In this document: positions 1 to 64,000 of the stretch, piece after piece | Numbering within the stretch: position 1 is the stretch's first letter | How the letters are laid out: the number at the start of each line of letters is the position of its first letter | Source of the DNA: an uncultured Polyangiaceae bacterium | Lineage (GTDB): Bacteria; Myxococcota_A; Polyangia; Polyangiales; Polyangiaceae | DNA length: 64,000 bases | Assembly (NCBI GenBank): GCA_964396375.1 | Contig: CAYNEY010000018.1 | Coordinates: 38,979 to 102,978 of the forward strand | Direction of reading: 5' to 3' | The notes under the pieces: generated by a model | Databases searched by the model: none | Seen by the model: the letters and a program-made list of their open reading frames with translations, nothing else | What the model was told of the DNA's origin: nothing | Translations under genes and position numbers: made by a program

Positions 1-771
1 CTGGGTAGAGGTCTTGTTCCACGTGGTGAAGTCCGCCATCACATCGCCTTCGACGCTGAACACATCTCCACCGATCCCGATGCCACCACCCACCTGTGTC
101 GGAAAGAAGCCATTCCCCGGCGAATTCAGGTTGGTACCGACCAGCGCCAAACTGAACATCTTGTTGGGCTGGATGGTGGCGCCCGCGTCGAAGCCAAACC
201 CCCGCGCAATCACCTCGTCCTCGAGTCCACCTGATGCCAGGCTGGGACCGAGTGGTCCATCACCATTCTGACGGAACGCGAGATAACGACCCAAGAGACC
301 AACCCGGAACACTGGAGAGAACGGGTAGGCAATGCCAAGACGCAGATCGGAGCCTCGCCGGTTGATTCCATCGGGATCCTGAACCGTGAACGCCCCGGCA
401 ATACCCCCAGCAAGACGCGTGCTGCTGGTGCTCGAGTCGACGATCGCAGCTCCGTAGGATTGGCGATCGGCCTCCGGCCAGATCCCAGCGAAGACCCCCA
501 CGTGGTAGACACGGTTGGTGGCCATGTTGGCCGGGTTCTGGAGGATGGCTGAGATCGAACTACCGATCGCGCGCGACGCCGACGAGAGCGCGGCGCTGCG
601 CCCCGTCTCGAGCGTCGCCCCATCCCAGCCGGTCTCGGAAGCAAGCCCGCTCTCGGCGAGGGCCGAAAGCGAGAAGGAAGACAAGATGAGCGTGACGGCG
701 AGAGCCGCGCGACGGCGACCCCGGGGACGCCACACGCTGGCCTCGAATGCGGACGACTGGCGAAATGGCAT
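1..771 (-). CDS. putative outer-membrane beta-barrel protein (partial, 3' end outside window)
   Basis: Absent from the ORF track because no stop codon lies in the window. Hand translation of the minus strand from the ATG at 771..769 stays open for all 257 codons down to position 1. It begins MPFRQSSAFEASVWRPRGRRRAALAVTLILSSFSLSALAESG (basic n-region, hydrophobic core, ALA-type cleavage site). Gly/aromatic beta-strand-like segments follow (GFGFDAGATIQPNKMFSLALVGTNL, GGGIGIGGDVFSVEGDVMADF). Confidence 0.6.
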   Translation of the reverse strand, partial: MPFRQSSAFEASVWRPRGRRRAALAVTLILSSFSLSALAESGLASETGWDGATLETGRSAALSSASRAIGSSISAILQNPANMATNRVYHVGVFAGIWPEADRQSYGAAIVDSSTSSTRLAGGIAGAFTVQDPDGINRRGSDLRLGIAYPFSPVFRVGLLGRYLAFRQNGDGPLGPSLASGGLEDEVIARGFGFDAGATIQPNKMFSLALVGTNLNSPGNGFFPTQVGGGIGIGGDVFSVEGDVMADFTTWNKTSTQ

Positions 772-943
772 CGTGCAGTGGGTCCTCCTACCCCGAGGCT
801 CCTTGGCCGGTCAAATTCTCTGTGGGATCCCGCTGGCTTTTCGAGGGGTGGCCCCCTTCTGAGCCAACTCTTTACCGGTCGCAACGGTCTGGGTAGGCTT
901 CGGTCTCGGTCGACCGCGCAATCTCGACCGGGGGAGCTCCGCC

Positions 944-2269
944 ATGGCTGACGTCATTTTGCACGCCTTCAATTGGTCGTACACCGAGATCGAAAAGAAC
1001 GCAGAGAAGATCGCGAACCTGGGTTACGGGGCGGTGCTCTTCCCTCCTCCGCTCTACTCTGACGAGACCGTGAAGGAGTGGTGGCAGCGCTATCAACCGA
1101 AGGACTACCGAGTCCTTCGCTCGGCCCTGGGACGACGCTCGGAGTTGGTGGCTGCCCTCACCGCACTCAAGCAGCGCGGTGTGCGTTGCTATGCCGATGT
1201 GGTCTTCAATCATATGGCCAATGAGGTGGGAACTCGCCGCGACCCGCTGGATTTCCCGGGACGTGACCTCTTGGCACGGTACGCGAAAGAGAGCGAAGAG
1301 TTCGCGCGTGATCGCCTGTATGGGGATCTTTCAGAGCCGTTGTTCGACGAGCGCTCTTTCCATCCACCGATCGGCATCGACAACTGGATGGATCCAGAGC
1401 GGGTCGCCGACGGTTGGTTGGGCGGGCTCCCGGACCTTTGTTTGAGCATCTGGGTGGTAAAGCAGCAATTGGCCTGCTTGGAAGCGCTCAATGAGCTCGG
1501 TTTCGATGGTTATCGGATCGACGCCATCAAGCACCTCCCCGAACAGCATATCCGCTCAGTCTTCATGAGTCCGGTACTCAAGGACAAGGTGGTGTTTGGA
1601 GAGATCCTAACCTTCAATGAGTCGGAGAATCAGGCCTTCCTTTGGCCAGCCGTGCGTGAGTCGACCATGGATTTCTATGACTTTCCCTTGCAGCAGACCA
1701 TGAAGCGCGCCTTCGGTCTCGGCGGCTCGTTGCGCGAGCTGGTCGCACCAGCCAATCACGGTCAGGCTCTACCTTGGGATCGCGCCGTCACGTTCGCCGT
1801 GACCCACGACGTCCCGAACAACGAGGGATTCCGGGGCATGCTGCTCGATCCGATCGATGAGGAGTTGGCGCTGGTCTACGTGATGGCACGCGATGGTGGC
1901 CTGCCTCTCATCTACTCGGATCACGGGGAGAGCGCGGCACAGTACCCGGCGGATGTGTCACGGTGGGACGGCTTATGGAAGCGTCCGGCCCTAGCGGGGA
2001 TGCTGCGCTTTCACAACGCGCTCTTGGGTGCGGCGGGACGCTGCCTCTTCGAGGACGACGGCTTCCTGGTGTTGGCGCGTGGCGAGCTCGGGATCTGCGC
2101 CATCAACAAGACAGGCTACCCGGTCACCCCCACACTCCGGTACCACAGCATGCGGCATGGTGACTACACATGCCAACTCCACGGGCACCGCATGACACTC
2201 AACCAGGATCCGTTCCCACTGTTGATTCCGGCTCGAACCGCCCAGCTTTGGCTGCTCGACAGACCTTGA
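944..2269 (+). CDS. alpha-amylase family glycoside hydrolase (GH13), no signal peptide
   Basis: 441-aa ORF with the GH13 conserved regions DVVFNHMANE, GYRIDAIKHL, VFGEILT and FAVTHD. The N-terminus HAFNWSY is typical of small cytoplasmic amylases. Confidence 0.88.
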   Translation: MADVILHAFNWSYTEIEKNAEKIANLGYGAVLFPPPLYSDETVKEWWQRYQPKDYRVLRSALGRRSELVAALTALKQRGVRCYADVVFNHMANEVGTRRDPLDFPGRDLLARYAKESEEFARDRLYGDLSEPLFDERSFHPPIGIDNWMDPERVADGWLGGLPDLCLSIWVVKQQLACLEALNELGFDGYRIDAIKHLPEQHIRSVFMSPVLKDKVVFGEILTFNESENQAFLWPAVRESTMDFYDFPLQQTMKRAFGLGGSLRELVAPANHGQALPWDRAVTFAVTHDVPNNEGFRGMLLDPIDEELALVYVMARDGGLPLIYSDHGESAAQYPADVSRWDGLWKRPALAGMLRFHNALLGAAGRCLFEDDGFLVLARGELGICAINKTGYPVTPTLRYHSMRHGDYTCQLHGHRMTLNQDPFPLLIPARTAQLWLLDRP

Positions 2270-2378
2270 CCTGGTCGCCTCCCCCGCCTTTCCATGTGGG
2301 TAAATGTCCGCCGGGACCGGGATCCCCCGACGAAAGAACGCTGACTCTTGGCGGTCGATACCTTAGGATGGTCGGATC

Positions 2379-5030
2379 GTGATCGGTAAACGGGTCGGGA
2401 ACTACGTGATCGACAGACCGCTCGGAAGGGGCGGTATGGGTTCGGTCTTCGTCGCCCGGCATCCGACCCTGGGCCGGGAGGTGGCGGTGAAGTTCCTCGA
2501 CGAAGAGCTGAGCGCTCATCCCGAGCTCGCTCAGCGCTTCTTGGAAGAGGCCAAGATCACGGCCCAGCTCCGACACCCGCACATCGTGGAGATCCTCGAT
2601 TTTGGCGAGCTGGAGGGACGCTTCTACACGATGATGGAGTTTCTGGTAGGTGAGGCGCTTTCTTCACACCTGCAGAAGCTGGGCAGGCTGCCCGAGAGCC
2701 AGGCGATCGAGTACCTGCGACAGATCTGCGCTGGCGTCGGCGCCGCACACCAGATGGGGATCGTGCACCGCGATCTGAAGCCCGAAAACATCTTCGTCAT
2801 GGAGCAACACCCCCTGTGCCTCAAGCTCCTAGACTTCGGGATCGCGAAGATCCTGTCACCCTCGCCGTTGGCTGGGGACGTGGGTCAGACGCGCCACGGT
2901 CAGCTACTCGGCACCCCCTCGCACATGGCACCCGAGCAGGCGCTCGGCCACACTGACCAGATCACCCCACGCACCGATCTGTACGCGATCGGGGTGATCG
3001 GCTACCGCCTGCTCACAGGGCGGCAGGTGTTCGTGCACGAGTCGCCGATGGTGCTGCTCTCGATGCACGTGCGTGATCCGATCGTGCCCCTGCGGTTCTA
3101 CTGCCCGGATCTCCACCCGGAATTGGCTCGGCTCATTGAGTCCTGCCTTTCCAAGTCTCCCGATGACCGACCGAGTTCGGCCGCCGCCCTCTCCCAGGCA
3201 CTGGTAGCCCTGAGCTCGCCCGAACTCACCGCGCCCATCCCAACGGGGATGACCGGGCCCGCGGCCACGGGGCTGGCCGAGGTCCGCTCACCATCACCCG
3301 CCGCACTGGAGCCATCTCTGCGCGCTCTCGCGCCTCCCGCTCCCTCCCTCGCACTCCGACAGGACACTCCGCGCTGTCTCTCACCAAGAGCCAAGAGCCC
3401 CCTTCCCGCTGGCCCCACCGCCGCCAGCGCGCCTGGTCCATCTGGTTCGATCGGGGGGTTGACGTCGGTCGAGGAGGGCATCTTGAACCGGCTCTTTTCT
3501 CGCATGAGGCAGCGCGGTGACTTTCCCGGCTTCCTCCAGCATATGGGAGAGGTTCAGAAGCGGGCGGATCATTCGAGCGCGTTCTCGGCGGAACAGCTGG
3601 CAGCGTCGATCCTCAAAGACTACGCACTCACGGCCAAGCTCCTCAAGGTCGTCAACTCCGCGTACTCGGCCCGGTTCCAGGGCAAGGTGTACAGCATACG
3701 CCACGCGATCGTGATCCTTGGTTTCGAGCGGGTGCGTGCTCTTGCCCTGTCGCTCAGCCTCTTCCAACCCTCGCCCAGCAACGCGCGCTCCGAGCAGAGC
3801 GCCGAGCGGAGCTCCGAGTCCGCGATCTCTGCGTTGGTCAGCGGTGAACTGGCTCGTGAACTCGCGACTCTGGCCCAGGTCTCCGACGCCGACCAGGCGG
3901 CGCTCGCCGCCATGTTCCAGAACCTGGGCCGACACCTGATCTTGGTCTATCTCCCCGAACACTACGACCAGATCCTCGCCCTCGCAGAACGACAGCTGGT
4001 CACACTGGAGGTCGCGTCCTTCCGAGTCCTCGGCATCTCATTCCAACGGATCGGCGCCGCAATCGGTGAGCAATGGCACCTGCCGGAACGGGTGCTCTCG
4101 TCCCTGTCCGATCACAGCGCCAACACTCAGCTCCCAAACAGTGAAACCGAAAGGCTTGGGGCCCTGGCACGACTCAGCAACGATCTGTGCGATTGCATCC
4201 TGCTCGAGGATCCAGAGCGCCAGAAGCAGGCCGCAACCGCGATCTTGGCGCGCTACCGCGACTTGCTCGTCCTCTTGCCCGAGGAGCTGGGCGAGCTCAC
4301 GCACAACGTGAACGCGACCTTTCGGATGCGTTACCAGTCACTGCTCGGCAGAGCCTCTGACCAGAGCCGGCTGCTCCGTGCCATCACTCAGCGCACCCAA
4401 CCTGAGACCCCAGGCTCCCGCACTGGGACGACCATGCAAAGCATATCCCTCGACGATCTTCTGCCGCAGCCGCCCACCTCTGCGAGCCGACCAATGCTCG
4501 CCGAGGCTCATGCCGCGTCCACAGAGGTGAAGCCGCTCAGCTTGGTCAAAGCCTCGAAAACACCAGCCGCTGCGCCAGCGCTCGGAGCGAGTACGAATCT
4601 GCTCGGTCTGCTCGAGGCACTGGCGCGCGCTCTCGGTGTGCCCAGAATCCTTGGGCTACGCGCCAACGCATCGAAGAGCCACCTCGAGCTGGTGCGCGGC
4701 GTGGGCCCGGAGGTGGAAGCTCTCCGCCCCATCTTGCGCTTTCCGATCCATCCCAACCGAAAAAACGGCGACGTGTTCTCGAGCGGCTACCACTCAGGAG
4801 TCGACGCACGGATCCGAGACGCATTCTCGGAACGCGCACAGGCCGTCGTTCCCCAAGCATACTACGAGCTCCTCGGCTCTCCAGCATTCTTGCTGATGGT
4901 CTGCGCGCACCGCGGTCACGGACCCACCCTCCTCGTGATCGACGCCGAGCGCGCCGAGAGTCTGCCCAGCCCTGAGGCGATTGCCCAACAACAGGCCCTA
5001 CGGCAGGCGATCGCCGTCTCGGTGGACTAA
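2379..5030 (+). CDS. Ser/Thr protein kinase fused to an HDOD-like domain and a GAF-like C-terminal domain
   Basis: 883-aa ORF with a GTG start. Hanks kinase motifs are present: LGRGGMGSV, VAVKF, HRDLKPEN, DFGIAK, MAPEQ. A Pro/Ala/Ser-rich linker follows, then an HDOD-like block (ILKDYALTAKLLKVVNSAYSARF...IRHAIVILGFERVRALALSLSLF). Confidence 0.9.
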   Translation: MIGKRVGNYVIDRPLGRGGMGSVFVARHPTLGREVAVKFLDEELSAHPELAQRFLEEAKITAQLRHPHIVEILDFGELEGRFYTMMEFLVGEALSSHLQKLGRLPESQAIEYLRQICAGVGAAHQMGIVHRDLKPENIFVMEQHPLCLKLLDFGIAKILSPSPLAGDVGQTRHGQLLGTPSHMAPEQALGHTDQITPRTDLYAIGVIGYRLLTGRQVFVHESPMVLLSMHVRDPIVPLRFYCPDLHPELARLIESCLSKSPDDRPSSAAALSQALVALSSPELTAPIPTGMTGPAATGLAEVRSPSPAALEPSLRALAPPAPSLALRQDTPRCLSPRAKSPLPAGPTAASAPGPSGSIGGLTSVEEGILNRLFSRMRQRGDFPGFLQHMGEVQKRADHSSAFSAEQLAASILKDYALTAKLLKVVNSAYSARFQGKVYSIRHAIVILGFERVRALALSLSLFQPSPSNARSEQSAERSSESAISALVSGELARELATLAQVSDADQAALAAMFQNLGRHLILVYLPEHYDQILALAERQLVTLEVASFRVLGISFQRIGAAIGEQWHLPERVLSSLSDHSANTQLPNSETERLGALARLSNDLCDCILLEDPERQKQAATAILARYRDLLVLLPEELGELTHNVNATFRMRYQSLLGRASDQSRLLRAITQRTQPETPGSRTGTTMQSISLDDLLPQPPTSASRPMLAEAHAASTEVKPLSLVKASKTPAAAPALGASTNLLGLLEALARALGVPRILGLRANASKSHLELVRGVGPEVEALRPILRFPIHPNRKNGDVFSSGYHSGVDARIRDAFSERAQAVVPQAYYELLGSPAFLLMVCAHRGHGPTLLVIDAERAESLPSPEAIAQQQALRQAIAVSVD

Positions 5031-5525
5031 CGTAAGTTTTTGCCATGAGGCAAATCCTGCCGCGCAGGTTCTCGACGGCCGGGTGAGCCGTCCCATCCTA
5101 TGCTGGGCTTTCGCGCAAGACGGAGATGAGCTTCCCTCTTGACGTCCTGATCAGCTTTGCTTGTCGCTCGAAAGCTGCCCTGCGGCGATGCTCATGGCAC
5201 GCGCAGCCAATTTGTCGCAGCTTTAGCGTGCACTGGGGCACATCATCGAACGGCGTCTCGGCACCGATTCCTTGGGCCATGGGTCCAAGCAACTTTTCCG
5301 CGACGGCATGGAGAAATGCATGTCAAGCATTGAACTTGCGCGTGTGACGGTGCTAGCTCGCGTCGCCGTTTGAAGAATGCAGCGCGGCGACTTCGAGATG
5401 CGAATGGCCGGTCGAGAACAGAACCAACTGGCATCGACAGGAGGGTCACGGGAGATGAGTCAGAGCGCGAAACTGGCCGAATGAGTGGTTCTCGGGGGAT
5501 CATGCCCGGGGGATATCCCCAGGCT

Positions 5526-5534
5526 TGTGGATAA
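5526..5534. promoter_or_regulatory. consensus DnaA box (TGTGGATAA = TTATCCACA on the other strand) upstream of dnaA
   Basis: Perfect 9-mer match to the classical DnaA box, 45 nt upstream of the likely dnaA ATG at 5579. It is preceded by the 12-bp palindrome GGGGATATCCCC at 5509..5520. I found only one perfect box. Confidence 0.55.
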
Positions 5535-5578
5535 CTTGTGGTGCTGTTGGATTGGTTGAAGGAATTGGTTCGAACTCG

Positions 5579-7033
5579 ATGAATTTTCCGATCGACATAC
5601 GGGACGCTTGGCAGACGGCTGTGGCCGACACCAAGAGTCGCTCCCCCTCGACGTTCGCGCAGTGGTTCTCAGGTGTTCAGTTCGACGGAATCGACGCCGG
5701 AGAACTTCGACTGGCGGTGAACAACGAGTTTGTCCGCGACTGGGTCCAGAATCACTACGTGGCCGAGTTGGTCCGTCACCTCGAGCAGAGCCTTGGGGGC
5801 AAGCTCCGGGTGGTGTTCCGAATCACCCGTGAGTCGCTCGATCCGATCGCCCAACCCGAACCCCCACCGCGTCCGCGCTCGGTCGCCCCCCCCGAGCAAC
5901 GGGAATCGAGTCAGCAGCGCCGTCGCTCCTTCCCTCCGCCTGGCCCAACACCCACACAACCAAACCTCTCGCTGGTGCGGCCGAACCGGCCCGCTACCAC
6001 CACGCGGCAGATGCTCGACCCAAAGTTCTCCTTCCAGAACTTCGTGGTCGGACCATCCAACGAGCTTGCCTACGCGGCCGCCCGTGCCGCGGCGGGAGGC
6101 GGGGGCCCAAAGTATAATCCACTATTTTTCGCCGGTGGCACCGGGCTCGGCAAGACCCATCTCGTGCATGCCATCGCCCATCAGATCCTCGATCAAAGGC
6201 CTTCGGCGCGGGTGGTCTACGTGTCCGCCGAACGCTTCACCAACGAGTTCATCGAAGCCTTGCAGAACCGCTGCATGGATGAGTTTCGCCATCGGTTCCG
6301 GGTCGAGTGCGACGTGCTTCTGGTGGATGACATCCAATTTCTCGCCGGTCGCGAGCAGACGCAGGAGGAGTTCTTTCACACCTTCAACGCGCTGCGTGAA
6401 CTCGATCGGCAGATTGTCGTCACCTCGGACAAGTATCCGAATCAGCTGCAGCGTATGCCCGAGCGGTTGGTCTCACGCTTCACCTCAGGCCTGGTGGCTG
6501 ATGTTCAAGTTCCCCAGCTGGAGACCCGGGTAGCGATCGTACGCACGAAAGCGTTGCTGGAGGGGATCGAGGTGCCCGACTCGGTGGCGGTGCTGTTGGC
6601 CCAGTGCATCAAAACCAATGTCCGCGAGCTAGAGGGTGCGCTGATCCGCCTGGCCGCAAAATCCTCTCTGATGGGCTGCGTGATCGACGATGGATTCGCG
6701 GAGCGTGAACTCCTCAGCGTCGGCTCACGGCGACCCGACACTGGAAGCGTCGAGGACATCAAGCGCGCGGTCTCTGAGCATTTTCGGTTGACCCACACCG
6801 ACCTGGTGAGCAAGGACCGCCACAAGAGCGTCGCGTTCGCGCGCCAGGTGGCGATGTACCTGTGCCGCCAACGGTTGAAGTGCAGCTTCCCTGAGCTGGG
6901 TCGAGCGTTCGGCAACCGCGATCACACCACGGTGATGAGCGCGGTACGTCGCGTCGAAGCCCTGCTCACCACCGATCCGAAGGTGAGCGCTCACTTAGAG
7001 GCGATCGAGCAGGAACTCGCGCAGTCCGAATGA
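5579..7033 (+). CDS. dnaA: chromosomal replication initiator protein DnaA
   Basis: The N-terminal domain begins MNFPIDIRDAWQ...FAQWF, followed by a Pro-rich linker. The AAA+ core has Walker A GGTGLGKTHL and Walker B LLVDDIQF, with sensor regions. The C-terminal DNA-binding helix is VAFARQVAMYLCR...LPELGRAFGNRDHTTVMSA. The track ORF starts at TTG 5525, which overlaps the DnaA box, so ATG 5579 is preferred. Confidence 0.95.
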   Translation: MNFPIDIRDAWQTAVADTKSRSPSTFAQWFSGVQFDGIDAGELRLAVNNEFVRDWVQNHYVAELVRHLEQSLGGKLRVVFRITRESLDPIAQPEPPPRPRSVAPPEQRESSQQRRRSFPPPGPTPTQPNLSLVRPNRPATTTRQMLDPKFSFQNFVVGPSNELAYAAARAAAGGGGPKYNPLFFAGGTGLGKTHLVHAIAHQILDQRPSARVVYVSAERFTNEFIEALQNRCMDEFRHRFRVECDVLLVDDIQFLAGREQTQEEFFHTFNALRELDRQIVVTSDKYPNQLQRMPERLVSRFTSGLVADVQVPQLETRVAIVRTKALLEGIEVPDSVAVLLAQCIKTNVRELEGALIRLAAKSSLMGCVIDDGFAERELLSVGSRRPDTGSVEDIKRAVSEHFRLTHTDLVSKDRHKSVAFARQVAMYLCRQRLKCSFPELGRAFGNRDHTTVMSAVRRVEALLTTDPKVSAHLEAIEQELAQSE

Positions 7034-7084
7034 CCTGAGGATGAATGGTGAGCACCGCGCGGAGGGCGGCCCCCAACTTGACCC

Positions 7085-8920
7085 TCAGCCGCCTTGAGCG
7101 CCGCCGTACATAGCCTCGGCGATCTCGAAGGTGGCCTGCTCGAGGACGTCGAAGGCTCGCTGCAGCTCCTCAATACTGCCGTTCTGATCGAGCAGCAACC
7201 TCAACGCCAGAACCTGCCCTTTCATCTCCACCACCTTCGGAGCCGGTAGAAGGTCACCGTAGCTGGTGAGTGCCTGGTCGGTGGTGTAAACCAGCGCCTC
7301 AGCCCGATTCCTGAGTTCGGCCAATTCACGCCGCACCTGGTCGGCTCGCTTGAACCGCTCCCCATCGCCCACCAGCCGCGCCACCTCTTCCTGGCTGAGG
7401 CCGCTGGTTGGCGTCACATCGATGGACTGCGAGTGACCGGTGCCGAGATCCTTGGCCTCGACCGAGAGAATTCCGTTTGCGTCGATTCGGAACGTCACCT
7501 GGATCTTCGGCACCCCCCGCGGCGCTGGCGGGATCTTGGTCAGTTCGAAGCGGGTCAGGCTTCGGTTGTCGGCTGCCATCTCGCGCTCGCCCTGCAGCAC
7601 ATGAATCGGGACAAAAGACTGGTTGTCGACGCTGGTGGTGAAGATCTCGCGCCGCTCAGTGGGGATGGTGGTGTTGCGCGGGATGAGCCGGGTGAACACT
7701 CCTCCACCGGTCTCGACACCAATGGAAAGCGGTGTCACGTCCAGCAATAGGACCTCATCGATCTGACCCTTGATCGCCGCACCTTGAATGGCAGCACCGA
7801 TCGCCACCACCTCATCCGGGTTCACCCCCTTGTGTGGCTCGCGTCCGAACAGCTCGCGCACCGCGCGTTGCACGGCCGGCATCCGCGTCATGCCACCCAC
7901 CAACACCACCTGGTGGATGTCGCTGCAAGACAGCTTGGCATCCGACAGAACACTCAGACACGAGCTGACCGTGCGCTCCACCAGGTCGCGCGTGAGGATC
8001 TCGAGCTCACTGCGTTTCATGGCACGTTGAAGGTGCAGGGGGCCGGCCGCCGACAAAGCGATGAAGGGGATGTTCACCTCGGTCTCGAGCGAGGAAGACA
8101 GCTCGTGCTTGGCCTTCTCAGCGGCCTCGCGCAGACGCTGCAGCGCGGTACGGTCGCGGCGCAAATCCACGTGGTGCTGCTTCTCAAACTCATTGGCGAG
8201 AAGGTCGACGATGCGATGATCGAAGTCCTCACCGCCGAGGTGGGTGTCCCCACCCGTGGCGCGCACACTGAAGACCCCACCATCGATCTCGAGGATCGAG
8301 ATGTCGAAGGTCCCTCCGCCCAAATCGAAGACCGCGATCCGCTCTGCGCCGGTCGACTCCAGCCCGTAGGCGAGCGCGGCCGCCGTGGGCTCGTTCAGGA
8401 TCCGCTGGACGTCCAAGCCCGCAATGCGCCCAGCGTCCTTGGTGGCTTGCCTTTGCGCATCATCGAAGTAGGCCGGAACGGTGATGATCGCCTCTTCGAC
8501 GGGCTCACCCAGAAAACGCTCCGCGATGCTCTTCAGCGATGCAAGGATGATGGCCGAGGTCTCGGGCGGCGAAAGGGTGTCGTTGTGAACCTTGATCCAA
8601 GCATCGCCGTTGTTGTGTTCCACCACCCGGTAGGGCAAAAGCGCGCGATCGTGCTCGACCGAAGGGTCGTCGAACTTCCTGCCCATCAAGCGCTTCACCG
8701 CGAAGACGGTGTTCTCGGCGTTGGTGGTCGACTGGCGTTTGGCGACCTGTCCCACCAGACGATCGCCGGCACCCGTGAACGCCACGACCGACGGCGTGGT
8801 TCGCGCTCCGTCAGCGTTGGGGATGACGCGGATGTCCGGCTGGCCCGAGACAGTCATCCCCTCCAGAACGGCAATGCAGGAGTTGGTCGTGCCAAGATCG
8901 ATGCCGATCACTTTTCCCAT
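7085..8920 (-). CDS. dnaK: Hsp70 family chaperone (DnaK paralogue or orthologue)
   Basis: 611-aa ORF beginning [18 protein letters not shown]. Other Hsp70 motifs are [25 protein letters not shown] and [12 protein letters not shown]. It lies directly downstream of grpE on the same strand. Confidence 0.93.
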
Positions 8921-8977
8921 CGGAGACCCCGAGGATTACACGACCAGGACCAGAAAAGACATGTGAGTGTTCGAGGA

Positions 8978-9610
8978 CTAGGTGGGATCGCTCGGTGGCT
9001 TGGCCACGACCACCATCGCCGGCCGAATCAGTCGTTCACCAGCGCGGTAGCCCGCCAGAACCTCGGCGGCCACAGAGCCGGCCGGAAACTCTGTGGTTTC
9101 GAGTTGTTGAATAGCCTCATGGATGGTGGGATCGAAGGGCTGCCCAACTCCGGGCACGCGTTCGACACCAAGCTTGCTCAGCGCTTCCTGGAACTGTCGA
9201 TTGACCATCCCAATCCCGTCAGCCAAGGCCTGAACGTCGGTGGCGGCAGTGGCGTGGGCATGGGCCCGTTCCAAATTGTCGAACACCGGGAGAAGCTCAC
9301 GGAGTTGCTCTTCGCGGGCAGACTTCTCAGCGTCGGCGATCTCCCGGCGGCTGCGTTTTCGGTAGTTGTCGAAGTCCGCAGCCAGGCGAAGGATTTGGTC
9401 TTTGAGCCGAGTGACTTCGGCACGCAGCGTTTCGACCTCACTCTCGACCGGCGGAATGGGTTCAGCGCCTATCGCTCCCTCTTCGCTCGGCTGCACGGTG
9501 GGGCTGTCGGTGACTTGGCTCGGCTCTTCAGCACTGGACGGTCGGTCAGATGCAACTGTTTCCACGCCCCCACTATAGCCACTCTCCCCCGCCTGCCAAT
9601 GGGCAGACAC
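8978..9610 (-). CDS. grpE: nucleotide exchange factor GrpE
   Basis: 210-aa ORF with the GrpE signature LRLAADFDNYRKRSRRE and the C-terminal beta-domain motifs FDPTIHEAI and RPAMVVV. Confidence 0.9.
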   Translation of the reverse strand: MSAHWQAGESGYSGGVETVASDRPSSAEEPSQVTDSPTVQPSEEGAIGAEPIPPVESEVETLRAEVTRLKDQILRLAADFDNYRKRSRREIADAEKSAREEQLRELLPVFDNLERAHAHATAATDVQALADGIGMVNRQFQEALSKLGVERVPGVGQPFDPTIHEAIQQLETTEFPAGSVAAEVLAGYRAGERLIRPAMVVVAKPPSDPT

Positions 9611-9624
9611 CGAGACCGCTCACC

Positions 9625-10713
9625 TCACCGACAGGGACGCTGCCGCAGCACGGTTACCGTGCCTCCGCTTGCCTTCGCGGTCGATTCATCGCTCGGCGCC
9701 ACGAACCATGCGTCCAGCTCACGGGGCAGGACGAAGAAGCGATCCGCACCGACCAAGGGTATGAGCCGCGGAGCCGTGACACGGCGTTCGCGACCGGTGG
9801 CGTGGGTCTCGATGACGAAGCACCCCTCCGGGGAGCCTGGTGCCCAGAGGTGATCCGCCCCTACCGAGAGCCGAGCCGACACCTCGAAGTGCCGACCGTC
9901 GAGCAGAGTGGCGCTGAGCCGTCGCACGCCAACGCCAGCCCGAAAGATCTGCCCCGCCTTGGGACTCTCACGGCTTGAAGGCTCGACGCGCCCGAGTCTC
10001 TGACCATCAGCACGAACCACAAGGGGCGAGTCAGTGAGGTTCATCACCCGGATCTCGGGGTGGAAAGCGCGATGGAGGAACGGAGTGAGTACCAGCGCGA
10101 CCAGAGGTCCGAGTGGTGCCCGCGGGTTCGAAAGCCTTGGGTGTTCGCGCCGCGTATGAAGCGTATACCCCGCGTTGTGGGCGATCACGCGTCTCGCAAA
10201 GCGCCCCGAGCGGCAGCTCAGCTCTTCGGCCCTGACCTCAACGGGCCTGCCGCGGGCCAGCCACGAGGAATCGAGAGAGAGGACTATCACCGCCCACGCC
10301 AAGCTTGGGATCGAGGCGATCAGCACCGCACCCAGCGTAGCCACCAGCAGTGGGATGGTGGCGCCCAGGGCGAGCAATGGGGCAGCAGCCACGGCGAGCA
10401 GCAAGCCCGCACTATTCGCGGTCTCGACGATCCGCGTCGCCTTGGCCTGCTCGGCGTTGCACGACGGACAGAGAGGGACGAGCAGCCGTTTTCGATCGGT
10501 GAACCGATGAGTGCCGACGAGCTGAGTGGTGGGACAGTTGCAAGAAGCGCACAAAAAGGGCAAGTGCGGAGGGAAGGATTCACCCACAACGACGAAGCGT
10601 CGGGGTCGGAGGCGCGAGGTTACGCGCAGGAATCGGCGCCGCCATCGGGTCATGAGGCGCCGCCAGACTCGACCGGGCAAGAGCCACGATCTGTGTGCCT
10701 CCGTCGTGCTCAT
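9625..10713 (-). CDS. hypothetical membrane protein with an N-terminal CxxC...CxxC zinc-ribbon-like motif
   Basis: The ATG at 10713 overlaps the tsaE stop as ATGA, which suggests translational coupling. The N-terminus is Arg-rich and carries CASCNC...CPSCNAE. Hydrophobic helices follow (AGLLLAVAAAPLLALGATIPLLVATLGAVLIASIPSLAWAVIVL), then a beta-rich C-terminal region. I recognise no family. Confidence 0.6.
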   Translation of the reverse strand: MSTTEAHRSWLLPGRVWRRLMTRWRRRFLRVTSRLRPRRFVVVGESFPPHLPFLCASCNCPTTQLVGTHRFTDRKRLLVPLCPSCNAEQAKATRIVETANSAGLLLAVAAAPLLALGATIPLLVATLGAVLIASIPSLAWAVIVLSLDSSWLARGRPVEVRAEELSCRSGRFARRVIAHNAGYTLHTRREHPRLSNPRAPLGPLVALVLTPFLHRAFHPEIRVMNLTDSPLVVRADGQRLGRVEPSSRESPKAGQIFRAGVGVRRLSATLLDGRHFEVSARLSVGADHLWAPGSPEGCFVIETHATGRERRVTAPRLIPLVGADRFFVLPRELDAWFVAPSDESTAKASGGTVTVLRQRPCR

Positions 10714-11177
10714 GGTGCCTCGGCGCAACACAAGCTCTCGAGGAGCTCCCGTGAGCGCGGCCCCGTGGACTCGATGCTGGCGCGCCGTGGCGAACAGCCC
10801 AGACGAACCAGAAGGGCGTCTCCGCCCAGCACCTGAGCATAGGGCTCACCCCACTCCACGATCACGAGTGCGCCTTCATCCCGTTGTTCGAGGAGCCCGA
10901 GTTCGGCAACCTCACGGGGATGAGCCAGGCGGTACAGATCGGCGTGCACGAGCCGCGGCTGGGTCGCGTACTCGAGGACGAGGCCGAAGGTGGGGCTCAC
11001 CACTCGGATCCGCGCCGAGAGCCCCAGAGCACGGGCAATACCGCGGGTGAGAAAAGTCTTTCCCGCGCCGAGCTCACCAGACAAAATCACGAGATCACCC
11101 GCCGTGAGCAGGGCGGCCAACCGTTGCCCGAGATGGAGAGTCGCACGACGGTTCTCGAGGGGGACCAAGAGGGTCAT
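10710..11177 (-). CDS. tsaE: tRNA threonylcarbamoyladenosine (t6A) biosynthesis ATPase TsaE
   Basis: P-loop SGELGAGKTFLTRGIARALG, then VVSPTFGLVLEY and HADLYRL, as in the YjeE/TsaE family. The start was moved to the internal ATG (MTLLVPLENR) because the longer track ORF overlaps the upstream gene. Confidence 0.85.
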   Translation of the reverse strand: MTLLVPLENRRATLHLGQRLAALLTAGDLVILSGELGAGKTFLTRGIARALGLSARIRVVSPTFGLVLEYATQPRLVHADLYRLAHPREVAELGLLEQRDEGALVIVEWGEPYAQVLGGDALLVRLGCSPRRASIESTGPRSRELLESLCCAEAP

Positions 11178-11184
11178 CGCCAAG

Positions 11185-13032
11185 TCACTTCCCCTTGTCC
11201 GTGGGCTGTCCGAGCGCCACCGATTCGAGAACCAAATCGGGGACGAGCAGGCGCTCAGCCCCGAAACCACGCTTCTTGCTGGTCCACAGCCGCGTCTCGA
11301 TGTGTTCGAGCTCTCGAGACACCCCTCTTCGATAGGCCGAACTGGCTTCGTCACCTTCCACGGTGGTTGTGCCGACGCGCGTCAGCGCCCCCGCCGCGAG
11401 AGTGGCCAGATCTCGTCCGAGCGCCTCCAGCCAAGTCACGCGACGACGCAAACGCCGCTCGAGTTCCGAGAGCTCCGGCTCGCCCGAGACGTCGAGGAGC
11501 GCCGGACTGCTGATCATCCCAGCGAGCGCGGCACCGAGATCGCGATCGGCAGAGAGCGCCTCGGGCCCGAGCCACAGATGCGCGCGTGGATTTCTCAATC
11601 GATCCACGGCCAACATGCGCCGTGCACAGTCGGCGTCGGTGAGGAAAAGCACCTGCCCAGGCGCCCGAACAATCCGCTGCTCGGCGCCCGGCTCTCGGAG
11701 GTCGCCGCACGCCGGATCCTCCGCCCGGACGGCATCGAGCCGCTCGGACGCTGGAAGCTGCGAGCGCACCAGGGCCTCGGTCATCGGCTCCCAGTCGAGC
11801 ACACCGAACAGGTGTGACCGCTCCCGACCCGGGGAACGCACCGCCACCACCGGCAAACCCTGCTCTTCGGCGAACCGCTCGAAGGGCTGGAGGTCGCGAT
11901 GGCCGGTCACCGCAACGATAACGCTCGCCCCATCCACCAAAAGGAGCCGAAGAGCAGCACTCAGCTCGGCGTCGTCACCGCTCAGCCCTTCCCGAGAGAC
12001 CAGGTGCACCGCTCGCCGCTCGGTGTCAAAGAGTGTTCGCACCATGCCGGCAACCAACTCGGTGCTCTGTCGCCGGATCACCTGGTCGTTGAGGTCCATC
12101 AACACCCCGATGACAGGACCCGCGCTCGGCGCAGACTTCTCACCCTTCGCGGCCAACGCGACCAACTTCTCTCCCGTCGGTCCGCGCCGCAAACTACCAT
12201 CCGAAACGCCCAACAGGCGCAACGCGAGCTCACTGTCGACATCCGCAAGCGCGTGAGTCACGAGCTTTTGCCGCACCAGCTCGATCATGGCCTGCTTTCC
12301 GCGTTGTCGCTCTGGCTGGGTCGAGGGTAGAGCTGCCAGCGCGGTGAAGCGAGCCAGGCCTCGTTCCAGCGGCAAGCGCCCAAGCCCCGCTACGTACCGC
12401 TCGATCTCGTCGTCGAGCCGCGGCAGCTGCTCGACCGTGGCCTCGATGCGCCATTGATAGAGACAATCGAGAGCGTCGTCTTGTCGCTCGAGAGAGAGGG
12501 CCGCGCGCGTGCACTCGCGGCCCCAGTCGTCGCGGTCGTCAGCCTCCACGACCAGACCGCGCAACGTCATCAAGCGCTCGAAGGCTTCGGCCGCGCCCTT
12601 GCGTCGGGTGAGCAGCGCTGCACGCAGGATCTCGACCCCATCGCGCGTAACGACACTGTTCCCCTCCGCCGCTTGCTCTGCCAGCCGTTCGGCCTCGTCG
12701 AGCCGTCCCTGACCGAGGCGGATCCACCCAAGAAATAGCCGCATGCGCGTGCTCGAGGGGGCCAGAGGAAAACGCTCGAGGAAGCCCACCAGCGCCGCCT
12801 CACTGGAGCGACGCTCCTGCTCGGACGCATGACTCCACATACCGAGCAAGGTCCGCGCCGCCCGCTGTTCCTCGAGTGAAGCAGCCAGCCCGACATCTTG
12901 GTACGGCAGCACCCCCCGATCGGCGCCACACCCCAACGCTCCGATCAGCAGAAGGACGCACGGGGCGCTTGACCACCGACGGCGCAACCCGTACCAAATG
13001 CGGTCATGGCCCATACGGAATCGAGCGGTCAC
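11185..13032 (-). CDS. lipoprotein with an N-terminal TPR-like region and a periplasmic-binding-protein-like domain (LpoA/LppC-like, tentative)
   Basis: 615-aa ORF with a lipobox LIGALGC. The N-terminal half is helical and repeat-like. The C-terminal half has the alternating beta-alpha pattern of type-1 PBPs (GPVIGVLMDLND..., ASVIVAVTGH, GLPVVAV). The family assignment is by eye only. Confidence 0.6.
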   Translation of the reverse strand: MTARFRMGHDRIWYGLRRRWSSAPCVLLLIGALGCGADRGVLPYQDVGLAASLEEQRAARTLLGMWSHASEQERRSSEAALVGFLERFPLAPSSTRMRLFLGWIRLGQGRLDEAERLAEQAAEGNSVVTRDGVEILRAALLTRRKGAAEAFERLMTLRGLVVEADDRDDWGRECTRAALSLERQDDALDCLYQWRIEATVEQLPRLDDEIERYVAGLGRLPLERGLARFTALAALPSTQPERQRGKQAMIELVRQKLVTHALADVDSELALRLLGVSDGSLRRGPTGEKLVALAAKGEKSAPSAGPVIGVLMDLNDQVIRRQSTELVAGMVRTLFDTERRAVHLVSREGLSGDDAELSAALRLLLVDGASVIVAVTGHRDLQPFERFAEEQGLPVVAVRSPGRERSHLFGVLDWEPMTEALVRSQLPASERLDAVRAEDPACGDLREPGAEQRIVRAPGQVLFLTDADCARRMLAVDRLRNPRAHLWLGPEALSADRDLGAALAGMISSPALLDVSGEPELSELERRLRRRVTWLEALGRDLATLAAGALTRVGTTTVEGDEASSAYRRGVSRELEHIETRLWTSKKRGFGAERLLVPDLVLESVALGQPTDKGK

Positions 13033-13695
13033 GTGCCCCTACCTTTCGTTCCGAAGGAGGCCCCGTCAAGCGAGACCGCGCTTCCGGCCGCCTCCGAGGG
13101 GTGGGCGCTCAGCCTGTCTGGCGCGTGGTTGGTCGTGCTTGGGCTCGGCATCCTCGCCAACGCATCGATCCTTTTCGGCGAAGAAGCTTTCGATCGCGTC
13201 GGTGCGGCCTTGGACGGTACGCAGGCCCATGCCTGGACAGAAGCGGTGATCGGGTTCTTGGTGATCGGCCTACTGGGATGGCAAAGCCACCTCACCCCAC
13301 CCCAACGCCTCGCCGGCACCCCCCGCGGCTGGGATGAGCGCCTGAGCTTCGGCCTCGATCTGTTGGCTTTGGTCGCGTGGACGACGTACCTCGGATTTCT
13401 GCGCGTCCCCTGGCTACTCGGCGGCGCGGGACCGGACGCACGTCTCGAGTTGTGGTCGCGAACGTTGGCCAGCACCACCTCCGGGTACCCGGTCGCCGCA
13501 TTCGCCCTGGTGATGGCACAAGGCCTGCTGCTCACCCACGCCGGGCGGCGCTTCCTCCGATTCCTCGAGAAGAGTGGCCTGCTCGCCGATGTCCGAGCCA
13601 GGCGCCGCGCCGAGACAGCGACGTTTCTCCTCACTCTCATGCTGTTCTTGGTGGGGGCGGTCGCGACGGTCGGAATCGCCACCGGCCGCCTCTGA
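13006..13695 (+). CDS. hypothetical integral membrane protein
   Basis: 229-aa ORF with good GC3 bias and about 5 hydrophobic helices (LSGAWLVVLGLGILA, VIGFLVIGLLGW, FGLDLLALVAWTTYLGFL, YPVAAFALVMAQGLLL, FLLTLMLFLVGAVATVGIA). The start is uncertain because it overlaps the divergent neighbour by 27 nt. Confidence 0.5.
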   Translation: MAHTESSGHVPLPFVPKEAPSSETALPAASEGWALSLSGAWLVVLGLGILANASILFGEEAFDRVGAALDGTQAHAWTEAVIGFLVIGLLGWQSHLTPPQRLAGTPRGWDERLSFGLDLLALVAWTTYLGFLRVPWLLGGAGPDARLELWSRTLASTTSGYPVAAFALVMAQGLLLTHAGRRFLRFLEKSGLLADVRARRRAETATFLLTLMLFLVGAVATVGIATGRL

Positions 13696-13798
13696 GACCT
13701 GGAGGGCAAGGAAGATATGCACGCGCGCCGCTCCCGCGAGCCACCAGCCCGGTCGCTTTCCCGTGCGTGATTCTCCGCTTGGGAGTAAGGCTCGTTGC

Positions 13799-14239
13799 GT
13801 GCCGCACTGTTACCTCCTCACGATCTGCTCGGGTTCGTCCGTCGACCGGCATTCGAACAACGCCACGCTCTTCAATCTCGTCGAGCAGATCAACCTCAGA
13901 CCTGACTCGCCACCACCTGCAGGCACCCTGATCCCCGTCGAGGTGCACGCGTACTTCGCCTGCGCTCCCCACGAGATTGGCTTCGACTTCGAGATCCGCT
14001 TCGCGTTGCTCTCGGAAGACTCGGGCCTCGAGAGCCTGAGCGACGTGTTTTCCCACAGCTCACCGACGCCACGTTACCGAACGCGAACGCTGGGGCTCCC
14101 GCTTCCTCCCATCGTCGGCAACTACACCTTGTGTCTCGATTGGCGCCCCAAGGGGGCCGAGACCTGGAGGCGAGAGTCGCTGACCTGGCCGCTTACCATC
14201 GTCGAGCAGGCGCGGCCGCGCCCACAGCTCACCCACTGA
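13799..14239 (+). CDS. hypothetical protein (~146 aa)
   Basis: This is the C-terminal part of track ORF 13574..14239. I chose the GTG at 13799, which has a GGGAG Shine-Dalgarno about 10 nt upstream. The longer N-terminus is Arg/Ser-rich and overlaps the previous gene. The sequence (LFNLVEQINL...VEVHAYFACAPHEIGFDFEIRFALLSED) looks like a small beta-sandwich. I recognise no family. Confidence 0.5.
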   Translation: MPHCYLLTICSGSSVDRHSNNATLFNLVEQINLRPDSPPPAGTLIPVEVHAYFACAPHEIGFDFEIRFALLSEDSGLESLSDVFSHSSPTPRYRTRTLGLPLPPIVGNYTLCLDWRPKGAETWRRESLTWPLTIVEQARPRPQLTH

Positions 14240-14437
14240 CAGACAATTCCGTCGGCCGACCCGTGGTTGTCGAGGGAGGGTGCAACCAAGAAATCGGGGC
14301 ACCGGTTGCGGAGCGATTCCCGCCGTCCCGGCTTTCGTCTAGGTTACGGTGCATGCTGCACGCTCGACGCTCCTTGAGCGGACAGCTGGGTTAGGTTCGA
14401 TCAACCTCGTTATCTTTGCGACACGCTGGAGGTCAGG

Positions 14438-15283
14438 ATGTTTACGGTTCGGGTCATGAGCTGGCAACGTGCCATGGTCGGGTTTCTGTGCGCCTGTATG
14501 GTGCTCGGCTTCGCTACGGCGGCCTTCGCGATCGGCCGCATCGAGTGGAAGAGCAAGACGCTGAAGCCAAACAGCGAGAACAACGCCTGGAATATCGAGG
14601 TCACCATCTACTTGCCGAAGCCACCGGATGTTCCGTCGGTTCCGGTCAAGTTCACCTTCGACCAACAGGTCTACTTCGAGCAGTCGATGGTCGATGGTGA
14701 CCAGATCGTGAAACGGGACGTTCCAATCACTGGAAAGCAGCCGATTGTCGAGGGTGTAGACATCGGTTTCCTCGATCCAACCTCGGGCACCATCCAGAAG
14801 CGCACCCGGTTTTCCTTCAAGATCCACCGTGACCACGGTTTCGAATGCGGGATTTACAAGATCACGGTCCGGGACACTCGAAACAACCAGATCATCGGTC
14901 AGCCCACCACGGTCACCTTGGGTGGTGAAAATGAGGTGATCGACCGGCGCAGCATCGTCTTCTCCGGCGAGAAGAAGAAGCCGAAGAAGCCCGCTGAGAC
15001 CACCGACACTACCGACACCCCAAGCCCATCCGATAGCTCCTCCAAGGAGAGTGGCTCGACGGAGCCGTCCTCGACATCCAACGACGATAGGGCGGCCAGT
15101 ACACCGAAAAATGAGCTTCCGCCCGAGGATGAGGCCGATCAGCCCCAAGAGATCAAGGAGAAGCCCGGTGGCTGCGGCTGCCGACTCGCCTCCGCTCGTG
15201 ACACGGGTGCCTCAGGGATGTGGCTTGCCTTCGGCCTCGCAGGGCTCAGCTTCCTTCGTCGCAGGCCCGGGCGACAGAGCTAA
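14438..15283 (+). CDS. secreted protein with a C-terminal MYXO-CTERM sorting tail
   Basis: Signal peptide FLCACMVLGFATAAFA, then a ~170-aa beta-rich domain and a Lys/Thr/Ser/Asp/Glu-rich linker. The tail is GGCGCRLASARDTGASGMWLAFGLAGLSFLRRRPG, that is a GCGC motif, a helix and an Arg cluster. Confidence 0.8.
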   Translation: MFTVRVMSWQRAMVGFLCACMVLGFATAAFAIGRIEWKSKTLKPNSENNAWNIEVTIYLPKPPDVPSVPVKFTFDQQVYFEQSMVDGDQIVKRDVPITGKQPIVEGVDIGFLDPTSGTIQKRTRFSFKIHRDHGFECGIYKITVRDTRNNQIIGQPTTVTLGGENEVIDRRSIVFSGEKKKPKKPAETTDTTDTPSPSDSSSKESGSTEPSSTSNDDRAASTPKNELPPEDEADQPQEIKEKPGGCGCRLASARDTGASGMWLAFGLAGLSFLRRRPGRQS

Positions 15284-16409
15284 TAAGCCGAGACATCCCG
15301 AGTTCGAAGAGTTCGGGTGTCGGGATCAGACTCACCACCACAAAGGCCTCCTCGCTGAAGTCGTAGAACCATCCGGGCTGCACGAGGAGGCCTTCCTCCA
15401 TGAACCGAAGCACCCACTGGGTCTCACTCTCTATCCGTGGAAGCCGAAGAACCGCCGACCATCCTCCTTCGACCGGGAGCAGGGTCACGGGTGTGTCAGT
15501 GACCAGTTCCCGGAGTCGCCGGACATTGCGCTTTATCCGCGCCTTCAGTGCAGCCTGACGAGGAGCAGCGAGCACGAAGAGTTCGGGAAGCGCGAGCATG
15601 GTTGGAGTCGACACCGAGAGGTAGGTGTCCGTGATCAACTCCAGACACTCGAGCGCCCGGGTTACGCGCTCCGATTCTCCGCAAACAACGATCCAGCCGA
15701 GCTTGAGTTGCGGGAGGCCTAGCGACTTCGAAAGCCCGCCCAACACGAAGCCGAGACCAGACTCGAGCCGCTGCAACCGCACGGCATCCTTGGGCATCGA
15801 AAGGTCATACTCGGCGAACACTTCGTCGGAGATCAGCGGAAGCTGAAGCAGGAGCAGCTGAGCGAGTTCTTGCTGCTTCAAATACGAGCCCGTCGGGTTA
15901 TTGGGGTTGACCACCACCACCCCCCGCGTTCGCACCGAGCTAGCTCTTCGCAGCGCGTCCGCGTCGAGCTCCCAGCGACCCTCGAAGCAGAGCTCGTAGG
16001 GCTCCACCACAACCCCATCGAGCCGGGCAAGGTGCTCGAACAACGGGTAGCTCGGGGTTGGCACCAGCACAGAATCTCCCGGATCTGCGAGCAGCTTGAA
16101 GAGGAGCGAGTAGGATTCGCTGGTGCTGGCGGTCAGGATCACTCGGTTGGGTTCGACCTCGTAACCCTGGGCTCGGTACCAATCAGCCACAGCCCGACGC
16201 GCAAGGGGTGCGCCGAAGGGCTCGGGGCTATAGGCGAGCCCGCGCGGTGCGGCCAATGGTGCAAGAAGGTCGGAGGTGAACGGAAGCTCCACGCAAGTTG
16301 GGTTCGTGACCGTGAGATCGACCAAGGGTCGGCCCTCGGTTCGCAGTGCCGCCCGGCGGAGCGCGATCTCGTTCATTTCCAGTGAAGGCAGAGCCCGTCG
16401 CGAGAACAC
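15246..16409 (-). CDS. PLP-dependent aminotransferase, class I/II
   Basis: 387-aa ORF with fold-type I motifs: NPNNPTG, and the Lys-containing block LGGLSKSLGLPQLKLGW. Confidence 0.85.
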   Translation of the reverse strand: MFSRRALPSLEMNEIALRRAALRTEGRPLVDLTVTNPTCVELPFTSDLLAPLAAPRGLAYSPEPFGAPLARRAVADWYRAQGYEVEPNRVILTASTSESYSLLFKLLADPGDSVLVPTPSYPLFEHLARLDGVVVEPYELCFEGRWELDADALRRASSVRTRGVVVVNPNNPTGSYLKQQELAQLLLLQLPLISDEVFAEYDLSMPKDAVRLQRLESGLGFVLGGLSKSLGLPQLKLGWIVVCGESERVTRALECLELITDTYLSVSTPTMLALPELFVLAAPRQAALKARIKRNVRRLRELVTDTPVTLLPVEGGWSAVLRLPRIESETQWVLRFMEEGLLVQPGWFYDFSEEAFVVVSLIPTPELFELGMSRLISSVARACDEGS

Positions 16410-16515
16410 GACGCAGGATGCCGAATCCAGTCGCGCCCCGCAAGCTCGACGTGCCCTATGGTGGCATCCCTTTGTGCTCGCACGGCTCTCGGGCTCCGAC
16501 TAGCTTCCGACGGGC

Positions 16516-17700
16516 ATGGAAGCTGGACCAGACGTTGCCCCCACCGCCGAGCATGTGACCCGCATCGACTCCGAGGGGCGCGCGATCTTCATCGTCGGGA
16601 CCGCCCATGTCTCACCCCGCAGCGTAACTGAGGTCACGCGGGTGATCACCCAGCTGCGGCCAGATACAGTGTGCGTGGAGCTCGACCAGGCGCGTTACGA
16701 AGCGCTGATCGACGACTCGCGATTCCGCCGCCTCGATCTCTTCCAGATCATCCGCGAGAAGCGGGTGCTGTTCTTGCTCGCCAGCTTGGCGCTCTCCTCC
16801 TACCAGCGGCGAATCGGTGAGCGGATGGGGGTGCGCCCGGGCGCTGAGCTGCTAGCGGCCGTCGAGGCGGCCCGGAGCGTGGGGGCCGAGCTGGTGCTCG
16901 CCGATCGCGATATCCAGGCCACGTTGAAGCGAACCTGGCGGAGCCTCGGGTTTCTGAACAAGCTTAGACTCACCTCCGGACTACTCATGACTCCGTTTTC
17001 GGTGGAGGAGCTGACCTCTGAGCAGATCGAGAATCTGAAGGATCGGGACACCATCTCCGAGATGCTGAAGGAGCTGAGCACAATGATGCCCGACCTCAAG
17101 CGGCCGTTGATCGACGAGCGTGACCTTTACCTGATCTCTTCGGTACGGGAGGCACAAGGCAAGACCATCGTCGCGGTGGTGGGTGCTGGCCACGTCGAGG
17201 GCATGCTGGCGCAAATCGATACCCCGGTGGACCGCCAGGCCCTCGCCACCATTCCGCCCCCGGGGCGGACCACCGCCATCATCGGCTGGCTCGTGCCCCT
17301 CATCGTGCTAGGCGCCTTTGCCTTCGGCTGGCAGAAACACGAGGGTGAAAGCCTACTCGAGATGTTGAGGGCTTGGATTTTGCCCACATCGCTGGGCTGC
17401 GGCCTGTTCACGCTGCTCGGCCTGGGCCATCCCCTCACTATCCTGAGCGGGATCCTAGCCGCCCCCATCACGACCCTGAATCCAGCCATCGGCGCCGGCA
17501 TGGTGACCGCGCTGGTCGAAGCCTGGGTGCGCCGCCCCACTGTGGCGGATTGTGAGGCCCTGCCCCAGGCCGTGATGAGTGTCCGCGGCTGGTATCGGAA
17601 CCGGGCCACCCGTGTGCTCCTCATCTTCATCCTGTCGTCCCTCGGCGCGAGCCTGGGGATGGCGGTTGGCACCACCTGGGTGCTTAGCTTGCTCGGTTGA
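16516..17700 (+). CDS. TraB/GumN family protein with a C-terminal membrane domain
   Basis: The N-terminus IFIVGTAHVSPRSV...VCVELDQARY and the later VAVVGAGHVEGM are typical of the TraB family. Four predicted C-terminal helices follow. Confidence 0.85.
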   Translation: MEAGPDVAPTAEHVTRIDSEGRAIFIVGTAHVSPRSVTEVTRVITQLRPDTVCVELDQARYEALIDDSRFRRLDLFQIIREKRVLFLLASLALSSYQRRIGERMGVRPGAELLAAVEAARSVGAELVLADRDIQATLKRTWRSLGFLNKLRLTSGLLMTPFSVEELTSEQIENLKDRDTISEMLKELSTMMPDLKRPLIDERDLYLISSVREAQGKTIVAVVGAGHVEGMLAQIDTPVDRQALATIPPPGRTTAIIGWLVPLIVLGAFAFGWQKHEGESLLEMLRAWILPTSLGCGLFTLLGLGHPLTILSGILAAPITTLNPAIGAGMVTALVEAWVRRPTVADCEALPQAVMSVRGWYRNRATRVLLIFILSSLGASLGMAVGTTWVLSLLG

Positions 17701-17758
17701 GATGACCCGCGGTTTGGGTTAGCGTCTGCCTTTACGATTGCGGAAAGGGACGATCGGC

Positions 17759-18757
17759 ATGAATCCCCTAGACATCGAGTGGCCAAACTTCGCGGGAGTC
17801 CCAGGGGACGAGGTGCTCGCCAATCTAGCTCGTCCTGCCTCCCAAGAGCTTGCGCGCTTCGTGTGGATCGACGGAGAGCTCCGGGAAGCCGAGCAGGTCA
17901 AGATCCACTACTACGCCAACGCCTTGCATTACGGCACGGCGGTGTTCGAGGGCATTCGTGTTTACCCGACACCGGAGGGTACCGCACTTTTCCGACTGCG
18001 CTGCCATTTGGAACGCTTGATGTCATCGGCCCGGCTGTATGGGATGCAGCTCGACGTCACACTCGATGATCTGATGCGTGGCGCGCTGGAAGTCACGGCG
18101 CGCAACGGCATCGCCCACGGCTATCTACGTCCCTTGATCTTCTTCGGGCATGGGCCGATCGACCTCAAACCCAAGCGACACTGCCCGGTCCATGTCCTGT
18201 TCGCGATCCGGAGTCTGGGAGCTTTTCTCGGAGAGACCGGCCTCCGCAATGGAATCCGCCTGACCATCTCCAGCTGGCGGAGGATCCATCACAGCATGTT
18301 GCCGACCATGGCCAAAGCCAGTGGCCACTATGGCAACAGCGTGCTTGCCCTCCATGAAGCAGTCGATCGTGGCTTCGATGACGCGCTGCTCCTCAACCAC
18401 GACGGGACAGTCTCGAGCGCCACAGGCATGAACGTCTTCTTCGTTCGCAATGAAGAGTTGTTCACCAACGATGTTCAATCCTCGATTGTGCCTGGTATCA
18501 CTCGCGATTCGATCATCGCGCTGGCCCGGGACAACAACGTGAAGGTCACGGTTCGCTCGTTCTTGCGGGAGGAGCTCCAGCGAGCCGACGAAGTATTTCT
18601 GACAGGCACGGCGGCTGAAGTAACGCCCGTACGTGAACTCGAGGGTCTGGTCTACCAGACCGGTCGTCACACGCTCGGGGCCTTCTTGCAGCGGGCCTAT
18701 CTGCGCGCTGTGCTGGGTGCCGACGAGTGTCATCGTGACTGGTTAACCTTCGTGTGA
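17759..18757 (+). CDS. ilvE: branched-chain amino acid aminotransferase (PLP fold type IV)
   Basis: Motifs VWIDGELREAEQVKIHYYANALHYGTAVFEGIRVY, AKASGHYGNSVLA, and the C-terminal EVFLTGTAAEVTPV. The ATG at 17759 is preferred to the upstream alternative start in the track. Confidence 0.85.
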   Translation: MNPLDIEWPNFAGVPGDEVLANLARPASQELARFVWIDGELREAEQVKIHYYANALHYGTAVFEGIRVYPTPEGTALFRLRCHLERLMSSARLYGMQLDVTLDDLMRGALEVTARNGIAHGYLRPLIFFGHGPIDLKPKRHCPVHVLFAIRSLGAFLGETGLRNGIRLTISSWRRIHHSMLPTMAKASGHYGNSVLALHEAVDRGFDDALLLNHDGTVSSATGMNVFFVRNEELFTNDVQSSIVPGITRDSIIALARDNNVKVTVRSFLREELQRADEVFLTGTAAEVTPVRELEGLVYQTGRHTLGAFLQRAYLRAVLGADECHRDWLTFV

Positions 18758-18836
18758 ACGGGCACGGCGTGGGGGCAGACCCGCTCCTTGTTGTGCACGA
18801 CCAACAACGAAGTCAGGCAAGAGGTGGGGGTGTTGG

Positions 18837-21800
18837 CTACACGTCAACCAGTTGCAGCAAGCCTTCGTTCTGGATCACCGAGCGGACAGCGCGCATGGAG
18901 GGGGGAACCGAGGGCATGAGCGTCGGCGGTAAGCTGCCCGCCCGCGCAGACTGGTCGAGCACCGCATCGAATGGGCCGAGCTTCGCGGCAATCGACTGGG
19001 TGAGCTGCGGGAAGGCCGCAGCCAAGCCGGTCGCAGCCGCGCTCGAGAAAACCGCGATCCCCCAGCTGATGGGGGACAGCGGTTGGCATCCGAAGAACTG
19101 CGAGAGGCCAGGGGTCTGGACGATGGCAGCCAGTGCGGCACTCGACACCAGACTGGTGGTGATGACCGGCCGCGTAAAACCGCCAGTGACCATGGTTTGC
19201 CCCAGTTGAGTTCCGACCAGCGCGAGGAGGCCCACCGAGCTTGCGCGCTCACTGCTTCCAAGGATTCTCGCCGCTGTCCAAGCCATGCCGGCGCCAAGGG
19301 CGGTCACCACCGAGCGGGTCGCGATCTGTCGATTGAGGGGCTGCGCCAGAGAGAGCTCGGGACCCTCATTGGCGAGCGCAGCCAGGGTGGCTGCGGACGG
19401 AGCACGCAAGGCGATGGCCATGGCGGGCGCGACGTCGGTGAGGAGGTTCACGAGCAAGAGCTGGCGCGGATTGAGCGGCGGTCGTCCATCGACCAACCCG
19501 GCGCCCAGCGTAAACACGATCTCCCCGAGGTTGCCACCGACCAGAATCGACACCGCCTCCCGCACGGAGGCCCACATCGCGCGCCCTTCGACCACGGCTG
19601 CGAGCACCGTTTCGATACGTGCCTCAGTGAGCACGATGTCCGCAGCACCACGGGCGGCGGTGGCGCTGTGCTCGCCGACCGCGATACCCACGTGGGCCAG
19701 ACGAATCGCGGCGGCGTCGTTGCTACCATCCCCGAGCATCCCCACCACATGCCCGGTGCGCTGCAATGCCCGTACGATTCGAGCCTTCTGCGAGGGGGTA
19801 ACCCGCGCAAAGACTGCTGTTTCGTCCAGCAAGGTATCCAGAGTATCGTCCGTCATCTCCAGCAGCTCGGCCCCAGACACCACACCTTGTCCAGGCGCAA
19901 CGATCCCGAGCTGCTCGGCGATCACAGCCGCCGTACGTGGGTGGTCACCAGTCACCATCACCACCCGCACCTTGGCACGTGAAAGCGCCTCCAGCGCCTC
20001 GCGCGCGCTCGGCCGAACCGGATCGCTGAAGGCCGCAACCCCAAGCAACGTCAGATCGGAGTAGATCCGCGGATCATCGGGCTCCGTCGGATTGAGGCGC
20101 TTCTCGCCGACCGCGAGCAACCGCAGTCCGCGCCCAGCCAACTCATCCAGCAGCAACTGCAATTTCTGCCTTCGCGCGGCATCGAAGGGCCGTTCTTCGC
20201 CGTCGACCACGATTCGAACCACCCGTGGAAGCAGTGCCTCCGGCGAGCCCTTGATCTCGAGCACACGGCTCTGATCAGAGAGTTCACCAATCACCACGTG
20301 GCACGCTCGCTCCGGCTCGAAGGGCAGTTCGGCGCGTCGTACGAAGTCGGGTGGTTCGAGTGCCACCCTGATCCGGTGCTGGTCTGCCGCTCGGGCCAGC
20401 GCAAGATCCGTCGGATCGTCTCGGGAAGTGCGGTACTTGGGATCGGGGGCCGCGCGCACCGCGGCGGTGATCAGGTGGTGCTCAGCCGGGCCAAACTCCT
20501 CGGAGAGCACGAAATGCTCACCGTCGCAGACACCGAGCAGGGCGATCTGTCCCTCGGTCACGGTCCCGGTCTTGTCGATGCACAAGACATCCACGCGCCC
20601 CAACGACTCGATCGAACGAGCGTTGCGCACCAAGGCGTTTTTCTGAGTGAGTCGACGCGCCGCGGCCAACTGAGCTGCGGTGGACAAGAGCGGCAACCCC
20701 TCGGGCACAGCGGCCACCGCCAGGCTAACCCCCGACGGAACCAGATGCTCGACCCGGCGGCCTCGGACCAACCCAGCAGCCACCAAACCCACCCCTGCGC
20801 CGAGTGCCACTGGCGCCGTAAGATCCACGAGCGAGCGCAGACGCTGCTCCACCCCATTTTGCACCGGAGGGCGCCTCAGGACCAAGGTACCGCGCGCCAC
20901 CTCGGTCTCCGGTCCCGCCGCCACCACCACCGCAGTAACGCGCCCCGCAGCGATAGCGCTCCCGGCGTACAGCATCGAGGCTCTATCCGCCAGAGATTCC
21001 TCGAAGGATGGGCGCGCCGTGCGCACGACTGGCAGTGACTCGCCAGTCAAGCTCGACATATCGACTTCCAATGACTCGGCGTGCAAAACCCGGCAGTCTG
21101 CAGGGACTTCCTCGCCGCTCATCAGTACCACAACGTCCCCAACGACCAGCTCGCTCGCGAGGATCTGTCGGATCTTGCCGTCGCGGTGGACGGTCGCCAT
21201 TGGCTCGTGATGCTCGGTCAATCGACGGATCTGGCGTTCGGTACGGAAGCGCTGGATCCCCCCGACCATGGCGTTTAGCACCACGACCGCTCCCACCAAC
21301 CCGGCGTCACCCAGCGAACCTGCCACCGCAGACAAACCAGCACCGGCGGCCAGTAGCGGCGCGAGCGGATTCCAGAGTTCATCCGCAATCATCTCGACGA
21401 GTTCGAGAGCCCCCGAACGATGAGTCACCCTGGCCGTGCTACGCCGCAACACTTCAGTCTGAGAGAGACCAAGCTCGGAGGTCCCGAGTCGGTGCATCAC
21501 TCCATGGGCGTCGAGGGCATGGTAGGGAGTCCTGGTGCGAAGCAGTTGCGCTGGTTGATGAGCAAGCGACCGAGCCGCCCGGAGCCCGTTGAACATCGAG
21601 ATCAGGGTTGCTGCGTTGACAACGGTAATCACCCGGCGTGAGCTGAGCGGAACCAGCCCGCCCGCAGAGACGATGGCGCCCATGCTGGCTGCGGCAAGCG
21701 CGATGTTGACGCTCTGTCGCGCAATCCGACGAGCGCCCACCACCGCCTCAATCAAGAAGCGCACGTCCGAGAGGTCATTCCGACACAGAAGGTGTGCCCC

Positions 21801-23435
21801 AAATGGCGCGGGCTGGTGCAGCTCGGAGAGCCCGATCCCGACATCCGCCGCGCACAGCACCCGGGGATCGGTGCGCGCCACGACGGCGACCACGCCACCC
21901 TGCGCCTGGTAGCGTTGCACCCACTCACAGACGTCCTGTCCAGGCGCGATGCGTTCGTCAAGAGCCACTTGATCGAGCACCGTGCGCCCATCATCGGCCA
22001 CGACCACGCGGAGCTCGGCGCGTTGGGCCGCGCTCACCAACTCCTCGAGACCAGTCTTCTGCTCTAGCTCCAGCGTACACAAGGCAACTCGGCGCCCCTC
22101 GAAGAACAACTGGAGCACCAGCGCTCCTTGCTGATGCAAGCGCGTGGCCACCTCGGTGAGCTGGTCAGGCTGACAGGCAAGACGACCCAGCGGTCCAATT
22201 TCGAAAGCTCCTTCTGCCTGCACGGCGAGAGGATGCTCGACGTCGAACAGCTCAAGCACATGTTTCTGTGCTTCCTCGGCCGAGAACTCACCGTCGACCA
22301 CCACCTCGAGCACGGAGAAGCCATCCTTCGGCAGGACGTCAGCTGCGATCAGCAGGCAGTCGACACGGTCCAGGCGCCGCAACGCCTCGGGCCTTACCAC
22401 CAGCACCTGACGCTCAGCCAGGTGATGCCCAAGACCTGCACTGAAGACGTCACGCCCGAGTCTCGCCGGTTTCGGGACTCCACCGAACAGAGCGGCCATC
22501 GCCCGCTGCAGGTTCCGGGTCATGAGGTAGCTGAGCGCAAAGCCACCGAGACTCACCATCCAGGCACGCTCTGCGTACTGCTCGATCGGTCCGTCAGGCA
22601 AGCTGGTGGGACGGAGCAGCTCGATCAGCTCAGCGTGCGAGGGAGGCGCCGGTGTGGCGTAGAGTTCCCCTTCCCGCACTTGCCAGGCGCGGTGGTGTGC
22701 ACGCGCCTCACGGAGCAACACGGCCTTGTGGACCACATCCACCAGCGCGGCGATACTGCGCTGTGAGAGACCATTGCCAAGAGCAATACCGAGACTCATC
22801 ACCAAGTCACTGCGCTCCGCACCGAGTCGGTCATCGAACCCACGGCGCAGCCACCCATTTGACTTGATGACACTGAGCACACTGGCCAGCGTTCCGGCGA
22901 GGCGTGAGGCGGGTAGGGGGCTCAGCCGCAAGGCACTGGCCACAATCAACGCCAGCGCGTCAGCGGCCAGCTCCGTCGAGAGACTGAGGAGCCGGTCGGT
23001 GTCACCTGGATGCGGCTCCGCCCGATCCGGAAAACAACTCGCCGCACACAGCGCGACGTGTTCGGCACTTTCGAGGGCGGCCTCGAGCCGAGCCAGATCG
23101 CGCTCACCCTCCTTCACCTTGACCACCACCCGACGCATCTGCGCGTCGAGTTGTGCCCACTCCACCTGCTCCAGCTTCTGGAACTGCTGGACCACTGCCT
23201 CCGCCAGCCAATCCATCTCGTGGGCGCGGAGCCGCCGCACCTCGAAGTGCACGCGGGAGGGTCCCACCGTGACGCGACGCTCTCTCGGCCCGAGCAGGGC
23301 CAGAGTACGGGCGATGGTCTCACGGAGCAGCATAGGCAAGAGGCTCGACGGGATTCTTATCCGAGAGTGGCCCAGTTGGCACGACTGAGAACACCTCTCC
23401 GGGTCCGAACCGCAGGCCAGCTCACCTGACCACAC
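18837..23435 (-). CDS. giant P-type ATPase: degenerate P1B-like N-terminal half fused to an intact P2-type cation pump
   Basis: The C-terminal ~900 aa carry every P-type motif: LTGESLPV, PEGLP, DKTGTVTEG, KGSPEAL, MVTGDHPRTA, GDGSNDAAAIRLAHVGIAVG. A GLSQTEVLRR Cation_ATPase_N-like entry is also present. The N-terminal ~630 aa are collinear with a P1B ATPase but have mutated catalytic motifs (see findings). The true start is possibly the internal Met at 23333 (MLLRETIARTL). Confidence 0.88.
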   Translation of the reverse strand: MWSGELACGSDPERCSQSCQLGHSRIRIPSSLLPMLLRETIARTLALLGPRERRVTVGPSRVHFEVRRLRAHEMDWLAEAVVQQFQKLEQVEWAQLDAQMRRVVVKVKEGERDLARLEAALESAEHVALCAASCFPDRAEPHPGDTDRLLSLSTELAADALALIVASALRLSPLPASRLAGTLASVLSVIKSNGWLRRGFDDRLGAERSDLVMSLGIALGNGLSQRSIAALVDVVHKAVLLREARAHHRAWQVREGELYATPAPPSHAELIELLRPTSLPDGPIEQYAERAWMVSLGGFALSYLMTRNLQRAMAALFGGVPKPARLGRDVFSAGLGHHLAERQVLVVRPEALRRLDRVDCLLIAADVLPKDGFSVLEVVVDGEFSAEEAQKHVLELFDVEHPLAVQAEGAFEIGPLGRLACQPDQLTEVATRLHQQGALVLQLFFEGRRVALCTLELEQKTGLEELVSAAQRAELRVVVADDGRTVLDQVALDERIAPGQDVCEWVQRYQAQGGVVAVVARTDPRVLCAADVGIGLSELHQPAPFGAHLLCRNDLSDVRFLIEAVVGARRIARQSVNIALAAASMGAIVSAGGLVPLSSRRVITVVNAATLISMFNGLRAARSLAHQPAQLLRTRTPYHALDAHGVMHRLGTSELGLSQTEVLRRSTARVTHRSGALELVEMIADELWNPLAPLLAAGAGLSAVAGSLGDAGLVGAVVVLNAMVGGIQRFRTERQIRRLTEHHEPMATVHRDGKIRQILASELVVGDVVVLMSGEEVPADCRVLHAESLEVDMSSLTGESLPVVRTARPSFEESLADRASMLYAGSAIAAGRVTAVVVAAGPETEVARGTLVLRRPPVQNGVEQRLRSLVDLTAPVALGAGVGLVAAGLVRGRRVEHLVPSGVSLAVAAVPEGLPLLSTAAQLAAARRLTQKNALVRNARSIESLGRVDVLCIDKTGTVTEGQIALLGVCDGEHFVLSEEFGPAEHHLITAAVRAAPDPKYRTSRDDPTDLALARAADQHRIRVALEPPDFVRRAELPFEPERACHVVIGELSDQSRVLEIKGSPEALLPRVVRIVVDGEERPFDAARRQKLQLLLDELAGRGLRLLAVGEKRLNPTEPDDPRIYSDLTLLGVAAFSDPVRPSAREALEALSRAKVRVVMVTGDHPRTAAVIAEQLGIVAPGQGVVSGAELLEMTDDTLDTLLDETAVFARVTPSQKARIVRALQRTGHVVGMLGDGSNDAAAIRLAHVGIAVGEHSATAARGAADIVLTEARIETVLAAVVEGRAMWASVREAVSILVGGNLGEIVFTLGAGLVDGRPPLNPRQLLLVNLLTDVAPAMAIALRAPSAATLAALANEGPELSLAQPLNRQIATRSVVTALGAGMAWTAARILGSSERASSVGLLALVGTQLGQTMVTGGFTRPVITTSLVSSAALAAIVQTPGLSQFFGCQPLSPISWGIAVFSSAAATGLAAAFPQLTQSIAAKLGPFDAVLDQSARAGSLPPTLMPSVPPSMRAVRSVIQNEGLLQLVDV

Positions 23436-23502
23436 ATTAGCAACGGTTTTTGTCGCTCGTTTTTTTGTTCAAGGTTGGTTTGCTCTCGCCGTTCACCGAA
23501 CC

Positions 23503-24372
23503 GTGGCAGTCTGGATGAACTCGAGAGTCTGCGGCGCCGCGCTCGGCGCGCTGCTCGGGTTCACGTCTTGGACCTCAGAAGCCGCGGACCTCATGCGTGC
23601 CCGAGTGGACACCGAGGTGCACTGGCCCGATGCCGAGGTCACCCTGACCGTCGATCCGTCGTTTCTCCTCCTGCCCTTCGCGGAGGAGGCCCTCGAGAAC
23701 GCCCTTCTGACTTGGCAGACCAACGTTCCACACCTGCCGCGAGTCCACATCAAGTACCCCGATCTCGCCCACCCCGAGCCGAGGGACGCTAAGGGAAACC
23801 GGATCTCGCTGGCCATGGGTTACGATCCCAATCTCAACGAAGCGCTCGCGATCACCATGGTGACGCGTGACTCGTCGACTGGGGTGATCTACGACGCGGA
23901 CATCATCGTCAGTCCATTCTACGCTTTCTGGGATCTGGCCGGTGTCGCGCCGGGAGGCTGTGGCGATTCCGAGCGCGACGACTGGGACTCGCCCCATGAT
24001 CCTTTACACGGGCCGGTCTACGACCTCCAAAATGTCCTCACCCATGAACTCGGACACTGGTTCGGCTTGCCTGAAGACTACGTAGACGCCGAACGAACGA
24101 TGTTTGCGTACGTCAATCCCGGTGAGCTGACGAAGCGTGACCTAGCCGAGCTCGACATCATCATGGCGATCGAGATCTACGAAAACGCCAGCTTTGGTAG
24201 CACCGAAGGCGCCTCCTGCTCGGTGAGCAGACCTACCAGTAGCCCACGATGGCTGATAGTGATGGGAACGGCGCTAGTACTGTGTGGGATGCATCGGCGC
24301 GGTCGTACTGTGTGGGATACATCGGCGCGGCCGTCCGCGCCCGGTCCCGCTTCCTTGAAACGGGACACTTGA
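23503..24372 (+). CDS. secreted zinc metalloprotease (HEXXH, matrixin/metzincin-like) with a Cys/helix/Arg C-terminal tail
   Basis: Signal peptide GAALGALLGFTSWTSEA, zinc site THELGHWFGLPEDY, and tail EGASCSVSRPTSSPRWLIVMGTALVLCGMHRRGR, which resembles a MYXO-CTERM variant. Confidence 0.8.
   Translation: MAVWMNSRVCGAALGALLGFTSWTSEAADLMRARVDTEVHWPDAEVTLTVDPSFLLLPFAEEALENALLTWQTNVPHLPRVHIKYPDLAHPEPRDAKGNRISLAMGYDPNLNEALAITMVTRDSSTGVIYDADIIVSPFYAFWDLAGVAPGGCGDSERDDWDSPHDPLHGPVYDLQNVLTHELGHWFGLPEDYVDAERTMFAYVNPGELTKRDLAELDIIMAIEIYENASFGSTEGASCSVSRPTSSPRWLIVMGTALVLCGMHRRGRTVWDTSARPSAPGPASLKRDT
24277..24332 (+). repeat. 28-bp tandem direct duplication (2 mismatches) inside the 3' end of the metalloprotease gene
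   Basis: gtactgtgtgggatGcatcggcgcggTc (24277..24304) is followed immediately by gtactgtgtgggatAcatcggcgcggCc (24305..24332). Confidence 0.85.
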
Positions 24373-26220
24373 TTACATCCAGAGCGCGGGCTCCGCTCGG
24401 GGTCCGGGCCGCCCAAGCAGCATCAGTGCCCGCACCACCACGCCCCCCACCGTCAGAAGCAGGGTAAGGGCCAGCAGCTGTTCGGTCACGCTCTCGAGCC
24501 ACCCCAGCGCGAACCGCATCGTCACCCGTGACCACAGCTCAGTGGTTGCCATCAGGCCGAAGGTGGCAAAAAGTCCCCATGTTGCCATCAGCGAGCGGAG
24601 TTCGCGGTGGTTTGGTCGCCTGGCAACACGCCGCAGTCCTTCGAGGATAAGGTAGAGTGCCGCTGCTTTGCCGAGCAACAAGACCGCCCCCAGCAGTTGA
24701 GCGAGCACACTTTCTGGTGCGAGCACCATCGCGAGACCTGGAATATTCGTTCCTCCCATGGCAACCAGTGCGAAAACCATCACCTCGATGCCCCGGCGCA
24801 CACGCTCCAAAAGTTCGATCACGGGTCCCGGCGCGTGAGCCCCACTGAGCACCCGGGATGAAAGGCCTATCTCGGGGATCAGCGCTGCAAGAGTCAGCAA
24901 CCCCAGACCAAACAGTCCAGGATCATGGAAAAGGAGCCAACCAGAGGAGATGCGATGCTGCGCCGCAGCCAGTTCACTCACGTCGAAGGAGCTTGCTTCA
25001 AGCCCGATCATCAAGAGAAATCCCAGCCAGGGCACCCGCAGCAAGAACGCTGCCAACGCCCCATGTAAGGCGCTTTTGAGCCTCGTACCCTGATTGTGCC
25101 ATCCGAGGATCACAGCGCTGGTCACAAACGACACGGTGCAGGTAAGCGCGAGCAGCGGAACGTCCAGCTCCCGCTTCACCAACTCTAAACGGAGCGCGAG
25201 CGCCACCGTGAGCAAACTGAGACCAATCGAAGTGAGCACCTGCAGCAAACCGAAGACGCTCTTTTTGTCCGCTGACGCGACCTTCACACTTCCACGTCGG
25301 CGAAGTCGGTGCCAACTCCACCATCGCGACCGAGGAGCGTGTGTGCCGTCGGCTGCAAGTCGAGCGGCAATCGCCGATGCCAAGCGGTTGAGCGGGCTGT
25401 GCAGGGGACCAAGAGCGATCACCACCCAGAGCAGCGTGCCCATCACCAGTCCGAGCGCGCGTCTGAGCTCGCTCGGGGCCACGTGCTGGAACCCTTGGAC
25501 GTCGATGTCTCGCACCGTGGCTGGACCGGCGCCGTGACTGCGCAAGCCAAGCTTGGCAACCGGCGCTTCACCGGCGACAATGAGGTCGGTTGGCTCCGCG
25601 ACATTGACCCCATCCAAGCTGAGGAGCTGATCGTCGGGCATCACCCCCGCGAGAGCCGCACGGCCGGTGGCGGCAGCCACGAAACAGCAGCCGCGAGTCC
25701 CGGGATCGGCCAGCGTGATACCCAAGAACTCGAGAGCACGGGCAGCCTCGACGTCACGCTGTCGAAGGAGTACCGGGGAGGGAAGGGGCGCCGTGACGTC
25801 GAGCACCACGTCGGACAAAACACCGCTCTTGACCTCGCGCCCGGTCTTCTCGGACACGAACCGAACCTGCAGGTTTCCCCGAAACGTGGTGTGGATCCCT
25901 TCACCGGCAGATCCAGTGAAAACACGATTCAACCCCTGCGAGAAGTCGAGCACCACCAGCCGGTTGGTCTTGGCCCGTCCGCGCGCCACCACCCGCACCC
26001 CGCGCTGTTTCGGCTGACCGGGACGGTGAAGATCTCCCTCGAAGATCACCTCGACTGGAGTTGATTCAGGAAAGCCGCTGCCCAAAACCTCGAGCTGATC
26101 CTCCGGTCCCACTCGCTTCGGGCTGATGTCCGTCACCGCCATCAGGCTCGGCCCACGGTGTTCGGGAGCACAGCCTGTGAGCACGAAGAGGATGAACGGC
26201 AGAAACCAGAGTCTCGGCAC
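24373..26220 (-). CDS. multi-pass membrane lipoprotein with a periplasmic N-terminal domain (PDZ-like segment)
   Basis: The GTG at 26220 gives VPRLWFLPFILFVLTGC, a lipobox LTGC. The track ORF start at 26382 would overlap the divergent GH130 gene. A soluble region of about 300 aa includes LSLDGVNVAEPTDLIVAG, which is PDZ-like. At least 8 hydrophobic helices follow. Confidence 0.65.
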   Translation of the reverse strand: MPRLWFLPFILFVLTGCAPEHRGPSLMAVTDISPKRVGPEDQLEVLGSGFPESTPVEVIFEGDLHRPGQPKQRGVRVVARGRAKTNRLVVLDFSQGLNRVFTGSAGEGIHTTFRGNLQVRFVSEKTGREVKSGVLSDVVLDVTAPLPSPVLLRQRDVEAARALEFLGITLADPGTRGCCFVAAATGRAALAGVMPDDQLLSLDGVNVAEPTDLIVAGEAPVAKLGLRSHGAGPATVRDIDVQGFQHVAPSELRRALGLVMGTLLWVVIALGPLHSPLNRLASAIAARLAADGTHAPRSRWWSWHRLRRRGSVKVASADKKSVFGLLQVLTSIGLSLLTVALALRLELVKRELDVPLLALTCTVSFVTSAVILGWHNQGTRLKSALHGALAAFLLRVPWLGFLLMIGLEASSFDVSELAAAQHRISSGWLLFHDPGLFGLGLLTLAALIPEIGLSSRVLSGAHAPGPVIELLERVRRGIEVMVFALVAMGGTNIPGLAMVLAPESVLAQLLGAVLLLGKAAALYLILEGLRRVARRPNHRELRSLMATWGLFATFGLMATTELWSRVTMRFALGWLESVTEQLLALTLLLTVGGVVVRALMLLGRPGPRAEPALWM

Positions 26221-26317
26221 CCCCCTTCCATAACGCCCGGCCCACGGTTCTGGCGAGAATTCGGACGTTTGCCTTGGCTCTTGTCCCGCACAAGGACTTT
26301 CTTCATCCTGCCTGCCG

Positions 26318-27502
26318 ATGAACGACTCTCTTTTCCGGTCCCGCTTGGCCCAGCTGGAGGCCAGCTTCGCGCGCCTCACCACCCTCAGAAATCAGGTTGA
26401 CGAGAGCTTCACGAGTGGCTGGTACGAGCGCTACCAGCATCCCGTCCTCACCGCCGACCATGTACCCCTCGACTGGCGGTTTGATCTCGACGAGCGGACC
26501 AATCCATTGCTCCTCGAACGGTTGGGCATCAACGCCGTCTTCAACTCGGGAGCCTTCGAGCACCAGGGCAAGCTCTGCCTCATCTGCCGGGTCGAGGGCT
26601 TCGATCGTAAATCGTTCTTCGCTATTGCCGAGAGCGAATCTGGTGTCGATGGGTTCCGTTTCTGGCCGGAGCCGGTGGTCTTGCCCCAGACACCCGATCC
26701 AGACGTGAACGTGTACGACATGCGAGTCACGCGTCATGAAGACGGCTATGCCTACGGGCTATTCTGCACGGAGCGCCGCGATCCCAACGCCGCACCCCAC
26801 GATCTCTCGGCAGCCGTGGCGGCCTGTGGGATCGCGCGGACCCGGGATTTCGTCACCTGGGAGCGCCTCCCGGATCTGGTCTCGAAGAGTCCGCAGCAGC
26901 GCAATGTGGTTCTCCACCCAAGGTTCGTCTCGGGACGCTACGCACTCTACACCCGACCCCAGGACGGCTTCATCGAGACTGGCTCGGGTGGCGGCATCGC
27001 TTGGGCGCTGTGTGACGACATCACCCACGCGACCATCGATGAAGAACGGGTCATCGATCCGCGCCGCTACCACACCATCAATGAGGTAAAAAACGGGATG
27101 GGGGCCCCACCGCTCGAGACTGAGCTCGGCTGGCTCCACATCGCACACGGTGTTCGGAACACGGCCGCAGGCCTGCGCTACGTGCTGTACGCATTCTTGT
27201 GCGACAAGCAGCAACCGTGGCGAGTCACCCACCGACCCTCTGGATACTTCCTCGCGCCCCAGGGACCAGAGAGGATCGGCGACGTCTCCAATGTGGTGTT
27301 CTCGAATGGTGTGGTGGCACGCTCCGACGGCCATGTCTTCATCTACTACGGCTCGTCTGACACTCGCATGCACGTGGCCACCACCACCCTCGAGCGGCTG
27401 CTCGCCTACGTGACTCAAACCCCCGAAGATCCTGAATACTCACACTTGTGTGTGGCTCAGCGTCGGGCCCTGATCGAGAAGAACCGAAAGCTTGTCCGGT
27501 AG
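26318..27502 (+). CDS. GH130 glycoside phosphorylase (4-O-beta-D-mannosyl-D-glucose / beta-1,4-mannoside phosphorylase type)
   Basis: Collinear over its full length with my recollection of Bacteroides GH130 mannosylglucose phosphorylase: [113 protein letters not shown]. Confidence 0.88.
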
Positions 27503-27513
27503 CCCTAACGCAA

Positions 27514-27548
27514 CCAAGCCGCCACCCCATGACAGGGTGACGGCTTGG
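27514..27548. terminator. hairpin between convergent GH130 and fba genes (candidate bidirectional terminator)
   Basis: ccaagccgCcaccc-catgaca-gggtgAcggcttgg forms a 13-bp stem with one mismatch. A second hairpin ccgagc-acga-gctcgg follows at about 27554..27569. The flanking T-tracts are weak. Confidence 0.45.
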
Positions 27549-27577
27549 ATCGGGGCCGAGCACGAGCTCGGTTGCGC

Positions 27578-28579
27578 TCAACCGTGACCAGCGGAGCCGA
27601 GAACTGCCTCGTTCTTGTGCTTGTAGAGTTCCTTCAGCGCGTCGCGAGCCGGACCCAGGTACTTGCGTGGGTCGAACTCGGCCGGCTTCTCGACGAACAC
27701 CCGGCGTACGGCCGCGGTCATCGCCAGACGACCATCAGAGTCGATGTTGATCTTGCAGACAGCACTCTTCGCGGCACGCCGGAGTTGCTCCTCCGGGATC
27801 CCCACCGCGTCCTTCAGGGCACCGCCGTGACTGTTGATGAGGTGCACCTGATCCATCGGCACCGAGGAGGACCCATGCAAGACGATCGGGAAGCCGGGAA
27901 GCCGCTTCTCGATCTCCTCGAGAATATCGAACCGGAGGGGCGGGGGGACCAGCACACCATCGGCGTTCTTGGTGCACTGCGCAGGCGTGAACTTGTTCGC
28001 ACCATGCGAGGTTCCGATCGAGATCGCGAGACTGTCGACCCCCGTCCTCTTCACGAAGTCCTCCACCTCATCCGGTTGGGTGTAGGTGCTCTTCTCAGCC
28101 ACCACGTCATCTTCGATCCCGGCCAGAACACCGAGCTCACCCTCGACCGTCACGTCACGCTCATGCGCGTACTCCACCACCTGCCGCGTGATCTCGATGT
28201 TCTTCTCGTAGGGATGGTGGGAGCCGTCGATCATGACCGATGAGAACCCAAAATCGATGCAATCACGGCAAAGCTCTACGGTATCGCCGTGGTCGAGGTG
28301 GAGCGCAATGGGAATGCCGGCGCCCTTCGTGAGCTCCTTTGCGTATTCCACAGCACCCTGCGCCATGTACCGGAGCAGGGTCTGGTTCGCGTACTTGCGC
28401 GCGCCAGAGGACACCTGCAAAATCACAGGTGAGCGGGTCTCCGAACAGGCCTGGATGATGGCCTGGAGCTGCTCCATGTTGTTGAAGTTGTAGGCCGGGA
28501 CGGCGTACTTGCCTTCGATCGCCTTTTTGAACATCTCCCTGGTGTTCACCAGGCCAAGCTGCTTGTAACTGATTGCCAT
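27578..28579 (-). CDS. fba: class II fructose-1,6-bisphosphate aldolase
   Basis: The protein begins MAISYKQLGLVNTREMFKKAIEGKYAVPAYNFNNMEQLQAIIQA. Other matches are HLDHG, the IDGSH region and SIGTSHG. The 127-aa Arg/Pro-rich N-terminal extension in the track ORF (to 28960) is rejected, so the ATG at 28579 is used. Confidence 0.9.
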   Translation of the reverse strand: MAISYKQLGLVNTREMFKKAIEGKYAVPAYNFNNMEQLQAIIQACSETRSPVILQVSSGARKYANQTLLRYMAQGAVEYAKELTKGAGIPIALHLDHGDTVELCRDCIDFGFSSVMIDGSHHPYEKNIEITRQVVEYAHERDVTVEGELGVLAGIEDDVVAEKSTYTQPDEVEDFVKRTGVDSLAISIGTSHGANKFTPAQCTKNADGVLVPPPLRFDILEEIEKRLPGFPIVLHGSSSVPMDQVHLINSHGGALKDAVGIPEEQLRRAAKSAVCKINIDSDGRLAMTAAVRRVFVEKPAEFDPRKYLGPARDALKELYKHKNEAVLGSAGHG

Positions 28580-28811
28580 GATCGGTACCTCGGGGAAACG
28601 GGGCGGGGGAACGCGACGCCTGAAAGGAGGCGGCGCCCGCCGGCGCAAACTAGGCGCAACCAGAAGAGGTGGCAAACGCAGATTCTGCGCCCAACGGGAT
28701 TTCAGCTCTGCGCTGGCCGTTCGAACCGGGACAAGACCATTGCCAGCGCGGCGACGACGCCAGCCACCCCTGCCACACCGACTTATCAGGCGGCCGGTAG
28801 TGCTTCGCCAG

Positions 28812-28994
28812 CTAGAGCGTCTTTCCCAGAGATGGAACATCTCGACGAAAGTCGCTCTAGGTATTCGCGAAAGCGAATACGGGATGAATTGACGAACAGA
28901 GCGAGTCATAAGGGGCAGGTGCCCCACCTTGGGAAAGATAGAGCGCATTGGCGAAGCCAATCAATGGCGGTCCACGCCATTGAAGAGCGCTCTA
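28812..28994. other. cluster of near-perfect stem-loops sharing TAGAGCG/CGCTCTA termini (candidate structured RNA or palindromic repeat units)
   Basis: 28812..28860 is CTAGAGCG-t-CTTTC-cca-GAGATG-gaa-CATCTC-gac-GAAAG-t-CGCTCTAG, giving 19 bp. 28861..28880 is GTATTCGC-gaaa-GCGAATAC. 28912..28925 is GGGGCAggTGCCCC. 28939..28994 has an outer stem TAGAGCGC/GCGCTCTA enclosing ATTGGC-gaa-GCCAAT and CAATGGCG-gtcca-CGCCATTG. Confidence 0.45.
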
Positions 28995-29047
28995 AGGTCA
29001 CTCCCTACGTCCATTCCACAGATGCCGAGCCTCCCCGGCGGCCGAGG

Positions 29048-30340
29048 TCAATCATGGACCGCCGGCCATGGCCCGATCGGACAAGTCGCCCTCGCTAGCC
29101 AGTCGTCGAGGAAGGCTGCCCGCGCGACCATGAACTCGTGCCTCGCCGCGATGGTATCTCGGTGGTCCTGGTCCGAGAAGGTCTTGTTCGGGTCCTCGGC
29201 AACCGCCTGCCCGACTTGCACGGCATAGCGTTCGAGTTCCGTCGACAAGAAGCGGACGTCGTAGGCCGCGCGAGCTGCCGCAAGTTCCGCCAAGAACCGG
29301 GCACACCAGGTTTCGTCTGAGAGCACCACCTCGAAGAGCCGTTCGCGGCCCCAATCGGGGTTCTGATAGAAGAAGGGATCTGCCTCCACGATCTCGGGTT
29401 GGATCCCCACGTCAACTTCTGTTCGCTCCGCGTCCATCACGCCCACACGCATGGCAAAGTCCATGTCGTAGGGGAGCCACGTGAAGCCACGAGTCGGATG
29501 ATCGTACAAGAAGTAGTTGATCTCGACCCCTGCCCAGTAGCTATCCGGATCCGGCAGCACGGCGGTGTGCGCCCAGATCTGGATAGCTTGCTCGAGATCC
29601 GTCAAATCTTCTATGCTCGGCAGATCGCGCGCCTCGGCGGCAGCGAAGAGCGCATCCCTCCGGCTCACGTCGCCGAGCGCCTCATTGGTGCGAAGCTCAA
29701 CGCCACCATCGTAGAGATTACCATCGGCCTCGGCGCCAGAAAAGTGCCGCTGTAGGTACTCCTTATCGATACGCTCGACATTGGCGTAGAGCCCATAGTA
29801 CTGACCATTGAGATACAGTCGTGCATTGTTCACGCAGGAGTACTGGGTCTGCGCGTGCTCCAGAAACGCGAACGCCAGCCGCTCTCCCAACACCGAAGGG
29901 TCGTACCAGGGTGCGTCAAGGACGATCTTCCGCAGTCCGTGGAAGCGCCCCTCGGGATCGAGCTCATTGAAGGAGATCAAGAACTGCTTCTTCTCGCAGC
30001 GCCAAGACCAGTTCCCCTTCAGCCGCACCATCACCTGCGCGGTCTCACCCTCGTAACTGAAGGTCGCTGGATGGTATACTTTGCCGCCATCGTTGGGGCC
30101 AAGATCGCACTCCGCTTCCATGGCCGTGAGCTCCGCGGGGTCGATCTCGAGTCGAAACTCCACCAGCCGTTGTGGGTCGTAGAGATCAGCGCACGGTTTG
30201 GGATAATCCGTTGGCTGGGTGGCTCCCCTTCCCCCTTGTGCCCCTTCGGTGGAGGAGTCACCCTGGCCGTTTTCCTCTGAACCGCAACCAGTCGCGAAGA
30301 CGAGCCATCCGACCACCAGGTATCCACGACGGGGCTTCAT
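29048..30340 (-). CDS. CotH-family (atypical kinase fold) lipoprotein
   Basis: Lipobox LVFATGC. The sequence is collinear with my recollection of B. subtilis CotH blocks: KKQFLISFNE, LRKIVLDAPWYDPSVLGERLAFAFL, LNGQYYGLYANVERIDKEYLQRHF, NYFLYDHP...WLPYDMDFA. Confidence 0.8.
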   Translation of the reverse strand: MKPRRGYLVVGWLVFATGCGSEENGQGDSSTEGAQGGRGATQPTDYPKPCADLYDPQRLVEFRLEIDPAELTAMEAECDLGPNDGGKVYHPATFSYEGETAQVMVRLKGNWSWRCEKKQFLISFNELDPEGRFHGLRKIVLDAPWYDPSVLGERLAFAFLEHAQTQYSCVNNARLYLNGQYYGLYANVERIDKEYLQRHFSGAEADGNLYDGGVELRTNEALGDVSRRDALFAAAEARDLPSIEDLTDLEQAIQIWAHTAVLPDPDSYWAGVEINYFLYDHPTRGFTWLPYDMDFAMRVGVMDAERTEVDVGIQPEIVEADPFFYQNPDWGRERLFEVVLSDETWCARFLAELAAARAAYDVRFLSTELERYAVQVGQAVAEDPNKTFSDQDHRDTIAARHEFMVARAAFLDDWLARATCPIGPWPAVHD

Positions 30341-30485
30341 CCGCCGACCTTAGCATTTCGGACCTTTTGCAACTCCTGTGACGGAAATCGGCAGGAAAGG
30401 GAGACGACCCCCCTCATCTCCGCAGCCCGAACCACGTCAACTCTGGGAAGCCGGCCGCCGAGAGCTCTCGGCCGTACTCATCACC

Positions 30486-31394
30486 TCAACCACGGGAACC
30501 AAAGTCAGCGATCACGTTGGTGCCAGGCTGCACCATGCTGAGTTCGGCTGCCGTGTTCTGGAGCAGTGCCTGGGTCTCGAGCACCTCGAACAGCGCTTCA
30601 GCGATAGTGGCACTCTGGGTGATTTGGGTGAGCGCGCGTCCCACGATCCGGGGTCGAGTGGCTGCGGCCTTGGCAAACTCGACCGAGGCCTCTCGCTCCG
30701 CTGCGGAGCGGATCACGTTCACTCGATTCGCTCCCTCTTGCTGAATAGCCGCGGTCACCTGCCGGAGCCGATTGACCACCTTCTGCTCGATCTGCGAGAT
30801 CATCCCATGATCGCGGAAGTGCACCTTCCGGATGTAGATGCTGCCCACCTGATAGCCCCACTCCTGGGACTTGGTGGTAACCTCCTGACGCACCACGCGG
30901 CTCATGGCGTGTCGGTCTTCCAGCATGTCGCCGAGCTTCATGTTCGACAGACAACGCACAGTAGCGTTCGAAATATTGGCGCGAAGCGAGCCTGCTGGAT
31001 CCGTATTCTTGTAGAGGTAGGAGAGCGGGTCAGAGACCACCATCTCACACCACACCCCAATCCCCATCGGGGCGCCTTCCTCCGAGTTGACCGGCTGACT
31101 GCGCAGGTAGGTCTGGTCGACCCGCAGATCGACGATGAACTTCTTGCCGAAGAGCGGGAGCAGCATCGCAAATGGCCCCATCGAGAGCCAGGGGCAGTGG
31201 ATGCCGGGCTCGGTGATGACCTGACGAACCTTCCCGAACAGCTCGAAGACCACGCACTGACGCTCCCGAACCACCACATAGAGCGCGAACCAACGAGCGA
31301 AGGCCAGGACGATCGGCACGGCAATGAAGCTGGCGATGAAACTGGCAACAGTGCTGGTAACCAGTGCGGCAAGATCGAGAGCTAATTCAGTCAT
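30486..31394 (-). CDS. SPFH/band-7 (stomatin/HflC-like) membrane protein
   Basis: N-terminal helix, then an SPFH core (VRERQCVVFELFGKV...PGIHCPW...VDLRVDQ...DPLSYLY) and a coiled-coil tail. The start overlaps the upstream SPFH gene stop by 4 nt. Confidence 0.85.
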   Translation of the reverse strand: MTELALDLAALVTSTVASFIASFIAVPIVLAFARWFALYVVVRERQCVVFELFGKVRQVITEPGIHCPWLSMGPFAMLLPLFGKKFIVDLRVDQTYLRSQPVNSEEGAPMGIGVWCEMVVSDPLSYLYKNTDPAGSLRANISNATVRCLSNMKLGDMLEDRHAMSRVVRQEVTTKSQEWGYQVGSIYIRKVHFRDHGMISQIEQKVVNRLRQVTAAIQQEGANRVNVIRSAAEREASVEFAKAAATRPRIVGRALTQITQSATIAEALFEVLETQALLQNTAAELSMVQPGTNVIADFGSRG

Positions 31395-32407
31395 GACACC
31401 CTCCCGATCTCGGTCCGTCCGCTCGCCAAGAGGGCTTGGCGCACTCGTCGGAACAACCCGAGCTTGGTATTGCGCACGTAAGCAGCGAGCGCCTGTGGGC
31501 CACCGGTACCAGCCAGTTCGCGCAACTGCTCGGCGAGGGCCAGGAGCGGCTCAACCTCAGCCTGAGCGTTCAAGGTCTCGATCTCGACGGCGCGTTTCGA
31601 CTGCACGACGCGCTGATCGGCGGCGGCCTGCGCCAGACTGATCTCGCTCGAGACATGGTTGTGTGCCGTGTTGATCGCCGCCAGCGCCGAGTCCACCTCG
31701 GGCGGAGGATCGATCCCGGTGATCAAGGCTGCGTCCAGACGGATCCCGTAGCGTGGCGCGGCCGCAGCGCATTGCTCGTCCATGCTCTCGTTGAGATCGC
31801 GCAGATTCTTGCGCAGGTCATTGATGGAGATCCCTTGGATTTCCCCCGACACCTCGGGAATCGCCGTCTCACCATCGATAACCGGACCCTTCGGAGCCTC
31901 GAAGTTGGCGATCCGATCGCGCAGAATCGACACGAAGTAACCCATGACATGGGCAACCGGGTTCTTCACGCCGAACAGGTACGCGTACAGGTTGCGCTCG
32001 TTGACAGTGAAGCGCAGCTGCCCGCTGAGTCCGGTGTTGAGCTGGTCCTTGGTCACCGCTTCCAGGATCTGCCCCCCCGCATTCGCACCCGGATCCTCTG
32101 GATCGTAGGCGATCGATACCGTACAGGTCGCGATGGAGGCGCGATGCAGCGACTGCCACGGCAGTTTCCAATAGAAGCCAGGACCGATCACCTTGACCTG
32201 CGGATAAACGTAACGCTCCCGCTCTTCGGGGGTCAGCGTGTCCGCCACCGGGTCATTCAGGGTGGTCGCATTGCCCAGGCGCTGCGCTCGACCAAAGGTA
32301 CAGAGCACAGCCCGCTCGTTCGGACCGATGGTGTAGAAGCCACCGATGCCGTACCGCGCAAAAAACCACAGCACGAACCCCACCATCATGCCGATCAGAA
32401 GTTCCAT
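31391..32407 (-). CDS. SPFH/band-7 (HflK-like) membrane protein
   Basis: N-terminal helix MELLIGMMVGFVLWFFA, SPFH core (IGPNERAVLCTFGR...GPGFYWKLPWQS...NLYAYLFGV), then PPPEVDSALAAINTA and a coiled coil. Confidence 0.85.
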   Translation of the reverse strand: MELLIGMMVGFVLWFFARYGIGGFYTIGPNERAVLCTFGRAQRLGNATTLNDPVADTLTPEERERYVYPQVKVIGPGFYWKLPWQSLHRASIATCTVSIAYDPEDPGANAGGQILEAVTKDQLNTGLSGQLRFTVNERNLYAYLFGVKNPVAHVMGYFVSILRDRIANFEAPKGPVIDGETAIPEVSGEIQGISINDLRKNLRDLNESMDEQCAAAAPRYGIRLDAALITGIDPPPEVDSALAAINTAHNHVSSEISLAQAAADQRVVQSKRAVEIETLNAQAEVEPLLALAEQLRELAGTGGPQALAAYVRNTKLGLFRRVRQALLASGRTEIGRVS

Positions 32408-32466
32408 CCGGGCATGCTAGCGGTTGGCGAGGAACACCGGAAGAGCTGGTCACCCGTACAGGGTGA

Positions 32467-33549
32467 TTATTCCAATCGGCCCGTGTGGTCTCGGGGGCTG
32501 CGTGCCTCCCCGGTTACCCCCCGAGGCAGAGCCGGGAGCAGCTGGCCTGCCTCCAGTGCCACCAGCCCCTCGAGAAATTGCCGAAGGGAGTACCAGCTAA
32601 CCTCGACAATCCCTGTCAACTCCGTGGGTTCCGGGCTTTTCTCGCCAGCCACCTCCACGGTGAGCGCGAGGGTGCCGTGGACCGCATAGGCGTAGTCGAT
32701 GTACTCACCATACGAGATGTAGTCCTCGGCCGACTGCAGAGCCGTGGTGGTACCGAGGCCCACGGCAACCCGGCCCGCCAAGCTGCCAAAGACCCTATCA
32801 TCCGCGGTCGGTTCGGTGGTGTGACAATAGGGCCAAAGCACACCAACCATTCCCGAGTGGAAGGCGAGAGCGGCATACACCCCCTCAGTGATCGAGAGTT
32901 CGCGCACCGCCTGCGTCTCAGGCGCCGAAAAGGCCTCGGTGCTTCGTCCCGGATAGTCGTAGTCACGGTTGAGATCGAGCCCGTTGCAATCAGCGCGGGT
33001 GCCGGCAGCCAGACCATCGGGGTTGACTACGGGCATGAATAGAAAGCGATACTGGGTCAGAGCGTCGAGCACTTCCGGCTCTTGGCTGCGCAACAGCCCG
33101 TCGATAGCTCCCAGGACTACCTCGGCCGAGGCGGGCTCATCGCCGTGATGCGCACCGTTCAAGAAGACAGATTTGGGGTGGTCGGTGCAGGTGAAGTCCA
33201 CCGTGAGCACATCCAAGTTGCGTCCTTGAGAGGAAGTGCCGAGGACGCGATGGGTTACGAACTCGGGCAAGGTGCTCGCAACCCGAGCGAGGTACTCCGT
33301 GATCTCGGAGCCACCGTGATAATGCGAGAACTCGAGGGGAGGGAGACGCTCGACCAAATCCGGTGCGGGACCGGGGCACAACGGCTGTTCTTGACCTCTG
33401 CCCCCACCCCCAGCTTCACTCGAGCCATCCTCACCATGCTCGACTCTCGACGTGCCACAGCCACCAAGCCAGACCAGCACAAGCCCCCACCACAGCGATC
33501 GGTACGGTCTCACCCCCTCATCCTTCCACGAGCTGCGCTCTCGGGCCAA
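32467..33549 (-). CDS. M14 zinc carboxypeptidase lipoprotein
   Basis: Lipobox WLGGCG. Zinc ligands are in GAHHGDEPAS (HxxE), with NPDG...NRDY and ALAFHSG as in peptidase M14. Confidence 0.85.
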   Translation of the reverse strand: MARERSSWKDEGVRPYRSLWWGLVLVWLGGCGTSRVEHGEDGSSEAGGGGRGQEQPLCPGPAPDLVERLPPLEFSHYHGGSEITEYLARVASTLPEFVTHRVLGTSSQGRNLDVLTVDFTCTDHPKSVFLNGAHHGDEPASAEVVLGAIDGLLRSQEPEVLDALTQYRFLFMPVVNPDGLAAGTRADCNGLDLNRDYDYPGRSTEAFSAPETQAVRELSITEGVYAALAFHSGMVGVLWPYCHTTEPTADDRVFGSLAGRVAVGLGTTTALQSAEDYISYGEYIDYAYAVHGTLALTVEVAGEKSPEPTELTGIVEVSWYSLRQFLEGLVALEAGQLLPALPRGVTGEARSPRDHTGRLE

Positions 33550-33620
33550 GACGGACCTTTGCCAGCGGTTTCAGCTGGCTACCTTGCGCACGGGACACCT
33601 GTGATACACTCCGCGCGCGC

Positions 33621-34205
33621 ATGACGGCCGCCCGTGAAGCCACCATCGAGACACACTCCGCGACGTCCTGGTGGCCGGCGTTGTCCCGGGCCTTCCTGGG
33701 CGCGGGGGTACTCGTTGCCCTGGGGATGGCACTGGGCCTTGCCATCAATGCCCTGCGAGCAAAGCCGCTTTCGCTCGCAGCCTACCACCCCGTCGGAGTC
33801 TGCTCGGCGGGTCTGGTCGAAGAGCCCATCGGGCTGGTGACACCAAGTGAAGTCGCGAGTTTGTGCGCCGAGAGCGGCGTGTTGGTCGTGGACGTGCGCT
33901 CCGCCGAGAAGTACGCCGAGGGCCATGTGACCGGAGCACTCCACCTGCCTTGCACCGCCTCCCCGGAGGCGGCCATGATGGCAGATTCGGTCCTCGAGGG
34001 GAAGCGCACGATCATCGTCTACGGCGAGACCAACGAACAGGCGAAGTCCGTCGCCGAGACTCTGGCGGTGAGAGCCCCTGGGCGCTCTCTTATGACACGC
34101 ATCTTGGACGGGGGCTTCGCGGCCTGGTCAGCGGCAAGCCTCGCCTGCAGCTCGGGCCCCTGCGAAGCTTGTGACGCGCTCCAGTCGAAAGAACACCGCA
34201 GATGA
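33621..34205 (+). CDS. membrane-anchored rhodanese-homology domain protein lacking the canonical active-site Cys
   Basis: The ATG at 33621 gives an N-terminal helix FLGAGVLVALGMALGLAI. Rhodanese blocks follow: VVDVRSAEKYAEGHVTGALHLP, IIVYGETNEQAKS, ILDGGFAAWS. The usual CxxxxxR loop is replaced by GETNEQA. The tail is Cys-rich (CSSGPCEAC). Confidence 0.75.
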   Translation: MTAAREATIETHSATSWWPALSRAFLGAGVLVALGMALGLAINALRAKPLSLAAYHPVGVCSAGLVEEPIGLVTPSEVASLCAESGVLVVDVRSAEKYAEGHVTGALHLPCTASPEAAMMADSVLEGKRTIIVYGETNEQAKSVAETLAVRAPGRSLMTRILDGGFAAWSAASLACSSGPCEACDALQSKEHRR

Positions 34206-34693
34206 GGCGACGACTCCGCCTTCGAGTTCTGGTCGCCTGGGTGCTCCGCCTGCTCCTCACAGGAGTGCTGCTCGCCGCGGCGCTCCCCAAGCTGAAAGAC
34301 ACCGTGACGTTTCTCGAGCAGACCGCCAACTACGACCTCTGGGTAAGCATCGCGCCTTTCGTCGCGGTCACCCTCCCCTCCGTGGAGCTGGTTGCGGCGC
34401 TGGCCCTCCTGTTCGGTCCGCGCTCGCTGCGACTCGGTGCGACCGCGCTCACCATGGGTTTGATGGCTCTGTTCGTGGTCGTGGTCGGGAGCGCCTACGC
34501 TCGAGGCCTGGACGCAGAGTGTGGGTGCTTCGGCGCAAACAGCGAACGGATCGGACCACGTAAGTTGCTCGAGAATCTCGGGTTGCTGGCCGCGGCAATC
34601 CAGCTCTTGCTGCTGGAACTCGGGGACTTCGCCCGCTCGCGAACACCACAACCCGCCACCTCGACACCCACCTCCGACGTGAGCGCCACGTGA
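34202..34693 (+). CDS. MauE/DoxX family membrane protein
   Basis: Four helices and the family-typical ECGCFG motif. The ATG overlaps the upstream stop as ATGA. Confidence 0.75.
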   Translation: MRRRLRLRVLVAWVLRLLLTGVLLAAALPKLKDTVTFLEQTANYDLWVSIAPFVAVTLPSVELVAALALLFGPRSLRLGATALTMGLMALFVVVVGSAYARGLDAECGCFGANSERIGPRKLLENLGLLAAAIQLLLLELGDFARSRTPQPATSTPTSDVSAT

Positions 34694-35469
34694 ACCTTCG
34701 GGCGGCAGCATGCGCGCTTCTAGTTCATCTTCTGCCTTCCACACCCGGGCGAGCAGCGGAGCCTGAGGGGGATCCGGTGCGTTCCGCGACAGTGGGCGGA
34801 ACCGCGGTAGTCGGCATCCTTTCGCTCGGCGCTCTCGACGAGAACTGGGGAGGCAGAACCTGCCGTTGGTGCCGCACGAACACGTGGGATCGCGAAGTGC
34901 GCCAGGCACTCATCTGGTCGGAGCCTCGCACGGCGGCCACCATCTCGGATGGTTTGCTGATTGGGGTCCCTGCCACCAGCATCGCCCTCGGCTTTCTGGT
35001 GGGCCGAAGGCGTGACGACGCTCAAGGACTCACGGATGCGCTGGTCGTGGCCGAGTCAGCGGCGGTCGCCACCGTTGGGACCATGGTGGTCAAACTCGCG
35101 GTGGCGCGTCAGCGACCCTACGCTGCCTATCAAACTCGCGCCTATCCGTCGAGCTTGGATCAGAATCGGTCATTTTGGTCCGGTCACACATCTCTCACGT
35201 TTTCGGCGGCGGCAGCGGTGTCAACCATCGCAATTCGTCGCGATTCCCCAGCCGCTCCCTGGCTCACCCTGGGCCTTGGACTGGGAGCGGCGAGCACCGG
35301 CGTGCTCCGGATTGCTGCGGACAAACACTGGTGGTCGGACGTGGTGGTCGGCGCCGTGTTCGGAACCATCGTGGGGATCACCGTTCCGTGTCTCGAGCTC
35401 CGATCTGGTTTGGAACCGTCGCGGCTCGCCGTAACTCCCATGCCCCTCGGCGTAGCCGGAGTATTCTAG
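34690..35469 (+). CDS. PAP2 (type 2 phosphatidic acid / undecaprenyl-PP phosphatase family) membrane protein
   Basis: PAP2 motifs KLAVARQRP, SFWSGHTS and RIAADKHWWSDVVVGA. The GTG start overlaps the upstream stop as GTGA. Confidence 0.85.
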   Translation: MNLRAAACALLVHLLPSTPGRAAEPEGDPVRSATVGGTAVVGILSLGALDENWGGRTCRWCRTNTWDREVRQALIWSEPRTAATISDGLLIGVPATSIALGFLVGRRRDDAQGLTDALVVAESAAVATVGTMVVKLAVARQRPYAAYQTRAYPSSLDQNRSFWSGHTSLTFSAAAAVSTIAIRRDSPAAPWLTLGLGLGAASTGVLRIAADKHWWSDVVVGAVFGTIVGITVPCLELRSGLEPSRLAVTPMPLGVAGVF

Positions 35470-35512
35470 GGGTCGGCGGGACGAAGCTCAGAATTCCGAT
35501 TCACCGCTGTCA

Positions 35513-37351
35513 TCAGGCAAAATGGCACGACTGGTAGCCTTGCCCGTCCATCTCGACGTTGCTTGCCGACTCGCTCAACGTCTCGAACAGCTCCTCCACC
35601 GCCTCGCGACGCTCCTCCGGGATCCGTGCCAGGTCACGGCACACCAAAGTGTCGATGCTGACTCGGTAGTCTGGCCGCTCCGGACCGATCAGGTATCCCC
35701 CGACCTCGAGCTCCGGATGCTCCTCGAGAAACTCGAGGAATTGACCGATGGTGGGAGAGTCATTTTGGGCGGTCTCCGGGTGAGCGAAGTGTTCCCGGAC
35801 CAGGCTCTGCAGTACCGCCAAACTGACACCCTCGAACCGCAGATACCCCGATTCATACTCCCGCTCGAGAACGCCGAGGATCCTGCGACGTCCCGCATCG
35901 TCGAGGTTCAAGGCTCGCCCCATCCCCATCAGCGTGCAACCCAAGGCATCCGTGTGAGCATCGAGCTCGGCTGCACCACGTTGCACCAACGCCTGAGCAG
36001 CCGCCAACCGAAGCTCCTCGGCAGGGTGGTCCTCGAATAGCCGAATCAAGACAGCGTCGATCGCGGAGCTTGGCTCGATCGCGAGCAGAAACACCTGGTG
36101 CTCGGCGCGGGTCACCAGCTGGCGGCGCTCGGCGGTGCCGCGCTTCCGGCCCTCGAAGGTCGCCGGCGCGAGTCGGGGATCACTGGAGAGTCCGAGCAGT
36201 TGCTGGCAGCGACCGGGTGCACGACTCGCGCTCACTGCCCGCCGAATCCGGATGGAGTACATCGGATCGCCGCGGTCGTCGTCTGGATCGAGAGCGAGCA
36301 ACCGCTCGAGCGCCCCATCGGTGCCGATGTTGCCGAGGGCCGTGATGGCATAGGCGCGAGCCATCACGCTCGGGTCATCGAGCCACGCGACCACTGCCTG
36401 CTCGAGCTGGTCGGGGACGCACAGCGAGAGCAGCGCTGGAGCAGCCGCTCGCAGGATCGGATCGGGCCTCCGCAGGCCGTCTGCCAACGTCCCAGGGCTT
36501 GGGTAGCGCTCTTCGAGGGGGCAGTGCTCCTCGTCGCGCAGATCAGACTTGCGAAGCAGGTCCTGCAGAAGTTCCGGGCTGACTCGTTGCAACCTTTCCA
36601 AGAGGTCGCGATGGTGCGGCTGCTCCGCTAGCGGCCGGAGCCCCAAGCCTGTGCGCGCCTCACGAAAGGTTGAGTACGAGAGCGACGGCTCGGTGCGCGC
36701 AGCTCCGTAGAAGCTCATGATGCTCATGAATCCTAGGGCAATCCGCTCGTCTTTCTGGAGCAGCTCCTCTGCGGACACCCAAGCCAGCTTCGGCCTGCGA
36801 CCACAGCCCCCATGACCGCAGCCGTGCTCGCCACAGCCGTGTTCACCGTGCTCACCACAACCATGTTCGCCCTGTCCGCAGTCGTGTTCACCGTGCTCAC
36901 CACAGCCAGCCTGCCCATGACCGCAGCCGTGCTCATGCACATCCCCATCTTCGTCGTCACCGAGACGCATCGCCAGCGCGACCCGCTCCTCAGGAACGAA
37001 CCAGGCGAGCTCGCCACGCCCACCCACGCGTTCGAGAAGCCTGAAACTGGTGGCGAGATCCTGGTGAAACGCAACCGTCGCATCGGGCAGCAGAAGCCCG
37101 CGCACGCGACGCCCATCGAAGTCAAAGAAATCGGGACATCCGGTCAGCATCGCGACCGCATCCAGAACCTCGCCGACCGTCGCGCGCTCGAGCGGGCGCT
37201 CACCGGTGAAGATCGGAGCTCCCTCCGGCCACTCGAGATCATCACCTGCATCGAGTCTGAGTGCGCGCCAGGCGCGCGAGGCGGTTTCATCGATGTTCAC
37301 GTGCCCGACGATGGCGACGAGGATCATGGGGCACAGCGGAGCATGGACCAC
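35513..37351 (-). CDS. HEAT-repeat protein with an internal His/Cys/Gly/Glu-rich cassette
   Basis: 612-aa ORF. Residues ~139-183 read HEHGCGHGQAGCGEHGEHDCGQGEHGCGEHGEHGCGEHGCGHGGCG. HEAT-like repeats occur later (LDDPSVMARAYAITALGNIG, HPAEELRLAAAQALV). Confidence 0.7.
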   Translation of the reverse strand: MVHAPLCPMILVAIVGHVNIDETASRAWRALRLDAGDDLEWPEGAPIFTGERPLERATVGEVLDAVAMLTGCPDFFDFDGRRVRGLLLPDATVAFHQDLATSFRLLERVGGRGELAWFVPEERVALAMRLGDDEDGDVHEHGCGHGQAGCGEHGEHDCGQGEHGCGEHGEHGCGEHGCGHGGCGRRPKLAWVSAEELLQKDERIALGFMSIMSFYGAARTEPSLSYSTFREARTGLGLRPLAEQPHHRDLLERLQRVSPELLQDLLRKSDLRDEEHCPLEERYPSPGTLADGLRRPDPILRAAAPALLSLCVPDQLEQAVVAWLDDPSVMARAYAITALGNIGTDGALERLLALDPDDDRGDPMYSIRIRRAVSASRAPGRCQQLLGLSSDPRLAPATFEGRKRGTAERRQLVTRAEHQVFLLAIEPSSAIDAVLIRLFEDHPAEELRLAAAQALVQRGAAELDAHTDALGCTLMGMGRALNLDDAGRRRILGVLEREYESGYLRFEGVSLAVLQSLVREHFAHPETAQNDSPTIGQFLEFLEEHPELEVGGYLIGPERPDYRVSIDTLVCRDLARIPEERREAVEELFETLSESASNVEMDGQGYQSCHFA

Positions 37352-37379
37352 CGGTCCGCGCCAGTGCTAGCGTAAAAAC

Positions 37380-39485
37380 ATGGAACGGCCCCTCTATTTC
37401 GATCCTGAGCGCTCCTGCGAAGAGCGGATCACGGCGCTTCTATCGGCAATGACACTGGATGAAAAGATCGCCTGTTTGGGGACCAATCCGAGCGTCCCCC
37501 GCCTCGGGGTGGTCGGTGCGCCCCACGTCGAAGGGCTCCATGGGCTGACACTCGGAGGTCCCGGCGAATGGGGTCGCGATCAACCCGTGTGCACCACCAC
37601 CTTTCCCCAAGCCATCGGCCTGGCTGAGAGTTGGGATCCCGAGCTACTGGAGCGCGTCGCCGCTGTCGAGGCGTACGAGACCCGCTACCTGTTTCAATCT
37701 CCGCGCTACCGCCGCGGGGGCTTGGTGGTGCGCGCCCCAAACGCCGATCTGGGGCGTGACCCGCGCTGGGGACGCACCGAGGAGTGTTACGGCGAAGATC
37801 CCTACTTGGTCTCGACGCTGGTGGTCGCCTTCGTGCGAGGACTTCAGGGCCCGGATCCGCGAGTGTGGCTCACCGCTTCCCTCATGAAGCATTTTCTGGC
37901 CAACAGCAACGAGAACACTCGCGAGCGTTCCTCCTCGAACTTCGACGAGCAGCTGTTCTACGAATACTACGCGCGCCCCTTCATCCACGGCGTGGTCAAA
38001 GGTGGTTCACGCGCTTTCATGGCCGCCTACAACAAGTTCAACCAGATCCCGTGCGTGGTGCACCCGGTGCTGGAGGAGGTCATGGAGCACAAACTGGGGC
38101 AAAATGGCATCATCTGTACCGACGGTGGAGCCTACCAGCTCTTGGTGACAGCCCACGAGTATGTTCCCGATCTCCCCACGGCTGCAGCCGCCATAATCCG
38201 TGCCGGCGTCTCACAGTTTCTGGACAAGTATGAGGAGGGCGTGCGGGAGGCACTCGCGCGAGGGTACCTCACCGAGGCTGATGTCGACGCGGTGCTGGAG
38301 AAGACTTTTCGAGTCATGCTCCGACTGGGGATGTGGGATCCGAACGATACCAATCCCTACGCGGCCATCGGGGGGGAGGATGAACTCGAGCCTTGGCTCC
38401 GCGCAGAGCACCAAGCGCTCGCTCGAGAAGCCACCGCCCGTTCCGTGGTCCTGCTCAAGAACGACGACCAACTCCTGCCACTTGTGCCGGAGCGGCTGAC
38501 TCGGTTGGCCGTGATCGGCCCACTCGCAGACTGCGTGTTGGGCGACTGGTATGGGGGAACCCCCCCCTACACCGTATCACCCTTCCAGGGAATCCTGGAG
38601 CGCTTCGGGGCGTCGCTGGAGGTGGAGTGCGTCAGCTCGAACGATGTGAGTCGGGCGGTGATGGCCGCCAGGAACGCGGATGTAGCGCTGGTCTGCGTTG
38701 GGAATCACCCAACGGGCGATGCGGGTTGGGCGCAGGTCACCCGCCCAAGCTACGGCAAAGAAGCAGTGGATCGCGAGAGCCTCACCCTGGAAGATGAGAG
38801 GTTGCTGCGCCGAGTGCTGCACGCCAACCCGAAGACGGTCCTGGTACTCATCTCGAGTTTTCCTTACGCCATCGGCTGGGCCCAAGAGCACGTGCCGGCG
38901 ATCGTGCACTTGACGCACGCCAGCCAGGAGCTGGGACGTGGTCTCGCTGACGTGCTGGCCGGAGCCGTCAACCCTGCGGGACGTCTGGTCCAGACCTGGC
39001 CCCGCTCCCTCGATCAGCTACCGGATCTACTCGACTACGATCTCCGTCACGGACACACCTACCTCTTCTCCCGACATGAACCGCTGTACTGCTTCGGCCA
39101 TGGTCTCTCATACTCGAGCTTCGAGTACGGGTGCCTGGTGTTCCCGGAGCAGGTGTCGGGGGCCGAAGAGTTCACGGTGGTGGTACCGGTCAGAAACGAG
39201 TCGGAGCGAGATGGCGAGGAAGTGGTTCAGCTCTATCTGGAGTTCCACGATTCCTTGCTGGAAAGGCCCAAGCGCGCGCTTGCCGCCTTTGAGCGCGTGA
39301 TGATCCCGGCGGGGGCGACCCGCGCTGTCCGCTTGGTGGTGCGCCCGGAGTCACTGTCGAGCTACTCCAACGAAGCCCGCGATTTCGTCCTAGAGCCGGG
39401 CCGCGTACAACTCCACGTTGGCAGTAGCCTGACCGATATCCGGAGTACGGGATTGCTCAGACTCGACCCCAGTAGTCCAAACTGA
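37380..39485 (+). CDS. GH3 glycoside hydrolase (beta-glucosidase / beta-xylosidase / alpha-L-arabinofuranosidase type), no signal peptide
   Basis: N-terminus LTLDEKIACLG, then GRDPRWGRTEECYGEDPYL and KHFLANSNE. The nucleotide... rather, the catalytic nucleophile region is IICTDGGA. The C-terminal Fn3-like domain carries VVQLYL. Confidence 0.88.
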   Translation: MERPLYFDPERSCEERITALLSAMTLDEKIACLGTNPSVPRLGVVGAPHVEGLHGLTLGGPGEWGRDQPVCTTTFPQAIGLAESWDPELLERVAAVEAYETRYLFQSPRYRRGGLVVRAPNADLGRDPRWGRTEECYGEDPYLVSTLVVAFVRGLQGPDPRVWLTASLMKHFLANSNENTRERSSSNFDEQLFYEYYARPFIHGVVKGGSRAFMAAYNKFNQIPCVVHPVLEEVMEHKLGQNGIICTDGGAYQLLVTAHEYVPDLPTAAAAIIRAGVSQFLDKYEEGVREALARGYLTEADVDAVLEKTFRVMLRLGMWDPNDTNPYAAIGGEDELEPWLRAEHQALAREATARSVVLLKNDDQLLPLVPERLTRLAVIGPLADCVLGDWYGGTPPYTVSPFQGILERFGASLEVECVSSNDVSRAVMAARNADVALVCVGNHPTGDAGWAQVTRPSYGKEAVDRESLTLEDERLLRRVLHANPKTVLVLISSFPYAIGWAQEHVPAIVHLTHASQELGRGLADVLAGAVNPAGRLVQTWPRSLDQLPDLLDYDLRHGHTYLFSRHEPLYCFGHGLSYSSFEYGCLVFPEQVSGAEEFTVVVPVRNESERDGEEVVQLYLEFHDSLLERPKRALAAFERVMIPAGATRAVRLVVRPESLSSYSNEARDFVLEPGRVQLHVGSSLTDIRSTGLLRLDPSSPN

Positions 39486-39495
39486 GAGGTTTCGG

Positions 39496-41310
39496 TCACC
39501 CGCGGGGCGCCGAAAAATTCCGGTACAGAGCGTAGTAGGCACCTCGCTGCTCCAAGAGTTGATGGTGACGACCGTGCTCCACCACTCGTCCCTCGGACAA
39601 GACAAGGATCAGATCTGCGTTCTTCACGGTGCTCAGGCGATGTGCCACGACCACACTGGTACGCCCGCGGAGCAGACGTGCCAGGGCAGCCTGCAGACGT
39701 GCCTCGGTCAAGGCATCGAGGGCAGAGGTAGCCTCGTCGAGAATCAGAATTGCCGGATCGCTGAGCAACGCGCGAGCAAAACAGACGATCTGGCGCTGGC
39801 CCAGCGATAGGTTGCTGCCCTTTTCGCCGACTTCGGTCAGAAGGCCATCAGGGAGCCCCTCCAACATGTCAAGCACATCCAAGCGCTCGGCCACGCTCCT
39901 AACCTCGTCTTCGGTGGCGGTCGGACGGGCAAAGCGAATGTTGTCGAGGACGCTTCCTCGAAACAAGAAGTTATCCTGCGGCACGACCCCGAGGTGGCGA
40001 TGAAGGCTGTCCGAGCGCACCTCCGTGAGGCTCACGCCGTCAATCAGGATCCGTCCACGATCAGGCAGCGCAAGCTTCGCGAGGAGCCGAGTCAACGTGC
40101 TCTTTCCGCTGCCCGTCGCCCCGACCAGCGCCACTGTTTGCCCAGGCTCGACCGAAAATGACACGTCGTGCACGACCATGCGCTCTGGCTGGTAGCCGAA
40201 GCTCACCCCCTGGAAGGTGATCCGACCCTCGATCTTCTGGAGGTCTCGAGCCGACGGAGCGTCTTCCCAGGCGGGAGCGGTGTCCAACAGTCCGAAGACG
40301 CGTTCCGCCCCAGCCATTGCCGTCAGCGCTTGGTTGTATTGGCGCCCAAGGATCGGGATCGGGGAGAACAGCATCTCCGAGAGGAACACGAACTGCACCA
40401 GCTTATCGAAGGCAATCCCGCCAAATACGACTTGGTAACCACCAAGCACCAGGATCAAAGCAACCAAGAGTTGCCCGCTCATCTCCAGCGTGGGAACGAA
40501 CACCGCTGAAGCGCGAGTCCCCCGAAAGTTGTTGTGCGCATGCAGCGCCACCAAGTCTCCAAACTCCAGGTCGTTGCGGCGACGACGCGAGAAGGCTTGC
40601 GTCACACGCACGCCGTTCACAGCTTCGGCGATCACGGCGGTCAGAATACTGTAGGTCTCCTGTACCTCACGGTATACCTGGCCAAGAACTCGAGTGAAAT
40701 GGCGGATCAAGAGCCAGAGCACCGGGACGAAGGCCACCAGCACCAAGAACAGCGCCCAGTCGTAGATCAGCATCAGAATCGCCGCGATCGACATTGAGCC
40801 ACACTGCACCAGACTGATGAACACCACGTCCTGGATCCCCACGCGGATCACGTCGACATCCGAGGTGACACGACTGATCAGTCGACCAAGGGGCATGTCT
40901 TGAAAGAAGCTGAGCGGCATCCGCAAGATGTGCCGGACCAGGCGCGCTCGCAGGTCGGAAACCACTGACTCCCCGAGGCGCAGGGCGAGTCGCATCCTGT
41001 AGCAGAAGGTCACCTCGGTCATCACCACCACCACGACCATCACCCCGAGCGAGACGCTGAGTTCCGGCAGTGAGCCCCGGGTAATGGGCCCACCCACCAC
41101 CGTCGCAACCAGCCAACTCAGACAGGGGAGCTGCACCGCCCGCAGCACCACCAGGGTCAAGAGGCCACTTCGCAGGCTACGGTAGGGCGTGGTCAACGCG
41201 GCCAGGCGCCGGATGGTCTTGACCTCGAGCGGGCGTTGCTCCGGTGAGTGATCCCGACGGCGACGCCGAGCAATCTGTCGCTCCGACCAGGAACCGCCGC
41301 CTTGTTTCAT
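39496..41310 (-). CDS. ABC exporter, fused permease/ATPase half-transporter
   Basis: Six N-terminal helices, then Walker A GATGSGKST, signature LSLGQRQ and Walker B ILILDEATSALD. The start overlaps the stop of the upstream paralogue by 4 nt. Confidence 0.9.
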   Translation of the reverse strand: MKQGGGSWSERQIARRRRRDHSPEQRPLEVKTIRRLAALTTPYRSLRSGLLTLVVLRAVQLPCLSWLVATVVGGPITRGSLPELSVSLGVMVVVVVMTEVTFCYRMRLALRLGESVVSDLRARLVRHILRMPLSFFQDMPLGRLISRVTSDVDVIRVGIQDVVFISLVQCGSMSIAAILMLIYDWALFLVLVAFVPVLWLLIRHFTRVLGQVYREVQETYSILTAVIAEAVNGVRVTQAFSRRRRNDLEFGDLVALHAHNNFRGTRASAVFVPTLEMSGQLLVALILVLGGYQVVFGGIAFDKLVQFVFLSEMLFSPIPILGRQYNQALTAMAGAERVFGLLDTAPAWEDAPSARDLQKIEGRITFQGVSFGYQPERMVVHDVSFSVEPGQTVALVGATGSGKSTLTRLLAKLALPDRGRILIDGVSLTEVRSDSLHRHLGVVPQDNFLFRGSVLDNIRFARPTATEDEVRSVAERLDVLDMLEGLPDGLLTEVGEKGSNLSLGQRQIVCFARALLSDPAILILDEATSALDALTEARLQAALARLLRGRTSVVVAHRLSTVKNADLILVLSEGRVVEHGRHHQLLEQRGAYYALYRNFSAPRG

Positions 41311-43202
41311 GCGCGCTCCCAGGTTCTCTCGACGTCCATCAACTGGGCAACACGACGGTAAGGGCCATCACGTCGGACCAGCTCGTCGTGCGTCCCGATA
41401 TCCAGAATACGCCCCCGATCGAGGACAACAATCCGATCGGCGCGACGGAGCGCGCTGATACGGTTCGAAACCAAGAGCGTGGTCCGGTTCTGGATCGCTC
41501 CACCGATCGCAGACAAGATCTCATGTTCCGTGGTCGCGTCAACTGCAGCCAGTGGGTCGTCGAGCAGCAGAATCTTCGGGTCGTGGAGCAGCGCCCTCGC
41601 AATGGCCAACCGCTGTCGCTGCCCTCCGGAAAGGTTGCGTCCACCTTCATCGAGCCAGGTCTGATACTGGTCTGGGAGCTCAGATATGAAATCATGCGCC
41701 CCCGCCAAGCGCGCCGCCCGCTCGATCGTGGCGGGCTCCGCGTCAGGGTTGCCGTAGGCGATGTTGTTGGCGATGGTATCCGAGCACAGCCACGTCTCCT
41801 GGAATACCACCCCCACTTGTCGACGAAGAGCGTCGACCGAGAGCTGGCGCACGTCGATCTGGTCGATCATGACGCGTCCGGCCAAGGCATCGTAAAATCG
41901 TGGAATCAAGCTGAGCAGGGTACTCTTTCCCGAACCGGTGGCACCGAAGAGCCCTATGCACTCCCCTGCCCGAACCGAGAGGCAGAGTCCGTCGAGCACG
42001 AGCTTGCCCGGCTCGTAGCCGAAGCCAACGTCGACTAGGCTCACCTCACCCCGGATACTGCCGAGCTCGCGAGGTGTGGCAGGATCTTCCACTTCGCGAC
42101 GTGCGTCCAGAACCTCGAAGACCCGGCGAGCCCCGGTGAGGCTCTGTTGCAGCACATTCACGATGTCCGCCATACCCGAAGCGCGGCTGGCGAACTGTCG
42201 GAGCAAAGCCACGAACACCACCAGCTGCCCGAGGGACACCTCTCCTCGGCTCACCAGAATCCCCCCGTAGCCGAGGAGAATCACCACGTTGAGTTGGTTG
42301 ACCAGATCGACGGTGGGGGCAAAACGGCTGACCCGACCGAAGATCGCGAACTGCTGCCGACGAACGTCCTGGTTCTTCTCTTCGAAGCGGGCAATCTGCG
42401 CCTCTTCGCAGCCGAAGATCCGCGTCACCTGAATCCCCTCGATCCCCTCGGCCATGGTGCGCACCATCTCATCCGCGAGCCTGCGACTCTTCTGGTAGGC
42501 CGGGCGCGCCCAACGCGAGAAAACGGTGGTGATCACGTACAAGATGGGGGTCAGGGTCAACCCCACCAGCGTGAGGCGCACGTGAGCGCTCAGCATGTAG
42601 GCCAGGAACACGCCTAGAGCCAGCACCAACACCGCTCCTTGGATCACCACTCCGTCCACAAAGGAGCGAAGCATCTGGATGTCGACGGTCACGCGGTTCA
42701 CAATCGCGCCGCTGGCGTGCCGGTCAAAAAAACGGAAGCTGAGCTGCTGGAGATGGGTGAAGACCCGACGCCGCAAGCTCGGGACGATCTCGACGTGCAC
42801 GAGCCGCCCGACCGTAACCTGGTACCAGTAATTGAGCCCGGCCGCGGCAAGCGCCGACAGCAGGATCACCGCGGCAATGGTCATCAATTGTTCCATGATC
42901 GACCAGCTCCCGGGCTCGGTCCAGCCGAAGGGATACTGCGCGGGCCGCGCCTTTGGATCGAAGCCGGCGCGAATGACGTCCACGGCCAGCCCCAAGCCGC
43001 TCACCCCCGACAGCGTCAAGCCGAGCATGACACACTGAAGGGCGAAAACTTGGATGGCCCGGCGGCGGTACTCCCACGCCAAGGTGAACATCCGAGGTAT
43101 CAGCCGCGTGAACGAGGGCTCTCTGGGAGCGGAGTCAACCGTGCTCATCAATCGCGCCACCGCGACGCTTCGGCACCATACCAAACGAAGGCCAATCTTC
43201 AA
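41307..43202 (-). CDS. ABC exporter, fused permease/ATPase half-transporter (probable heterodimer partner)
   Basis: Walker A GATGSGKST, signature LSGGQRQ and Walker B LLLDDPLAAVD (Asp in place of the catalytic Glu, suggesting a degenerate site). The start may be the internal Met at 43148. Confidence 0.9.
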   Translation of the reverse strand: MKIGLRLVWCRSVAVARLMSTVDSAPREPSFTRLIPRMFTLAWEYRRRAIQVFALQCVMLGLTLSGVSGLGLAVDVIRAGFDPKARPAQYPFGWTEPGSWSIMEQLMTIAAVILLSALAAAGLNYWYQVTVGRLVHVEIVPSLRRRVFTHLQQLSFRFFDRHASGAIVNRVTVDIQMLRSFVDGVVIQGAVLVLALGVFLAYMLSAHVRLTLVGLTLTPILYVITTVFSRWARPAYQKSRRLADEMVRTMAEGIEGIQVTRIFGCEEAQIARFEEKNQDVRRQQFAIFGRVSRFAPTVDLVNQLNVVILLGYGGILVSRGEVSLGQLVVFVALLRQFASRASGMADIVNVLQQSLTGARRVFEVLDARREVEDPATPRELGSIRGEVSLVDVGFGYEPGKLVLDGLCLSVRAGECIGLFGATGSGKSTLLSLIPRFYDALAGRVMIDQIDVRQLSVDALRRQVGVVFQETWLCSDTIANNIAYGNPDAEPATIERAARLAGAHDFISELPDQYQTWLDEGGRNLSGGQRQRLAIARALLHDPKILLLDDPLAAVDATTEHEILSAIGGAIQNRTTLLVSNRISALRRADRIVVLDRGRILDIGTHDELVRRDGPYRRVAQLMDVERTWERA

Positions 43203-43285
43203 CCGCTCGTTCCCGAGAAATTATCCCAAGATACGACGGCGTTGGCGTGGCAAGGGCGCGCGACCTGTGAAAAAGTAGTGGAGAC

Positions 43286-44470
43286 ATGAGCAACCAGGTA
43301 CCAATCACGACCGAAAGACTGAGGCACCGTGCCGAACGGGCGTTCTGGGACCACTTCGGCAGGTCGCCAAGCATCTCGGTGGTGGCTCCAGGCCGCGTGA
43401 ACCTGATCGGCGAGCACACCGACTACAACCAGGGCTTCGTACTACCGATGGCGATCGAGCGGAGCCTTTTGCTGGTGGCAAGAGAAAGCCCGGCTCGGCC
43501 CGCGAGGATCCACGTGTTCGGTGCAGATCTGGCAAAATCGGTCGAATTGTCCTCGACCGAGCCGCTGGCCCGCGTGCCCGGCTGCTTCGCCAATTACCTG
43601 CGTGGTGTCCTGGCAGGCTTCATCAGCCGTGGCTTCCCCTTCCCTTCGCTCGATATCGCGATTGTCTCCGACATCCCCCTCGGCGGCGGGCTTTCGAGCA
43701 GCGCGGCCCTGGAGGTTGCGACTGCGACCCTGCTCGAAGCCGTGTTCGGGATCACCCTTGGGCTTACCGAGAAGGCCCTGCTGTGCCAGCGCGCCGAGCA
43801 CGAGTTTGCGGGTGTGCCCTGTGGGTTGATGGACCAGCTTGCCTGCGTCTTCGGCGAGGTGGATACCGCCCTGCTGATCGACTGCCTCGACAATCAGATC
43901 ACCCCGATCCACCTCGTCGACCCCGAGCTCAGCGTGCTGGTCGCCAACAGCAGCGTCAAACACTCCCTCGCCGACGGAGAGTACGAAAAACGACGTCGGG
44001 AGTGCCGTGCCGCCGCAGACGCGCTCGAGGTGAAGAGCCTCCGCCATGCCCGTCTCGAGCAGCTCGAATCGGCGCTGGGCGATGAGCCGACGCTGACCCG
44101 TCGCGCCCGCCATGTCATCACCGAGAACCAACGCACCAAGGAATTTGCCGAAGCACTCGCGCACCATGACCTAGTGACCGCCGGCAGACTGATGGGAGAG
44201 AGCCACGCCTCGCTCCGCGACGATTTCCAGGTGAGCTGTGCGGAGCTCGATGTCCTGGTCGATCTCACAAGCCAGCTCGGCCCCGAGCGCGGAGTGTACG
44301 GCTCACGGTTGACCGGTGGCGGCTTTGGCGGTTCAACGGTCAGCCTTATCGCGACCGCAGAACTCCAAACCATCGTGCCCGAACTCCTCGAGGGATACCA
44401 GGCCCGCACCGGACGTGTCGCCCAGCTCTTCGTCTCACGCCCGGCTCAAGGATGTCGCCGCCTCGCCTGA
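43286..44470 (+). CDS. galK: galactokinase
   Basis: GalK signature GRVNLIGEHTDYNQGFVLPMAI, GHMP ATP loop PLGGGLSSSAALEV, and C-terminal GSRLTGGGFGGS. Confidence 0.95.
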   Translation: MSNQVPITTERLRHRAERAFWDHFGRSPSISVVAPGRVNLIGEHTDYNQGFVLPMAIERSLLLVARESPARPARIHVFGADLAKSVELSSTEPLARVPGCFANYLRGVLAGFISRGFPFPSLDIAIVSDIPLGGGLSSSAALEVATATLLEAVFGITLGLTEKALLCQRAEHEFAGVPCGLMDQLACVFGEVDTALLIDCLDNQITPIHLVDPELSVLVANSSVKHSLADGEYEKRRRECRAAADALEVKSLRHARLEQLESALGDEPTLTRRARHVITENQRTKEFAEALAHHDLVTAGRLMGESHASLRDDFQVSCAELDVLVDLTSQLGPERGVYGSRLTGGGFGGSTVSLIATAELQTIVPELLEGYQARTGRVAQLFVSRPAQGCRRLA

Positions 44471-44494
44471 CCCAAAGCCCGAGATTCTCAGCTC

Positions 44495-45520
44495 ATGTCT
44501 GACTTCGATCCGGAACTCATCCCTCATCGCCGGTACAACCCGCTGCTTGGCACCACCGTGCTGGTCTCTCCACACCGTACCGCGCGTCCTTGGCTGGGAC
44601 AGACGGAAACGACCGAGCGTCCCACGCTGCCCCATCATGATCCAGACTGCTACTTGTGCCCCAGCAACTCGCGGGCGGCAGGCGCACGCAACCCCGAGTA
44701 CACGAACACCTACGTGTTCACGAACGACTACAGCGCTCTGGTGCCCGACGCACCCACGCTTCTGCCCTCGGAAGATCCACTCTTCGTATCCACCTCCGTC
44801 CGGGGAACCTGCCGCGTGATCTGTTACTCCCCGCGCCACGATCTGACGCTCGCCGACATGGAGGTGACTGCCATCACCTCCGTCGTCGACACCTGGGCCA
44901 ACGAGAGCGCCGCTCTCGGACAAACCTACCCATCGGTGCAGATCTTTGAGAACAAGGGCAGCGTGATGGGATGCTCGAATCCCCACCCACATGGGCAGAT
45001 CTGGGCCTCTTCCAGCTTGCCTCATGATCTTCGGTGCGAGGATGAGAACCAGCGCGCGTATCTCGCAGCACATGGACGGCCCATGCTCCTCGACGTGGTC
45101 GCTCGCGAACTCGAGACCGGGGTGCGCGTGGTGTGTCAGAACCGGGATTACCTGGTCGTGGTGCCCTACTGGGCAGTCTGGCCTTTCGAAACCTTGCTCC
45201 TCCCAAAGTTTGCCGTGCCGCGCATTACGCTGCTTTCGCCAGCACAGCGCAGCACGCTCGCGCACATCTTGAAACGTTTACTCAGGACCTACGACCGCCT
45301 CTTTTCGACCTCCTTCCCCTACTCCTTCGGCTGGCATGGTGCTCCCTTCGTGCCGGGAAACTTCGAGCACTTCCAGCTTCATGCCCACTTCTTTCCGCCA
45401 CTCCTACGCTCGGCCAGCGTAAGGAAGTTCATGGTCGGTTATGAACTCTTGGCCGAGCCGCAGCGCGACCTCACCCCCGAGCAAGCGGCGGCTCGGCTAC
45501 GAAGCTTGGTCGACGACTAG
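44495..45520 (+). CDS. galT: galactose-1-phosphate uridylyltransferase (class I)
   Basis: HRRYNPLLGTTVLVSPHRTARPW, DPDCYLCP, YVFTNDYSAL, and active site NPHPHGQIWA. Collinear with my recollection of E. coli GalT. Confidence 0.95.
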   Translation: MSDFDPELIPHRRYNPLLGTTVLVSPHRTARPWLGQTETTERPTLPHHDPDCYLCPSNSRAAGARNPEYTNTYVFTNDYSALVPDAPTLLPSEDPLFVSTSVRGTCRVICYSPRHDLTLADMEVTAITSVVDTWANESAALGQTYPSVQIFENKGSVMGCSNPHPHGQIWASSSLPHDLRCEDENQRAYLAAHGRPMLLDVVARELETGVRVVCQNRDYLVVVPYWAVWPFETLLLPKFAVPRITLLSPAQRSTLAHILKRLLRTYDRLFSTSFPYSFGWHGAPFVPGNFEHFQLHAHFFPPLLRSASVRKFMVGYELLAEPQRDLTPEQAAARLRSLVDD

Positions 45521-46506
45521 CTACCATAACCCGTAGGGTGCTCTCGGAACCAGCAAAAGGCCGTCTCCACGATCGCGTCGAGCGACGTGAAGCGGGGACG
45601 CCAGGTCGATTCTGCCATGATCCGTTCCGGACATGCGTAAAGCTGCGCCGGATCTCCGGGCCTCCGGGCGACCATCTCGATCGCGATGGGGCGCCCGGTC
45701 ACGCGACGCACCGACTCGATCACCTCGCGCACGCTGTAGCCACGTCCGATCCCGAGATTGTAGTGGCGCGCGTCACCATCCACGAGAGATTCCATCACCG
45801 CCACGTGCGCGCGCGCCAGGTCTTCAACGTGGATGTAGTCACGAATGCAGGTACCGTCCGTGGTCGGGTAGTCATCTCCGAACACTTTCACTTGCGGAAT
45901 GCGTCCCAGCGCAGCCAGCAAGACCAAAGGTATGAGATGGGTTTCGGGGCGGTGGTCCTCGCCAAGCGAACCGTCCGACGCGCACCCGGCGACGTTGAAG
46001 TATCGCAGCGCCGCATAGCCAAACTCGGGCCAGCTCCGGGCCAGATCGGCGAGCATGCCTTCTATGAACAGCTTCGAACGCCCGTAGGGATTGATCGGTC
46101 GCTGTGGCTCAACCTCGCGAATCGGCACCATGCTCGGCTCACCGTAGGTAGCGCAGGTCGAGCTGAAAACCAGGCGCTGCACGTTCACGCGCTTCATCGC
46201 CAGAAGCAAGCTGCAGGTGCCCGAGGTATTGTTGTCGTAATAGAGGAGCGGCAGCTCGACCGACTCACCCACATACGCCAATGCCGCGAAGTGCATCACG
46301 CATTCGATGTGGTTCTGCTCGAGGACCTGGGCGACTGCGTCAGACTCGCGCAGATCGACCTTGGCGAACACAGCCCCTGGAAGGAGCGCTGCGGCATGTC
46401 CTCGAGAGAGGTTGTCGAGCACCGTGACTACATGCCCCGCATCGCGCAGGCAGCGCGCCGCGTGGCTCCCGATGTACCCAGCACCACCCGTCACCAAGAC
46501 ACGCAT
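45517..46506 (-). CDS. galE: UDP-hexose (or UDP-pentose) 4-epimerase, GalE family
   Basis: MRVLVTGGAGYIGSH Rossmann motif, FSSTCATYG, and the YGRSK catalytic YxxxK. Confidence 0.88.
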   Translation of the reverse strand: MRVLVTGGAGYIGSHAARCLRDAGHVVTVLDNLSRGHAAALLPGAVFAKVDLRESDAVAQVLEQNHIECVMHFAALAYVGESVELPLLYYDNNTSGTCSLLLAMKRVNVQRLVFSSTCATYGEPSMVPIREVEPQRPINPYGRSKLFIEGMLADLARSWPEFGYAALRYFNVAGCASDGSLGEDHRPETHLIPLVLLAALGRIPQVKVFGDDYPTTDGTCIRDYIHVEDLARAHVAVMESLVDGDARHYNLGIGRGYSVREVIESVRRVTGRPIAIEMVARRPGDPAQLYACPERIMAESTWRPRFTSLDAIVETAFCWFREHPTGYGS

Positions 46507-46521
46507 TGCAACTCCTCTCGT

Positions 46522-47979
46522 TCACACCGATTCATGGAGGGTCAACGTACCATAATCAACCGCGCCCGGGCTGGTCCCGGTGAAAACCCGCGGCATGCCG
46601 TGAAGTCGTGCTTCGCATCTGCGGCAGAACTCCTCTATGCTCGGTTTGGGCTCCCGACGAACGAGGATCGCCACGGTGCCGCCGCTCCCACCACCGGTGA
46701 TCTTCGCACCGTACCAACCCGACGCTGGACCGAGCGCACGCACTTCTTCCACCAACACGTCCGTGGCAGCCGAGCCAAGACCCACCCTGGTGTAGCTGTG
46801 ATGCGATTGAAACATCAGCTCCCCAAGCAGCACTCGTGCTTCTTCGGTGTCAGCGTGTGGGAGTAGCGCAGCTGAGAGTCGGACTCGGTGATCCTCGAAG
46901 ATGGGATGCTCAGTACAGGCGCGGATCGCGTAGCTCCGCTCGTGCTCGATGTGCGTCATGCTGTCGCACGACCCCCCAAACCGAGCCAGGAAGTCCTCCC
47001 CACGCAAACATTCGGGGAGCAGTGACGCAAAGCGCTCTCGATAGAGCGAGACTGGGATCCGTGTAAGATATCCTCCGTAAATGGGATCGCTGATCTGGAT
47101 GCGCCCGGCACCCAGCGCTGTGACTGCCAGCCCACAGGCTCGAGCGATGATGGTGTAGCCCATGAAGGTCGCAGCTCTGACGCTGCCGTAATCGCTACCG
47201 CCCACTGCATGACGCACCCCTGAGTCGATGCCAAACACCACCAACTCCGGTGGCAGCCCCACCGACCCTTCGATCTCTGCCGGCTGACACCTCAGGCGCA
47301 AGAGCTTCCCCGCCTTTCCACACGCGGCAGTCATCTGGTCCATGATCCCCGAGGGCGCGCCAGCCACCAGATTCTCGGCGCGTTGGGCCAGAGCTGCGAG
47401 TTCGGGACCCTCGATGCGCTCTCCCGCACAGGCGAAGAGCGCCATCGCCGTAGCCACCTCGAGCGCGGCCGACGAACTTACCCCCTTGCCCTCGGGGACC
47501 TCGGAGCAGATCACCACGCGGAGCCCCGAGAGTCCGTGAAGTCGGCCGAGTGCCCGCGCCGTGACCAGCACTCCGAGCACGTAGGCGGCGAAATGGTGCT
47601 CCGGGTGCTCGGCAAAGGTGCGACGCGCGCGCGCTTCATCGGCGAGCAGTCCGTCCGAGAGCTCGGCGCTTGGCATCGTGAAGCGGCGGGTCTGCTCGGA
47701 GCGCTCACCCAGGCTCACCACCGAGAGCGTAGCCTCCGAGGTTCGTTGGACGAGCGCCCAGGTGGCCTCGCCGAGCGGCAGCTGAAGCACGACCGAGCCC
47801 GAGTAGTCTGCGATCCCTCCCATCAGATCCAGGCGCCCAGGCGCTCGGGCCAGAAAGGCAGGTCGGTTGGGGTCGACCGAGATGGCATCCCGGCTCATGC
47901 GCTCCTCGAGCAGCCGCAGTTCCGCGAGCGCGAAGCGCTGATGGGGCGCGAGATCGAGCCGCTCGAGGAGCGTGGGCAT
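46522..47979 (-). CDS. GHMP sugar-1-kinase resembling the kinase domain of plant L-arabinokinase (ARA1 type), distinct from GalK
   Basis: APGRLDLMGGIADYSGSVVLQLPL, ATP loop VPEGKGVSSSAALEVA, GAPSGIMDQMT, YGAKITGGGSGGTV, and C-terminal FTGTSPGAVDYG. From memory, these blocks are collinear with the Arabidopsis ARA1 C-terminal domain. Confidence 0.82.
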   Translation of the reverse strand: MPTLLERLDLAPHQRFALAELRLLEERMSRDAISVDPNRPAFLARAPGRLDLMGGIADYSGSVVLQLPLGEATWALVQRTSEATLSVVSLGERSEQTRRFTMPSAELSDGLLADEARARRTFAEHPEHHFAAYVLGVLVTARALGRLHGLSGLRVVICSEVPEGKGVSSSAALEVATAMALFACAGERIEGPELAALAQRAENLVAGAPSGIMDQMTAACGKAGKLLRLRCQPAEIEGSVGLPPELVVFGIDSGVRHAVGGSDYGSVRAATFMGYTIIARACGLAVTALGAGRIQISDPIYGGYLTRIPVSLYRERFASLLPECLRGEDFLARFGGSCDSMTHIEHERSYAIRACTEHPIFEDHRVRLSAALLPHADTEEARVLLGELMFQSHHSYTRVGLGSAATDVLVEEVRALGPASGWYGAKITGGGSGGTVAILVRREPKPSIEEFCRRCEARLHGMPRVFTGTSPGAVDYGTLTLHESV

Positions 47980-47988
47980 GCTCGTCTC

Positions 47989-49017
47989 TCAGCTCCCCCG
48001 GGACTTGTAGTGCTCGAGTGGTACCGCGCGCAGCTCAGCCGCGGTGACCTCCGGAGCGGTGTCGCTGATGAAGTTGCCCCCACCGATCTCCGGACCCGCC
48101 AGGAACTTCAGCAGGTTGGGCTTCCTGAGCGGCGGATGGAGCTCGATGTGGAAGTGGAAGAAGTCGTGCGGTCCTTGATTGGTGGGCGCCTGGTGCAGGG
48201 CCATCACGTAGGGGAAAGGCATCTTCCAGAGGTTGTCGAAACGGATCAGCGTGGAGCGCAGCACCTCGGCGAGATCCACCAGCTCCTGGTCGGGCAGCGC
48301 GGCCAAGCTGGGATAGCTGCGCCGTGGCGCAACAAAGGTCTCGTAGGAGTAGCGGGCGAAGAAAGGCACGAAGGAGACCGCGGAGGCGTTCTGATCCAGG
48401 ATGCGTGTGGATGCCTCGTACTCCGCCGCAAGGACGTCCGCGAACAGAATGCGACCGGTCTGCTCGAAGTGCCGTCGCGCGGCGGCCACCTCGGTCTCGA
48501 TGGTCTTCATCACGAAATTGGTGGCGTAGATCTGGCAGTGGGGGTGCGGATTCGACACGCCGACCACCTCACCGTTGTTCTCGAACACCAGCACGTGCTT
48601 GATTTCGGGATCGCGGGCCAACATGCGGTACTCGTCCTGCCAAGCGCGGAGCAGAACCACCACACTCTCGAGCGGGAGTTCGGCCAGCCTCTGGTCGTGA
48701 CGTGGGTGGTAGCAGAGGACGCGGGCACGGCCGTACGCCGGACGCACCCGAAAGAGCCCCTCCTCGGCGGCGTTCGAAGGAGCGTGACTCCCAACGCAGG
48801 GATGATCGTTGTCGAAGGCGAAAACCCCGGAATAATCCGGGTTCTCGGCTCCGCTCACCCGACGGTTGCCCGGGCAGAGATAGCAGTCGGCGCTGTACCT
48901 CGGCTTCGGCAGGTCGCCGATCGACTCTGCCTGACCGGACCAGGGCCGCCCCTGTCGGTGCGCCGCCACCACCACCCATTCCTCACGCAGCGGGTGCCAG
49001 CGTTCTTCCCAAACCAT
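47989..49017 (-). CDS. second GalT-family hexose-1-phosphate uridylyltransferase paralogue
   Basis: [30 protein letters not shown], and active site [10 protein letters not shown]. Clearly more divergent than the galT at 44495. Confidence 0.85.
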
Positions 49018-49074
49018 GTTGCTTGCTCCCTGTCTCGGGCGCTCGACGGCCCCACTTCGGTCAGACGCACGAAC

Positions 49075-49123
49075 AGCCGGGAATCCTGGACGAAGGGCTC
49101 CCGGCTGTCACGATTTTTCTCGG
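49075..49123. terminator. 10-bp perfect hairpin downstream of the CBM-like lipoprotein gene
   Basis: ACAGCCGGGA-(16 nt)-TCCCGGCTGT. The T-run (cacgaTTTTTct) lies on the plus-strand side, while the minus-strand side continues ttcgtgcgtct. Confidence 0.4.
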
Positions 49124-49134
49124 CGTGTTGGCGC

Positions 49135-50052
49135 TCAGGGAACCAAGCGGATGTCGTCGATGGTGATGTCGACCGGATAGGGAGGATAGGAGTCGTCCGA
49201 GGTCCACTCCCAGTGCAGCATCCACTGGATGCCGGTTATCTCGCTCACAACCGGGGTCACGCTCGGTGCCCCATCGATCATGTCGGCGAAGCTGACCGTC
49301 ACCTCGGTCGGGGTGCCTCCCACCGTGTCCAGGACGAGCGTGGAGGCCGCGCAGTTTTCTGCGGTGCAGGTGGCGCTGTTGGTGATGCAGGTCGGATTGG
49401 CCGCATCGGCGCTCGGCGCGCTGTTCGAGGCGGAGTTGATGGACATGGTGAGGGGTCCGGGCAGTGTCTCCGCCGACGAGATGGTAAAGGCGATCCCGGA
49501 ATATCCGGTCAGATCGAGCACGCTGCAGGGCCCAAACCAGAGACCGAAGCCCGACCAGGTGCCAGCGGTACCGGTGATGTGCCAGTTGCCACCGGTAACA
49601 TCAGTGGTGAGCGGATAGGCGGGCTGCGTGTCCAGACAGGCATCAAGAGCCGGATAGACATAGGTGCCGCCATAGAGGTTGTTCCACTGCGTCTCGGGAT
49701 TGGAATCGGAGAGGAAGACCCCGCCCTCCGCGATGCCCGAGAAATCGGTGACGTCGGCACCGATCGGCACGGTCGGTGTGCAGCTGGTGGGCGCTTCGCC
49801 CTGACACGGCGCACAGGGATCCGCCGTGGACCCCCCCTGCCCGGTCGCGGTCGCCCCCGAGTCGCCATTGCCACCGGCACCATCCGTCGAGGTGCTGCCT
49901 CCTGCATCGGTGGCGGGCGCGCCGCCCGCAGCATCATCACCGTCATCGGAGTTGGAACTGCATCCAAGCCACAGAGTCGCAGCCAACAGCCCCGCGAGCG
50001 TGGCCAGCGGTGCGGCGAAAAGGAAACTAGTTTTGTGGGAGCGGATCGACAT
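49135..50052 (-). CDS. lipoprotein with a carbohydrate-binding-module-like beta-sandwich domain
   Basis: Lipobox ATLWLGCSS, then an Asp/Gly/Ser/Thr-rich linker. The later domain has CBM-like features (GGNWHITGTAGTWSGFGLWF, LTGYSGIAFTI, ITGIQWMLHWEW...ITIDDIRLVP). A good GGAGG RBS is present. Confidence 0.7.
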   Translation of the reverse strand: MSIRSHKTSFLFAAPLATLAGLLAATLWLGCSSNSDDGDDAAGGAPATDAGGSTSTDGAGGNGDSGATATGQGGSTADPCAPCQGEAPTSCTPTVPIGADVTDFSGIAEGGVFLSDSNPETQWNNLYGGTYVYPALDACLDTQPAYPLTTDVTGGNWHITGTAGTWSGFGLWFGPCSVLDLTGYSGIAFTISSAETLPGPLTMSINSASNSAPSADAANPTCITNSATCTAENCAASTLVLDTVGGTPTEVTVSFADMIDGAPSVTPVVSEITGIQWMLHWEWTSDDSYPPYPVDITIDDIRLVP

Positions 50053-50211
50053 GAAGAGGCCTCCTCGAGCGGTTCGCGGTGCGAGCCGCGCGCCGGAAGA
50101 CTACCCGCCAATCGGGGGAGCGACAACATTCTGCCCGGGCCAGGCAAGATTTGAGAACTGTGGAAACCTGGTCAGGTCAGCTGGAAATCTGCTGATTTTG
50201 CCAAGAAATCC

Positions 50212-51096
50212 TTAGCTATCCCACTCCGCACGGATCCGCAGCCCGAGCTCTGGTACCCAATCCCAATCCTCTCTCAGCTGCCCGAGATCTACGAAATCCC
50301 GGAACTCTTCCTTGGGACAGCGCAGCGGCACATGGGCAAAGTACCGCTCGCGGAGGAGAGTAGCCGTCATACCCTCGATCTCCATCGACCGCGCCGGAAA
50401 GAGCTGATGGTACCCAGGCCGGGAGCGCTCCACCACCCGGACCACGAGGGAGGCTGCGTCGGGCAACCGCAGGTACGTCAGGCATTCGCCGAAATTGAGC
50501 CAGCCGGGAAGCCTCTGCACCTGGCTCAGCAAGTGACTGACCCAACCCTCCCTCGGCAACATCGGAAAGCGGATCGCGGTAATGCTGGCCGAAGGGTGTT
50601 CTTCGGCCAGTGCCTCCAGGGTGCGCTCGGCAAACTCCTTGCTAAGCGCGTACGGATTGGTCCCGGGGTTCCGCGGTGCCGCCCCATCCAGGGGCAGATA
50701 GGGCAACTGGAAGGGTGGCTCACGGCGTTGCCCGTTGTAGCGCAACATCACCTGGACCGAACTCGAGAAAACCAGTCTTTCCACCCCAAGGTGCATGCTG
50801 GCGAAGAAGACGTTCGTATTCATCGCCACGTTGTCCGACAACAACTGCTGTGGCGACGGCCCCGCATGGATATTGGGGTGATTGGCGAGGTGAACGACCG
50901 CATTGCATCCCTCGACCAGTCGATACACGAAGCCCTCGTCGAGCAGGTCGCCCACCACCAATCGCGTGGGGAATCCCGAAACGAAGCGGCGATCGGTGGC
51001 AACAACGGTGGCTCCGCGCTCGAGAAAGGCCTCGGTAACAGCGTGGCCGAGGTGCCCGGTGGCACCGGTGATGAGTATGGTGGGCTTCGAAGACAT
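50212..51096 (-). CDS. NAD-dependent epimerase/dehydratase (extended SDR)
   Basis: The ATG at 51096 gives MSSKPTILITGATGHLGHAV. The catalytic YALSK motif is present. Confidence 0.85.
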   Translation of the reverse strand: MSSKPTILITGATGHLGHAVTEAFLERGATVVATDRRFVSGFPTRLVVGDLLDEGFVYRLVEGCNAVVHLANHPNIHAGPSPQQLLSDNVAMNTNVFFASMHLGVERLVFSSSVQVMLRYNGQRREPPFQLPYLPLDGAAPRNPGTNPYALSKEFAERTLEALAEEHPSASITAIRFPMLPREGWVSHLLSQVQRLPGWLNFGECLTYLRLPDAASLVVRVVERSRPGYHQLFPARSMEIEGMTATLLRERYFAHVPLRCPKEEFRDFVDLGQLREDWDWVPELGLRIRAEWDS

Positions 51097-51284
51097 GTCG
51101 ATCCTGGGTTCTACCCAGCCAAGCATACCCGAGCGGGGACACAACGACAGCGCCCCTGCGCTCGGTCAAGGTCGGCTTTTCGTTCGGCCGCGAGGGACCA
51201 TCAAGGGAATATCGAGTTCTGCAACGCGCACCAGGATCTTTTCGCTATCCTTCCCGCCGACTCGTACCCGATTGAGGAGAACCT

Positions 51285-53633
51285 ATGCGTTTCGGTGATG
51301 GCGCTTGGCGCATGTTAGACGACGTAACCCCCACCTATTTGGTCCGCGTCGATGCGGTGGAAGAGGAGCCGCGAGCCTTGGTGCTCCACGTGAGCAACCG
51401 CTTCGAGGAGGCGCGCTGGGCCACACTCGAGGGGCACATGTTCACGGTACGCATCACCTCTCCGATGTGTGATGTGTTTCGAATCGAGATTTCACACCAC
51501 CTGGGCCGCAGACGCACGGGCCCCCAGTTTCGACTGGAGACGACTCCTCAACCGCTCACCATCACCCAACGAGACGATTCGCTGGAGCTGGTCTCTGGAA
51601 GAACTCGTCTGATCGTGGATCGTAAGCCGTATCGGTTGCGCTTCGTCGACGCCAAGACCGGCGAGAAGATCACCGAGAGCGCACCCAAGGCGGCTGGCTT
51701 GATGGAGAAATCGGGACACGGACACTTCGTGCGTGATCAGCTCACCATGGGGATAGGCGAGCTGATCTATGGCCTGGGTGAACGCTTCGCCGCGCTGTGC
51801 CGCAATGGTCAGGCCGTGGACATGTGGAACTCGGACTGTGGCACTTGCTCGGACAAGGGCTACAAGGACGTTCCCTTCTTCCTCTCCAGCCGCGGGTACG
51901 GCGTACTGGTCAACTCCTCGGGGCGGGTCTCCTTCGAGATCGGCACGGAACAGGTCACACGCAGCCAATTCGCGGTCCCCGGGGAGGAGTTGGATTACCT
52001 CTTCATCTACGGCCCCGAGCCCAAGCGTGTGCTCTCGACGCTGGGGGCGCTCTCGGGGCGGCCTGCCATGCCGCCAGCCTGGTCGTTTGGACTCTGGCTC
52101 ACCACCTCATTTACGACCGACTACGACGAGCCCACGGTGATGAGCTTCCTTGACGGGATGCGGGAACGCGAGCTTCCGTTGCATGTCTTTCACTTCGACT
52201 GCTTCTGGATGAAGGGACACCACTGGTGCAACTTCGAGTGGGATCCGGATGTCTTCCCCGATCCGGAGGCGATGCTGAGTCGCCTCCACCAGAGAAAGAT
52301 CCGCGTTTGCGTGTGGATCAACCCCTACATCGGTGAGCGCTCCCACCTGTTCGCTGAGGGACGAGACCACGGTTACCTCCTCATGCAACCAAACGGCAAT
52401 GTGTACCAGCGCGATCGTTGGCAGGCTGGAATGGCCTACGTTGATTTCACGAATCCGGACGCCACCCGTTGGTTCCAGGAGAAGCTGCGAAAGCTCCTCC
52501 GCATGGGGGTGGATTGCTTCAAGACCGACTTCGGCGAAGAAATCCCCACTGATGTGGTGTACTCGGACGGTTCAGACCCTGAGCGCATGCACAACTACTA
52601 CACCTACCTCTACAACAAGGCGGTCTTCGACCTCTTGCTGGAGGAGCGCGGCTCAGGGGAGGCGTTGGTATTCGCGCGCTCGGCCACTGCGACATGCCAA
52701 ATGTTCCCGGTTCACTGGGGTGGGGATTGCTACGGAACCTACGAGTCGATGGCCGAGAGCCTTCGCGGGGGGCTCTCCCTCACCATGAGCGGGTTTGCCT
52801 TCTGGAGCCATGACATCGGTGGTTTCGAGAGCAAGGCGTCACCCGGTGTCTACAAGCGCTGGGTGGCCTTCGGGCTCTTGTCATCGCACAGCCGCTTGCA
52901 CGGGAGCACCTCCTACCGCGTGCCATGGCTCTACGACGATGAGGCGGTGGAGGTGCTTCGGAAGTTCACCCAGCTCAAGTGTCGATTGATGCCGTATTTG
53001 ATGCGCGTCGCGCGCGAGGGTCACGAGACCAACGTGCCGATGATGCGCGCCATGTGGCTGGAGTTCCCAGAGGATCTGGCTTGCCGAAGCCTCGACCGTC
53101 AGTACATGCTCGGCCCTGACCTCCTGGTGGCCCCGGTCTTCGACGATCGCCGCGCCGAGTACTTTCTGCCCGAGGGCACCTGGGTTCACCTTTTGTCTGG
53201 CGAGACCCGATGCGGTGGACACTTCGTCAAGGAGGAACTGGACTTCTTCAGCCTGCCGCTGTTCATCCGCGAAGGCGGCGTGATCGCCATGGGTTCGAAC
53301 CTGGCTGAGGTCGACTACCCCTATGCGTCGCAGGTGCGCCTGGTGTTCGGCGCACGCCTCCCCATCGCCAAGCAGCAGGTCGTGATCATGGACGCGCGAG
53401 GTCAGGTGGCCGCCCGCTTCGAGGTGATCGATGATGACGGGACGCTGGTGATTCAGAGTCTGGAGGCACGGTCGGACTTCGAGCTACACCTCCCGGCGAT
53501 CCCCAATCTGCGGGAGCTCGAAGGCGGCGAGCTAGCAGTCGCCGATCTGGGCGCGCCAGGCGTGTTGATCCGCGCGACGGCGCCCGAGGTGCGGCTGAGG
53601 TGGCGCGACGGCGCGAGACCGGCCTCCTTCTGA
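51285..53633 (+). CDS. yicI: GH31 alpha-xylosidase (YicI-like)
   Basis: Long collinear identity with my recollection of E. coli YicI: GLGERFAAL, RPAMPPAWSFGLWLTTSFTTDYDE, LPLHVFHFDCFWMK, CVWINPYI, GVDCFKTDFGEEIPTDV, FPVHWGGDC, YESMAESLRGGLSL, FWSHDIGGFE, YKRWVAFGLLSSHSRLHGS.SYRVPW. Confidence 0.9.
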   Translation: MRFGDGAWRMLDDVTPTYLVRVDAVEEEPRALVLHVSNRFEEARWATLEGHMFTVRITSPMCDVFRIEISHHLGRRRTGPQFRLETTPQPLTITQRDDSLELVSGRTRLIVDRKPYRLRFVDAKTGEKITESAPKAAGLMEKSGHGHFVRDQLTMGIGELIYGLGERFAALCRNGQAVDMWNSDCGTCSDKGYKDVPFFLSSRGYGVLVNSSGRVSFEIGTEQVTRSQFAVPGEELDYLFIYGPEPKRVLSTLGALSGRPAMPPAWSFGLWLTTSFTTDYDEPTVMSFLDGMRERELPLHVFHFDCFWMKGHHWCNFEWDPDVFPDPEAMLSRLHQRKIRVCVWINPYIGERSHLFAEGRDHGYLLMQPNGNVYQRDRWQAGMAYVDFTNPDATRWFQEKLRKLLRMGVDCFKTDFGEEIPTDVVYSDGSDPERMHNYYTYLYNKAVFDLLLEERGSGEALVFARSATATCQMFPVHWGGDCYGTYESMAESLRGGLSLTMSGFAFWSHDIGGFESKASPGVYKRWVAFGLLSSHSRLHGSTSYRVPWLYDDEAVEVLRKFTQLKCRLMPYLMRVAREGHETNVPMMRAMWLEFPEDLACRSLDRQYMLGPDLLVAPVFDDRRAEYFLPEGTWVHLLSGETRCGGHFVKEELDFFSLPLFIREGGVIAMGSNLAEVDYPYASQVRLVFGARLPIAKQQVVIMDARGQVAARFEVIDDDGTLVIQSLEARSDFELHLPAIPNLRELEGGELAVADLGAPGVLIRATAPEVRLRWRDGARPASF

Positions 53634-53742
53634 ACGGAAGCTCCCCCATCTCCGCAGGAAATTGGCTCTGGTTGGCCTCGAGAGGCCGCCTGCGCCAAAG
53701 ACGCTCGACCTCTTCCATGCCTTGGGCTATCCCGGTCGCCTG

Positions 53743-55110
53743 ATGAAAACGACCCTCGTCGGTGCCCTAGGACTTGGACGCGCTCGTCTCTTTGGTGCGC
53801 TCCTCTCGTGTCTCGTGCCACTGGCCTGTGGAGGTGGCGCGCAGCAAGCTGAGGCGAACTGGCCCGTGAACTCGAAGAAGTGGTACGATCGCGCGGCACA
53901 GAGCCTCATGGTGGGCGACGTCGACGACGCCGAATTGGCGGTGGTACAAGCCGAGAGGGTCGATCCGATCCCCACCCGCCCCGAGATTCGGCTGCTCGCT
54001 GCTAAGGTGGCGTTGGCCCGCCTCGACTTCGAGGCCGCCATCAAGCACACCGAAGGCCTTACTTCATCGGAAGCGCTGAGCACCCGCGGGCGAGCCCTGT
54101 GGTACGCGGATCGCATCTCGGAAGCGGCCGATGTCCTGGAGAAACTGGTGGCCAATCCGGAGGTACGCGACCCATGGGCGGTTGACATCGCCAAGCTGGC
54201 GCGACGCGGGATTGGACGACAACCGTTCACGGTGAGCGGCGGCCTCTTGGCGGTCTCGGAGATGCCGCGGGTTGGGCGCTCTCTGCTTGTCCCGGTCGAG
54301 TTGGACGGGGAACCAGCCCTGGCCATGATCGCGACTGGTGTAAGCGAGACAGTGGTTGACTCGAGTAGTAGCGCCGAACCCAAGTGGGTCAGCCTGCGTT
54401 TCGGTGAGCGAGTGGTGGTGAAGGATGTCCCCGCTCTCACCAAGGATCTCTCGAGCTACTCTCGGCAGCTCAATGCACCACTCAAGGTTCTGCTTGGCAT
54501 CAATCTGCTACGGCGACTCAACCCGACCTTCGATCTCTTGGGTGGGCAGTTCGTAGTGCGCACCTTCGAGCCGCCTCAGGCGGTGGGCGCAACCGTGGTG
54601 CCCGTCAACTACATCCGAGGCGGTGGGATGTTGGTGCGCGTCGCGCTCGGCACTCAGACCAAGAAGACACTCGGGTCGGCGTTGGTCGACACCGCGATGG
54701 ACTTCCCGCTTGCGCTCGACGAGGCCGGGTGGAACAAAGCGGGCAAGCGCACCTCCACGCTGACGGCGCTTCCGGGAGCGAAGGGGATGTCTCACGGCAC
54801 CGTCCCCATGATCGCCCTCGGCGCCCTCGAGATCCCCGAGGTGCCAGCCATCTTCGGTGCACCGATCGCCGAAATCGAGAAGCCACTTGGTATCGATCTC
54901 GACGGCATCATTGGCTCGGGCTTCCTCGCGCCGTTCCGGGTAACACTGATCGACCGCGGACGGACGGCGCTTCTAGAGCCGGCGCCCATGGCTGAGAACA
55001 TGGCTGGACCAGCGCCCGCTCCCAGCGAGAGCACGGAGACTTCCCCCTCGGCTCCACCTCCGAATCCGGCGCCTTCGGTCCCGACCCCCGCAGCCAACGC
55101 CCCGCGCTGA
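53743..55110 (+). CDS. lipoprotein with a TPR-like N-terminus and two retropepsin-like (clan AA) lobes
   Basis: The ATG at 53743 gives MKTTLVGAL...SCLVPLACGG with a lipobox. The first lobe has LLVPVELDGEPALAMIATGVSETVVD, with ATG in place of DTG. The second lobe has ALVDTAMDFPLAL. The tail is Pro/Ala-rich. Confidence 0.6.
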   Translation: MKTTLVGALGLGRARLFGALLSCLVPLACGGGAQQAEANWPVNSKKWYDRAAQSLMVGDVDDAELAVVQAERVDPIPTRPEIRLLAAKVALARLDFEAAIKHTEGLTSSEALSTRGRALWYADRISEAADVLEKLVANPEVRDPWAVDIAKLARRGIGRQPFTVSGGLLAVSEMPRVGRSLLVPVELDGEPALAMIATGVSETVVDSSSSAEPKWVSLRFGERVVVKDVPALTKDLSSYSRQLNAPLKVLLGINLLRRLNPTFDLLGGQFVVRTFEPPQAVGATVVPVNYIRGGGMLVRVALGTQTKKTLGSALVDTAMDFPLALDEAGWNKAGKRTSTLTALPGAKGMSHGTVPMIALGALEIPEVPAIFGAPIAEIEKPLGIDLDGIIGSGFLAPFRVTLIDRGRTALLEPAPMAENMAGPAPAPSESTETSPSAPPPNPAPSVPTPAANAPR

Positions 55111-55230
55111 GCACTGGGAGGCTGGTGCAGAGCTGAGCGGACCACTGTGCTCCACCCGGATGCCGCGCTGCGCCATCGGGTTTGGGGTGGCCGGCGGCTC
55201 TCGCTCATGGCAGAGCGTCTTTCAATCCGC

Positions 55231-55737
55231 ATGCCGGACAACCAGATAGCCGTCTACGCTGGCAGCTTCGATCCTCCCACCTATGGCCATCTCGACCTGG
55301 TCGATCGGGTCTCGAGGCTTTTTCGTCGCGTGGTGGTCGCGGTTGGGGTGAACCCACTGCGTACTCCGCTGTTCGGTGTGGAGGACCGCCTCACCTTGCT
55401 CCGCACCATTTGCGAGCCCTACTCCAATGTGGAGGCCGTCTCCTTCGAGGGGCTGCTCGTCAACTTCGCGCGAAGCATCGATGCCCGAGTAATCGTGCGG
55501 GGGCTCCGGGCCGGTTCGGACTTCGAATACGAGCTGCAGATGGCACACTCAAACTCTGATCTGGCGCCGGAGCTCGACACGGCCTTCCTTCCGACCCGGA
55601 CCAATTATGGGTTTATCTCCGCCTCGCTCGTGCGGGAGATTGCGCGCCACGGTGGGGACATCGACCGCTATGCACCGCCCTGTGTCTGTGAGGCATTACG
55701 CAAGAAATTCGGCACCAGCTCGACGTCAGGGGCCTAA
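55231..55737 (+). CDS. coaD: phosphopantetheine adenylyltransferase
   Basis: IAVYAGSFDPPTYGHLDLV (the T/HxGH motif), RGLRAGSDFEYE and ISASLVREI. An internal ATG is preferred to the longer track ORF. Confidence 0.9.
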   Translation: MPDNQIAVYAGSFDPPTYGHLDLVDRVSRLFRRVVVAVGVNPLRTPLFGVEDRLTLLRTICEPYSNVEAVSFEGLLVNFARSIDARVIVRGLRAGSDFEYELQMAHSNSDLAPELDTAFLPTRTNYGFISASLVREIARHGGDIDRYAPPCVCEALRKKFGTSSTSGA

Positions 55738-56366
55738 CTCTGCATTCGACCGCGACGGGTCGGCCACACCCCGCAGCCGACGAGGGCCTGACCGAGCGCC
55801 TCACTGCCGGTCACGAGCCATCGCTCATAGAGATCGAGTACCGCCCGGTGAGAGCGGACAGCGCTCGCGCTGACACCCTCAGCAACCTCACGAAGCAACC
55901 GCACGAATACACCGAAACGCCCGGCCAGTTCGTAGAACACTCCACCAGCGGCCGGAACCAGCTGTGCCGCGCCACGATAGGCCTGAGCCCCCAGCTCTTC
56001 CAGATAGGCCACCGAGTGTCCCCGCTCGGCCAGATGCTCACCAAAGAACCCGGTTGTGTAAAGAACCCCGTCACCGATCTGTCGCAGCCGCTCGAAGCGA
56101 TCACGGCCGCTACGCTCGAGTGCCTCGGCAAGGAGCAGCGTCAGAGGCTGCCCCCCTGTCACCGCTGTCAGATCCTGTTCTGAGGCCAGGAGGGAAGCCA
56201 GGTAGAGTTCGGCCTCCTGGCTTGTCTCGAGTTCATGCCTGGCCCGGGCAGCAGCCACAGCCTCTCGGAAGAAGCTCTCCAGATTGTCGACCAGGGCGAT
56301 GGTGGGTGGTTCGGAGGGAGACCCGAGGTGCATGGTAACTCTCCTTTCAACCGGATCTACATGCAC
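55734..56366 (-). CDS. hypothetical protein (helical)
   Basis: 210-aa ORF with good GC3 bias, divergent from groES. I recognise no motif. The start may be the internal Met at 56333. Confidence 0.5.
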   Translation of the reverse strand: MHVDPVERRVTMHLGSPSEPPTIALVDNLESFFREAVAAARARHELETSQEAELYLASLLASEQDLTAVTGGQPLTLLLAEALERSGRDRFERLRQIGDGVLYTTGFFGEHLAERGHSVAYLEELGAQAYRGAAQLVPAAGGVFYELAGRFGVFVRLLREVAEGVSASAVRSHRAVLDLYERWLVTGSEALGQALVGCGVWPTRRGRMQS

Positions 56367-56520
56367 TTAGCATACCGTAGGCGTGGCGCCGGCGGGTGCT
56401 TCACAACCAGACCGATGCAGCTGACCAGACACCACCGATTCTCTTGCGGTCCGCTCACCAAGAAGGCGAGGCAGGGGGGTTGACAGGGCTTGAGGGCGTA
56501 GCCAAGTTGGCGCCGTCGCG

Positions 56521-56547
56521 TCAGCACTCACCGCATGAGAGTGCTAC
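56521..56547. promoter_or_regulatory. CIRCE operator (HrcA binding site) upstream of groES
   Basis: TCAGCACTC-accgcatga-GAGTGCTAC matches the consensus TTAGCACTC-N9-GAGTGCTAA with one mismatch per arm. It lies 114 nt upstream of the groES ATG. A TTGACA -35-like hexamer is at 56480..56485. Confidence 0.85.
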
Positions 56548-56660
56548 CAGACGCTGGATAACTGAGCAATTTCAATGTCCTGCGTCCCCGTTTGGAGAAA
56601 CGGCCGAAAGGCCGCGCGGAGCGACGAAGGCAAGCTCGTGATGATGGAGGACACTCGACC

Positions 56661-56951
56661 ATGAAGATTCGACCCCTGCAGGACCGCGTGATCGTCAAGC
56701 GCGTGAAGGAAGAAGAGAAGACCAAGGGCGGGATCATTATCCCGGACACCGCGAAGGAGAAGCCCATCGAGGGTGAGGTCGTCGCGGTTGGCAATGGCAA
56801 GGTTCTCGAAAACGGGACCGTGCGCGCCCTCGAGGTGAAGGCGGGTGACCGCGTGCTGTTCGGCAAGTACAGCGGCACCGAGGTCAAGATCGACGGCGAA
56901 GAAAACCTGATCCTGCGCGAGGACGACATCCTCGGCGTCATCGAGAAGTAA
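56661..56951 (+). CDS. groES: co-chaperonin GroES
   Basis: [35 protein letters not shown]...[16 protein letters not shown] is a canonical Cpn10. Confidence 0.97.
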
Positions 56952-58592
<1,641 letters not shown>

Positions 58593-58627
58593 TCCAGATT
58601 AGCCAAAGACCGAACCTTGGCTTCGCT

Positions 58628-58675
58628 CCGTGGGCAGGGGATCCGATTGGATCGTCTGCCCACGGTCCTTTTTGT
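58628..58675 (+). terminator. rho-independent terminator of groESL
   Basis: CCGTGGGCAG-(18 nt with an inner ggatc/gatcc pairing)-CTGCCCACGG is followed by TCCTTTTTGT. It begins 36 nt after the groEL stop. Confidence 0.8.
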
Positions 58676-58684
58676 CGCCTCGGC

Positions 58685-59332
58685 TCAGTTGGAGGGAGGT
58701 TCGAGACTGCTCGGCGCCGCCAGCTCTGGCATGTCGGGCGGCACCACTGTCAACCCGGGCTCCCCGACCTCGACACGCGGGCCAAAGCTGCGGAGCTCGG
58801 CTAGTTCCCGCTGAACCTGGCCGGTGGACAGCATCTCGACTTCGACCACGGCAATGCCGACCTTGGGGCAGAAGACGGTGCGCACCGTTGCACCAGAGCC
58901 TCGCTCCACAGTTTCGATACATCCCGCAAAACGGCCAGCAGGCACACTTACGGTCACGCCGGTCCGAGTGATCTCCACTGGACCAGTCTCCCCTGGAAAC
59001 CGCGCGCCGACCAGAAGGGGGGTCTTCAGCAACCAACCGCCCGTCGTAAGCTTTGCCCCTTCCTCGTCTAGCTCGAGTCGACGGATCCTCCCCCCCACAT
59101 CCAACTCCACCGAGTCCTTCCGGGGACTGCGGATCTGGATCACCAAAATCCCTGGTGTGCTGCCCGCAGACCCACGCGTCACGAACGAAAGAACCGTGTC
59201 TGGCTCGAGCGGCAATACCTCACGGATGGTGGAACCCTCATACTCCGAAGCGACCCGCACTGGTGCACTCTGACCGCATGCCATCCCAAGCATCGCCAAA
59301 CTCCACCATCCCCAACATCCCCTAGTGGCCAT
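58685..59332 (-). CDS. hypothetical lipoprotein
   Basis: The internal ATG gives MATRGCWGWWSLAMLGMACGQS with a lipobox. The mature part is beta-rich. I recognise no family. Confidence 0.55.
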   Translation of the reverse strand: MATRGCWGWWSLAMLGMACGQSAPVRVASEYEGSTIREVLPLEPDTVLSFVTRGSAGSTPGILVIQIRSPRKDSVELDVGGRIRRLELDEEGAKLTTGGWLLKTPLLVGARFPGETGPVEITRTGVTVSVPAGRFAGCIETVERGSGATVRTVFCPKVGIAVVEVEMLSTGQVQRELAELRSFGPRVEVGEPGLTVVPPDMPELAAPSSLEPPSN

Positions 59333-59798
59333 GCCCGAGCATACTCCAGAGCGCAACGAACGCGAACAGAGCACAGGCGAGCACGAAAAGGAGTTTGGTG
59401 AGGGGATCGGGGTGAGTGCGTGCCACCAGGTTCTCGGCGAGCGAGCGCAGCTCCGGAGCTGTCGAGCTGGGAAGTGACCGAGTTAGCAAACGTACGGTCC
59501 GATAGTCGCCCCGAGCAAAAGCCTCAACGATGGGTTTTAGCTCAGGTGCCTCGGGATAATCATCCAGAAACTCAGGCCACCCAGGGGGCCGCAAGCGCTC
59601 TTCAGGCACATCAGACTGGGTTTTCGGCTTGCTGTCAGGACCTGATTCCAACTGCGCTGGCCCGTCGAGTTTCTGGGGTGCTTCAGCCTGGAAGCCCACT
59701 GGGGCCTCCGCTTTGGCGTCCTGCTCGAGGGGATGGGCCGGAGAAGGCTCGGGCTCCGTTGGCTTCTCCAGCGCGATGGGATGGTGGGGCTCGTTCAT
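59322..59798 (-). CDS. hypothetical protein, Pro/Glu-rich with a C-terminal transmembrane anchor
   Basis: The ATG at 59798 lies 4 nt after the MBOAT stop. The C-terminal helix is LLFVLACALFAFVALWSML. Confidence 0.5.
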   Translation of the reverse strand: MNEPHHPIALEKPTEPEPSPAHPLEQDAKAEAPVGFQAEAPQKLDGPAQLESGPDSKPKTQSDVPEERLRPPGWPEFLDDYPEAPELKPIVEAFARGDYRTVRLLTRSLPSSTAPELRSLAENLVARTHPDPLTKLLFVLACALFAFVALWSMLGHGH

Positions 59799-59802
59799 GA
59801 CC

Positions 59803-61593
59803 TTAGAATTGGAAGTATACGAAGGGGACGGCATCAGTGCTGGCCATCTTGCGAATCAGGAGTGCGAGTGCGAACAGAATGACGGCCTGAAGAGGCGCAG
59901 AGAGTTCGGTGAAACGCGTCCTTGCCCAACGATCCCAAGCAGTTGGGATAAAATGGAGTAGGAGCCCCGCGCCCAGCGTAAAAAGCACCACAGGCGCCAA
60001 ATTCGGGTGGTGGGTCGACCCGGAGAAAATCCGCGACAGGATCAAGCCGGCCTTGCCGAAACTCTCTGCCCGGAAGAAGACCCACGTAAGACAGACGAAG
60101 TGCAAGGTAAGGATGACCGAGACCACCCGCCGCCAGGGATGACGCGCCGACCACGGCGGGCGATCCCCTCGCCATGATGCAAAGGCGCGCGTTGCGGCCA
60201 ACCCGAGCCCGTGCATCCCACCCCAAACCACGAAGGTCCAGTTGGCTCCGTGCCAGAGCCCTCCGAGGAGCATCGTGAGCATCAAGTTCACGTAGGTACG
60301 GAGGGGGCCACGCCGGTTACCCCCGAGCGAGATATACAGATAGTCGCGCAGCCAGGTCGAGAGTGAGATGTGCCACCGGTGCCAGAAGTCCTGGAGGCTG
60401 GTCGCCTGGTAGGGCGCGTTGAAGTTGTCCGGGAAGCGAATCCCGAGCAGCCGTGCCGAGCCGATGGCAATGTCCGTGTACCCTGAGAAATCACAATAGA
60501 TCTGCAGGGCATACGCCACCACCGCCACATAGTTCTCGAGACCGGAGTACTGATAGGGGGCATCGAAGACCCGGTCCACCAAGTTGGTCGACAGGACGTC
60601 CGAGATCGCCACCTTCTTCACCAGACCGGTCGCGATCAGCAGAAGCCCCTCGCTGGCCTGCTTCGCGTCGAAGCGCGGCATCACCGCCAACTGTGGCAAG
60701 AGATCGCGGGGTCGAATGATCGGTCCCGCCACCAAATGCGGGAAGAATGCCACGAAGCCGAGGTACTCGAGGTAGCTCCGGTGAGGTTTGATGTGTCCCC
60801 GGTACACGTCAATCACGTAGCTCATCGACTCGAAGGTGAAGAAGCTGATCCCAACCGGCAGCGCAATCTCAAGGGTGCGTGGGGCCACCGCGATGCCCAG
60901 CTGCTGGAGCAGGGCCTGCGCCGAATCGATGCCGAAATTGTAATACTTGAAGAAACCAAGCACTCCCAGGTTCACGATTATGGTGACCACCAGCCAGCGC
61001 TTCTTCGTTGTCTGGTTGATCGCGATACCAATCCGCCTTCCGAGCCAGAAGTCCATCGTGGACGAGGCCCAGATCAGCGGAACAAATCGCGGGTCCCAGT
61101 GGGCGTAGAAGACATAGCTGGCAAGAACGAGAAACAGGATCCTCAGCTCGGCACGCCGAAGCAGCCACACCAACCCAGAAGCCACGACGATTAGCACGAC
61201 CAGACGCCACGCATGGGTTTCGGCGTTCGGAAGGCGGAGCGCTCCCAGCGCGAGCGTCACTGGATCGGTCTGCCAGGTGCGATACGTCCAGAAGCTGAGC
61301 AATCCAAGATTGATGGCCACGCCGGCCAGGGCAGCCAGCGGGGTCGGTCGAACCTGCTCGGGCGTGCGCCGCACGATGAGCCAGGTCACGAGCCCACCCA
61401 GCGCCACCAGTCCAAGACCAAGTGGCGTGGCCCCTCCGAAGACAACGGTGGCAGCAAGCGCCAACCACGGCAGCAGGGTGGCTCGCCTCGGATCGGTGAG
61501 ACAGTAGGTCGCGACGAAGGCAACTACGAAGAAGCGGGCGTAGGCGAGGGTGTTGAACAGCACGAGGGGCCTTCGGGCCGGAAAGCCAAGCAT
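59803..61593 (-). CDS. MBOAT family O-acyltransferase (AlgI/DltB/PatA-like)
   Basis: FFPHLVAGPIIRP, NFNAPYQATSLQDFWHRWHISLSTWLRDYLYISLGGNRRG with the conserved His, and LLGGLWHGA. Confidence 0.9.
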   Translation of the reverse strand: MLGFPARRPLVLFNTLAYARFFVVAFVATYCLTDPRRATLLPWLALAATVVFGGATPLGLGLVALGGLVTWLIVRRTPEQVRPTPLAALAGVAINLGLLSFWTYRTWQTDPVTLALGALRLPNAETHAWRLVVLIVVASGLVWLLRRAELRILFLVLASYVFYAHWDPRFVPLIWASSTMDFWLGRRIGIAINQTTKKRWLVVTIIVNLGVLGFFKYYNFGIDSAQALLQQLGIAVAPRTLEIALPVGISFFTFESMSYVIDVYRGHIKPHRSYLEYLGFVAFFPHLVAGPIIRPRDLLPQLAVMPRFDAKQASEGLLLIATGLVKKVAISDVLSTNLVDRVFDAPYQYSGLENYVAVVAYALQIYCDFSGYTDIAIGSARLLGIRFPDNFNAPYQATSLQDFWHRWHISLSTWLRDYLYISLGGNRRGPLRTYVNLMLTMLLGGLWHGANWTFVVWGGMHGLGLAATRAFASWRGDRPPWSARHPWRRVVSVILTLHFVCLTWVFFRAESFGKAGLILSRIFSGSTHHPNLAPVVLFTLGAGLLLHFIPTAWDRWARTRFTELSAPLQAVILFALALLIRKMASTDAVPFVYFQF

Positions 61594-61608
61594 TCCGTCG
61601 CCGTAAGA

Positions 61609-62259
61609 TCAACCAGGAAGCGTGCGAAGGACAGACTCACAACGCCCGACCACCCCCTCGTCAGCCTCGAAACTGAACCAGATCAGCATCATCTCCGCGA
61701 AGTCGACCAAGACGAAGGATGGACCATGGCCGGGCCGTAAGGTTCCGGCGTTGATGATCCAGAGGCCCCCGACGGGCCGGAGCATCGGACGGTGGCTGTG
61801 CCCATTGAGCACGAAGCAAAGTCCCTGATCGGCGCGCAACCGAGCCAACGCTTGGTTCGACTCGACGGCATAGGCTCCATCATCGGGAAGGAGCTTGCTC
61901 ATGTCGTCATCGCCGAAGCCATGGCAGAGCAGGGCGCGTCCCGCCACAGTCGGAAACTCCAAGGTGGTGGAGAGCGCCCCGAGGTAGCGGAGCGTGCGTG
62001 GTTCGCAGTGCTCGGTCGCTCCCTCGAGCCCACGCATTTGTCCAGCCATCAACCAGCGGTCGTGGTTGCCCCGCACCGCATACACCGCGGATTGCTCCAA
62101 GAGGCGAACACAGCGATCCAGATCACCACGCCCGTCTGCGATGTCTCCGACCGAAAGGCAACACTCGGCGCCCGCCGCATCGAGCTCACGCAGCGCGCGT
62201 TCGAGTCGGCGATCCTCCGCATGGATGTCACCGATCACTCCAAGCCGCGCGAATGTCAT
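61609..62259 (-). CDS. metallophosphoesterase (calcineurin-like)
   Basis: The ATG at 62259 overlaps the upstream stop as ATGA. Motifs are VIGDIHAED, VGDIADGRG, RGNHD and NGHSH. Confidence 0.8.
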   Translation of the reverse strand: MTFARLGVIGDIHAEDRRLERALRELDAAGAECCLSVGDIADGRGDLDRCVRLLEQSAVYAVRGNHDRWLMAGQMRGLEGATEHCEPRTLRYLGALSTTLEFPTVAGRALLCHGFGDDDMSKLLPDDGAYAVESNQALARLRADQGLCFVLNGHSHRPMLRPVGGLWIINAGTLRPGHGPSFVLVDFAEMMLIWFSFEADEGVVGRCESVLRTLPG

Positions 62260-62924
62260 GTTGCGACTCGACCGTCGCGCAACGTCACGATCCGATCGCA
62301 ACGCGCCGCCACCTCGGGATTATGGGTCGCAATCACGACGATACTCCCGTGCTCGCGGGCTTGCTCGACGAGCAGTTGGGCAACGCGCTGCCCGTTCTTC
62401 GAGTCGAGCGCACCGGTGGGCTCATCCGCTAGAACCAGCGCCGGCCGATTCACCAGCGCCCGCGCCACACTGCAGCGCTGTCGCTCCCCACCCGAAACGG
62501 CGCTCGGCAAGAACCCCGCTCGATGCAAGAGTCCGCAGCATTCCAAGCATGCGCGCGCCCGCACCCGCCGTTCCGTCTTCTTGAGTGACTGAGACAGAAG
62601 TGGAGCCTCGACGTTCTCCAGCAAGGTCATGCTCGACAGGAGATGGTGAAACTGAAAGATGAATCCCAGTCTCTCGGCCCGAAATCGCGCGGTGTCGGCG
62701 ATCGCCGAGAGCGGCGTTCCATCATACAGTACCTCGCCGGACGTCGGCCGATCCAATCCCCCAAGCAGCTGCAGCAACGTGCTCTTGCCGGAACCGGAGG
62801 GCCCCATCACCGCCACCGCCTCCCCCGAGCGAAACCGCACGTTGACTCGGTCGAGCGCCACCACCTCCGCACCCTTGTACTCGCGAGTCAGATCACGGAG
62901 CCAGATTTCCGTAAGCGTGGTCAT
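62256..62924 (-). CDS. ABC transporter ATP-binding protein (MacB/LolD/FtsE type)
   Basis: Walker A GPSGSGKST, signature VSGGERQR and Walker B LVLADEPTGALD. The start overlaps the permease stop by 4 nt. Confidence 0.9.
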   Translation of the reverse strand: MTTLTEIWLRDLTREYKGAEVVALDRVNVRFRSGEAVAVMGPSGSGKSTLLQLLGGLDRPTSGEVLYDGTPLSAIADTARFRAERLGFIFQFHHLLSSMTLLENVEAPLLSQSLKKTERRVRARACLECCGLLHRAGFLPSAVSGGERQRCSVARALVNRPALVLADEPTGALDSKNGQRVAQLLVEQAREHGSIVVIATHNPEVAARCDRIVTLRDGRVAT

Positions 62925-64000
62925 GACTCGTGGCGCAAGGCAGCGATGGGCGTGGTACGCCAGATCAAGAGCGCCGGGGCGAGCAGTGACGCGGCACCGA
63001 GCCCAAAGATGAGCAAAACCGACTCAGCCATCACCCTGGGTGAGAGTGTGACCGGCAACCACGAGAATCCAGCGGCACGACTCTGATTGAGATACTCGAG
63101 AAAGGCCGCACTGAACCCGAGCCCACACAGGACCCCGAACGAACACAGGATGAGGCCCTCAATCGCCAGCATGGTGAGCAACATGCGCAGTGGCCAGCCG
63201 ATCGTCATCAGGATCCCGATCTCACGCCGCCGCTCGTTGATCGCCATGACCAGAGTGTTCGTCACCACCATGGTCGCTATCAGAAAGGCGATCAGCGACA
63301 AGGCCCGAGTGGCAGCGTCCGTGGACTGAAACACCCGTACGTTGCCGACAAACTCATCAGCCGGTTCAGCAGCAAGACGGGGCAGCGCCTGGGAGATCTT
63401 CTTGGATAAGCTCTTGGCCACCGCACGATCGCGCGCACGGATCAACGCCACACTCACCTCCTTCGGGCGCTCCAACAATTCACTGGCCCGCGCCAAATCC
63501 AGGATCACTCCCCGGTCGAACACGGGAGTGCCGGTCGAGAATAGCCCGGTGATGGTGAAACGCTCTCCACCCAACGACAAAGCAACGCCGGGACCAACCC
63601 CGAGTCGTTCCGCCAGGAGCTGTCCGAGCAGCATGTGTCGCTCCCCCGACTCGAACATCTTCCCGTCGACGAGCCGGAACTGCTGAGCGCGGTCTGCCGT
63701 GGTACCAATCACGGTGACCCGCGGTAACCAGTCGGCCCGAAGACTCCCGAGCAGAAGTGGGGTCACGATTGCGTCGCGACCGACCAGCGCCTGTACCCGA
63801 AGCAGCTCGTCTTCACTCACCCTCGAAGACAGGGGGGAGGACGCTCGCGCGCGGTACACGATCACCTGTGGGCCGTAGCTCTCCACCACATCTCGCAGCT
63901 GAGAGCCAATAGCCTCCGTGATCGATTGGACGGTCACCAGTAGGGCCACGGCAGCCGCCGCTCCGAGCAGCGTGAGGAGTGTGCGCGGAAGACTCCGAGC
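62921..64000 (-). CDS. FtsX-family ABC permease (MacB/LolC/E-like), 5' end outside window
   Basis: The frame stays open to position 64000 (ARSLPRTLLTLLGAAAAVALLVT is the first TM helix), so the GTG start in the track is internal. A periplasmic domain follows, then three C-terminal helices of the FtsX type. Confidence 0.85.
   Translation of the reverse strand, partial: ARSLPRTLLTLLGAAAAVALLVTVQSITEAIGSQLRDVVESYGPQVIVYRARASSPLSSRVSEDELLRVQALVGRDAIVTPLLLGSLRADWLPRVTVIGTTADRAQQFRLVDGKMFESGERHMLLGQLLAERLGVGPGVALSLGGERFTITGLFSTGTPVFDRGVILDLARASELLERPKEVSVALIRARDRAVAKSLSKKISQALPRLAAEPADEFVGNVRVFQSTDAATRALSLIAFLIATMVVTNTLVMAINERRREIGILMTIGWPLRMLLTMLAIEGLILCSFGVLCGLGFSAAFLEYLNQSRAAGFSWLPVTLSPRVMAESVLLIFGLGAASLLAPALLIWRTTPIAALRHES

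Follow-up and report, generated by a model that had tools for sequence, protein, structure and literature searches.

Few sugars that plants supply to soil are as abundant as L-arabinose, for which textbooks describe AraBAD and the oxidative pathways as the bacterial routes. A kinase, a GalT-type transferase, and a GalE-type epimerase (NahK, LnpC, and LnpD) reportedly belong to the LNB/GNB pathway of Bifidobacterium, which Nishimoto and Kitaoka are said to have described in 2007. Plant ascorbate metabolism employs VTC2, a GalT/HIT-family GDP-L-galactose phosphorylase, together with VTC4, an IMPase-family L-Gal-1-P phosphatase. Plant salvage of L-arabinose passes through L-Ara-1-P and UDP-L-Ara (PMC12281597), the same intermediates as those proposed here, and the 'UDP-xylose salvage' of Solitalea canadensis combines a promiscuous GalK with a UTP-dependent uridyltransferase (PMC11267548). 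In the window, which is the whole 64-kb stretch of DNA that was analyzed, three adjacent minus-strand genes are read as the central part of a pathway of the Leloir type that has been adapted for a pentose, L-arabinose, with a probability that we put at a little under 0.6.

The three-gene run and its setting

The run begins with a gene for a GalT-like uridylyltransferase (47989-49017, minus strand; 342 aa), followed by genes for an ARA1-type GHMP sugar-1-kinase (46522-47979, minus strand; 485 aa) and a GalE-family UDP-sugar 4-epimerase (45517-46506, minus strand; 329 aa), with intergenic gaps of 9 and 15 bp. It converges on a canonical pair that belongs to the context and lies outside the module, and the stop codons of the GalE and galT genes overlap by 4 bp (45517-45520). 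The pair consists of a galactokinase gene, galK (43286-44470, plus strand), whose product passes TIGR00131 (298 against a cutoff of 227) and carries the motif GRVNLIGEHTDY, and galT (44495-45520, plus strand), whose product passes PRK11720 (534 against 448) and has a KFMVGYE loop. The module kinase is 30% identical to the GalK of the window. A preliminary description of this DNA had placed the three genes and the galK-galT pair exactly where the open reading frames lie, and all of the motifs that it cited appear in the translations, HPHCQ and FTGTSPGAVDYG among the proteins of the trio and GRVNLIGEHTDYNQGF in that of galK.

The same description correctly named two glycosidase genes as neighbors, each of which has only a putative link to the module. 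One encodes a GH31 alpha-xylosidase of the YicI type (51285-53633, plus strand; NF007940, 1101 against 606), which reaches 830 bits with the E. coli YicI structures. The other encodes a GH3 exo-glycosidase (37380-39485, plus strand) with Pfam GH3 N, GH3 C, and Fn3-like domains; its closest solved structures are beta-xylosidases (280 bits), and it falls below the cutoff of all NCBIfam xylosidase/arabinosidase models. Using representatives from related loci as queries, tblastn found no phosphatase, xylA, xylB, galM, GH51, or GH127 gene in the 64 kb, and the window carries only a minimal three-gene core of the module.

Families and active sites of the encoded proteins

The family assignments first made for the trio, namely a divergent GalT-family transferase that keeps HPHCQ, a kinase of the plant ARA1 type, and a GalE-family epimerase, are all upheld. 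The GalT-like protein, 34% identical to the GalT of the same window, contains both Pfam GalP_UDP_transf domains (N and C) and exceeds the cutoff of TIGR00209 (255 against 102) while falling below that of the stricter PRK11720 (316 against 448). In E. coli numbering, it retains Arg28, Arg31, Cys52, Cys55, His115, Asn153, Gly159, Ser161, His164-Pro-His166, Gln168, Lys311, and Glu317, a set that includes all of the zinc ligands (Cys52, Cys55, His115, and His164), the His-Pro-His nucleophile motif, and Gln168. The sugar-binding side of the active site is altered. Eight residues line the Glc-1-P pocket of human GALT (PMC5081055), the canonical set being Lys311, Phe312, Val314, Tyr316, Glu317, Gln323, Asn153, and Gln168. 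Five of them are retained, and the changes Val314Ala, Tyr316Pro, and Gln323Leu/Ile occur in every one of 49 clade members. The sugar loop, which canonically reads KFMVGYELLAEP-QRDLT, is lengthened by one residue, an insertion likewise fixed in all 49, and includes a GGG turn. The signature is present in 119 of the 120 top database matches, none of which has the canonical loop. The protein shares 55-69% identity with kinase-linked orthologues of other phyla. It may function as a beta-L-arabinose-1-phosphate : UDP-pentose (or UDP-glucose) uridylyltransferase.

The kinase contains the Pfam GHMP_kinases_N and C domains and the fold with GHMP motifs I-III; its GalK signature is weak, and it scores below every galactokinase equivalog cutoff in NCBIfam (best TIGR00131, 107 against 227). 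It aligns collinearly with the Lactuca sativa L-arabinokinase P0271 (residues 5-481 with 465-986; 39% identity, 296 bits, E 1e-94), and phmmer matched it at 314 bits to P0170, whose 90% cluster includes named plant L-arabinokinases. The kinase thereby groups with the plant L-arabinokinases and not with galactokinases, for which the scores were 113 bits (GalK of the window), 83 (human GALK1), and 43 (GALK2). Across the bacterial kinases, mean identity is 49% to plant ARA1 kinase domains vs. 30% to GalKs, and many homologues are named L-arabinokinase in JGI annotation. The N-terminal glycosyltransferase-like domain of plant ARA1 is absent from the window kinase and is confined to long, eukaryote-type matches.

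The invariant signature GGIADYSG stands in the window kinase where GalK has GRVNLIGEHTDY; all 70 bacterial and all three plant sequences that were compared share it, as do all 120 top matches. With respect to the GEHTDY of GalK, Glu-His-Thr has become Gly-Ile-Ala in the same 70 bacterial and three plant sequences; Arg28, Asp37, Asp174, and Tyr223 are retained in the family. In its AF2 model (pLDDT 80), the window kinase adopts a fold of the GalK type, with GALK1 and GALK2 as the top Foldseek matches (TM 0.8). Together, these features make the protein a candidate L-arabinose 1-kinase. A role as galactokinase is highly improbable in view of the failed galK equivalogs and the grouping with L-arabinokinases.

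A member of this kinase family, 'AbGHMP' (498 aa), has been deposited in the PDB as 9ULX and 9ULY and matches the window kinase with an E-value of 3e-128 over residues 35-482. It is 82% identical to the kinase of related locus L015 and 74% identical to a Blastocatellia kinase, which indicates an origin in the Acidobacteriota. The 9ULX entry is missing from a fold library that ends on 2026-04-08 and was therefore released after that date; it is known here by its molecule name, and a literature search found no paper describing it.

The epimerase passes the TIGR01179 galE model (419 against 262), and the catalytic residues Thr124, Tyr149, and Lys153 are present. The gatekeeper position occupied by Tyr299 in E. 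coli is Leu, suggestive of a roomier pocket; no pentose-specific signature was seen in the sequence. The enzyme may interconvert UDP-L-arabinose and UDP-xylose. A second GalE was not found in the 64-kb window, and this one probably serves the converging galK-galT pair as well.

Conservation and gene neighborhoods in relatives

At least 565 species genomes encode a relative of the kinase, and Dictyobacter aurantiacus and Ktedonobacter robiniae are examples of cultured bacteria with the module. Synteny was counted in 43 of the best 80 loci, namely those with at least 5 kb of sequence on both sides of the kinase gene. A GalT-like gene adjoins the kinase gene in 39 of these, a gene for a divergent FBPase/IMPase-fold phosphatase is present in 31, and a GalE gene lies within 3 kb on the same strand in 21. 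Conservation of the genes as a unit, which the preliminary description had raised as a matter to be checked within Myxococcota, extends far beyond that phylum for the transferase-kinase pair, often accompanied by GalE, with examples in Acidobacteriota, Chloroflexota, Planctomycetota, Gemmatimonadota, and others. Gene fusions also occur: a GalT-like::kinase protein (P0209) and a phosphatase::kinase protein of 767 aa (P0164), the latter present in two independent assemblies with a GalT-like gene directly upstream.

The phosphatase, usually encoded between transferase and kinase, has the motifs DPIDGTRG and HPYD and passes PF00459 (35 against 27). Its AF2 model resembles class I FBPases (Foldseek probability 1.0, TM about 0.6), and a sequence search of the PDB reached an IMPase only at E 0.09. 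It is proposed to be a Xyl-1-P phosphatase. Two loci without it have a ComB-type phosphatase beside the GalT-like gene, and in four Planctomycetota loci a PGM/PMM-like mutase located 3' of the kinase gene takes its place.

Other recurring neighbors are arabinofuranosidases, a TonB-dependent receptor, ABC/SSF transporters, mutarotase, xylA/xylB, and DeoR regulators. GH51 or GH127 genes, assigned by Pfam domains, are found in 16 of the 43 loci, xylA or xylB in 15, and canonical galK in one. Curated models identify xylA (TIGR02631, 590 against 447), xylB (TIGR01312, 567 against 380), and galM (NF008277, 327 against 240). A typical operon of the Pyrinomonadaceae has the order TBDR-TPR-GH51-GalTlike-phosphatase-kinase-GalE-SBP-ATPase-GalM-permease-XylB-XylA-GH127-GH51. 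In some loci there are GH43 genes and a weak GH10-like gene; the context of L015 includes rhamnose genes, and those of others include GH42, GH2, and GH43. Queries with E. coli AraA, AraB, and AraD gave no tblastn match, either in the loci or in the window, and no UDP-sugar pyrophosphorylase family was present among the recurrent neighbor families of the 80 loci.

These neighborhoods bear on two other readings of the trio. Since its proteins all belong to the GalK, GalT, and GalE superfamilies and are annotated publicly as galactokinase and galactose-1-phosphate uridylyltransferase, it might be a divergent second galactose set (GalK2-GalT2-GalE) duplicating the function of the neighboring galK-galT pair. 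This is highly improbable given the kinase results and the clade-wide remodeling of the transferase pocket; moreover, the relatives keep company with arabinofuranosidases and xylAB and hardly ever with canonical galK, and a phosphatase acting on Glc-1-P would be wasteful.

Alternatively, the resemblance to ARA1 may mislead on specificity, the substrate being another galacto-configured sugar or sugar acid such as D-fucose, D-galacturonate, or L-fucose, or D-xylose itself. A few substitutions can shift the specificity of GHMP anomeric kinases, identity between the bacterial kinases and plant ARA1 is only about 49%, a GalK from Solitalea phosphorylates xylose promiscuously (PMC11267548), and the rhamnose, GH42, GH2, and GH43 contexts point to mixed pectin and arabinogalactan sugars. 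We nonetheless consider another substrate improbable, because the glycosidases that most commonly adjoin the module (GH51 and GH127) are L-arabinofuranoside-specific, the kinase signature is identical between plants and bacteria, and L-Ara and D-Xyl are the only pair of sugars for which a 4-epimerase combined with xylA/xylB would be biochemically meaningful. L-Arabinose had been put forward as the substrate in the preliminary description partly on account of the GH31 and GH3 genes of the window. The substrate proposal gains from the GH51 and GH127 genes that flank the modules of relatives, and the two local glycosidase genes provide far weaker backing.

A proposed L-arabinose route and its known counterparts

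The route proposed for L-arabinose builds on what was observed of the protein families, the retained catalytic residues, the pocket changes specific to the clade, synteny, and gene fusions, and its substrates are all assigned from plant orthology and gene context. The ARA1-type kinase would phosphorylate beta-L-arabinopyranose at C1. Via a uridylyl-enzyme formed on the His-Pro-His motif, the GalT-like enzyme would then transfer UMP from UDP-xylose to L-Ara-1-P, with UDP-glucose priming the cycle, to yield UDP-L-arabinose and alpha-D-xylose-1-P, and GalE would convert UDP-L-Ara to UDP-Xyl by C4 epimerization. The net conversion of L-Ara-1-P to D-Xyl-1-P would be the exact pentose counterpart of that of Gal-1-P to Glc-1-P. 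A phosphoglucomutase-like step would be impossible at this point because a pentopyranose-1-phosphate has no exocyclic hydroxyl, which would explain why most relatives add an FBPase/IMPase-fold phosphatase. There, the phosphatase would release xylose from Xyl-1-P, and xylose isomerase and xylulokinase would feed xylulose-5-P into the pentose-phosphate pathway; genes for arabinofuranosidases, a mutarotase, and sugar transporters surround these. The xylA/xylB genes of many relatives suggest that D-xylose is the way into catabolism. Only the first three steps are encoded in the window, and the catabolic ending is proposed from the loci of relatives. A literature search found no description of this route.

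Three observations on the relatives and on energetics count against this scheme: the route costs one ATP more per arabinose than AraBAD, the xylA/xylB genes could serve xylose freed from arabinoxylan, and the mutase of the four Planctomycetota loci is unexplained by it.

A plant-like salvage could also account for the trio, with free L-arabinose being activated to UDP-L-arabinose, part of which GalE would turn into UDP-xylose, so as to supply glycosyltransferases without catabolic flux. Plant ARA1, the nearest characterized relative of the kinase, acts in salvage (PMC12281597), the window has neither phosphatase nor xylAB, so that the products could be plain UDP-pentoses, and the mutase variants of Planctomycetota fit a UDP-Glc donor with recycling of Glc-1-P. 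In such a scheme, the GalT-like enzyme would substitute for the plant UDP-sugar pyrophosphorylase. This reading is unlikely, being disfavored by the catabolic character of the recurrent neighbors, among which there is no glycosyltransferase family, and by the embedded and sometimes fused sugar-phosphatase, which would have no role in salvage alone.

Beyond the three-gene core, we see an even chance that a widespread bacterial 'pentose Leloir cycle' takes the place of AraBAD in many members of the Acidobacteriota, Chloroflexota, Planctomycetota, and Myxococcota, an estimate that applies to the complete set of ARA1-type kinase, pentose-adapted GalT, GalE, FBPase-fold phosphatase, and XylA/XylB. 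If true, re-tooled Leloir enzymes would provide hundreds of species or more, from dominant and poorly cultured soil phyla, with a further arabinose route. Thousands of entries labeled galactokinase, galactose-1-phosphate uridylyltransferase, or FBPase/IMPase-family protein would need correction, a large orphan phosphatase family would gain a function, and a source of enzymes for the production of L-Ara-1-P, UDP-L-Ara, and UDP-Xyl would become available. The high identity between the bacterial kinases and the ARA1 kinase domain also bears on the origin of the plant enzyme.

Among known systems, the Solitalea route likewise leads from a bacterial anomeric kinase to a UDP-pentose; it differs in relying on promiscuous ordinary enzymes, in using UTP instead of UMP exchange, in acting on D-xylose, and in having no dedicated conserved operon. 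VTC2 and VTC4 similarly pair a sugar-1-phosphate-releasing GalT/HIT enzyme with an IMPase-superfamily sugar-1-phosphatase, although with GDP, another sugar, another purpose, and no kinase, and the relation is one of analogy, not demonstrated orthology. The Bifidobacterium LNB/GNB pathway is a precedent for a second kinase-GalT-GalE set that serves a sugar other than galactose; it reportedly differs in handling N-acetylhexosamines, in its APH-type rather than GHMP kinase, in its phosphorylase LnpA, and in having no phosphatase. With plant L-arabinose salvage (ARA1/ARA2, UDP-sugar pyrophosphorylase, and UDP-xylose 4-epimerases), the module shares a homologous kinase domain (39-54% identity), whereas a GalT-type transferase takes the place of the UTP-dependent pyrophosphorylase and the context is catabolic, not biosynthetic. 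Finally, the enzyme superfamilies of the Leloir pathway (GalM, GalK, GalT, and GalE) are common to the module, as is its logic of an anomeric kinase, His-Pro-His UMP exchange, and a 4-epimerase that regenerates the donor, with a mutarotase in related loci. Unlike the Leloir pathway, the module has an ARA1-type kinase and a transferase with three pocket residues changed throughout the clade, and its sugar-1-P is proposed to be hydrolyzed by an FBPase/IMPase-fold phosphatase rather than isomerized by PGM, with xylA/xylB as the sink.

The trio and the family of its kinase

The minus-strand trio encodes a GalT-like uridylyltransferase of 342 amino acids (47989-49017), an ARA1-type GHMP kinase of 485 (46522-47979) and a GalE of 329 (45517-46506), with intergenic gaps of 9 and 15 bp. 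It converges on a plus-strand galK (43286-44470) and galT (44495-45520), and the stop codons of galE and this galT overlap. A preliminary description, made from the sequence alone, had interpreted the trio as a Leloir-like route for a sugar other than galactose, with L-arabinose as an attractive candidate. The three ORFs lie exactly at the coordinates that it gave, all of the motifs that it quoted are found in the translations, and its view of the neighboring galK-galT pair as canonical agrees with curated models, in which both products score above the equivalog cutoffs. The minus-strand epimerase is a clear GalE (419 against a cutoff of 262). The minus-strand transferase contains both GalT Pfam domains, passes the permissive TIGR00209 model (255 against 102) and falls short of PRK11720 (316 against 448), while the kinase lies below every galactokinase model (best score 107, cutoff 227). 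The two transferases of the window are 34% identical to each other, and its two kinases 30%. Residue analysis of GalE gave no signal specific for a pentose, and this single epimerase, located between the two converging gene sets, probably serves both.

The assignment of the kinase to the plant ARA1 type, and not to GalK, was upheld. BLASTP against Lactuca sativa L-arabinokinase gave 39% identity (296 bits, E 1e-94), with residues 5-481 collinear with residues 465-986 of the plant protein; the corresponding scores were 113 bits for the GalK of the window, 83 for human GALK1 and 43 for GALK2. Among 1.84 billion cluster representatives, phmmer found 612 matches at E<=1e-30, many of them proteins of 900-1070 amino acids that match at the C-terminus, including one (P0170, 314 bits) that sits in a 90% cluster of named plant L-arabinokinases. 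The nearest relatives of the window kinase belong to Polyangia and Myxococcales. When 70 bacterial members were aligned with plant and other two-domain proteins and with GalKs, the bacterial kinases were on average 49% identical to the kinase domain of the plant proteins, compared with 30% for GalKs. ARA1-type kinases retain Arg28, Asp37, Asp174 and Tyr223 (E. coli GalK numbering), and the GalK motif GRVNLIGEHTDY becomes GRLD(V/L)MGGIADYSG in every ARA1-type sequence aligned, bacterial or plant. The Glu-His pair of GalK (Glu43, His44) that is replaced in these kinases helps to hold galactose, and its replacement by Gly-Ile may mean a loss of contacts with the C6 hydroxyl.

The bacterial kinases do not carry the N-terminal glycosyltransferase-like domain described for plant L-arabinokinase (PMC12281597). 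Eukaryote-type arabinokinases with both the glycosyltransferase-like and the kinase domain (P0169, P0170, P0218, P0225, P0243, P0150, P0157 and P0204) group together. Their kinase domains are as close to the bacterial single-domain kinases (about 40-54%) as the latter are to one another, which may point to an ancient transfer between bacteria and the plant/algal lineage. A very close homologue of the window kinase, AbGHMP (PDB 9ULX/9ULY; E 3e-128), has been solved; its sequence is most like those of Blastocatellia kinases. We found no mention of AbGHMP in the open-access literature, and the recent structures show that somebody is at work on this kinase. The closest match to AbGHMP, a kinase with 82% identity in the genomic locus L015 (1-11344), does not adjoin any GalT-like gene and ends a rhamnose-utilization cluster containing a GH106 rhamnosidase, an aldolase/SDR fusion, an isomerase-like TIM barrel, an FGGY kinase and DUF7790.

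The transferase pocket and the conserved gene neighborhood

For the transferase, an alignment was made of 50 kinase-linked members with the GalTs of E. coli and the window. The clade retains Arg28, Arg31, the zinc ligands, Asn153, Gly159, Ser161, His164-Pro-His166, Gln168, Lys311 and Glu317. The loop of the sugar-1-phosphate pocket reads KFMVGYE(M/L)LAE(T/P)-QRDLT in canonical enzymes, whereas the clade has K(Y/F)LAGPE(I/V)GGG(N/S)F(L/I)SDT. Of the eight residues that form the Glc-1-P site in human GALT (PMC5081055), three are altered throughout the 49 informative sequences (Val314Ala, Tyr316Pro and Gln323Leu/Ile). Of the 120 best database matches, 119 carried the clade signature and none the canonical loop. 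Public labels for the best matches are all ordinary GalT. Because the catalytic and zinc-binding residues are kept and the pocket loop is changed, the alignment indicates that the chemistry has been preserved and the acceptor site altered. The polar-to-hydrophobic changes would be compatible with a substrate that lacks a C6 hydroxymethyl group. Action of the module on a different galacto-configured sugar is possible but unlikely.

With one genome per GTDB species, the kinase has at least 565 relatives. The best 80 loci were distributed among Acidobacteriota (47), Chloroflexota (15, including cultured Dictyobacter, Ktedonobacter and Ktedonospora as well as a Thermobaculum MAG), Planctomycetota (8), Myxococcota (3), Gemmatimonadota (2) and others (5). 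Synteny was counted in the 43 of these 80 loci that are flanked on each side by 5 kb or more. A GalT-like gene lay within 3 kb of the kinase on the same strand in 39 and GalE was present in 21; the pair of transferase and kinase, often joined by GalE, is conserved as a unit across several phyla. A gene of 340-380 amino acids (gene X) stood between transferase and kinase in 31 of the 43, a GH51 or GH127 L-arabinofuranosidase within 10 kb in 16, xylA or xylB in 15, and a canonical galK in one. Curated models identified xylose isomerase (TIGR02631, 590 against 447), xylulokinase (TIGR01312, 567 against 380), mutarotase (NF008277, 327 against 240), a Peripla_BP_4/ABC/BPD_transp_2 sugar transporter, a TonB-dependent receptor and DeoR regulators among the neighbors. 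The gene order in a typical operon from Pyrinomonadaceae is TBDR-TPR-GH51-GalTlike-X-kinase-GalE-SBP-ATPase-GalM-permease-XylB-XylA-GH127-GH51; an SSF transporter, GH43, GH42 and GH2 are further components of other loci. E. coli AraA, AraB and AraD, used as queries, matched in no locus. Plain paralogy, by which the trio would be a second, redundant galactose set, conflicts with the family of the kinase, with the remodeled transferase pocket and with these gene contexts; it is highly improbable and was rejected on the family assignment of the kinase and on context.

The window holds the three-gene core only: tblastn found none of gene X, xylA, xylB, galM, GH51 or GH127 within its 64 kb. The GalT-kinase-GalE form without gene X is rare, occurring in 1 of the 43 loci and in L056.

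Gene X and a proposed pentose cycle

Gene X is, according to its motifs, Pfam match and AF2 model, a predicted sugar-phosphatase of the FBPase/IMPase superfamily. It has invariant DPIDGTRGLMYQKR and HPYD motifs, lies narrowly above the Pfam Inositol_P cutoff (35 against 27) and is almost undetectable against the PDB by sequence (E 0.09). Its homologues number in the thousands and are named "FBPase/IMPase family" or "hypothetical." The model, of moderate confidence (pLDDT 67, pTM 0.75), aligns along its entire length with class I fructose-1,6-bisphosphatases (probability 1.0, TM about 0.6).

Some of the genes occur as fusions. A full-length phosphatase::kinase fusion, P0164 (L093 7001-9304), was recovered from two independent assemblies, in which a GalT-like gene immediately precedes it and GH51 is close by; another full-length example is P0180, and P0209 (L094 7001-9259) is a full-length GalT-like::kinase fusion. 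Another candidate, P0155 (824 amino acids; an inositol monophosphatase family protein in the NCBI annotation), was dropped, since the Arg/Ala-rich junk in its middle after residue 246 suggests that it is probably a frameshift artefact. Two loci without the FBPase/IMPase-fold phosphatase, L049 (4142-4873) and L085 (1888-2619), have a ComB-type gene (2-phosphosulfolactate phosphatase family, PF04029) directly upstream of the GalT-like gene, which may be a non-orthologous displacement of the phosphatase step. In four Planctomycetota loci (L029, L040, L046 and L056), a PGM/PMM-family phosphomutase of about 500 amino acids, 68-74% identical among them, lies directly downstream of the kinase as a conserved partner in place of the phosphatase. 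A mutase makes no obvious sense on a pentopyranose-1-phosphate, and in these four lineages the donor may be UDP-glucose, or a different variant may operate.

Family membership, retained catalytic residues, clade-wide pocket changes, synteny and fusions, as observed, most likely reflect a Leloir cycle for a pentose, all of whose substrates we infer. GH51 and GH127 enzymes would free L-arabinose, which mutarotase would anomerize and the kinase convert to beta-L-Ara-1-P. The transferase would exchange L-Ara-1-P and UDP-Xyl for UDP-L-Ara and alpha-D-Xyl-1-P, and GalE would regenerate UDP-Xyl from UDP-L-Ara. Hydrolysis of Xyl-1-P by the phosphatase would release xylose for xylose isomerase and xylulokinase, giving a net conversion of L-Ara + ATP to D-Xyl + ADP + Pi ahead of the standard xylose route. 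Phosphoglucomutase recovers Glc-1-P in the hexose Leloir pathway. Since a pentopyranose-1-phosphate lacks a free exocyclic hydroxyl, its only simple exit would be hydrolysis; this would explain why a phosphatase is embedded in the operon or fused into its products, and why xylose isomerase and xylulokinase, not AraA/B/D, lie downstream. Pure salvage, in which the module would supply UDP-pentoses, is possible in the window genome but fits poorly with the catabolic contexts of the relatives. In the window organism, an unlinked phosphatase may drain Xyl-1-P, or the module may mainly make UDP-pentoses.

Genomic setting and relation to described pathways

The GH31 alpha-xylosidase reported beside the trio is of the YicI type and shows no more than that the window organism also processes xylose-containing glycans; the neighboring GH3, described beforehand as of xylosidase/arabinofuranosidase type, is nearest to beta-xylosidases. 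Immediately after the GH31 gene, a 482-amino-acid ORF (53662-55110, plus strand) has no Pfam or NCBIfam match. The same is true of a 305-amino-acid lipoprotein-like ORF (49135-50052, minus strand) directly upstream of the trio, whose sequence includes an LGC lipobox and a linker rich in Gly, Ala and Thr. The gap between this ORF and the GalT-like start (49018-49134) contains an inverted repeat, GCCGGGA...TCCCGGC (about 49076-49105), a candidate terminator that may make the trio a separate transcription unit; a promoter and terminator scan around the trio gave counts not above those of shuffled sequence.

The window is otherwise ordinary chromosome, carrying dnaA, dnaK, groEL, fba and coaD. Because dnaA (5525-7033, plus strand) and dnaK (7085-8920, minus strand) adjoin, the region 5525-8920 may lie near the replication origin; a coarse GC-skew profile of the window showed no clear switch. 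In a P-type ATPase of 1532 amino acids (18837-23435, minus strand), the first ~740 residues, ahead of the E1-E2 ATPase domain, match no Pfam family. Upstream glycan-related genes, a GH130 mannoside-phosphorylase-like gene (26318-27502, plus strand) and a CotH kinase-family gene (29048-30340, minus strand), are as far as can be told unrelated to the trio.

No description of a bacterial pathway of this kind was found in the open-access literature, and UDP-xylose salvage in Solitalea (PMC11267548) is something different. The enzyme families and the logic of the Leloir pathway are already known; what appears new relative to the open-access papers found is their combination with a proposed pentose substrate, a dedicated phosphatase and a xylose sink.
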